DNA of 39,128 bases from Akkermansiaceae bacterium. Its GTDB lineage: Bacteria > Verrucomicrobiota > Verrucomicrobiia > Verrucomicrobiales > Akkermansiaceae. Positions 1 through 39,128 of this stretch are shown piece by piece. A program made the position numbers and the translations under genes. The stretch spans positions 1-39,128 of the forward strand of contig JBPOGF010000028.1 in NCBI GenBank assembly GCA_051251915.1, read 5' to 3'. The notes under the pieces were generated by a model. The model ran no database searches, was not told where the DNA came from, and saw only the letters and a list, made by a program, of their open reading frames with translations. How positions within the stretch are numbered: the first letter of the stretch is position 1; each line of letters begins with the position of its first letter.

Positions 1-69
1 GACCCCAGTTATTGGGGGATGTAGACTATGAAAAATTAAAACCAAAAGAATCACTAGACAAACCTTCTC

Positions 70-225
70 ATGGAAGTAGCGGCAGCCATCCTTATGAATT
101 CTTGGCCTGCTTTGCTGATCGGATATTTAGCATCTAAACTTCCCCAAGTAGTCCACCGTAAATGTATTAGCTGCACTTGGAAAAAAACCTACGAAATCAA
201 ACTTCCCGACATCCGTAAAAAATAA
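70..225 (+). CDS. Possible small membrane protein or 3' remnant of a frameshifted gene (51 aa, MEVAAAILMNSWPALLIGYLASKLPQVVHRKCISCTWKKTYEIKLPDIRKK)
   Basis: Hand-translated. Hydrophobic stretch followed by CxxC; its stop lies 3 bp from the convergent stop at 229. Below the ORF-track length cut-off. Confidence 0.3.
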   Translation: MEVAAAILMNSWPALLIGYLASKLPQVVHRKCISCTWKKTYEIKLPDIRKK

Positions 226-228
226 GGA

Positions 229-588
229 TCACATCAAATGAATGCTGAATCTCTTCAAAACAAGATTCAGTAAAAAGAATAGCGCTATTGTCCCCACGAC
301 ATAAACACCAAGGCTAAGCCAGACACTTCCCCCCTTCTTCAGCATCTGACTCATCACGATCAGCATTGGCAATGTCGGCAACACATACCAAAAAGTATAA
401 TAAACATAGCTAGCAATCTTATCAGCCCCTTCCGAAGCTTTGTTTTCAGTAAAGATCCATAAGATCACAATAATTGTCATTACAGGTAATGCTCCCACAA
501 GAGCCCCTATTTTCTCATTCTTATTCGCTATCTCTGAAGTGATGACAACAAGTGCAGCAGTAATGATATATTTCAGATAAATAGGCAT
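229..588 (-). CDS. DUF3147-family small integral membrane protein
   Basis: KYIITAALVVITSEIA...GALVGALP...TFWYVLPTLP pattern; about 4 TM helices. Confidence 0.75.
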   Translation of the reverse strand: MPIYLKYIITAALVVITSEIANKNEKIGALVGALPVMTIIVILWIFTENKASEGADKIASYVYYTFWYVLPTLPMLIVMSQMLKKGGSVWLSLGVYVVGTIALFFLLNLVLKRFSIHLM

Positions 589-667
589 GATTTGAAGTTT
601 CTCTTTGTGTTATTATTAAAGCTAAGTTAAATTATTTCTAACTTCCTTTAAACTAGCCCAACCATCT

Positions 668-1525
668 ATGAAATCAAGCCATCTTCTCACCCTCCTCAGC
701 ACCTCTCTTTTACCACTCACAGCCTGCAGCGTAGCACCTAGCTACTCAGCCCCTTCTGTCTCAGCTGTGGCACCAGCTCAAGCAAACTCTAGCTTCCCCA
801 CCCTCAGCGCATCCGATAAACGTAAGATCGGCAACAAAATCTGGCAGAACGAATCCGGCGGAACCGTCGCAGGCCTCACAGCCTGGAACAGTGGAGAAGA
901 GTTCCCATCACTCGGCATAGGCCACTTCATCTGGTATCCTAAAAACTACCGCGGCCCCTACACCGAATCATTCCCAGCCTTCATCCGCTACGCCCAACAA
1001 CGTGGCGCCAAAGGCATCCCCACCTGGGTCCTCCAAACCCCCAGCTGCCCATGGACATCCCGCACATCATTCAATGCCGCTAAAAACGGCCCTCAACTCA
1101 CCAGCCTCAGAAACTTCCTCGCCTCTAACATCGAGCTCCAAACCGACTTCATCCTCGCTAAGAGCCAAGCCGCCCTCGGCAAAATGCTAGCCGCCGCACC
1201 AGCAGCCCAACGCCCTACCATTCAGGCCAACTACGCCAAAGTAGCCACCACCTCCAACGGAGCCTACGCCCTCATCGACTACGTAAACTTCAAAGGCGAA
1301 GGCATCAACCCCAAAGAACGCTACAATGGCCAAGGCTGGGGCCTCCTCCAAGTCCTCTCCAACATGCGCCCCGTATCCAGCGGCCAACCTGCCGCCGCAG
1401 AATTCGCCGCCAGCGCCAAACGCACCCTAGACAACCGCATCAAAAACTCCAACCCAGCCCGCCCCGAGTCCCAATGGCGCGCCGGCTGGCACAACCGCTG
1501 CAACACCTACGCAAGACCGCTGTAA
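668..1525 (+). CDS. Conserved hypothetical lipoprotein, possibly lysozyme/chitosanase-like fold
   Basis: Lipobox LTAC, Ala/Pro/Ser linker, then a globular domain with IWQNESGG, SLGIGHFIWYP, LIDYVNFKGEG and GWHNR. Strongly biased codon usage. Confidence 0.7.
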   Translation: MKSSHLLTLLSTSLLPLTACSVAPSYSAPSVSAVAPAQANSSFPTLSASDKRKIGNKIWQNESGGTVAGLTAWNSGEEFPSLGIGHFIWYPKNYRGPYTESFPAFIRYAQQRGAKGIPTWVLQTPSCPWTSRTSFNAAKNGPQLTSLRNFLASNIELQTDFILAKSQAALGKMLAAAPAAQRPTIQANYAKVATTSNGAYALIDYVNFKGEGINPKERYNGQGWGLLQVLSNMRPVSSGQPAAAEFAASAKRTLDNRIKNSNPARPESQWRAGWHNRCNTYARPL

Positions 1526-1619
1526 TACATAATTCAGATAAACTCCTTTACCCTCATCCTCCCATGGGTTAAGCAATCTGCGTCTTAAATGATACTTTGA
1601 GACGATCAATAGATTCCCT

Positions 1620-2210
1620 ATGCACGCTTACGAAAACATCTCACTCAGCTCCGCTGGCTTCGTCCTCGCCGCTTTCATCATCGCACTCCATCTCTGGATG
1701 GTCTTGAAGCCTACCAAAGCGATGAACTTTCTAAAAGGATTCCCACGCAACTACAAAGTTGGAGGGATTCTCATGGGCATCGGAATGTTCTGGTTCTGGA
1801 TGCTCATCATCCCAGATAAGTTTTTCTTCAAAAGCCCCATCGCCATGGACTTGCAAGACTTCAACTCGCTCAAAACCATCATGTCCCTAGGCGTCCCACT
1901 CATAGCATACCTCGTTATCACTGAGTGCAAAGAATTCCTCGCAGTCAGAGGTCTCGGACTCTGCCTCCTCATGGCCGCAGCACCACTCTTAGCCGCAGCT
2001 TGGCAAGAGCCACACACCTTTAAGTTCCTGATCCCACTTTATGCATACGCCATGATCATCAAAGGACTCTTCATGATAGGCATGCCCTACATGACCCGCG
2101 ATCTCATCAACTGGGCAACTTCAAGCACCAGCAGATTCAGACTACTCAGCCTAGCAGGACTCAGCTACGGAGTCGCCGTCCTAGCCTGCTCCCTCATCTT
2201 CTGGACCTAA
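1620..2210 (+). CDS. Hypothetical integral membrane protein (about 6 TM)
   Basis: 196 aa with multiple hydrophobic segments; codon usage like its neighbours. Confidence 0.75.
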   Translation: MHAYENISLSSAGFVLAAFIIALHLWMVLKPTKAMNFLKGFPRNYKVGGILMGIGMFWFWMLIIPDKFFFKSPIAMDLQDFNSLKTIMSLGVPLIAYLVITECKEFLAVRGLGLCLLMAAAPLLAAAWQEPHTFKFLIPLYAYAMIIKGLFMIGMPYMTRDLINWATSSTSRFRLLSLAGLSYGVAVLACSLIFWT

Positions 2211-2358
2211 GGCTCATCACCAGCAACGTAGCACACCATTCAAACCTTGAACCACGCTTTGCGGCTCCCTGCTCCTCGCTCCCAAGGGCAATGCCCCGCT
2301 CCCCATAATCCCCTCCAAGTTTACATTAAATTTACAGAAGAATTCTTGTAGAAACCAC

Positions 2359-2384
2359 CATAATAGAGAGAATACTCTATTATG
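2359..2384. promoter_or_regulatory. Perfect 10-bp inverted repeat overlapping the start codon of the giant gene
   Basis: CATAATAGAG-agaata-CTCTATTATG; the right arm contains ATG 2382-2384. Confidence 0.4.
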
Positions 2385-5300
2385 TCTTTTTTGATAAACC
2401 CCCTTCCCTCCTTATTTTGCGGAGCTTCACTTCTTTTCTGCACACTATTTAGCACCAGCCTAGCAGCACAGGATGCTCCAGAGCTACTGCAGAATAAAGA
2501 ATATAAAAAAGCCATCGAACTCCTCCAAGGAGATCTTAAGGATGACAAATTGCTACTCCTACTCGCTCGCGCCCAGTTCCTTGGCGGACAGTATGATGAC
2601 GCCATCAAAAGCGCAGAAAAACTTACCTCTGAGTTCCCAAAATCCGAATGGATTCACAAAGCCCATTACATCCAAGCTCAAGCACAAAACCAACTCAGAG
2701 ACTATAAACAAGCCTCCGCCATTTTCGAAAAGGAAGCAGAAACCCTGTTCGCCCCGCAGTACAAAGACACCGGTGCCAAACTACTCATCGAAGTAGCCGC
2801 TAAATTTTCCTACATCCCAAAAACCACCGAGCTAGACCGCTCTAGCCCCGATATCGATAAGGCCGCCAAATTACTCAACGAGGCCCTCACCCTAGACTGT
2901 TCACTAGGCATGAAGGAAACCATCCTCGCCGAACTCGTCTTCCTCCACATCAAAGTAGAAAACTGGCCCAACTCCATTAGGTATGCGTTCCAATATCTCG
3001 ACCAATTTGATCCCGACTGGAAAGGCACGCTAAATAGCACCACACGTGTAACCTCAGATGAAAAACGCCAAGTCAACTTAGTAGGTAAAAACCGCAGAGC
3101 AATCAGATTCCACCTCGCTGAAGCATACCACAGAAATGGCGACCGACTCACAGCCACTCGCTATCTAACAGAACTAATCGCCGAGCTGAAAAAATCTAAC
3201 AATCCCGCAGAGCTCCCCATCCTAGCAGACGCAACCTGGCTCAGACTAATGGCCCTCCGCGAAAAAGGAGGCAAGCCACGCAACCTCCAATCATGGATAG
3301 CTGATGTAAAAACTTACCTCCAAGACTACCCTACGCATATTCACTCCCAAGCCACAGCCTACGCCATTGCTCACAGTTACCTCAGCCACGATGAAAAGAA
3401 AAACGCCATCATCGCCTTCCAAGATTACATCGATACCTTCCACGCCAAATTCAACGAAACCCCACTCACCGCTCAGCCAGAAACCGAACGCCAACTCCTT
3501 TCCCGCCGCAACCAAGCCAACTCACGCCTAGAAAACGCCCAATACCAAATCGGAAAAACTTACCTCCAACTCAATGAATTTGAGAAAGCCAAGCAATCCT
3601 GGAATCTCTACTCACAAAAATTCCCCAACGGTGCCCACTGGGCCGAGTGCCAAAAAGGACTCGTAGACATCGACTTCAGCATCGCAACCCACGCCGTAAG
3701 CCTCATCCAGACAGCTGAAAATAAAAAGCAAGCCCACAGCAAAGCGCAACAAGCACTAGAAAATTTCATCACAAAACACCCGCTCGATAACCGCATCCCA
3801 ACCGCCCACTATCTAACAGGAAACATCCCCTACCAGCACGCCATCTCCTTAGTAAACACACTCAAGAAAACCCCAGATGACACCCTCAAAAAAGAACAAC
3901 AAACCTCCTTCCAAGAGTCTCTAACAAAATGGGACACACTCATCACAAAATACCCTAGATCCTCTCATGCTATTCAAGCCCAATACCTAAGCGCCCATAT
4001 TTATGAAGAACATTTAGGCAATATCGAAAAGTCCCTAGACCTATACGCCAAAAGCTCTCACACCAACGCCAAGAGCCACATACAGAAACTCAAAGCACGT
4101 AACATCGTCGCTTCATCAGAAACCACCTACACCACCACCGAGAAGCCACAAATCACACTCAATACCAGAAATATCGAAAAAGTCACCGTCAGACAATACT
4201 GGTTAGACATCGAATCCTACTTCCGTAAAGCCCGCAAGCTTGAAGACATCAACTCACTAGACATCGACCTCATCGAAGCAGACAAAACATGGGAAGTCAC
4301 CTTACCAGACTACAAAAAATACCACCCCATGGAGACTAAACTCGACATCCCATTCCCATCTAACAAACCCGGAATCTGTGTCATCAAAGTCGAAAGCGAA
4401 GCCTTCTCATCCACCACCATGGTAGTGCGAAGCGATGTCGACATCGCCGTCAGATCCAACAAAGAAGAAGTCATCACTTACGTTCACAACGCCCGCCAAG
4501 ATTCTAAACCTGCTAAAAATACCCAAGTCATCATCGCCGACGGCGGCAAAGTCATCACCATAGGAACTACCAATGACCAAGGAATCTTCCATTACAGAGA
4601 CGCATCACTAGCCGAAGTGAACGACCTCCGCGTCCTAGCCCTATCAGACCAAGGAGCCGCCACCTGCGCCCTCAACCTAGCATCCCTCAACCTAGCATCC
4701 CTCACACCGAGCAAAAAACGTATACCTAGTGTCAGGTTCAACCTAGCCAAGCCAACATACCTCCCAGGAGAAACCGTAGCAATTGGAGGCATCATTAGAT
4801 TCCCCTCAAAAGAATCCGCTAATAATGCCAGTAGCGTCTATGTATCCCCAAATAATAACCAAAGAGAGTTCACTCTAACCATCAAAGAAACCGGCTCAAA
4901 AAAACTCGTTCACCAAAGCAAAATCACCACCACCCCTACCGGCATTTTCCAACACTCATACAAGCTCCCAAGCTATCTAACAAATGCCAATTTAGTGATC
5001 CAACTAAAACCAAATTTCGACGACACCCTACCCACCTTCTCCCATTATCTCAGTGTAGATCAATATGCTGACGACCTAGTATCCATCAAACTAGAAATGG
5101 ACAAAAAGTGGACCACCGAAGACAACCTAGTCACCGGTAAAATATCCGCCAATTACCGCTGGGGAGCACCCTATTCAGATCGAAAACTAACAGTCCAACT
5201 TCCCAACGATCAATCCATCAACGTCAAAACAGACACTAAAGGTGAGGCCTCCTTCCGCTATGACGCCCAATACATCGAAGCCGGAAATGTAATCCAGTTC

Positions 5301-8300
5301 TTCGTCAGCACCCAAGATCAAGAATACTACTCTAACACTACCACAGTCCTCATAGATCCTATCAACTTCAGCATCCTAGCCAGCACAGACTTCGCCTCAG
5401 CAGCCGCTGGCTCAGAAGTCACCCTAACAGCCAAAACCATCCTCCCAGACGAGACCCCTGTCTCCAGAGAACTCAAGCTAGAAGTCTTCCAGATCAACCG
5501 CATCAAACCAAACCCCATCCTGCTCACCTGTAAAGATCTAGAACACCTCTCAAAGTCCATCACCCAAGAAAAAATCATCCAAACCATCCCCCTAACAACC
5601 AACCCAGAAACTGGCAAAACCCAACACATCCTCACATTCGATAAGAGCGGAAACTACCTCATCCGTGTGACCTCAACTGACAGCAAAGGCAGAACAGTCA
5701 TCGCAAATTCCTCCATCTCAATCCACGATGAATCAAGCAACAAAAAACTCATCCTCTTCACCGACAAACGCGACCTCAACGTCGGCAAATCAGCCACCAT
5801 TAACGCATACTCCTACTTCAAATCCCCTACCAAAGCCCTCCTCACAGTCGAAACCGACAAAATCATTGAAAAGCGCATCATAGATTTAAACCCAGGCAAA
5901 AACGACATCCCACTCCCTCTCACCACCGCTCACGCACCAGCAGCACGCGTGAACCTCATCCTCATCAATGAACGCAAGTTCTACTCAGCCTCAGACATTT
6001 TACCGGTTCAAAATAAAATAACCCTCAAAGTCACAACAGACAAAATAGACATCGAAGATCCATTCAAGAAATTCGACTACAAAGCCAAAATCCAAGCATT
6101 CGATGCCAACAACCAACCCGTATCAGCAGACTATTTCATAAACCTAACCCACCGATCAAACTACACCCCCATCCATTACGTAAACCTTCAACAACTCGCA
6201 AACTATCAAATGAATAGTAATTGTGGATTAATTCATAAAGGCCGACAAGAAGTGATCCTAACAGAAATACGGGATGAACTCCTACGCATGGAACAAGAGC
6301 AAAGCTTGTCGAGTCACCGACCAAACATCCCCAATAATCTGCGTGGAGCAAATGACAGTAACCGGTCAATCAGACCAAGCCCACTTCAATCTCAAAGTGA
6401 AGAAATAGGAACCAACTTTCTTCTCCCCGGCCATAACAATGATGAATTAAATAATCCCAACCGTGAGTTTAACTACAATGGAAATAATTTCTTCGGCAAC
6501 CAAAATACCCTCGCCCAGCATACTCAAAAGCGTCAATACCCTGAACTTCCGAATTCGATAGCCATCAATGGCGGACTAGCCACATCCCATTCAAACTTTC
6601 CAGTGACTCCTGCCACACCAGTCTATCTGCTAGAAAACACCATAAACACCACTGCATATTCTAACGCCCTAACCATCCCCAAAGAAGGAACTGAAATCCT
6701 ACTCACCAAGGAACTCATCTATGGCGACCTAGACCTCCACATCTACGCCTTCGACCAAGGCTCAGGATTCGGCATGCACCATCAAGAACTCGAAACAAAC
6801 TTGAAAAATCTTACCCCTAGCCCCCGCTCAGACCTTGCAGGATCCCCCATCACCAGCAAATCCAGCCAATCGACAAACATTGGCGACAATCAGATCACTC
6901 TAACATTACCAAACGGCATCCAACCAACCGCCCTAAAACTTACCACTAGCGCAAACTCTACAGCCTTCTTAAACGACATCATCTCAAGCCCACTCATCAC
7001 TAATTTTGGCTCAGACACCCCATTCCATGAGGCCCACCCCGCCGGTCAATTAATGGCAGTTTGTAGTTATTTAGAATATCTCATCGCTCACAACCATGAT
7101 GCCCCAGCCCAACAACAACTCAGAAAAACCGCCAGTAGACTCTGCGCCGACCTCACCCTCAGCCAAAAAACCAACGGCTCATGGAGCCAAGTCCGCAACC
7201 GTAAAGCCAGCTCACTCATCCACACCACCCTCGCCTACCGCGCACTAATGATGGCGAACACCCTAGAAATCCCACATGAAAAACTTACCTCCCGCAACGC
7301 CCTCCAATGGATCACTACCCAACAAAAATCCATCACCACAGACCACTACAACTCCCGTGCTCTAGTCCAGCTCGCCCTCGCATCATCAGGCGACGCAGAC
7401 TTCGCCACCTGCAACCGCCTCTACCGCGAACGCAACAAAATGGACAACATCGGCAGAGCTATCCTCGCCAATGTATTCGTCCTGCTAGACAGAAAAGACT
7501 TCACTATCACCCTCCTCAAAGAAATTACCTATGACATCGAAATCAAACATCCATCAGAAGCATTCCTCAGATCATCTGTGCTTCTGAATAGCCTCAAACT
7601 CAAGGCAACCAAAGCCACTAACCAAGTAATAGCTAACCCAAATTTCACCCACCATTTCAGATCTGACATAGAGCGCGGCTATGCCGCAAATGCCTACAGC
7701 GAGCTATTCCTACAAGAACTCCTACTCCAAGAACCCGCCACACTCACCATCTCGGTAAATGGCCAAAAACTAGAAAACCTAACAGTCCCCGCAAACTTAC
7801 TCAAAGCTGGCGATAACATCATCCAGATAAACTCCAGCCGCCCAGGTGCAGTCATCAGTGCTGAGCTCATCGGAAGACAACCACTAAAGCCATCATCACC
7901 CCTAAAAGACTACCAGATAGAAGACCGTAAATATTACCAAGAGCGACTCAGCTACAAAGGACAACCCCTAAAAACCCGTGGCACATCACCCCTCACCCAA
8001 GCATCCGTCGGCGAACTCGTCCACGTCCATCTAAAAGGCGTCATCAACAATAAAAGCTACCCAGACAGCATCATCATCGAAGAAATTCCCGCCGGCTTCA
8101 CCTACCTATCCGGCTCCCTCAGCGGAAACCACAGTGGCGCCAGACAACAAGGAAACCACCTCATCATCACCTACGGAAGCCTCCCCAACAAATTCAACCT
8201 CCGCTACACCCTCATCGCCGAGCACACCGGAAAATGGACCCACAACCCAAGCATCCTCAGCGCATCCTACGACACCACCAAAACCTCTAGCAACTCCACC

Positions 8301-10082
8301 ACCACCCTCACCGTCATTCCTAAACGAGCACCAAATAACCTAAATTACCAAACCAACCAAGCAGAACACTACGAACTCGCTCAGCTACATTTCAAAGCCA
8401 AAGAATACCAACAAGCCAAACAACACATTATCGCCTATCGTAAACTAAAACAAGACAACGAAGACCCTCTCCTCTCCCAAATGCTACTCTGGATAGAAAC
8501 CGACCAAGCCAAACCAGACGCCCAGCTACTAGCCGAGTCATTCGAAGTCCTCACTGAACGCAACCCAGACCTCGTCATCCCATTCGACAAAATCCTCAAA
8601 GTAGGTAAAGCCTACAGACAACTAAACGAATTCGAACGCAGCATGGACGTCTACACCGCCACACTCGATGCAGGCTACAGCGCAGATTCTTACGTCGGCG
8701 CCGCACTAGAAGACCAAGGAAAATTCATGCTCTCAGTAGATTACCAAAACAAGCTCTGGCTCCTCTACCCAGACCTCGGAGAAATCAGCACCTCAAGATT
8801 CGCCCTCGCCCAGCAAATCTACTCCAAAGCCCCCAACGCCAAATCACTAGGCGAAAACCCAGACACCAAAAAACCATTCACCGAAAAAGAACTCATCGAG
8901 CTCAGTCTCCAACACACCTCAGACTTCCTCACCCACACCCCAGAACACGAACTAGCCGATGACGCCACATTCTCACTCGCCAACGCCCTCTTCGCCCTCA
9001 AACGCTACGACGACGTGATAAAACTCACAGCAAAAGCCATCACCACCTACAAAGATAGCGAACACGCCACCAGCTTCCGCTACATGCAAGCCCTAGGCCA
9101 TTTCTGGCTCAGAAACTACGACCAAGCACTCAAATCCGCCTCCGAAGTAGCCAAAGGAAAATCCAAAGACAAAGACCTAGCCGCCTTCATCACCGCCCAA
9201 ATCTACCACGCCAAAGGCCTCCCTCAAAAAGCCATCGAATGGTACAAAGGCATCGAAACCGCCTACCCAGACGCCAAAGAATCCATCGCCTACTTCGAAC
9301 AAAAATCCATCACCCTCGATGAAGTAAAAGTCCTCAACTCAGGCGAACAATTCACCTTCCAACTCAAATACCGCAACATCAAAGAAGCCCAATTCCAAGT
9401 CTACAGAGTCGACCTCATGAAACTCTTCCTCCGTGAGAAAAACCTCTCTAACATCTCCGAGATTAACCTTGCAGGCATCACCCCAAAATACAACTCCATC
9501 GTACAGCTCGGAGACGGCAATGACTACCAAGAACGTGAAAAAGAAATCTCACTCCCCATCAACGATGACGGAGCCTACCTCGTCATCTGCCGTGGCGACT
9601 ACCTCCACACCACCGGCCTCGTCCTCATCACCCCACTCAAACTAGAAGTCCAGGAAAGCCCAGAAGACCAATCAGTCAGAGTGAACATCAGCGACAAAAA
9701 ATCAGGCAAATACATCGACTCCGTCCACGTCAAAGCCATAGGCACAGGCCAAGATAGATTTAAATCCGGAGAAACTGACCTCCGAGGAGTCTGGCAAACC
9801 GCACACATCACCTCCCCCAGCACCATCATCGCCAAGGACCCCAAAGGCCGCTACGCATTCTTCCGCAGCAAGCTAACCTATGTGCCTACAGACGCTGCCG
9901 ACGACCCATTTGGCGGTGCAGATCAACTCAATAATGTTCGTAAACCTTCCAAGAAAATCGATTTCAACAGCAACCTCAAGTTGAAACAAGAAATGCTCGA
10001 TAAATCAAACCTTCTAGACTATGAAAACAACCGCAGATCCAACGGCAAAGGCGTCGAAATCAAGAAAGTCCGCAAGAAGTAG
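2382..10082 (+). CDS. Giant exported TPR/BamD-like repeat plus alpha-2-macroglobulin (MG-domain)-like protein
   Basis: Signal peptide (SLA-AQ); N- and C-terminal TPR arrays; MG-type motifs KPTYLPGETVAIGGIIR, GKISANYRWGAP and IIEEIPAGF; helical TED-like region (SQKTNGSWS). Confidence 0.8.
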   Translation: MSFLINPLPSLFCGASLLFCTLFSTSLAAQDAPELLQNKEYKKAIELLQGDLKDDKLLLLLARAQFLGGQYDDAIKSAEKLTSEFPKSEWIHKAHYIQAQAQNQLRDYKQASAIFEKEAETLFAPQYKDTGAKLLIEVAAKFSYIPKTTELDRSSPDIDKAAKLLNEALTLDCSLGMKETILAELVFLHIKVENWPNSIRYAFQYLDQFDPDWKGTLNSTTRVTSDEKRQVNLVGKNRRAIRFHLAEAYHRNGDRLTATRYLTELIAELKKSNNPAELPILADATWLRLMALREKGGKPRNLQSWIADVKTYLQDYPTHIHSQATAYAIAHSYLSHDEKKNAIIAFQDYIDTFHAKFNETPLTAQPETERQLLSRRNQANSRLENAQYQIGKTYLQLNEFEKAKQSWNLYSQKFPNGAHWAECQKGLVDIDFSIATHAVSLIQTAENKKQAHSKAQQALENFITKHPLDNRIPTAHYLTGNIPYQHAISLVNTLKKTPDDTLKKEQQTSFQESLTKWDTLITKYPRSSHAIQAQYLSAHIYEEHLGNIEKSLDLYAKSSHTNAKSHIQKLKARNIVASSETTYTTTEKPQITLNTRNIEKVTVRQYWLDIESYFRKARKLEDINSLDIDLIEADKTWEVTLPDYKKYHPMETKLDIPFPSNKPGICVIKVESEAFSSTTMVVRSDVDIAVRSNKEEVITYVHNARQDSKPAKNTQVIIADGGKVITIGTTNDQGIFHYRDASLAEVNDLRVLALSDQGAATCALNLASLNLASLTPSKKRIPSVRFNLAKPTYLPGETVAIGGIIRFPSKESANNASSVYVSPNNNQREFTLTIKETGSKKLVHQSKITTTPTGIFQHSYKLPSYLTNANLVIQLKPNFDDTLPTFSHYLSVDQYADDLVSIKLEMDKKWTTEDNLVTGKISANYRWGAPYSDRKLTVQLPNDQSINVKTDTKGEASFRYDAQYIEAGNVIQFFVSTQDQEYYSNTTTVLIDPINFSILASTDFASAAAGSEVTLTAKTILPDETPVSRELKLEVFQINRIKPNPILLTCKDLEHLSKSITQEKIIQTIPLTTNPETGKTQHILTFDKSGNYLIRVTSTDSKGRTVIANSSISIHDESSNKKLILFTDKRDLNVGKSATINAYSYFKSPTKALLTVETDKIIEKRIIDLNPGKNDIPLPLTTAHAPAARVNLILINERKFYSASDILPVQNKITLKVTTDKIDIEDPFKKFDYKAKIQAFDANNQPVSADYFINLTHRSNYTPIHYVNLQQLANYQMNSNCGLIHKGRQEVILTEIRDELLRMEQEQSLSSHRPNIPNNLRGANDSNRSIRPSPLQSQSEEIGTNFLLPGHNNDELNNPNREFNYNGNNFFGNQNTLAQHTQKRQYPELPNSIAINGGLATSHSNFPVTPATPVYLLENTINTTAYSNALTIPKEGTEILLTKELIYGDLDLHIYAFDQGSGFGMHHQELETNLKNLTPSPRSDLAGSPITSKSSQSTNIGDNQITLTLPNGIQPTALKLTTSANSTAFLNDIISSPLITNFGSDTPFHEAHPAGQLMAVCSYLEYLIAHNHDAPAQQQLRKTASRLCADLTLSQKTNGSWSQVRNRKASSLIHTTLAYRALMMANTLEIPHEKLTSRNALQWITTQQKSITTDHYNSRALVQLALASSGDADFATCNRLYRERNKMDNIGRAILANVFVLLDRKDFTITLLKEITYDIEIKHPSEAFLRSSVLLNSLKLKATKATNQVIANPNFTHHFRSDIERGYAANAYSELFLQELLLQEPATLTISVNGQKLENLTVPANLLKAGDNIIQINSSRPGAVISAELIGRQPLKPSSPLKDYQIEDRKYYQERLSYKGQPLKTRGTSPLTQASVGELVHVHLKGVINNKSYPDSIIIEEIPAGFTYLSGSLSGNHSGARQQGNHLIITYGSLPNKFNLRYTLIAEHTGKWTHNPSILSASYDTTKTSSNSTTTLTVIPKRAPNNLNYQTNQAEHYELAQLHFKAKEYQQAKQHIIAYRKLKQDNEDPLLSQMLLWIETDQAKPDAQLLAESFEVLTERNPDLVIPFDKILKVGKAYRQLNEFERSMDVYTATLDAGYSADSYVGAALEDQGKFMLSVDYQNKLWLLYPDLGEISTSRFALAQQIYSKAPNAKSLGENPDTKKPFTEKELIELSLQHTSDFLTHTPEHELADDATFSLANALFALKRYDDVIKLTAKAITTYKDSEHATSFRYMQALGHFWLRNYDQALKSASEVAKGKSKDKDLAAFITAQIYHAKGLPQKAIEWYKGIETAYPDAKESIAYFEQKSITLDEVKVLNSGEQFTFQLKYRNIKEAQFQVYRVDLMKLFLREKNLSNISEINLAGITPKYNSIVQLGDGNDYQEREKEISLPINDDGAYLVICRGDYLHTTGLVLITPLKLEVQESPEDQSVRVNISDKKSGKYIDSVHVKAIGTGQDRFKSGETDLRGVWQTAHITSPSTIIAKDPKGRYAFFRSKLTYVPTDAADDPFGGADQLNNVRKPSKKIDFNSNLKLKQEMLDKSNLLDYENNRRSNGKGVEIKKVRKK

Positions 10083-10086
10083 TTGC

Positions 10087-10115
10087 GCTCTTATTCCAAG
10101 AAGCGAAATAAGAGC
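10087..10115. terminator. Hairpin between convergent genes (possible terminator)
   Basis: GCTCTTATT...AATAAGAGC 9-bp inverted repeat just after the giant gene stop; no clear U-tract. Confidence 0.35.
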
Positions 10116-10169
10116 TGAAATACCACTAAGAAACCATTCGGCTTCTATGTTTTACAAGAGTGGTCTCAC

Positions 10170-11351
10170 TTAAGGCACAAACCATGTTTCTGATACCACC
10201 TCTAAAATCTCTACACATTGATCAGATTCAGCATCCTTTGGGTAAGCCACTTTCAGCGTCAGCGAGACCGGTTCCTTTTTAGCTTTCTTATTACCAGACT
10301 TCTTAACCAAACGTTTCAATTTCTTATCCACGTCTGAGTCTTTCTCAGCATAACCAATGAGAAATTTCTCAGCTTCATCTCTCAAACTTATTCTGTAAGC
10401 TTGAAACTTGTTGTCATCGCTAAATGCATAAAGGTAAGGTCCATAGTCTATTCTATCCTTCGCTTCTATTCTGAAAACATGCGGCTCAGAGCTCCTGCTC
10501 TCTACAAACTTGTCCCAGTCGGAAGGCTGATAAATCACCGCAGTTTCCCAATCCACCCGGTATGACCCATCGTCTTGTTTCTCTAACAAAAGCATTTTCG
10601 GTTTATCCTGCTGCGTCATTTCACCGCTCATACTACTTACCTTTGCTGAGATAATAGTCACTTCATCCTTCAGAATATCAATTACAGAGGACTTCAGAAT
10701 GCCTTCAAAATGATGATTTGCAAATGTCAGCTCGTGATCATAATGCTTAGTCATTTTCAATAATGTCTCCTCTGAATGTCTGCACCACTTAGCCCGCTCT
10801 TCAATGGTAGTTGCTTCTAGATAACCTTTCACGCATTCCTCAATATTTGCTTCATTCCTAGCATGAGCTGCATCATTTTCTTCAGATTGTAGTACCAGTT
10901 CTTTAAGCTCTTTCTCTCGCTGTTCCTTGATGATCTCCTCTTTACTCAGATTGGTAAATGCCCATATCCCAGCGGCCACCACTAATAGAATACCGACTAT
11001 GATAAACCGATTAACCCAGCTTACATTAGAGCTATTACTTCTGTCCTCGACCCATTGGTCCTCCAATGTAGGCATATTTTCCCGCGCTGTGAGGTCGCTT
11101 TCATTCAATTCTTTGGAACGGAAACTTTTTCCTAGTTCATCATCGTTATCATGCTCAACTCTATCTACTAAAACATCACTCTCAAAAAGCTTAACCTTTT
11201 GAGGCTCCACCAGCTCACCCACGTCCTCGACCTCATCGACTGATAAAGGCAGAACTTCTACCACATCATCGTCTGCTAAACGAAGTTCAGCATCACCAGT
11301 GATCTTGCCATTTAGCTTCTTGTCTTTAGATTTTTTATTACTCATGCTCAA
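10170..11351 (-). CDS. Hypothetical single-pass membrane protein (paralog of 11352-12635)
   Basis: Acidic disordered N-terminus, one TM helix, coiled coil, and a C-terminal domain with YRVDWETAVIYQ and FVESRSSEPHVFR. Confidence 0.8.
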   Translation of the reverse strand: MSMSNKKSKDKKLNGKITGDAELRLADDDVVEVLPLSVDEVEDVGELVEPQKVKLFESDVLVDRVEHDNDDELGKSFRSKELNESDLTARENMPTLEDQWVEDRSNSSNVSWVNRFIIVGILLVVAAGIWAFTNLSKEEIIKEQREKELKELVLQSEENDAAHARNEANIEECVKGYLEATTIEERAKWCRHSEETLLKMTKHYDHELTFANHHFEGILKSSVIDILKDEVTIISAKVSSMSGEMTQQDKPKMLLLEKQDDGSYRVDWETAVIYQPSDWDKFVESRSSEPHVFRIEAKDRIDYGPYLYAFSDDNKFQAYRISLRDEAEKFLIGYAEKDSDVDKKLKRLVKKSGNKKAKKEPVSLTLKVAYPKDAESDQCVEILEVVSETWFVP

Positions 11352-12635
11352 TTATTCGGCTATGTTTATCCATTTTCTAGATACAAGTTCGTCAATCAGT
11401 ATATATTGGTCATTCTCCTTTGGAGAGTCCTCTAAAAATTTAACCTTCAAAATAAAATCGTGACTCACCGCCATATCCAGGACTTGCCTTTTTAAATTCA
11501 GATCTAGGCTAAGGAGTAATTTCTTGTGCGCCTCACTCCCCCTTTTTAGATATCCCCAGAATACCCAATCAGTATCAGGTATGCTCAAACGTAAGACATC
11601 ATACTCAGTGTCAGTAAACCCCCAATTAAAGGTCGCCAGCTTATACATAGGCTCAACTTTGAACCTAAAACTAGTAGCCTCTTTAGAACGAGTCTCTTGA
11701 AAGTGGCCAATATCATTTTCTTGAAAAACAACATCTGCCTTCCAGTCTACTTTATATGCTCCAGCTGGATCTTTCCTCACATAGTAAACTTTTAAGTCTT
11801 TCTCAAGATCGTTCTTATCCTTAATAAATACCTCCCAGAGCTCAGTCTCATCGATTTCCATCGGGAAAATATTATCTATCCTATAGTCAGTTGATGGTTT
11901 CGGGCCTCCGTTCTCTTTATAGTATGCCTCAATATCAGACCTTAATGAATCTGCTTTATAGATACTCTCGCATTTTTGGTCCACAGTGTTCGCGGTAAAA
12001 TATTGATGCATCAGCGTATCCACACTCTGTAATTGCTGTTCTAGTTCAAGTTTACTTAGTTCTTTCTGTTCTGTCTCTACTTCTTGAGCTAAAAGTTCTT
12101 CCTCATTTCCCCGCGTACCATTCGTAGATTGCCACAGGGCCCATGCTCCAGCCATTGACACTAGAGCTATGAATGAGCACATGACCCAGATGGACTTCTT
12201 ATTTTGCGTTTCCTTAGCTGCACCAAGTGGTTCTTCCCAGATCTCCTCCACAGTCTTTTGCTGAGCTATCTCAGCGGTTAATGCAGATTCTGAAGGCTCG
12301 CTCATCCGCATTCGGTAAAGACTCGCTTTAGACATCGTAGGTTGGCTTAAGGCCTTTTGCACCTCATCTTTTAATCCCTTCTGAAAGCTTTTTCTCTCCT
12401 CATCAAACAAGCTATCAAGCTCCCTATCGTCCTCAAATAAAATATCTAGAGACGAATCTCTTTTTTCATTATCTTTCTCAAATAACCGGTCAATCTCATC
12501 ATCAACCATCCCTGACTCTTCAGCAAAGGTTGTATCCAAATCCTCTTCACCCTCAATAATAGGATCTAGCCTTTCGATGATTTCTTCAGAATCATCTCTT
12601 TTTTTGTCCACTCCGTTATTTTTCTTCTCCGCCAT
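11352..12635 (-). CDS. Hypothetical single-pass membrane protein (paralog of 10170-11351)
   Basis: Same architecture, with YKVDWKADVVFQ and FQETRSKEATSFR; abuts the downstream gene. Confidence 0.8.
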   Translation of the reverse strand: MAEKKNNGVDKKRDDSEEIIERLDPIIEGEEDLDTTFAEESGMVDDEIDRLFEKDNEKRDSSLDILFEDDRELDSLFDEERKSFQKGLKDEVQKALSQPTMSKASLYRMRMSEPSESALTAEIAQQKTVEEIWEEPLGAAKETQNKKSIWVMCSFIALVSMAGAWALWQSTNGTRGNEEELLAQEVETEQKELSKLELEQQLQSVDTLMHQYFTANTVDQKCESIYKADSLRSDIEAYYKENGGPKPSTDYRIDNIFPMEIDETELWEVFIKDKNDLEKDLKVYYVRKDPAGAYKVDWKADVVFQENDIGHFQETRSKEATSFRFKVEPMYKLATFNWGFTDTEYDVLRLSIPDTDWVFWGYLKRGSEAHKKLLLSLDLNLKRQVLDMAVSHDFILKVKFLEDSPKENDQYILIDELVSRKWINIAE

Positions 12636-12714
12636 TTACTTACCTTATTCCTATACACACACTCTTCACAAAATCTGTATAGACGCAACTTAGAATCCTG
12701 TTATAACCAGAAAA

Positions 12715-13851
12715 ATGTCTGAAACCGAATTACCCAGAATTATTATTACCACCGCCGGTTTCGGTGATGGCCATAATAGCGCAGCATACAATTTAGCAGC
12801 CGCGCTTGAGAAATATGCTGAAGCTGAGGTGATTGATCCCTGTGCATTAGGTTCTCCTAGGCTCAATTCTAAACTAAGATCATTCTATCGTTTCGTCACT
12901 ACCCACACCCCTAAATTCTGGCATAGAATTTACCGTTCGGTTGAGAAACATGACTTCTCAAAAGAAAAATTCCCCTTCATGCGTAAGCCGGAAGATACTC
13001 TCAACCAGATCATTCTGAGTTTTGAGCCACAAGCCATCGTGAGCACCTACCCGCTCTATCCATACTACGTTGAGCGCTCATTTGCTAAAGGCGTCTCACG
13101 TGTTCCCGTCATCACACTGATCACTGACTCCATAGAAATTAACGCCGCTTGGAGAGATGCACCATCGGACTATTTCCTCGTTACGGACGAATTCACCAGA
13201 ACATCACTCATAGCCTCAGGGGTTGCTGAGAATAAAGTGATCGTCACAGGTTTCGCCGTACACCCCAGATTCACAGCACTAAAGTCCATCGAGACCTACA
13301 CTCCTGACACCCCCTTCAAAGTCCTCTATTTCCCCACCTCAAAAAAGCCCATCATCCGCAGGATCATGCGAGCCATCCTAGAATCAAAAGATGCCAACAC
13401 TGAAATCACAGTAGTTCTAGGTAGAAATGTCAGAAAACTTTACGATCGAGTCCGTGAAATCCAGCTACAATATCCTGGTCGAGTCCAGATTAAAGGATGG
13501 ACCCGACGTGTCCCCGAGCTCCTAACCTCCCACCACCTCGTAATAGGTAAAGCAGGAGGCGCTACCGTGCACGAAACTATCGCAGCAGCCTGTCCTATGC
13601 TTATCCATCATCTAGTACCCGGCCAAGAAGAAGGTAACTTAGCATTACTAGAAAAGATCCAAGGCGGGTTTTATACCGAAACACCAGAAGACATAGGAAA
13701 TGCCATCACTCACATTCTAAAAGACGATGCAGCCCTCTGGAAAAGCATGAAACACAATCTCACACAACACGCTAAACCCGCAGGCTCCATCTCCGCAGCT
13801 CAATTCATCATCAAGACAATCGAAAACTACGACTATGACCTACCTATTTGA
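12715..13851 (+). CDS. MGDG-synthase/UgtP-like diacylglycerol glycosyltransferase (GT28)
   Basis: TAGFGDGHNSAA, IVSTYP, LITD, IGKAGGATVHE and PGQEEGN motifs. Confidence 0.85.
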   Translation: MSETELPRIIITTAGFGDGHNSAAYNLAAALEKYAEAEVIDPCALGSPRLNSKLRSFYRFVTTHTPKFWHRIYRSVEKHDFSKEKFPFMRKPEDTLNQIILSFEPQAIVSTYPLYPYYVERSFAKGVSRVPVITLITDSIEINAAWRDAPSDYFLVTDEFTRTSLIASGVAENKVIVTGFAVHPRFTALKSIETYTPDTPFKVLYFPTSKKPIIRRIMRAILESKDANTEITVVLGRNVRKLYDRVREIQLQYPGRVQIKGWTRRVPELLTSHHLVIGKAGGATVHETIAAACPMLIHHLVPGQEEGNLALLEKIQGGFYTETPEDIGNAITHILKDDAALWKSMKHNLTQHAKPAGSISAAQFIIKTIENYDYDLPI

Positions 13852-14425
13852 CATCGGCAATGTGCTCCTCGCATTTGACTTCTTACCTGCCCTCAACTCC
13901 CTCAAAGGAGAAAATCCTGCACCAGATGCGATCGAACAGATCCTACTGAAAAAGGATCCATTCGAAGCTGGAGAAATCCCCCTAGCTGAATACGTTCAAC
14001 TACTACGAGACCTACTAGATTATCAGGGTAGCGACACAGACCTCTTCAACGCATGGAACTCTATCTTCACTGAAATACCAGCCACTTTCCAACTAGCTGA
14101 ATCACTGAAAAACCAAGGACATCGGCTCATTCTATTTTCAAATACCAATCCCATCCATGGACCTTACTGCACAGAAAAACACCATTTATCGGAACGCTTC
14201 GACCACGCAGTTTTCTCATATGAGATCAATGCCATCAAACCTCATGACGACTTCTTCACGCGTGCATTTGAGAAATTCCAAATCATTCCAGAAGAAACCA
14301 TTTATATCGATGACCTCCCTGAAAATATCGCAGCAGGCAAGCGTCATGGCCTCCGCTCATTCTGCTATGACCACCGCAAACACGATGAACTTCTGGCATG
14401 GCTAGAAACTCAAACCATTGAATAA
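13835..14425 (+). CDS. HAD-superfamily phosphatase (YihX-like)
   Basis: FDIGNVL motif I, SNTN, KP, YIDD; overlaps the upstream gene by 17 bp. Confidence 0.85.
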   Translation: MTYLFDIGNVLLAFDFLPALNSLKGENPAPDAIEQILLKKDPFEAGEIPLAEYVQLLRDLLDYQGSDTDLFNAWNSIFTEIPATFQLAESLKNQGHRLILFSNTNPIHGPYCTEKHHLSERFDHAVFSYEINAIKPHDDFFTRAFEKFQIIPEETIYIDDLPENIAAGKRHGLRSFCYDHRKHDELLAWLETQTIE

Positions 14426-14431
14426 CCTCCC

Positions 14432-15328
14432 ATGGAACAACCAGAAAAGCTTATCTATTCATCATTTGACAACGACCAGTTCGACTACCTCAAATGGACC
14501 AACTCCACCACCCCGCAAACCGTTATTATCGGCGTGCACGGCATCAACGGCGCAGCCCAAGACTACGATAACTTGGCATCATACCTCACGGAAAATCACC
14601 AAAGCATCACCATCTACGCCCCAGAAACTCGCGGCCAAGGAAATGACCGTAATATAAAACGCCGTGGCGATATTTACCGCACAGAAGAGTGGTTCAAAGA
14701 TCTCAGAACCTTCACCCTCATGGTCAAAACAAATCACCCAGATGCGGAAATAATCTGGTGCGGTGAAAGCATGGGGTCATTGATCGTCACCCACGCATTG
14801 TGCGAGCAAAAGACCCCCAGTCCAGACAGAGTCATCCTTCTTGCTCCCGTCGTAAGCCTTCGCCCTCACCTCCCACTATGGAAGCACAAGCTAGCTAACA
14901 CCATATCCTACATACTTCCTCGCTTCAGAGTTTCTCTCAATCAGTTTTCAGGAGAACAAGCAGTCAAAGTCACCCAAGGTGGTGATAGCCATGATGAACA
15001 AGCCGCAACAAATTCCTATTTCATCGAGAAATTCACACTCCGCTTACTAGCGACCCTAGGAAATCTAATATCTGGCATGCACTCTCTAGCACAAGGAATG
15101 AACTGCCCCATCATGGTTATCAATGGTGGCCATGACTACTTCACACCTCCAGAAAATGCCCTCGAGTTCTACAAGCACATCCCACCTATACCTGGAAATG
15201 AACACGTCTACTACCCAGATTCCTACCACCTCCTCATGTATGATAGCCACCGTGAGCAGATATTCAGCGAGATTTCCCAATGGATCAGTAATAGAATCGG
15301 CATTAAAAAGAGTCGCTCCGTAAATTAG
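14432..15328 (+). CDS. Alpha/beta hydrolase, lysophospholipase/monoacylglycerol lipase-like
   Basis: VHG oxyanion motif, RGQG, GESMG nucleophile elbow, Asp in GGHD, His in SYHLL. Confidence 0.85.
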   Translation: MEQPEKLIYSSFDNDQFDYLKWTNSTTPQTVIIGVHGINGAAQDYDNLASYLTENHQSITIYAPETRGQGNDRNIKRRGDIYRTEEWFKDLRTFTLMVKTNHPDAEIIWCGESMGSLIVTHALCEQKTPSPDRVILLAPVVSLRPHLPLWKHKLANTISYILPRFRVSLNQFSGEQAVKVTQGGDSHDEQAATNSYFIEKFTLRLLATLGNLISGMHSLAQGMNCPIMVINGGHDYFTPPENALEFYKHIPPIPGNEHVYYPDSYHLLMYDSHREQIFSEISQWISNRIGIKKSRSVN

Positions 15329-15378
15329 CGAAAAACTCGCTTGCCTAAGAAAACTTTTCCTCTCATAAACACCTAGCC

Positions 15379-15807
15379 ATGAACAAATTCATTATCTCTT
15401 CATCTATTCTTAGCTTCGGTCTCCTAGCCAGTTGCTCCACTATCAGTGGCTACCGCCAAGACCCAGACACTTGGGGAAAAAAAGGTAAAAAAGAGAAGGT
15501 TCAGAAAGTTTCAACATCTGCTGAGCGTCCTAAGCTACGTCCTGTTACTCAGCCTCAACCCAGCAATATCGCTCCGGCTGTAGTAAACAATAACGTCAAC
15601 AGGGTGTCTAAAAAAACAGCTCAAAAAGGCAGAACGATTGAAGGAATGATTGAGCCCAATGTTACCAAACTACCAGACAACAAAGATCTCCAAGAATCTA
15701 ACAACATTGCACCTATTCCCGTGCAGCCAAAACTAGAATCCCCAGTGGCACCATTGCTTCCTAACGATTTCATTGATCCCACAAGTCCGCTACCATCAGA
15801 TTTCTAG
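15379..15807 (+). CDS. Hypothetical Pro-rich lipoprotein
   Basis: Lipobox LASC; low-complexity Pro/Lys-rich mature part. Confidence 0.65.
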   Translation: MNKFIISSSILSFGLLASCSTISGYRQDPDTWGKKGKKEKVQKVSTSAERPKLRPVTQPQPSNIAPAVVNNNVNRVSKKTAQKGRTIEGMIEPNVTKLPDNKDLQESNNIAPIPVQPKLESPVAPLLPNDFIDPTSPLPSDF

Positions 15808-15812
15808 TAGCC

Positions 15813-16220
15813 CTAATACTTCGCTCGGATAGAAAAGTTACCTCTCCGGTAGTTTAGATGAAGACCAGATCTAGCAGGCCTGCTAGGTCGGTAACACCCC
15901 TGATAATACGGGGTCGCTCGATAGTAGCCATAATGATTCCCTCTATATGGGTAATAGCGGGCTGCACGAGGTTTCAAAACACTTAGCTCTGGCCTGAGCA
16001 CTAATGCTTTCGGGATGATAGAACTCTCCTCTGCTTTCGAAGCAACCTTGGTTTGCTCTTCATCCATCACCTCTTTCCTGATCACTCTCTTCCCATCTAT
16101 AACCACTGGCCGGCCTTCTGAGTCATACCATGTCTGAGCGCTAACAGCTGGTGCCGTGAGCACCACCAGGGAAAAACTTACCCCAACCATAGCTAAAATC
16201 ATATTTAGGTTTGTTCTCAT
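15813..16220 (-). CDS. Hypothetical secreted protein with Tyr/Arg-rich C-terminus
   Basis: Signal peptide (VSA-QT); stop tightly convergent with the preceding gene. Confidence 0.6.
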   Translation of the reverse strand: MRTNLNMILAMVGVSFSLVVLTAPAVSAQTWYDSEGRPVVIDGKRVIRKEVMDEEQTKVASKAEESSIIPKALVLRPELSVLKPRAARYYPYRGNHYGYYRATPYYQGCYRPSRPARSGLHLNYRRGNFSIRAKY

Positions 16221-16270
16221 GGCCTTATCCTACCACAATAGTATGATAACATCAAATACCCGATGAGATA

Positions 16271-17155
16271 ATGAACCACCCTGCCAAACTAACAGCTAAC
16301 GTAAAGACCAGATTCGCCCCCTCACCTACGGGCCATCTACATCTGGGACACCTCTACGCAGCACAGGTGGCACATGACCTCGCTCGCAAGTTCGGCGGGC
16401 AGTATCTACTCAGATTTGAAGACATAGATAAAACACGCGTCAGGGACGAATACTATGACTCCATTCTAGAAGACTTAGAATTCTTCAACCTTCAACACGA
16501 CACCCCTCCCATCAGTCAGCTTCAGAGTGATCGCGTCACAGCCTACTCAGCCGCACTCGATCAGTTAGAAGACATCGGCGTCACCTACCCATGTTTCTGT
16601 AGCCGAAAAGATGTTCACCGAGAAATAGCATCCCTCACCAATGCTCCACACGGAAACCATCTCAGTGCACAATACTATCCCGGCACCTGTAAAAAACTTA
16701 CCTCCAGTGAACGCGCAGACCAAATCGCCCAAGGAAAAACGCCATCCATTCGTATCGATACCCAAAAGGCTAAGGAACTCACCGGCAAGCTCATATTCAC
16801 CGATATCATCCATGGCGAAATCGTCGTTAATCACGACCTCCTAGGCGATAGCGTTCTCGCCCGCAGAGACATCGGCACATCGTATCACATAGCCTCCGTA
16901 GTAGATGATGCTTTCCAAGAAATCACCCACGTCACTCGCGGTGATGACCTACTAGAGTCCACACATATTCATCGCGTTCTTCAAGCCTTGTTAGGACTCC
17001 CTGAGCCCATTTACATGCATCATGCACTGATACTCGATGATGACCATGAGCGCCTCGCAAAACGCGCGAATTCTGTATCCATAAAAGAACTAAGAAAACA
17101 AGGTCATAACGTAGATTCATTAAATGCAATAATTCAGCAACAATTATCGAGCTGA
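16271..17155 (+). CDS. gluQ: tRNA glutamyl-Q(34) synthetase (GluQRS)
   Basis: RFAPSPTGHLHLGH, LRFEDID, YPCFCSR, YPGTC, SYHIASVVDD, RGDDL and LAKR motifs; lacks the anticodon-binding domain (294 aa). Confidence 0.9.
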   Translation: MNHPAKLTANVKTRFAPSPTGHLHLGHLYAAQVAHDLARKFGGQYLLRFEDIDKTRVRDEYYDSILEDLEFFNLQHDTPPISQLQSDRVTAYSAALDQLEDIGVTYPCFCSRKDVHREIASLTNAPHGNHLSAQYYPGTCKKLTSSERADQIAQGKTPSIRIDTQKAKELTGKLIFTDIIHGEIVVNHDLLGDSVLARRDIGTSYHIASVVDDAFQEITHVTRGDDLLESTHIHRVLQALLGLPEPIYMHHALILDDDHERLAKRANSVSIKELRKQGHNVDSLNAIIQQQLSS

Positions 17156-17177
17156 AAGTCATAAACAAAACATAGGT

Positions 17178-17264
17178 AAAAAAAATAAGCGACCCGCTTG
17201 ATAAGCTGCTGGAAAAACCCAAAACCAAACAGTAACTCAACCGGGCCGCCTAATGTTTGTCGAC
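17178..17264 (-). ncRNA. Candidate small RNA (~87 nt): long interrupted hairpin with U/G-rich loop ending in U8
   Basis: Minus-strand stem UAGGCGGCCCG/CGGGUCGCUUA with G-U pairs, inner stems UUGA/UCAA and GUUACUG/CAGCAGC, loop UUUGGUUUUGGGUUUUUC, 8-U tail; promoter-like element immediately upstream. Confidence 0.5.
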
Positions 17265-17270
17265 AGGGAG

Positions 17271-17298
17271 AAATTAACAAATTCTTCCCGTATGACAA
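17271..17298 (-). promoter_or_regulatory. Sigma70-type promoter for the candidate sRNA
   Basis: TTGTCA-16 nt-TAATTT with extended -10 TG; same spacing as the rpsT promoter in this window. Confidence 0.55.
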
Positions 17299-17355
17299 GT
17301 CTTTTCAGACAGAATTAAAGTATAATTTTGAAACAGCTGTTTGACTATACTCCTA

Positions 17356-18762
17356 CTAATACAAATGTACTAAATACTGTTCTTTGAGCCCACTCCCCTT
17401 AAGTCGCACTAGGTAAGTTCCTTTTCTAGTTATGGGTTCACTGTCAGGTTCAAAAACAATGGTATCACTGTAGATGTATTTAAAAGCCACCTTAAGCTCT
17501 CTGCCATCCGGTTCATCATTCCAGCTCGGTGCTTTCTCATCAAATTTCTTCAACTTCCACACCTGCACCAAACAATCACTTGGAGCAGATCCTTCCACAA
17601 TGTGATAGCTCCAGCCATTCCCGTGCAAATATTTCACTGGATAAAACCCATGCCCAGGATAAGAATAATTCTTACGCCCACCTCGATCTGAGTGATCCAT
17701 CGAATACATCGCAGAATACGAGCCCTTTATACCAAACCCAGTCTTACCCATCCGATGATTGATACACCACCTACGGTGCCCGCGTCTCTCTCGGTTATTA
17801 GCACCAGCATCATTCATATACTGAGTCACACTACCCGCCATAGTCATCCTTCCCCCATTCATTGCCAAGTTACATTTATCAGTCGAATGACCGAACCCGT
17901 GCGAAAGCTCACCTTTTTCACTACAAATAGAAGCAGCATCAGCGGCCATTTCTATCATCTTCTTATCAGCCTTCACATCATATGGCACCCTACTTAGGAA
18001 CCGATACACGTTAAGTAGGTTTACAGCATCTTGCACCTCCGCCGTGACCCCATTAGGTGCCTCACGAGCTTCGATCTCCTTAATTGTATCTCGTATCTCT
18101 TTCTTCACCTCTTTAGGAGCAAACCCATCATCCACAAATTCTTCAGAACCTACATCCACATCCGCCACTTTCTCACTCTCGTCTTCAGCGGACTCATCCA
18201 CTAATTGCTGCCCGCTCAGTTTCAACTGCTCAAGCCCAAAGTCACGCTCATAAAAGATCACCTCTATACGATCCGGCTTCACTCCTATATTCGCAGAAAG
18301 CACCACTACCGTCGTATCCAGGCGCCATGCCTTTCTCAGATGCTTCACTTTGCCATTCATCATCACAGGCACTTTGACTCCATCTGACCTCAATTTCTCA
18401 GTGATCAGTTTATTCCACCTAGCGGCCTCTGCATCAAAGTCGCTTTTTTTAGTAAATAAAGCAGTTCCCTGATCAAGTACAGTTAGCTTAACACTAACAA
18501 TTTTACCTTTGTTTTGCTGTAAATCCACATGATGAACCGGCTGTCCCCAGAAAGTGAGCCCTTTGCTTTGGTGCACAAACGAACCACTTTCCTCACCCTG
18601 TTCCCAAGACAAGTTAGGGAACTTCTTTGAAATTTTATATTTATTCGATTTCCAAATATCAGAATTTGACGTCAATGGCTCCAAACTCACAGCTTCCGCC
18701 TGCGATACCCCCATCATGGAACACCCGCTAGCAACGACAAGAGATAATAATCCTTTATACAT
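17356..18762 (-). CDS. Secreted CAP (SCP/PR-1)-domain protein
   Basis: Signal peptide from ATG 18762; LLNVYRFL, LSH, GHRRWCIN and MGKTGFG CAP motifs. Confidence 0.75.
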   Translation of the reverse strand: MYKGLLSLVVASGCSMMGVSQAEAVSLEPLTSNSDIWKSNKYKISKKFPNLSWEQGEESGSFVHQSKGLTFWGQPVHHVDLQQNKGKIVSVKLTVLDQGTALFTKKSDFDAEAARWNKLITEKLRSDGVKVPVMMNGKVKHLRKAWRLDTTVVVLSANIGVKPDRIEVIFYERDFGLEQLKLSGQQLVDESAEDESEKVADVDVGSEEFVDDGFAPKEVKKEIRDTIKEIEAREAPNGVTAEVQDAVNLLNVYRFLSRVPYDVKADKKMIEMAADAASICSEKGELSHGFGHSTDKCNLAMNGGRMTMAGSVTQYMNDAGANNRERRGHRRWCINHRMGKTGFGIKGSYSAMYSMDHSDRGGRKNYSYPGHGFYPVKYLHGNGWSYHIVEGSAPSDCLVQVWKLKKFDEKAPSWNDEPDGRELKVAFKYIYSDTIVFEPDSEPITRKGTYLVRLKGSGLKEQYLVHLY

Positions 18763-18809
18763 ACGAGAACCGTGCAACGGCTAGTACCGTATTTCCAGTT
18801 AAAATTACA

Positions 18810-20426
18810 TTAAAATCGATGACTCAAGCCTAGACGCATTTGAAAACTAGAGTCAGATCCCTCAGATGAAGTATAAACTGAAGCATAACCCACTGTAGAA
18901 GAAGAGAAAGCGTAACTAGTTCTTAGCCCCAATCTCACCCAAGTGTCCTCTAGTGAATTGTTATTCTGACCTTTAGCCAAATCTGATATCCTCGTTTCAT
19001 AATCATCACTCGCTCGCTGAGCTAATTCAATGACTCCTACAAGCTGAGTTTTTGTGGTAATTTGATACTTAGCATCCACACCTGTTCTCCAAATGCTCAC
19101 CTGGTTAGAAAGTTCATCCATATCCAGCACACCAAATCGGTACCCGTCTTGCTCTGAATCTATCCATGTATAAGACACTTTCGGAGTAAACCTTACACCT
19201 TTCCACTGAAATACATCTTCAACCTGCGCTCCTATAAATACAGCTGTCGAACTTCCATCAACATCAGCCCTCGTGCTCCCAACTTGCATGTCATTACTCC
19301 ACAAACTATGACTTAAAATACCAGTGAGCCGCAAATTTTCATCTGAAAATGTATAACTAGAGCCTAGACTTAGTGTGTTCCCACTAGTGTCACTTTCACC
19401 ATGAAGTAAATCACGAGTTAGTGACGAATGCGCTAGCCCAAGTCCAAACGTGAAATTCTCTTTCCCGAAACTATTTAACAATGCCACCTCACCACCAAGT
19501 TGCTCCACCTCTAATGCGTCATGCTGCAGGTAGTTCACACCAGTTTTAATCTGCCAGTCGCCAACAAGCAACCCAGAATCCGGCCGATAGTGATTCATTG
19601 AGTCTGATAAGAACCCCAAATGCGCAGTGTTACTCTGAACCTGAGCCTGCAACCCTTGAATCATTGAACTTTGCAATATTTCTTTAATCGCATTTAAAGT
19701 ATCTTCTACATCTTCTACATCTTCTACATCTTCTACATCTTCTACATCTTCATTACCTTCATTACCTTCATTACCTTCATTACCTCCTGTCGTATCTCCC
19801 CCTGTAGAGCCATCTGTATCCCCTTCCACACTTATTTGTGGAACTACTGAAGTATCGTTATACTCAGAAGCCGCTATTTCCACATTCCCGTTAATAGAAT
19901 AAATCGCAAACCCCATATTAGTAGCCCCATCCGATATCCATGAGTTCACGACCGACGTCACATCGACACTCACCACTCCTGAGTCAGAAAAATAATACGT
20001 TCCCACTACGGGAACATCAGTCCCTTGCACATACGTATCGAACCAAGCTCCCTTGTCAGGCGCAAGCATGTAGTTCTCAAAGCTGTCCTGAAGAGCCACC
20101 AACTGCACCGTTGCGCTCCCAACAGTTCCCACCTGCGAAATAGGAATATCCGCACCACTATCGACTAACGTCACATACTCAACAGCACTTAAATCTAGAA
20201 ATTTATCACCTCCAAGACCAAGCGATGACACATCAAAATCTAGTACCCCAAAGTTGAAATGACTCGTATCTGGGCGAGTAGATTCTCCCAAAGTTATCTG
20301 AGTATCGCCCTGGTTGTTAGTTCCAATAAACAGATAACTATCCGTATCAAAAGTGGCAGTTATTTGAGCCAAACTAACATTGGCTAACAGAAGAGCGAGT
20401 GAGTAAGTAGTAATGATTCCTTTCAT
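18810..20426 (-). CDS. Autotransporter-like outer-membrane protein with N-terminal DNRLRE-like passenger and acidic repeat linker
   Basis: Signal peptide; passenger FGVLDFDVS...VDVTSVVNSWI...NMGF; C-terminal amphipathic beta-barrel (FTPKVSYTW, terminal LGLSHRF). Confidence 0.7.
   Translation of the reverse strand: MKGIITTYSLALLLANVSLAQITATFDTDSYLFIGTNNQGDTQITLGESTRPDTSHFNFGVLDFDVSSLGLGGDKFLDLSAVEYVTLVDSGADIPISQVGTVGSATVQLVALQDSFENYMLAPDKGAWFDTYVQGTDVPVVGTYYFSDSGVVSVDVTSVVNSWISDGATNMGFAIYSINGNVEIAASEYNDTSVVPQISVEGDTDGSTGGDTTGGNEGNEGNEGNEDVEDVEDVEDVEDVEDTLNAIKEILQSSMIQGLQAQVQSNTAHLGFLSDSMNHYRPDSGLLVGDWQIKTGVNYLQHDALEVEQLGGEVALLNSFGKENFTFGLGLAHSSLTRDLLHGESDTSGNTLSLGSSYTFSDENLRLTGILSHSLWSNDMQVGSTRADVDGSSTAVFIGAQVEDVFQWKGVRFTPKVSYTWIDSEQDGYRFGVLDMDELSNQVSIWRTGVDAKYQITTKTQLVGVIELAQRASDDYETRISDLAKGQNNNSLEDTWVRLGLRTSYAFSSSTVGYASVYTSSEGSDSSFQMRLGLSHRF
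19701..19787. repeat. Compound in-frame 9-bp tandem repeat
   Basis: (ATCTTCTAC)x5, ATCTTC, (ATTACCTTC)x3, ATTACCTCC; encodes (GNE)n(DVE)n. Confidence 0.95.
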
Positions 20427-20496
20427 AAAATATATTTTGTTCTGCTGAAAATCCTAGTAACCATCACATCGAAGTAAAATTCTAATTAGCCAGATC

Positions 20497-20533
20497 TTAG
20501 CGCTCAAATACACTCCGCTAGCGTCCAATATAC
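20497..20533 (+). promoter_or_regulatory. Putative AraC-family operator, 21-bp-period direct repeat
   Basis: TTAGCGCTCAAATACA (20497) and CTAGCGTCCAATATAC (20518). Confidence 0.55.
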
Positions 20534-20617
20534 TTATCCCTCTCATATCCCACACTTATGTTCTAGATTACAAATTTTGGCTTGTTGCAGAAATAAATAG
20601 TCTCTAATCGCATCAAG

Positions 20618-22939
20618 ATGAATCACAGCCAAAAAAGAAATAATCTAACAGTCCGTAAATTTACTACATCACTTTCGGTTCTAACAATTACCCTCACTTC
20701 CCAATCTCCTGCCCAGAAACCTGAAGAACCAAAAACGACTATAGAAACGATCCCCGACATAGAAACCATCGTAGACCTCGGTGAATCTACCGTCATAGGA
20801 AACTCCTATGAGACGCCCTGGCTAGAAACCACTGGCTCAGTCACTGCTATCCTCCAAAAGGACTTCATTACATTTGGCGGCGCAGACTTTGGCGATCTCG
20901 TGAAATACGACCCCACCGTCACAGCCCCCTTTAACTACGGCAGTGCAGATGGGAGCTTCGGCTACGCCCAAACAGGATACACTGGTTACAACATCCGAGG
21001 AGTAGAAGGAAACAGAGTCAGCATGCTATTAGATGGAATCAGACAGCCTGAACAATACATCTCTACTACCTTCGCTCAAGACGAAGGCTCCTCAGGAGGT
21101 GGCGGACGTGATTATTATGATCCCGCCATCTTCGCCTCCACCGAGATTCTCAAAGGATCAGCTAGCTCACTCTACGGTAGTGATGCCTTAGCTGGCGTGG
21201 TCTCATTTAAAACCCCAACCCCACAAGACTTCTTCACCCATGATGATGACAACTTCGGAGGCCTACTCAGAACCCAACAATTCAGTTCCAACAGTAGCGC
21301 AGCCACACAAGCATTTGCAGCATTTCGTAAAGACAAATTCGCCATCATGCTAGGACTCGCCTACCGCGAAGGAAAAGAATCAGAAAACAACGGCAACACA
21401 CCACCGAACCCATTAGAATCCAATAGTCTCAACCTCTTGTCTAAATTCCAATGGAATATTGATGACGGAAATAAAGTGGAGCTAACACTAGAACACTTCA
21501 ACAGAGACCGAACCGTAAACGCGCTTAGCGCAAATCAATTTCAAAACATCTTCGACAAAGCAATCATCAATTGGGAAAACCAAGCAAGAGCAAGATTTAG
21601 CCTCAACTGGGATCACACACCCACTGACTACAATACCAGATTCTACGACTCCGTAGAATCAAACCTCTACTACCAAGCATCTCAAAATTCTAGTATCAAC
21701 AAAAGCGAGGCTCTAACAGGAAGAATCCGAGACCAGATCATCGAATTCGATACAAACATCTTAGGCTATAGCTCAAAATTCCTAAAAGAAACTCAACATC
21801 AACAAATAACCTACGGCATAGAAGCATCCAGCAGCAGATCAGAAAACCGTTTCTACAGAGAAGACACCGGACTACCTCCATACCCTAACAGAATATCCTT
21901 CGCTCCATCAGACACCATCAGAGCCGCATCATACATCCAGTCAGAATTTAGACCCACATCAGCTAGCCCATGGTCATTCATCCTCGGACTGCGCCTAGAT
22001 TATTACAATGTTCAACCAGAGCTCAGCAGTGATTACCTAGAAAGAATCACCAGACTCAGTGAAGGAGCCACCGCATACAATCCAGCGGAAGAACTAAATA
22101 ACCTCACTATCGCTCCCAGATTCGACGTCAAATACGACCTCACAGCAGACAGTAGAATCTACGCCAAATACTCCAGAGGTGTGCGCAACCCAACAGCAGA
22201 AGAAATATCCATGATCTTCGACCACCCATCTGTAGACGGAAGCTCCACTGGTTCACTCACACTTCCTAATCCAGACCTCAAAGAAGAAAGCAGCAACGCC
22301 TACGAAATTGGCTACAAGTACTTGACCGATGATATAAAATTTCAAGCATCCAGCTTCTACACTAAATATTCTAACTTTATCGAAAACGCTACTCCCACCG
22401 GCCAACAAAGCACCGATGGACAAGACATCCTCACCACTGTCAACCGAGGTTCAGCCACAATCTATGGATACGAGCTCAGCGGCAGCGTAAACTTAGCCCG
22501 CTTCCACGACCACCTAGATTGCTTTGAAATAGGGCTCTCAACAGGGAAAACTTGGGGGATAAACAATGATGACAACACCTGGATTAACTCCATCGAACCA
22601 TGGAAATCAGTAGCTTGGTTAGGCTACACTAGCATGAATGAAAAATTCTCTTCTCGTCTCTCTGCCACTTACGTAGACAGTGTAAAAAGAGTCAACGATG
22701 ATGACGGCGGTCCATACTTCCGCCCACCATCATACTTCACCATCGACCTTTCTGCATCATATCAAATCAATGAGTCATTAAGTGTCCAAGCAGGCATCAA
22801 CAACCTATTTGATGAGCAGTATTGGCAATGGTCAAACTCCCGTCGCTCCGGTGGACACATCCAAAATGCTGACTCTGTAGACGACCGCAGTACCGCTCCT
22901 GGAACCAATGGTTTCTTATCAATAGAATATTCATTCTAA
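20618..22939 (+). CDS. TonB-dependent haem/haemoglobin receptor (HmuR/HutA-like)
   Basis: Plug motifs YNIRGVEGNRV and EILKGSASSLYGSDALAGVV; FRAP-like VRNP and NPNL-like NPDL flanking a His (FDHP); GINNLFDEQYW; terminal Phe. Confidence 0.85.
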   Translation: MNHSQKRNNLTVRKFTTSLSVLTITLTSQSPAQKPEEPKTTIETIPDIETIVDLGESTVIGNSYETPWLETTGSVTAILQKDFITFGGADFGDLVKYDPTVTAPFNYGSADGSFGYAQTGYTGYNIRGVEGNRVSMLLDGIRQPEQYISTTFAQDEGSSGGGGRDYYDPAIFASTEILKGSASSLYGSDALAGVVSFKTPTPQDFFTHDDDNFGGLLRTQQFSSNSSAATQAFAAFRKDKFAIMLGLAYREGKESENNGNTPPNPLESNSLNLLSKFQWNIDDGNKVELTLEHFNRDRTVNALSANQFQNIFDKAIINWENQARARFSLNWDHTPTDYNTRFYDSVESNLYYQASQNSSINKSEALTGRIRDQIIEFDTNILGYSSKFLKETQHQQITYGIEASSSRSENRFYREDTGLPPYPNRISFAPSDTIRAASYIQSEFRPTSASPWSFILGLRLDYYNVQPELSSDYLERITRLSEGATAYNPAEELNNLTIAPRFDVKYDLTADSRIYAKYSRGVRNPTAEEISMIFDHPSVDGSSTGSLTLPNPDLKEESSNAYEIGYKYLTDDIKFQASSFYTKYSNFIENATPTGQQSTDGQDILTTVNRGSATIYGYELSGSVNLARFHDHLDCFEIGLSTGKTWGINNDDNTWINSIEPWKSVAWLGYTSMNEKFSSRLSATYVDSVKRVNDDDGGPYFRPPSYFTIDLSASYQINESLSVQAGINNLFDEQYWQWSNSRRSGGHIQNADSVDDRSTAPGTNGFLSIEYSF

Positions 22940-23018
22940 CCTTACTCCTCAATTCATCGTCAAAGTTCAACAAAACACCGTTAGCACACAACCAATATTT
23001 AGTGCTTAATTCAATTTA

Positions 23019-23492
23019 ATGAATCAAGGAGCCAACACAAATAAATACCTGATCCTCTACGGAACCCAAACCGGAACCGCAGAGGATCTCGCTGAGCAGC
23101 TATCGCAAGACCTAGACGATCAAGGCATCTCACACAGTTTAGAAAACATGTTTGATATCACTCTTGAAAAAGTGAAGTCATTTCAGCGTGTTTTTATTAT
23201 TGTAAGTACCTGGGGAGACGGCGACCCGCCTGATGATGCAGAAGATTTACTTGTAGCTCTCCAAGCATCGGACAGACTCTATTTCGCGGGAAGTGAATTC
23301 ACCGTATTTGGGCTAGGTGATACTAATTACGACTACTTCTGTAAATGCGCGGTCGACTTTGATGAAGCATTAACCAACGCAGGAGCATCACAAATCATTC
23401 CCCTTGTGAAAGCTGACCTCGAATTTGATGACAAGTTTGACACCTGGTCACAAAACATTTTAAACACTCTGCCATCCATGGTTGAACAATAG
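23019..23492 (+). CDS. Short-chain flavodoxin (MioC/CysJ FMN-domain type)
   Basis: YGTQTGTAE, STWGDGDPPDDA, FGLGDTNYDYFC. Confidence 0.9.
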   Translation: MNQGANTNKYLILYGTQTGTAEDLAEQLSQDLDDQGISHSLENMFDITLEKVKSFQRVFIIVSTWGDGDPPDDAEDLLVALQASDRLYFAGSEFTVFGLGDTNYDYFCKCAVDFDEALTNAGASQIIPLVKADLEFDDKFDTWSQNILNTLPSMVEQ

Positions 23493-23516
23493 GTGGCCAT
23501 ACCTAGTGTGAACTAA

Positions 23517-23584
23517 GGCTAGCTAGTAAGACGTATCTGTATCGTGATTGTAACAAAAACGTTCTTACTAGTTAGCCATTTTTT
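23517..23584 (+). terminator. Intrinsic terminator of the receptor-flavodoxin unit
   Basis: GGCTAGCTAGTAAGA...TCTTACTAGTTAGCC 15-bp stem (one G-U) with a long loop, followed by ATTTTTT. Confidence 0.6.
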
Positions 23585-23588
23585 GAGA

Positions 23589-24386
23589 CTATGACTGATC
23601 GCTATAACAAGCAGTCTCTAAGTAATGCTTCCACCGCTTGAACGGTGAAGATGAATGAACCCTTATTTTATAAATAATATCAGCATAAGAATTATACATG
23701 ATCAGATTCAAACAATCCATCTGGTCCACCACCTCTCCACAAATCCTAATGCTATGGATAGCTGACAAATTAAGGATGGTTTTCCCATCTCCCAAAAGTA
23801 CAGCATAGCCTCCGTGGAAGTCAACGGACTTAACATTCATCGAGAAAACAGCCCTACAAAAATTCTCCCCTAATTCTATTTCCAACTGCTTATCACTGAC
23901 TATCCCTTCAGATACTTCCATTAGCATCAAAGCCAATGGATGTTTATCCGTGCTCGCTTTAATGACATTAACTCGCTTCACACAACAAGGGCAATCTCCA
24001 GTCCGCATCCCTTTACATGAAGTCCTCATATAAACAGAGCCATCCATATCAAGGCATTTTAATAAATTCCAGAAATCGATAGACTGAACAGCCTGTAGCC
24101 GTATCTCTATTTCAGAACTATCAGAGAACCTCGCCCACAGCATCAACCTGTTATCACACCGTTCCACTTGCATCTGCTCTACCTTTGACAGGTTAAAAAT
24201 AACTTCCCCCTGGTAACTCATAATCTCTTCTCCTAGTGCAATAAAACCACTTCTAGACAGATTAACCGTGACCTCATTATCATAAGACCTCACCACACAT
24301 TGCTTAATAGCCATCTTTTCAAATAACACGGGGATACCTCTACTAGTGTGATCTATAGGAGTTCTCATTTTCATTTTTGTATTCAT
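23589..24386 (-). CDS. Highly diverged HemS/ChuX-fold protein with central CPCC motif
   Basis: C-terminal half (LALMLME...LEIELG...ILNLSAIHSIRI...LNLIMYNSYADIIYKI) follows the HemS domain strand pattern; haem-locus context. Confidence 0.5.
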   Translation of the reverse strand: MNTKMKMRTPIDHTSRGIPVLFEKMAIKQCVVRSYDNEVTVNLSRSGFIALGEEIMSYQGEVIFNLSKVEQMQVERCDNRLMLWARFSDSSEIEIRLQAVQSIDFWNLLKCLDMDGSVYMRTSCKGMRTGDCPCCVKRVNVIKASTDKHPLALMLMEVSEGIVSDKQLEIELGENFCRAVFSMNVKSVDFHGGYAVLLGDGKTILNLSAIHSIRICGEVVDQMDCLNLIMYNSYADIIYKIRVHSSSPFKRWKHYLETACYSDQS

Positions 24387-24397
24387 AATTATTTTTG

Positions 24398-25117
24398 TTA
24401 AGCAGCTTCAATAAAAAACTGGGCCCTCCCCTTAGCGTCGTAAAACGTCCCTCTGAATTTAGATCGTTTTACGTTAAGATCGACATCAACGATAACTCTT
24501 GAGTTTAAACTCAACTGCCTTTTCTCTGAACACAGATTCATCGTTCCAAACTTAGTCATCAGTCCGCCAACATCGTGATACCTTTTCACCACACCTCCCG
24601 CAGTATGGAGAACACACCTCAGTTTTGACCCTCGGATTATTTCTCTATTGATTACTTTAGCAGCTTCTTCGACCATCGGATTAAGACTCTTATTTATCAG
24701 GCTCTCCTTGAAATCAGGCAGACCACACTCTTGTTCAGCCTCATTTGAAAAAGTCTGCAGGATACATTGAAAACAATCCCAATGACTACTAGGGGTAAGC
24801 GTGATCTGATGAAACACTAAGTCATCATCCCCTGAGAAATACACAGTAGCCTCCTTCATCTTCTCATTCACTACAGCCCACCCTCTAACCCATTTCTCAG
24901 TATGCCATCGCTGCTGTTCATCTAGGCTAAAGCTACTATTCTCCGTAGCGTTTGAGATCAACCTAGGGTAATTCCCGTTCTCCACAATAGTAGCTAGTGT
25001 GTTAGTATATACTTGCCTAGCAGGCCCGACTGTATGGACTCTATCCAACAAGCGGCTCCATGATGGCTTTAATGAATAGATCGTATTTTTTTCTTGGTGC
25101 ATGACTTTATCATACAT
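24398..25117 (-). CDS. Diverged two-domain HemS/ChuX-fold haem-handling protein
   Basis: LKPSWSRLL...VG...TN...ENGNY...W..GWAV...VYFSGDDDLVFHQITLT matches HemS domain 1; FYDAKGRAQFF matches the end of domain 2. Confidence 0.65.
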   Translation of the reverse strand: MYDKVMHQEKNTIYSLKPSWSRLLDRVHTVGPARQVYTNTLATIVENGNYPRLISNATENSSFSLDEQQRWHTEKWVRGWAVVNEKMKEATVYFSGDDDLVFHQITLTPSSHWDCFQCILQTFSNEAEQECGLPDFKESLINKSLNPMVEEAAKVINREIIRGSKLRCVLHTAGGVVKRYHDVGGLMTKFGTMNLCSEKRQLSLNSRVIVDVDLNVKRSKFRGTFYDAKGRAQFFIEAA

Positions 25118-25154
25118 ATCACCTCAATTTGCGATAACGTGTGATTCACTATTT

Positions 25155-25170
25155 TTAGCGATCAAATACA
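25155..25170 (+). promoter_or_regulatory. Third copy of the island motif
   Basis: TTAGCGATCAAATACA, 15/16 identical to the 20497 site. Confidence 0.55.
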
Positions 25171-25373
25171 GACGATCAGAAGCCAACCTTCATAATTCAA
25201 AAAATTCTCAGTTCCAATAAACTGTTAGATATTCACACAACATCAAAGGAACACTAAATCACGACAACAGGGCGTTATCGCTTCATCTCATTGTAAGCTA
25301 TCTATCTTGCGTAGTTAAAAAACTGACTACTAGGCACTCAGTGCATAAACATAAAAAAGATAAAATAATTACC

Positions 25374-26096
25374 ATGAAAACAACAATACTAGCAATAGCC
25401 ACTCTAACAACATTAGGAGCTAGTGCTAACGCAGCACTCGTGAATCTATCTACATACGATGAATTCGCTGTCTGGGACGACCTCACTGGAGCCGCAGCTA
25501 CCGCAGCAGGAATCAACACAGGCAGCTTTACTACCCCAACAGATTGGGTTCTCACAAGTGACGGAACCACAGCTGCCACACTTGCACCTCAAAATGGAGC
25601 ATCCAGCAGTGCTGGCGCATTAGGAAAAGTAGTAACCACAACCACGGGTGGCGGATACTTAGCTTCAACAGGTATTTATACTGGTAACTTTGCCACTACA
25701 TTCTTCTTAGAAAAAACAGCCAGTCTAGCAGATGTAGAAAACGTCGTATTCCAAATTGATCTGGACAATAATTCTGATTGGGTCGCACCAACCCTCAGTT
25801 ACAACGGAGGAGCTCAAGCAATATCAGCTGTAGAAATGATCATTTCTTCTGAAGCCACCAGCGGTGCTTTTGGACCAGCTACAGCACAAGAGCTTCTCTA
25901 CCAATGGGATCTCAGCGCAATAGCAGATAACATTACTGACTATACCATCGAATTTGGGACTGGAGTTCATATTCCTATCCCCGAACTTAGCCTAGCGTCA
26001 TCTGAAGCTTTCACTGTTGTTTCAGTCCCTGAACCAAGCAGTTCCACTTTGATTACTCTCGGTGCCTTAGGTCTCCTCATCAGAAGAAAACGTTAG
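25374..26096 (+). CDS. PEP-CTERM sorting-domain surface protein
   Basis: Signal peptide MKTTILAIA...ANA-A from ATG 25374; C-terminal VPEPSS, TM helix, RRKR. Confidence 0.92.
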   Translation: MKTTILAIATLTTLGASANAALVNLSTYDEFAVWDDLTGAAATAAGINTGSFTTPTDWVLTSDGTTAATLAPQNGASSSAGALGKVVTTTTGGGYLASTGIYTGNFATTFFLEKTASLADVENVVFQIDLDNNSDWVAPTLSYNGGAQAISAVEMIISSEATSGAFGPATAQELLYQWDLSAIADNITDYTIEFGTGVHIPIPELSLASSEAFTVVSVPEPSSSTLITLGALGLLIRRKR

Positions 26097-26130
26097 TCAT
26101 CTACTTGTTCATCACTTGTTTTAGACACTG

Positions 26131-26172
26131 TAATGGCTGTTCACCTTCGTTAGGTGAACAGCCATTATTTTT
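26131..26172 (+). terminator. Rho-independent terminator
   Basis: TAATGGCTGTTCACCT-tcgtt-AGGTGAACAGCCATTA perfect 16-bp stem plus T5. Confidence 0.9.
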
Positions 26173-26230
26173 AACAAACTCTACACTTTAAAAGAATTTG
26201 CTAGATTATATAGATTTTCATAAATAACTT

Positions 26231-26251
26231 TATTGACAATGAGTCTCAATA
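26231..26251. promoter_or_regulatory. Fur-type box overlapping a TTGACA -35 element of the AraC gene
   Basis: TATTGACAATGAGTCTCAATA imperfect palindrome; core TGACAAT-G-AGTCTCA versus 7-1-7 Fur consensus TGATAAT-N-ATTATCA. Confidence 0.65.
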
Positions 26252-26300
26252 GCGATAGCTGGACGTAGCAAGAACCCATCTTACTAGAAAACGTCATTCT

Positions 26301-27191
26301 ATGAGCGAAAAACATTCAACCCTTTATGGTAATCCAGAAAAAAACCAAGTCTGTATCACATACTACAAAGGTGAATCTACCTCTACATGGATAAATTCAA
26401 TTCGTGAAAACACGCTACACATCATATTTAATTTATCAGGAAACCTACTCATTTTCGATGACAATGTTAGACTGAACATCATTCCCGGAACTCTTGCAAT
26501 CTGGCATAGAGGGAATGACACCAACCCACATATCAACCGTATTACGGCAGAGCCCCCCTCACCCTCCACCGACTTAGAAACCATAGTAATTAGCACTCCT
26601 CTTCATTGGTTACAAACTACATTTGGTAACAAGAGAGAAGCCCTTCACCCCGCTCTACAAACAATCCTTGATCAGTCCTCGTCATCCCTGGAATTGGGTA
26701 AAATACGCTCAATGCTAGTCACCGAAATTAGCCTAGCCAGAGACCTAATATCCCCCCCAGTCTACTCCTCTGCTATGCCATTTTGGTACGCGGCTAAAGT
26801 CATGGAAGTCATCACTCTTCACCTATTCACAAATATCTCCACACACGATAACAACATCTTCAAAGGACAGGCTAAATCAACAAACCAGAGACTAATCACA
26901 CTCGCCATTGACTGGCTCCATCAACACCTAGATGAAGCTCTAAACCTCAAAGACCTCTCACAACATCTAGGCTGTAGTTCACAATACATCAGTCGAATAT
27001 TCTCTGAAAATACTGGTAAAACTCTCACCCTCAGTCTCCGTTCTATAAGAATAAACAAAGCCGCTGAGTTACTCAATAGCGGAGACTACAATGTCACAGA
27101 AGCTGCTATGGAAGTAGGTTACAGTAGTTTATCTCATTTCACTAAGGTCTTCATCTCAGAAAAGGGAGTAAAACCCTCTCAGTTCATTTAA
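26301..27191 (+). CDS. AraC-family transcriptional regulator (PchR/YbtA-like)
   Basis: C-terminal double HTH (YISRIFSENTG; NVTEAAMEVGYSSLSHFTKVF..EKGVKP); WYAAKVMEVI resembles the PchR-type linker helix. Confidence 0.9.
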   Translation: MSEKHSTLYGNPEKNQVCITYYKGESTSTWINSIRENTLHIIFNLSGNLLIFDDNVRLNIIPGTLAIWHRGNDTNPHINRITAEPPSPSTDLETIVISTPLHWLQTTFGNKREALHPALQTILDQSSSSLELGKIRSMLVTEISLARDLISPPVYSSAMPFWYAAKVMEVITLHLFTNISTHDNNIFKGQAKSTNQRLITLAIDWLHQHLDEALNLKDLSQHLGCSSQYISRIFSENTGKTLTLSLRSIRINKAAELLNSGDYNVTEAAMEVGYSSLSHFTKVFISEKGVKPSQFI

Positions 27192-27214
27192 TACCCCTCC
27201 CCCCTCATCGAGCA

Positions 27215-27258
27215 TTAGCGGTCATTTAAACTAAATTAGCGCTGAGTCACCGCTAATT
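27215..27258 (+). promoter_or_regulatory. Putative AraC-family operator, 21-bp-period direct repeat plus an inverted copy
   Basis: TTAGCGGTCA (27215), TTAGCGCTGA (27236), and inverted CGCTAATT (27251). Confidence 0.55.
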
Positions 27259-27367
27259 TCCAACATCAGGACATTAGCATATTTTCTCATATTTCACTAA
27301 CTTGACTGCCTCTTCCGGGAACACTTTCTATTCAATAACCTACGGAAGCTATCAACTAATAATAAAA

Positions 27368-28303
27368 ATGAAACATACCATTATCAGCCTGATCAGCATG
27401 ATCACCACCGTTTGTTCAGCCCAAGCACAGCAGTCTACTCAGCAGAAATTTGAACAAGACAGAAAAGCCATTTTAGCCATGACCGGTATCCATAGTGTGG
27501 ACTTTAATTTTCATGAAATCTACTCACTCAATAAAGACTATACCATCAAAGAGAGCAAATATGCTGAGTCGGCGCACGAAGTAGTATTCCTAGTCGAGGA
27601 CACAGGCACCCAAATTACTCTCCAACACATGCTCCAAGTCAAACATGGTGATAACGACGCCGTAGTTAAGCATTGGAGTCAAATCTGGACATACGAAGAC
27701 ACCGAAATCCTCGAATACCAAGGCAAAACCACCTGGAATAAAATCACCTTAGAGAAAACAAACGTAACAGGAACTTGGTCGCAGCTCGTCACGCAAACTA
27801 ACGACAGCCCACGCTACGAAAGCTATGCTACCTGGACTCACTTAGGAGGAATCAGCGAATGGGTCTCAAAAGAAACAGCAAGGCCACTCCCAAGAAGAGA
27901 ATACACCAAACGTAAAGACTACGACATCCTAGTAGCCCGCAACTCTCACATCATCGCCCCTAATGGCTGGACTCATGAACAATCTAACAAAAAACTAGTG
28001 AAACGTGAAAATGCCAACCACTACTTAGCTCTAGAACGAGGTTATAACACTTACACGAAATCTCCTGATTTCGATGTCACTGCCGCAACAACAGAGTGGA
28101 ATGAAACCAAAGAATACTGGAAAGAAATTAGAAACTTCTGGAACCAGAACATGAATAAAAATGACACCTTCAGCTATGTCATGCAAACAGAAGGCACCGG
28201 CATAAGAGAAGCCTTAAGACAACTCATCGACCAAGCCAAAGAAGATAAAAAACTTACCTCTGAGCAAGTAAACAATACGCTCAACAAATACCTTGTTAAA
28301 TAA
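27368..28303 (+). CDS. DUF6607-family secreted protein
   Basis: Signal peptide from ATG 27368; DRKAILAM.G, LQHML, VVKHWSQ.W.YE, DSPRYES, RPLPRREYTKRKDY and GWTHEQ.N.K motifs. Confidence 0.8.
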   Translation: MKHTIISLISMITTVCSAQAQQSTQQKFEQDRKAILAMTGIHSVDFNFHEIYSLNKDYTIKESKYAESAHEVVFLVEDTGTQITLQHMLQVKHGDNDAVVKHWSQIWTYEDTEILEYQGKTTWNKITLEKTNVTGTWSQLVTQTNDSPRYESYATWTHLGGISEWVSKETARPLPRREYTKRKDYDILVARNSHIIAPNGWTHEQSNKKLVKRENANHYLALERGYNTYTKSPDFDVTAATTEWNETKEYWKEIRNFWNQNMNKNDTFSYVMQTEGTGIREALRQLIDQAKEDKKLTSEQVNNTLNKYLVK

Positions 28304-28352
28304 AGTATAATACATTGTGTGTGAATGATCTATATCTGTGTAATAGTTCTTA

Positions 28353-28970
28353 CTATTTCACAGCTAGCAATGCGGCCAAAGCTACCAAACAAACCCCAAA
28401 CACTCCATCAACTACATAAGCAAAACGTTGATACCATCGCTTAATCATACTCACCTGAAGTAACCTCACCCACATGCTCCACAACAGCCACCCTTCCATA
28501 AAAATAGTCACCCACAACAACACCGCCCAAGCAGAGCCACCCATCCCTAAAAAAGGCACCGTCACACCCGCGAGAAACACCGCCACCTTAGGGTTCAAAA
28601 TATTACATAGAAAACCCATCTTCCAATACCCAGTCAAACTTACAGGAATAGTATCAGCTGATTTATATTCTAATTTAAATCTCATCTTCTGCGCTGCAGA
28701 CCTTAAAAGCTGATATGCAATCCACAGTAAATATCCACACGCTAAATACTTAATGCCCCGATAAAGCATCACATTTTTACCCAGTACAAACGCCAATCCA
28801 GAAACAGCAACCCCAGCATGAATCATTAATCCGCAAGCAATTCCAAACGCCGTCGCTAACCCAGCCCGCATACCATGTGCCAACGACACCCGCGTCAGTA
28901 GTACCATGTCCGGCCCAGGACTAAACTGCCCCACCGCCATGATCAAAAAAAATGTCAGCCACTCTATCAT
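28353..28970 (-). CDS. LysE/RhtB-family translocator
   Basis: SPGPD motif, GFLCNILNPK, about 6 TM helices. Confidence 0.9.
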   Translation of the reverse strand: MIEWLTFFLIMAVGQFSPGPDMVLLTRVSLAHGMRAGLATAFGIACGLMIHAGVAVSGLAFVLGKNVMLYRGIKYLACGYLLWIAYQLLRSAAQKMRFKLEYKSADTIPVSLTGYWKMGFLCNILNPKVAVFLAGVTVPFLGMGGSAWAVLLWVTIFMEGWLLWSMWVRLLQVSMIKRWYQRFAYVVDGVFGVCLVALAALLAVK

Positions 28971-29067
28971 CTATCTCTTAGTAATCTCATCCTCTGCTGA
29001 GAGCTTATATCACTAAGATCGATAAAATCACCACCAATTAGTTTGCTGGATTCTTTGATATGGGCTA

Positions 29068-29703
29068 GTGTCTCTCATGCTTAAGTATTTAACTCTGTGT
29101 CTCATCTCTCTTGTTTCTACACTCTCCGCTCAATGGCAAAATGGCGATATCATTTTCACCAAAACCAGTGGTAGGCAAGCCATAGCGGTAGAAGCAGCTA
29201 CAGAATCCCCATGGACACACACCGCAGTAATCTTCATCAATGAAGGAAAACCAATGGTCCTAGAGGCAGTCCAGCCAGTACAGATCATTTCACTAGAAGA
29301 TTACTTCAAACGCAGCGGAGCCAAGTCCACACACAGCTTCAAACGCCTAAAAGACACATCCACGCTAAACAAAGATATCTTTACCAGAGCTAGCGCATGG
29401 GCTAAAAAACATGTCGGCAAGAACTACGACGGCCGCTTCCAGTGGTCAGACCAGACCCTCTATTGCTCCGAGCTTGTTTGGAAAGTCTATCACGAATGCG
29501 CCGGCATAGAACTCTGCCGTGTAAAAAAAGTCAAAGAATACAACCTAGAGCACCCAAAAGTAAAACAACTCATCACAGAGAGATTTGGATCCGTGAATCG
29601 TTTAAACCTTGAAGAAAAAATCGTAGCTCCCTCAGACATCTATGACTCTGAATTACTCGTAGAATTCCAGCCTTCCAAGAAACGAGAACTCATTGAAAAA
29701 TAG
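29068..29703 (+). CDS. YiiX/YebB-like permuted papain-like (NlpC/P60) enzyme
   Basis: GDIIF, SPWTH (His), VLEAVQPV, YCSELVWKVY (Cys); signal peptide. The start may be ATG 29077. Confidence 0.88.
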   Translation: MSLMLKYLTLCLISLVSTLSAQWQNGDIIFTKTSGRQAIAVEAATESPWTHTAVIFINEGKPMVLEAVQPVQIISLEDYFKRSGAKSTHSFKRLKDTSTLNKDIFTRASAWAKKHVGKNYDGRFQWSDQTLYCSELVWKVYHECAGIELCRVKKVKEYNLEHPKVKQLITERFGSVNRLNLEEKIVAPSDIYDSELLVEFQPSKKRELIEK

Positions 29704-29723
29704 TCACCCGCGAGACCTGTTAA

Positions 29724-30800
29724 CTACTCACCCTCTTTTTCTTCTTCAGCCTCCGCTAGTTTCCTTTTCTTCTTCTCCTCAACGACTTCCTCAGGAGTCT
29801 TAAGAGATGCAATAGCTGCTAAAATATCATCAGACACCTCAACTTCGCTCAACTTAGTTTTCTCAGGTGCCCCCATCTCAATCCACCACTTAAGCACTTT
29901 AAGTTCCTCCGCTGTGATCTGAGGTTTAGATTCTGGAGGCATATGGTAGTCATCATCCTTAGGTAGCATGATCGAGGTGATCATAAAACTACCCTCCACA
30001 TCACCCGCAACAAGACACTCTTCTTCATCCCCCCCATCAAACATCGCTTCCAGCGAGTCCATCCTCAGACTACCTTTGTCTTTATCAGGACCATGACAGC
30101 TTATGCATTTGTTGTCTAAAATCGTATGCACAATATCAGCGTAGATCACTGGATCTATAACCCCATCTACGTTCCCTTCTGCTTCACGTCTAGCGGATAA
30201 CTTACTGGCATCCTCTGCACGTTTATCTAAAATCTTACTTGGCAATGCATTTAGCGGATCACCATGTGTCATCTCCCCACCATGATGACCAGCACTGATC
30301 AACACCCCACCAGTCGCAAACAATGCCAATAAATAGCTAAGCTTTAGACAACTCAGTTTCTTCACATCGTGGCTATATTTCACCAGAAATGTAATTATCA
30401 CCAGAACCGTAAATATTACACCATCTCGTTTATGTTCTTCTACTAATGGTCCCTCAAATTTACCTGTGAGGTAGAGAAAATAACCAAATACCACAGCAAT
30501 GACAGAAGTCCCCGCCGCAAAAGCCAGGGCCAAGGTCGTCTTCGGCTGGTATTTACCAAATGAGATCACCCCTACCCCCTCCATCGTCAATACCAAAACC
30601 GTTGCTCCAATTGGTAAATGCAACATCAGAGGATGAAGCTTCCCAAAAAAGTTCATCCATAATCCCATACTATCCGCCGTCTTAGGATCAGCCGCTCCCA
30701 CCTCTCCGATCCAAGGCATGACAGCTACTGCCACAGCAGTTAGAATGCAGATCCCAACCACAATTCCATACCATTTCGTCTCATTTTTTGCCTTATCCAT
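29724..30800 (-). CDS. Membrane protein (DUF2231-like His-containing TM domain) fused to a planctomycete-type cytochrome c domain
   Basis: HPLMLHLPIG, GHHGGEMTHG, CISCH, HMPP and WWIEMGA motifs. Confidence 0.85.
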   Translation of the reverse strand: MDKAKNETKWYGIVVGICILTAVAVAVMPWIGEVGAADPKTADSMGLWMNFFGKLHPLMLHLPIGATVLVLTMEGVGVISFGKYQPKTTLALAFAAGTSVIAVVFGYFLYLTGKFEGPLVEEHKRDGVIFTVLVIITFLVKYSHDVKKLSCLKLSYLLALFATGGVLISAGHHGGEMTHGDPLNALPSKILDKRAEDASKLSARREAEGNVDGVIDPVIYADIVHTILDNKCISCHGPDKDKGSLRMDSLEAMFDGGDEEECLVAGDVEGSFMITSIMLPKDDDYHMPPESKPQITAEELKVLKWWIEMGAPEKTKLSEVEVSDDILAAIASLKTPEEVVEEKKKRKLAEAEEEKEGE

Positions 30801-30868
30801 TGCGAATGGATACTAAGTAAACCATCTTCATATTACAGAAAAAACGACTTCTTCAGGTGATTTTGAAA

Positions 30869-30900
30869 GATTATGCCCCCAAGTGATTATGTCCCCAAGT
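30869..30900. repeat. 16-bp tandem direct repeat in a divergent promoter region
   Basis: GATTATGCCCCCAAGT GATTATGTCCCCAAGT (one mismatch). Confidence 0.85.
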
Positions 30901-30995
30901 AATGCTCACTTTAACATTTAGAGTAACTTTCATTGAATTTTCCCTTATCCACTGTAGTCTAACTGTACATTATTCACCCTTATCTTCTCGTAACC

Positions 30996-31727
30996 ATGAA
31001 AACTATCACTTCTGTTCTGACCATTTTTAGCCTTTCGATAGGACTTCTCACACCACTCAGTGCAGCTCCAACTCTAACTAAGTCAGGACTCGATGATGAC
31101 CCAGAAGTTGTCTACCTAGAGCATTATACAAGCATTCCTATCAAGTTTCTCTTGATCGAAGACACTGCCCTCTACGCTTCTAAAACAGGAAAGAGTAGCC
31201 GCAAAATAGGAACGTTGTCTGCAGGTTCCAGCGTTCAACTCCTAGCCATGAACGAAAACGCCTACCGCATATCAGGGAAAGGAAAATACGGCTTGATCAA
31301 AGGCTGGGTCAGCCCAAAAAGCGTCGCTAGCCAAGACCCTAAATTTGTCGAAAACCTCCATCAGCTCTATCTCAGACAGATGAAAGTCAATAAACTCATC
31401 AAGAACCAACAAGTGGCCATCGGCATGACAGTAAGCGAGGTAGTCCAGTCCTTAGGTGAACCAACCAAGAAAGAAGACAAGATCACTAAAGACGGTAGAT
31501 CAGGCACCTATGAATTCATCCAGCTCGAGGAAGAAAAGCACTATCGCTACGTCACTGACGCCCGCACCGGCAATGTCTACAAACAGCTTTCCCATATTAC
31601 TACTGAAGAAAAGTCAAACATCACAGTGGAATTTGAAAGCGACGTAGTCACCGCTATCACTTCAAAAGAAGACAACGGACCAGGGAAAGTTAACATCGTT
31701 GTCCCTCCTATCATCTTTAGATATTAA
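30996..31727 (+). CDS. Hypothetical secreted protein (SH3-like plus BamE/SmpA-like segments)
   Basis: Signal peptide; IGTL.AG..V.LL...GWV SH3-like pattern; IGMT.SEV..SLGEP BamE-like pattern. Confidence 0.7.
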   Translation: MKTITSVLTIFSLSIGLLTPLSAAPTLTKSGLDDDPEVVYLEHYTSIPIKFLLIEDTALYASKTGKSSRKIGTLSAGSSVQLLAMNENAYRISGKGKYGLIKGWVSPKSVASQDPKFVENLHQLYLRQMKVNKLIKNQQVAIGMTVSEVVQSLGEPTKKEDKITKDGRSGTYEFIQLEEEKHYRYVTDARTGNVYKQLSHITTEEKSNITVEFESDVVTAITSKEDNGPGKVNIVVPPIIFRY

Positions 31728-31958
31728 GTATATTTTAAGTAGAAATGCGGCCTACGATATAAGGATTTTGGTATTCTCTCAGAGAATACCGCAGAACCAG
31801 ATAGACAGTCTGAGAATGATCAGTCGCGCAGAAATAAACAAAAAAGACCGCGCTTACTTCAATCAGCTTCGCGGTAAATCCAAATCCTTAAAACACTTCC
31901 AGGGACTGTAACGTTATTTAATGTGCACTAATCCATCACCACTTAAAAAATTGACAAC

Positions 31959-31996
31959 AAAAAACGAGAACCTCTAATCTAGAGCTTCTCGTTTTT
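31959..31996 (-). terminator. Bidirectional intrinsic terminator downstream of rpsT
   Basis: AAAAACGAGAA-C-CTCT-aatct-AGAG-C-TTCTCGTTTTT, with A/T tracts on both sides. Confidence 0.8.
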
Positions 31997-32048
31997 GTGA
32001 TAAAGTAAATGCTTTGTTGAGTGACCTATGGTCGCTCAGAGCTACGAA

Positions 32049-32312
32049 TTACGCAGACTTAGTGATAGCCTGTGATGTCTTGCTCTTAAGGTTAGCTGCC
32101 TTGTTCTTGTGAATGATTTTCTTCTTAGCGCACTTGTCGACTACTGATGTGAACTCCTGGAATGACTTGTTTGCCGCTTCCTTGTCACCTGCTTCAGCAG
32201 CTGCGAGTGTCTTCTTACGAAGAGTTTTTACACGAGTCTTGATGTCTGTGTTGCGAGTATTGCGAGTTTCGTTCTGACGAACGCGTTTGAGTGCTGATCT
32301 TGAGTTTGCCAT
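32049..32312 (-). CDS. rpsT: 30S ribosomal protein S20
   Basis: MANSRSALKRVRQ...IIHKNKAANLKS; 87 aa, basic. Confidence 0.97.
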   Translation of the reverse strand: MANSRSALKRVRQNETRNTRNTDIKTRVKTLRKKTLAAAEAGDKEAANKSFQEFTSVVDKCAKKKIIHKNKAANLKSKTSQAITKSA

Positions 32313-32454
32313 AATGGTATTTGAAAATGATTGTTGTTATTTACTTTATGCTTATGGAGCAGCTTAGAAGATTTCGGAACCCTCTCATTGACCTACTCCG
32401 TTATAATATTACTAATCCCTGCTTCATCGTATTGATTTCTTGCTGGGGTGCGAA

Positions 32455-32482
32455 AAACTACCTAAATCTATCCAGATGTCAA
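32455..32482 (-). promoter_or_regulatory. Sigma70 promoter of rpsT
   Basis: TTGACA-16 nt-TAGTTT on the minus strand. Confidence 0.65.
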
Positions 32483-32519
32483 GCTCGTAGCGACTTTTTC
32501 ATCATTAAATGTTAAAATA

Positions 32520-35276
32520 TCAACATTGGTTAAGTAATTTCTCTACCGCATTCAGCACATTCTCAGGCTGAACCTGCCATTCTACATACCCCACAGGAAC
32601 CAGCTTCATCCCCGCACGCTCTAGTATCTGATGACGATTAATCCCCACCGCATTTTGAGTAAATCCAGGGTATCCCACCAAATCCACCCCTAAATACCGC
32701 CCATTCTTCTCCAACAACACATCCACTGGAATAGCTGCCACCGTTTCATTCATCTTGCTAGTGATCCCCTTCTCCCCACAAGCTTTAGTAAACTCTATAG
32801 CAAATGAATTAACTTCATCTGTTCTACCCTCTCCCTCATATTGCCCAGAGTTAGAGTCACCTTTCCCAGAGAAAGATAAATATTTCCCTAACAACGAATG
32901 AATAGGTAAATCCTGAGGTTTGACTGAATGGAAAATAACCTGCTGATGCTTAGCCCGCGTAATGCTAACATTGAACACATCCTCTTGCTCAATAAAACGT
33001 CGAGTCCCCGCATTATCAGATTTACCGAGCCCCACACTAATAAGCATCACATCACGCTCCTCACCCTGAAAACTATGCGCAGTCCCGACTTTCAGCTGAT
33101 GTCTACTAAGTCGATACACATACTCAGCCTCCACCGCTAATTCATTCACCGCATCAGTTAGCGCATCAACCTGAGAACGAAAAGGAGAGAGTATGCCAAT
33201 GCTCTTCAGAGGCTCATCACTCTTTTCACCCTCGTCTAACAAACGTAACAATTCAACAATTACAGCACTTATCTCCCCCTCATTAACCCCATCCTCACCC
33301 CTGTCTCCTTCACAGTAATTGAAAACTAAAGCCCGCTCAGATACTCTCTCCCATGGCCGATCGCGCATTAACCTTAGATCACCTTGATAAAACTCCGTAT
33401 TACTAAACTCAATAATTGGTTTCAAACTTCGAAAATGCTCGTTCAACAACGCTACCTGACTCCCATCATGCGTATTCTCAATCGCCAAATCCATCAAACT
33501 AACATCTCGATAATCATATTTCGCTCTATCCTCTTCGCTGAGTTGTAAATCACGTGCAAACTTATCCATGCTATTCCTCGCGATGAATGACACATGCCGC
33601 AACTGCTTCTCATCTCCCGCTATCACCACCCGTTTAGCCCGCTGAATAGCTGGTAAAGCACTAGCTATATCGCACTGACTAGCCTCATCAATGATCACCA
33701 CATCAAACATCTCCTGCTTAGGAGGCAAAACCCGATGCAGATCGCTCAAACTCGTGATCCAAATAGGAAACACATTTAAAACCGAATCAAAATCCGCAGA
33801 AGAAAACGCAGCCAACTGCTCGGACGATTTAGTTTTCTTCAAAGCCGTCAGCAACTTCTTCAAATCACCCCTAGTCCGAGCGTCAGCCATCACACTATTC
33901 AGCAAATAATCTTGCTGAGTCCGGATCAACTTACGAATCGTGACCTCTCTCTGCTGATGCAACTGACCTAAATGATTGCACAATTGAATCAGCACAGGTC
34001 TCCCCTTAACTTTACCCTCATACCAAAGCTTCAAAAGCCGCTCATACCAACGCGGATTAGGCTTCGCAGAAACCTCACCCCTAGCAATTGATTTCGCATA
34101 CTCTTCAGTAAGCTGTGATTCATCTCTCGCTATATCTTCTAGTAGATCCATCAACTTCTGAGTCACCCCCCCCAACCGATGGTTCGCCTCAAGTGGTGAC
34201 GGATGCCTCGTTGATAAAATCTTAGACACTCTAGCTTTCAAATTCTTCAGGTAATCACTACGCCCAGCCCGCACAATAGCAACTCTAGACTCTAACAGCT
34301 CCTTTGTCTTCTCATACAGCACATCCACCGCATGATCCTTCTTAGAAACAATCAACACCGTCTCACCACGTGCAATGTGATCAATAGCTATCGCTGCAAG
34401 AGTAAATGACTTCCCAGTCCCAGGAGGTCCATGACAAACGGTTAAAGCATTAAAGCGAGCTGACTTCAACAAATGATCTTGATTCTCACTCAGCAACACC
34501 GGAGCCAACGTCGGCTTCATCAACTGCTCTTTAACCACACTCGGCTTAGCTTTCACTCTAACTCCATCAAAAAACAACGCTTCCAAAGCCGATGACCAAT
34601 TCTCCTTCTTAAATTCACCCAACTTCTCAAGCTCATCCACCACTCCACTTGACCCTCTAGAGCGCTTCACCACTCCCCATCCCGCAGCTGAAATAATCCT
34701 CAACCCAGTCCCCAATTTACTATTCACCGCTGACACTGGAGACACATGTGGCCATTCAATCAGTTTGTTGACATTCACCTCTGACATATTACCCCGGAAA
34801 ACTTCAGCGATGCCAGACACAGCCACACTAGTAAGAACTCCCTCACTACCTCGCAACGCTTCCATAATGCCCTGCTCGATCTGTTGCTTATTATCCAACA
34901 CATCTAACAGCGAGTAATTGATCCGATACAAACTATACTCCAGACTAACAGAAATAGTCTCACCATACCTCTTGACTGTTGCCGGATAAAGAATGAGCGG
35001 AGCCCTGTAGACCTTCCCTCCTACCTTCCCTAGGAAAAACAAACACCCATACAAAAACTCTTTCTCTCGATCATGCAGAGAAAGATTCAGCATCAATTTC
35101 TCAGCGTAGGCCGGAGCTAAAATATCTTCATCCAGAAACCCACAGCCTAACTTATCCTCACCTTTCACCATCAACCGATTCTCCATCGACCTCGCCACAA
35201 AATCACGCACCCCAGCACGCGTGTGATCTTCCCTGTAGCATTCCCTAAGCCACCTAATGAGCGATTGATGATCCAT
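32520..35276 (-). CDS. Superfamily-1 (DNA2/NAM7/Upf1-like) helicase with degenerate C-terminal restriction-endonuclease-like domain
   Basis: HGPPGTGKS, IIDEASQ, AGDEKQL, LNEHFRS, TAHSFQGEERD and FNVSITRAK motifs; ATG 35276 avoids overlap with blc. Confidence 0.88.
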   Translation of the reverse strand: MDHQSLIRWLRECYREDHTRAGVRDFVARSMENRLMVKGEDKLGCGFLDEDILAPAYAEKLMLNLSLHDREKEFLYGCLFFLGKVGGKVYRAPLILYPATVKRYGETISVSLEYSLYRINYSLLDVLDNKQQIEQGIMEALRGSEGVLTSVAVSGIAEVFRGNMSEVNVNKLIEWPHVSPVSAVNSKLGTGLRIISAAGWGVVKRSRGSSGVVDELEKLGEFKKENWSSALEALFFDGVRVKAKPSVVKEQLMKPTLAPVLLSENQDHLLKSARFNALTVCHGPPGTGKSFTLAAIAIDHIARGETVLIVSKKDHAVDVLYEKTKELLESRVAIVRAGRSDYLKNLKARVSKILSTRHPSPLEANHRLGGVTQKLMDLLEDIARDESQLTEEYAKSIARGEVSAKPNPRWYERLLKLWYEGKVKGRPVLIQLCNHLGQLHQQREVTIRKLIRTQQDYLLNSVMADARTRGDLKKLLTALKKTKSSEQLAAFSSADFDSVLNVFPIWITSLSDLHRVLPPKQEMFDVVIIDEASQCDIASALPAIQRAKRVVIAGDEKQLRHVSFIARNSMDKFARDLQLSEEDRAKYDYRDVSLMDLAIENTHDGSQVALLNEHFRSLKPIIEFSNTEFYQGDLRLMRDRPWERVSERALVFNYCEGDRGEDGVNEGEISAVIVELLRLLDEGEKSDEPLKSIGILSPFRSQVDALTDAVNELAVEAEYVYRLSRHQLKVGTAHSFQGEERDVMLISVGLGKSDNAGTRRFIEQEDVFNVSITRAKHQQVIFHSVKPQDLPIHSLLGKYLSFSGKGDSNSGQYEGEGRTDEVNSFAIEFTKACGEKGITSKMNETVAAIPVDVLLEKNGRYLGVDLVGYPGFTQNAVGINRHQILERAGMKLVPVGYVEWQVQPENVLNAVEKLLNQC

Positions 35277-35286
35277 AGACTCTAGA

Positions 35287-35832
35287 TTACTTTTTCTCGT
35301 GATCCACAAAGATCAAGCTCTCCACATCAAACCCTAGCTTCTGCGCACTATCTATAAATTGTTTTTTCTCTGCCTCACTCACCGTTGGCGTCCGAGACAA
35401 GAACCAGAGATAATCTTTATTGTAACTAGTAATATAGGCGTAATTGTAATCTTTTTCATCCAGCTCAAACACCGCATAAGAACCATAAAATGGACCAAAA
35501 AATGAGACCTTCAAATGCCCCACATCTGGGCTTTTAACAAAATAAGCCTTCCCCACAGCCTCACTCCACTCACCCTTCTCTGCATCGTAACCTCTATTAA
35601 CGACCTTCAATCCACCATCTTCTTTGACCGTGTATTCAGCACTAACCTGACTCAATCCTCGCTCAAATGAATGATCCAAACGTGCAATCTCATACCAAGT
35701 ACCTAAATACTTATCCTTTTGAAACCCCTCTACAGGTTTTATCCCATCGGGCAGCCCCACACAGCTATTCATACCATAAAAGCCAACAACCAAAATACTG
35801 ATGAGTCCGACCAATTTGAATTTATGTTTCAT
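35287..35832 (-). CDS. blc: Bacterial lipocalin
   Basis: YLGTWYEIARLDHSFERGL, LKVSFFGPFYGSY, YLWFLSRTP. Confidence 0.93.
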   Translation of the reverse strand: MKHKFKLVGLISILVVGFYGMNSCVGLPDGIKPVEGFQKDKYLGTWYEIARLDHSFERGLSQVSAEYTVKEDGGLKVVNRGYDAEKGEWSEAVGKAYFVKSPDVGHLKVSFFGPFYGSYAVFELDEKDYNYAYITSYNKDYLWFLSRTPTVSEAEKKQFIDSAQKLGFDVESLIFVDHEKK

Positions 35833-35875
35833 GCACCTAACCTAAGCAATGATGGCCAGCTAGCACAGGATAAAT

Positions 35876-36544
35876 TTACTCCCACGTAGGAATCTTCGGC
35901 AGGAACGGAATTCTAACAGATAACGGATAAACACTCACTCCTGCACTCAACCCCAGCGCGCTCACCTCCACACCTTCTTTTAACCCTAATGCTATGCCTA
36001 ACACAGAGGTCTGAAGCTTTACTCCAGTGCCACCAGCAGTTTTCCCAGCATAGAACCCTAGCTCTTTACCTATTGCGTTGTGATCAAGTATCGCCGAAAC
36101 TCCATCCACCTCACGGATCATTTTTTCCATGAACGTATTACTATTAGGACCAGGATAGGACCGATACACTGAATCATCATAACTCGCAGCAAATGCACGG
36201 ATATCACGAGCAAAATGTGGATTAGATTTACCGTCTGACTGAGAAAGTATACGCACCCGCTCATCCCAACGCTTCTTAGCATGAACCGCAGTGTTCGATA
36301 TCTTCTTATTAACAACCCCACTCTTAGGGTTAAATACCTCCACCCTATACCACGGCGAATCCACACTCTCCCGATAATCCAAAAACGTGTGCGTCGCAAA
36401 CTGCGCAATACGCGCCTCCGAGCTCGGAATATCAATATCCTTCACCATAATCAGAGTATAAGGCTTGATAGGAGTATTCGATCCACAGCTAGATAGTAGC
36501 GAGACCACCGTTCCACAGGATGCGAGTAGTAGATTAAATTTCAT
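35876..36544 (-). CDS. DUF3750-like lipoprotein
   Basis: Lipobox LSSC; FATH, YRSYPGPNSNTF, AIGK, GLKEGVEV. Confidence 0.7.
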   Translation of the reverse strand: MKFNLLLASCGTVVSLLSSCGSNTPIKPYTLIMVKDIDIPSSEARIAQFATHTFLDYRESVDSPWYRVEVFNPKSGVVNKKISNTAVHAKKRWDERVRILSQSDGKSNPHFARDIRAFAASYDDSVYRSYPGPNSNTFMEKMIREVDGVSAILDHNAIGKELGFYAGKTAGGTGVKLQTSVLGIALGLKEGVEVSALGLSAGVSVYPLSVRIPFLPKIPTWE

Positions 36545-36660
36545 TTTCTACTTATATAAGGGAGAGTCTATTACATCAAGTTGATACCATAGAGAGAAAT
36601 AGAGTTCCAATTGAGCAAACAAAACACTAGAACAAGTCTGGTGAACTCAGATATCTAAAG

Positions 36661-39051
36661 TTACTCAATTTCAACTCTCCAAAATAGCTTGGGGTTTCCT
36701 TGGTCGATCTCATACTCATACTTAATGTCTCCATTTATCTGAGCTGTGGCGGAGAGAAGTTTCACATCGTCAGTGAGAGTGGTAGCTTCTATCCATCCAT
36801 CCAGATCATCATTGAAATCTAATTTTAGTGAATAACCGTCGTCAATAGATTCTTTGGAAAGGGTGATTGTGAGAATTCCATTTTCATCTGGTTGAAGATC
36901 GCCAAGATTGGTAATTCCGGTGGCGAACTCAATAACGTTTGAGATGCCGTTATTATTATGATCCTCTTCAGTGTTGGCTCCAGTATTAGCTCCGTTAGCC
37001 CATGCTTGGAAGTTACTAGGCTCGAAAGTCATTTCTACCTGATCCATGATGGGAGAGACTCCAGAGACTACCGTGTTATCTACGCTGAACTCAAACTGAA
37101 AACCAAAACCACTCGGTAGGCTTGAGAGATCGAGACCAGCTGGTGTTAGAGAAACAACGCGGACGAACCCAGGGGTGTAATCGTATTGTTCGTTGATCGC
37201 TTGCCAGTTTGTCCATTGGTCAATAGTGCCATTGCCATCAGTATCGACACCTGCTCTGGCTTGAACCCCGTCCACCCATGGTCCAGGGCTTGTGTAGTCG
37301 GTATTCTGCTGGGTGAATAGATGGAACTTGCCTTCAGCAAAACCAACCGAGGGATCCGGGTGTCCAGCATGCATTTCTCCAGTGAATTCGAATTCGCCAT
37401 AGATCGAATCACTCGCCCATCGGCCCATTCTGATGCTTTGGCCTGCTGGATCATAATCGCAGAACATGAAGAGACGCGAGCCGATCTTTACGGTCGTCCA
37501 GTCACCGAAGGCATCCTGTTCTGGGCTATGAATCTCGTATTCCGCATTAGGAAAGTTCGGGTGGTTGTAGGTGCCTATTACGCCTGTGGGTGTGGTGCGA
37601 ACATCAATAGGTGGCTGGTGTTCGCCCTCCACGAAGCCTGTTATGCCGTCCACACTGGTGGTGTGTCCTGCTAGCGGTGAGTCCCAAGCATGAGTGCTAG
37701 CCTTGATGGGGCTCCAATCCTCGTAGATCAGATGGAAGAGTCCGTCTTTGTCGTCACGAAAGAGGCTGCAGTCTGAACCATGTTCACCAGCTGCTCTGGG
37801 GAAGGCTGCTCCCATGTAGGTGCCCACGACTCCATCGCCTAGATCATCGTCGATGAAGAGGTGTGGAGTGTGATCGTTATCGTAGTCAGAATAAATATAG
37901 AAGGAGCCATCCTTGTATTCCGCAGAAGTAACCCAGCGACCTGTGACTGGCGCGGTGACGGGTCCTTTGTGAGTCCAGGTCACCATGTCGGTACTGTGCC
38001 AAGCGTGATATCCATTGGTAGATCCTTTCCCTAGGAAATAGTAATCTTTATCTCCTGCAGGGACGAATACTGGAGCATCCCCAGCACCTGAGGGTCCGAG
38101 GTTTCCAGTTGATGCAGTCCAGTTTTCCCAAGCTGCAGATTGCTGGAAATTGACCGAAGTAGCCTTTGTTTTTACCGGGAAGGTTTTGATGATGCTAGAG
38201 AAAGTGGCGGTGTCGGCGGTAGGCTCAACGTAGCCACCAGCGATAGTCATATTACTACTACTTAGTGTCGTGGCAGCCCATTCTGCGGCATCTTTGACGA
38301 TCCATCGGTCACCGAAGTTGGCGTCACATTGGGTGGTAAAGATATTAGAGATCTGATTAATGAGTGTCGGTATAGCGATGGAATTTACAGCATTTGCAGG
38401 GATATGGATTTGCACATCACCAGGGGAATCGGCACGGACAGATACGGTGAAATAACGGTTGGCAAACTCACGACGAGCTTGTGCTGTAACCGATAGAACT
38501 GTTCCGTTAGTAACTTGAAAATCACCCACCTCTAATCCGCTGACTGCTTCGCTAAATGTTAGGTGGATATCGAATTCCGGAGTGCTCGTCGTATTTCCAC
38601 CATAGATGGCGACAGTAAGTGGGGCGGCATAGTTTGTGAGAAGCTGATTCGATGCAGCGTTCATTAGGCCATCGCCATCAAGATCAATCACCGAGTTCTT
38701 AGGTAAGTCAATAGTGACGTCACCTATCGCAGTAGGGGTTACCAGAATAGTGTAGTTTGATCCAGTGCCATCTAAAATAGAAAGAGTCGCATTAGGGCTG
38801 AGAAAATCATTGAGTTCGAGACCGGTGACAGGTTCCGTAAAGTTGATTGTTACTGTGTAAGGACCAAATACCACGGAGTTGGCAGTGCTCAATGTTGGCA
38901 ATACTTGGTCGCTTCCAGGTTCTATATAAGTAGTTACCAGAGTATTGGAAACTGTGTTCATTTTACTATCTCCATCAGTATCAGTGACGGATGAAGCCGG
39001 CAGCGTGATCGACACATCACCATTTGAAGCTGGGTCTACGGTGACAGTCCA
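36661..39051 (-). pseudogene. 3' part of a large secreted Ig-repeat plus five-bladed beta-propeller (GH43-like) protein, 5'-truncated by IS insertion
   Basis: Begins mid Ig repeat (WTVTVDP..GDVSITLP) with no signal peptide; further repeats (INFTEPVTGLE, LTFSEAVSGLE); DAPVF/AWHSTDM..W/SDCSLFRD propeller motifs; DHNNNG..E and LFWRV tail. Confidence 0.7.
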
Positions 39052-39128
39052 GAATGGCACTCACTTAAGCAGATTTTCTGTAGTTATTTCGGTGATGGAT
39101 TTCTGTAAATATGTGTCTTGGTTGGGTT
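39052..39128 (-). mobile_element. Right end of an IS4-family insertion sequence (terminal IR plus last 20 codons of transposase)
   Basis: IR GAATGGCACTCACTTAAG (39052-39069) resembles the E. coli IS4 end TAATGCCAGTCAGTTAAG as recalled; minus frame TQPRHIFTEIHHRNNYRKSA* with its stop (39065-39067) inside the IR. Confidence 0.75.

Follow-up and report, generated by a model that had tools for sequence, protein, structure and literature searches.

Introduction

The closest described counterpart of the locus reported here is the rhuH-rhuR-rhuA system of Riemerella anatipestifer (PMC11967795; PDB 8XJC). According to that report, the haemophore RhuH binds haem via His96, its affinity for iron-free porphyrin is about a million-fold weaker, and its gene is Fur-regulated and located beside that of a haem receptor. 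Caulobacter HutA has been described as a haem transporter. The best structural-database matches of the receptor analysed in this work are Pseudomonas PhuR and Shigella ShuA, known from the phu, shu and hem operons. In these two receptors a histidine of the plug acts as a ligand. Particle-attached marine bacteria use haem as a source of iron, AraC proteins of the PchR/YbtA type are activators of siderophore receptors, and we know of no function for most PEP-CTERM cargo families. Little has been described of verrucomicrobial iron uptake, and no account of it or of a haem-responsive AraC activator was found in the literature searched.

The window, which is the whole 39,128-nucleotide stretch of Akkermansiaceae DNA that was analysed, includes an island of eight ORFs (18810..28303) that very likely form a haem-uptake regulon. 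The island and the Riemerella genes share the RhuH fold and ligand histidine. In both, the haemophore gene also has a Fur-type box in its cluster and has genes for a TonB haem receptor and an accessory surface protein as neighbours. They differ in that the island is found in an environmental verrucomicrobium, while the homologues mentioned in PMC11967795 belong to Flavobacteriales. In addition, control of the island seemingly passes through an AraC cascade, and its accessories are jelly-roll domains, each joined to a PEP-CTERM, beta-barrel or F[FY]RL tail.

Results

The eight ORFs occupy the places and the divergent arrangement described in an initial annotation, and the flavodoxin, AraC, DUF6607 and PEP-CTERM genes named there all score above their Pfam cut-offs. 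The same annotation correctly noted that tonB, exbBD and hmuTUV are missing, as none was detected among the 28 window ORFs scanned for families. The loci of relatives were gathered by an alignment-based scan; a scan with single-protein queries yielded no matches. Four of the profiles (A2, A4, A9 and A10) were derived from receptor-adjacent genes, and therefore the highest co-location counts obtained with them involve some circularity. The deep nodes of a FastTree phylogeny had no support, and a scan for sigma-70 promoters and terminators stayed at chance level (12 vs 19.8 and 9 vs 7.5).

The last gene of the island (27368..28303, forward strand, likely start ATG at 27368) codes for a DUF6607 protein that belongs to the RhuH haemophore family (phmmer E 3e-47 to 8XJC). 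Its predicted model (pLDDT 96.1) adopts the barrel-like fold of RhuH, with TM-scores of 0.87 and 0.91 and an E of 4.9e-27 against 8XJC. Residues were numbered by counting on the phmmer alignment to 8XJC. His102 (27671-27673), found within a KHW motif, aligns to the iron ligand His96 and is kept in 61/61 sequences, as are the equivalents of Arg143, Tyr144, Arg170 and Gln198. Thus, four of the five propionate contacts, which are themselves predictions in the paper, are invariant; the fifth, Arg183, is replaced by Ala in the window protein and is never Arg among the 61. The dimer residue Glu160 is not kept in the island either, and identity to RhuH is 33-35%. The N-terminus, as read from the sequence, looks like a signal peptide. 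These features make it likely that the DUF6607 protein binds haem through His102 and, by analogy, it would be secreted and extract haem from haemoproteins. The idea that no recognisable haemophore was present had to be abandoned, and so did the description of the system as undescribed, since DUF6607 is a homologue of a known haemophore. The proposal that DUF6607 captures haem appears to be right because the protein is a member of a published family (PMC11967795). The view that DUF6607 is PVC-specific was rejected: of 53 non-verrucomicrobial loci, 40 also have a DUF6607 gene flanking that of the receptor.

The receptor gene (20618..22939, forward strand) specifies a PhuR/ShuA-like TonB-dependent protein (best PDB match PhuR, E 4.6e-65). 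The haem-type assignment made earlier was borne out by the score for the haemoglobin/haem receptor family TIGR01786 (349.9 bits, cut-off 323.75), while that for TIGR01785 was slightly below its cut-off (315.1 vs 316.85). Grouping with siderophore or B12 receptors had been named beforehand as evidence against the proposal; the scores for these families stay well under the respective cut-offs (106.5/223.5 and 52.7/599.7). The sequence includes a loop, VRNP...His536...NPDL, of the FRAP/NPNL type shared with PhuR and ShuA; its His536 (22223-22225) aligns to the loop histidine of ShuA and is kept in 26/26 receptors. A second conserved histidine, His747 (22856-22858), lies in the last loop and is kept in 24/26. 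Unlike PhuR and ShuA, the island receptor has no plug histidine: the aligned position is G, A, M, V, I or P in all 26 sequences, and the trimmed window sequence has no His within its first 150 residues. Haem transport is predicted from the family and the loop, and the missing plug histidine counts against a role in haem uptake. At one locus (L097), a receptor of this clade is found behind genes for a periplasmic binding protein, an ABC ATPase and a PNPOx-fold protein.

The putative accessory proteins, predicted to be exposed at the surface, take two forms. The barrel protein (18810..20426, reverse strand) consists of a signal peptide, a passenger, an acidic repeat linker and a probable C-terminal beta-barrel of about 295 amino acids with Phe as the final residue. 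This architecture agrees with its designation as an autotransporter (type Va), but no autotransporter family or PDB match for the barrel was found in Pfam, NCBIfam or PDB. The passenger (about residues 21-200) is a CBM96/DNRLRE-like jelly roll that is 48-54% identical to receptor-adjacent PEP-CTERM proteins at two other loci (L001 and L003). Within its family, TGFb_propeptide is matched by 14/19 members and CBM96 (PF24517) by 13/19; the window passenger has no Pfam match at 0.01 and a score of 26.7 against a cut-off of 34 for NF033679. Its His56 (20259-20261) is kept in 17/19 members. The other protein (25374..26096, forward strand, likely start ATG at 25374) ends in a PEP motif, a transmembrane segment and a basic tail (PF07589, 23.4 vs 20.7; TIGR02595, 18.8 vs 16) and displays an uncharacterised domain that we call YQW, with 581 representatives at E<=1e-3. 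The domain had no PDB match by sequence and no Foldseek match at E<=1e-3. The best fold matches of its predicted model (pLDDT 85.9) had Z scores of 8.3-8.9, and even the highest of these denotes just a common jelly roll. Tyr102 (25677-25679) is conserved in 154/155 members and His199 (25968-25970) in 121/150.

These domains share fold and sorting signals with known CBM96/DNRLRE and PEP-CTERM surface proteins, from which the island subfamilies differ in being tied to an iron regulon and in their conserved His and Tyr. An accessory surface domain lies within 6 kb of 22/23 receptors of the clade, and such domains were found at 22/27 verrucomicrobial loci vs 0/53 others. The PEP-CTERM protein and the barrel passenger are closely associated across loci either with the receptor or with the RhuH-AraC combination. 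Because of this co-occurrence and of the conserved His and Tyr residues, both domains may possibly aid haem capture. Their resemblance to carbohydrate-binding modules is a point against such a role.

The remaining genes code for a short-chain flavodoxin (23019..23492, forward strand; PF00258, E 6e-29) and for the convergent pair HS2 (23589..24386) and HS1 (24398..25117), both on the reverse strand. The convergent arrangement recurs at L061, L063, L066 and L067. HS1 is a divergent HemS-like protein (E 0.017, below cut-off) that scores 15.5 vs 24 bits against PF05171, a family matched by 1/11 HS1 members; the HS1 profile matches HemS structures in PDB weakly (E 0.056). We take the proximal and distal residues of HemS to be His196 and Arg102. 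The distal position is Arg in 1/11 HS1 sequences, and the alignment does not reach the segment that holds the histidine, HS1 being about 100 amino acids shorter. A paralogue is present at 68236-68973 of contig C6, behind a Fur-like box. HS2 lacks an evident signal peptide, has an invariant CxCC (23985-23993; 9/9) and may have a HemS/ChuX-like fold. It had no HemS match in Pfam or PDB; its neighbours in the ESM Atlas, 19-24% of whose members carry HemS, are a lead only. A comparison of the HS1 and HS2 profiles gave a probability of 2.6%. A canonical HemS identity was rejected, and the earlier description of two HemS-fold genes is reduced to a pair of weak candidates. That this pair and the flavodoxin release the iron finds no support beyond co-regulation, given the marginal homology and the rarity of the pair beside receptors (HS1 0/27 and HS2 2/27 loci). 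In the cytoplasm, the three proteins could act on haem or on the iron that it contains.

A Fur-like palindrome (26232..26250, forward strand) precedes araC and ranks eighth genome-wide; the seven boxes ranked above it all precede iron-type genes. The initial annotation did not mention this box. Similar boxes are found upstream of araC at L009, L010, L012, L061, L064 and L065 and, on contig C8, upstream of exbBD-tonB. The genome carries three Fur-family genes. The regulator itself (26301..27191, forward strand; HTH_18, E 2e-18) has close homologues in 4/4 same-family receptor-bearing genomes tested.

A motif recurring in three intergenic regions had been reported before and, taken as the TTAGCG motif, it was recovered in an independent test that added a fourth region, upstream of the flavodoxin gene. 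The operator has the consensus GGCAA-N5-CGCTAA in tandem at 21 bp and was found de novo in 27/33 promoter regions of relatives, while a generic repeat finder did not isolate it. After training on relatives only, island promoters ranked 1st, 2nd and 13th of 3,177 intergenic segments, and 0/1,000 column shuffles reached these ranks. A partner at +21 accompanies 12/36 strong sites, and among held-out loci sites precede the RhuH-like gene in at least 5/10. The genome's top intergenic tandem site lies upstream of the flavodoxin gene (22948..22984, forward strand; 22948 and 22969) and the second upstream of the RhuH-like gene (27215..27251, reverse strand; 27215 and 27236). The gap between the barrel and receptor genes has a site (20497..20533, reverse strand; 20497 and 20518, 21 bp apart) that is placed 14th among the 60 intergenic tandem sites with a positive score. 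Weaker sites occur between HS1 and the PEP-CTERM gene (25128..25170, reverse strand; 25128/25134 and 25155; single-site 7.6 and 5.8 bits), without a high tandem score. TTAGCG[AC]TCAAATACA has, with at most one mismatch, its sole two matches in the 4.0 Mb genome at 20497 and 25155, a count that is post hoc because the pattern was derived from those two sites; the site at 27236 shares the TTAGCG half. Single sites in the island are degenerate (5.8-12.0 bits), a point against the proposed regulon. At the motif level, an AraC HTH, a Fur-like box upstream of its gene and a conserved operator at target genes are all present, and the AraC protein is a likely candidate activator. The layout resembles that of PchR/YbtA in that a Fur-like box precedes the AraC gene and the receptor and accessory genes have an operator of their own upstream, but the targets here are haem genes. 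Fur and AraC would bind the predicted sites, and haem may be the AraC effector.

Discussion

The gene families, the RhuH fold with its ligand histidine, both DNA motifs with their conservation, and the co-occurrence of the parts are established directly. The Fur-like box upstream of araC, the tandem operator and the two uncharacterised jelly-roll surface domains are new. The haem-acquisition role proposed initially is well supported by receptor family and RhuH homology, and we consider it probable that the island is an iron-repressed haem-uptake regulon running from Fur through AraC to the RhuH-like protein and the receptor. At low iron, Fur would be released from araC, and AraC, through the operator with its 21-bp tandem spacing, would activate four promoters. 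Haem would be bound by the conserved histidine of the exported RhuH-like protein and then taken in by the PhuR-type receptor with the help of a TonB-ExbBD encoded elsewhere in the genome. The surface domains would be uptake accessories, most likely tethered parts that hold haem or dock haemoproteins, by analogy with RhuA of Riemerella. If iron is removed in the periplasm, a Fur-boxed Fe3+-type ABC operon on C6 would be a candidate inner-membrane route. Against this explanation, and in contrast to the phu, shu and hem operons with their hmuTUV-type permease and HemS/PhuS, the genome search found no full HmuU/FecCD permease, haem oxygenase, HmuY, canonical HemS or FeoB. RhuH-like genes bearing the ligand histidine also occur apart from haem receptors, and cassettes of AraC, RhuH and YQW are found in genomes without a receptor above the TIGR01786 cut-off (5/5 tested); both observations count against it too, as does the loss of RhuH Arg183.

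A reading that agrees on the receptor, RhuH and AraC core is that the surface domains are binders of glycans, not of haem, which anchor the cell to host cells or haem-rich particles when iron is limiting. This is a plausible but somewhat doubtful alternative: the CBM96 matches in the passenger family, carbohydrate-binding modules among the best matches of the YQW model (Z 7-8.4) and the 113 PEP-CTERM-like ORFs of the genome speak for it, while a common fold proves no function, strong copies of the domains are almost restricted to the haem regulon, and the conserved His and Tyr are ligand-type residues. The opposite extension, in which Verrucomicrobia have two new haem-binding jelly-roll families with His/Tyr ligands and interchangeable display on PEP-CTERM, an autotransporter-like barrel or an F[FY]RL tail, a haem relay from RhuH to the receptor and a haem-sensing AraC activator, seems to us rather unlikely. 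In that case, the receptor-less AraC-RhuH-YQW cassettes, which include a pilin-like gene, would represent a receptor-independent route.

The island might also be a mosaic of iron-regulated cassettes where HS1, HS2 and the flavodoxin are not involved in haem breakdown but form an iron-starvation module, with flavodoxin replacing ferredoxin and the CxCC protein holding a metal or Fe-S cluster. We regard this as plausible but somewhat doubtful. The HS1-HS2 pair adjoins feoB (L061, L063 and L066; HS1 alone at L072) or araC (L065 and L068), four of five such genomes lack a receptor above the TIGR01786 cut-off, HS1 occurs in 10/24 congeners vs 3/24 for the receptor, and neither gene is common beside receptors. 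However, operator-like sites precede HS1 or the flavodoxin gene in the island, L067 and L072, an HS2 homologue lies within the receptor cassette at L110 and L147, and three methods give weak HemS signals. That the imported ligand is a metal-free porphyrin, a chlorophyll derivative or a siderophore, taken up by reused haem-type parts, is quite improbable. The receptor without plug histidine, the lack of a detectable downstream haem transporter or oxygenase in the genome and the location of some DUF6607 genes amid siderophore-type uptake genes (L030 and L032, from ORF starts and receptor matches) would fit it, but the receptor scores favour haem, its loop histidine and the RhuH iron-ligand histidine are both invariant, and RhuH discriminates against iron-free porphyrin, according to PMC11967795.

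With the haem-uptake regulon as the preferred explanation, a function is now attached to DUF6607, and the range of RhuH haemophores is widened from Flavobacteriales to Verrucomicrobia and Proteobacteria. A Fur-AraC regulon with a predicted operator is defined in testable form, candidate residues for mutation are identified, and two PEP-CTERM cargo families gain a context.

Results

The window (contig C21) belongs to a 4.0 Mb genome, 98% complete, and the eight open reading frames of the island (18810..28303) and their orientation match the initial annotation. The TonB-dependent receptor (20618-22939) scored 349.9 against TIGR01786, the haemoglobin/haem receptor family (cut-off 323.75), and narrowly missed the cut-off of TIGR01785. 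The siderophore and B12 family cut-offs were far above its scores, in agreement with its earlier description as a haem-type receptor. Its closest solved structures are PhuR (E 4.6e-65) and ShuA. Its two best relatives come from Rubritalea spongiae (58%) and R. tangerina (53%); because their loci are the same as those in two genomes labelled "same genus", the host is probably a Rubritalea. The loop histidine (VRNP...His536...NPDL) is invariant in 26/26 verrucomicrobial sequences and His747 is present in 24/26; at the plug His position, this alignment has other residues throughout. In the related locus L097, a periplasmic binding protein, an ABC ATPase and a PNPOx-fold gene precede a member of the receptor clade, the usual haem-operon layout.

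A profile of 61 DUF6607 homologues found one strong structure match, the "haemophore" 8XJC (E 1.4e-85), which is RhuH of Riemerella anatipestifer. The window protein alone matched it with E 3e-47, and its predicted model (pLDDT 96.1) superposed on it with TM 0.87-0.91. By profile and predicted fold, the DUF6607 protein is a member of the RhuH family. According to its published description, RhuH comes from Flavobacteriales, takes haem from haemoglobin and binds it via His96, and its gene is Fur-regulated and adjoins a haem receptor gene (PMC11967795). The equivalents of RhuH His96, Arg143, Tyr144, Arg170 and Gln198 are invariant in 61/61 homologues, whereas that of Arg183 is not retained among the 61; the fold and His96 are common to both proteins and Arg183 is found in RhuH only. 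In the literature searched, we found no paper with the name DUF6607 and no link between RhuH and this Pfam name.

In the 80 top-scoring loci out of 545 with a receptor, DUF6607 occurs in 20/27 verrucomicrobial and 40/53 other loci; therefore, it is not the PVC-type part it had been taken for. It is rare in the phylum (9/351 genomes). When the nine loci of that search were extended, eight of them lacked an adjoining haem receptor, and seven of these eight carry the KHW motif. This rarity and the receptor-less loci count against over-reading the RhuH-receptor link. The DUF6607 proteins of four small genomes (L027, L028, L029, L031), with no receptor match nearby, form their own branch in the tree.

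The passenger, the N-terminal jelly-roll domain of the barrel protein (18810-20426), is also the body of PEP-CTERM proteins adjoining the receptor in loci L001 and L003 (48-54%), and other family members end in an F[FY]RL-type tail. The family has a TGF-beta-propeptide/CBM96 fold, with His in 17/19. The C-terminal part appears barrel-like by its architecture, with no barrel family or structure match in Pfam or PDB; full-length homologues are few (3 strong). An EDV/GNE acidic linker is encoded by 9-bp tandem repeats (19692-19763). A CAP-domain gene (17356-18777, minus strand), not found in the first 12 related loci examined, lies immediately downstream of the barrel gene and is possibly co-transcribed. 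The YQW domain of the PEP-CTERM protein has 581 representatives and is predicted to be a jelly roll, for which no close solved-structure match was found. In the 156 YQW proteins examined, Tyr is present in 154/155 and His in 121/150, and the tails are PEP-CTERM (103), F[FY]RL (16) or other or unclassified by the patterns used (37).

Across 301 genomes of the order, leaving out 25 weaker receptor matches of another family, either surface domain lay within 6 kb of the receptor in 22/23 strong-clade receptor places. Passenger matches were near a receptor in 14/18 places and YQW matches in 16/16 (E<=1e-30), 20/43 (1e-10) and 20/64 (1e-5), the top counts being partly circular because the profiles were built from receptor-adjoining loci. 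A check covered 20 loci away from receptors: one passenger place and 19 of the 44 YQW places, for the most part the best-scoring. Of these loci, 10 had DUF6607, 10 the same AraC, 12 either, one a receptor fragment and seven none of these. Taken with the near-receptor counts, the YQW domain therefore follows AraC-RhuH and the passenger follows the receptor. From residues and context, we hypothesize that the passenger or the YQW domain may bind haem; glycan binding by the two domains is a live rival.

Seven loci (L157, L158, L160, L162, L165, L167, L174) hold a receptor-less cassette of AraC, RhuH-like gene and YQW protein, often joined by a protein of 339-367 aa that has no Pfam family and by a pilin-like gene. 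The latter recurs in off-receptor loci, with an N-methyl motif in 7/7 sequences submitted (5 over the cut-off). None of the five genomes tested with off-receptor cassettes has a receptor over the TIGR01786 cut-off. In a tree whose deep nodes are weakly supported, 9/10 RhuH-like proteins of such genomes group with the verrucomicrobial ones linked to a receptor, which suggests that the receptor was lost or relocated. In L170 and L171, YQW domains lie within long secreted proteins adjoining 1,275-1,316 aa genes, presumably pseudopilin-like, for which Pfam gave no match.

The motif said to recur in the island was confirmed by an operator matrix trained without the window on 33 promoter regions, which were chosen by hand in 22 related loci. 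The consensus, GGCAA-N5-CGCTAA, exceeds 8 bits in 27/33 training regions, and strong sites have a partner at +21 in 12/36 and at -21 in 6/36. Repeats of 21 bp are typical of AraC operators; the spacing was first noticed by eye in a set that included window sites. Scored as 21-bp tandems, island segments ranked 1, 2, 13 and 33 of 3,177 intergenic segments. Column shuffles never put two island segments in the top two (0/1,000), and spacings of 11, 20, 22 and 31 gave no comparable island ranking. In at least 5/10 held-out loci, sites of at least 15 bits lay about 80 bp or less upstream of the RhuH-like gene. The island sites conserve the CGCTAA half and have drifted in GGCAA, a drift possibly matched by the first helix-turn-helix of AraC, which reads SSQYISRIF in the window versus APHYLSR in most of 14 homologues.

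A Fur-like palindrome (26232) precedes araC, as such a box does in six relatives. Similar boxes precede exbBD-tonB (contig C8), an Fe3+-type ABC operon (C6), an HS1 paralogue and 4/6 other TonB receptors of the genome; six came from a pattern built on the window's own box and one (C31) was found independently. From the box shape and target genes, we infer Fur as the putative binding protein. The ABC operon (L175, G000:C6:88133-92918), whose first protein (279 aa) has no Pfam family, has a Fur-like box as well as the operator-type site that scores best, taken singly, among the intergenic regions of the genome.

The two supposed HemS-fold genes are weak candidates for that fold: HS1 (24398-25117) gave a sub-threshold HemS signal, and HS2 (23589-24386), with an invariant CxCC, had no HemS match, only an ESM Atlas lead. 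HS1 occurs in 10 and HS2 in 6 of 24 congeners, usually beside flavodoxin, feoB or araC; the queries used for this count found neither outside the genus, and a profile found HS2 in loci L110 and L147. Of five examined congeners without the window-type receptor, one has another over the TIGR01786 cut-off and one falls just short of it. HS1, HS2 and the flavodoxin probably belong to the regulon, as candidates for haem handling. The genome yielded no haem oxygenase, HmuY, FeoB or HemS over the cut-off, and no full permease of the FecCD/HmuU type, for which its best match reached 43 bits where two congeners have 284-288.

Elsewhere, the window encodes a protein of 2,566 aa that combines TPR repeats with bacterial alpha-2-macroglobulin domains (2382-10082, plus strand), a planctomycete cytochrome c fused to a DUF2231 membrane domain, near the island and with no motif noted (29724-30800, minus), and a Superfamily 1 helicase (AAA_11/AAA_12) whose C-terminus weakly matches the MTES_1575 nuclease, possibly a defence gene (32520-35309, minus). 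GC skew is strong, uniform and negative to ~37 kb (1-37000) and then switches.

Discussion

No account of a system like the island was found in literature on PEP-CTERM with heme and TonB, Verrucomicrobi heme uptake or hemophores, PEP-CTERM with iron limitation or Fur, or haem-responsive AraC, in searches that left most subscription papers outside. The island is very likely a haem-uptake regulon built on a known core, the haem receptor and RhuH. Its Fur-AraC cascade, predicted from motifs, is apparently undescribed so far, and the two surface domains on interchangeable anchors are an uncharacterised addition to this core.
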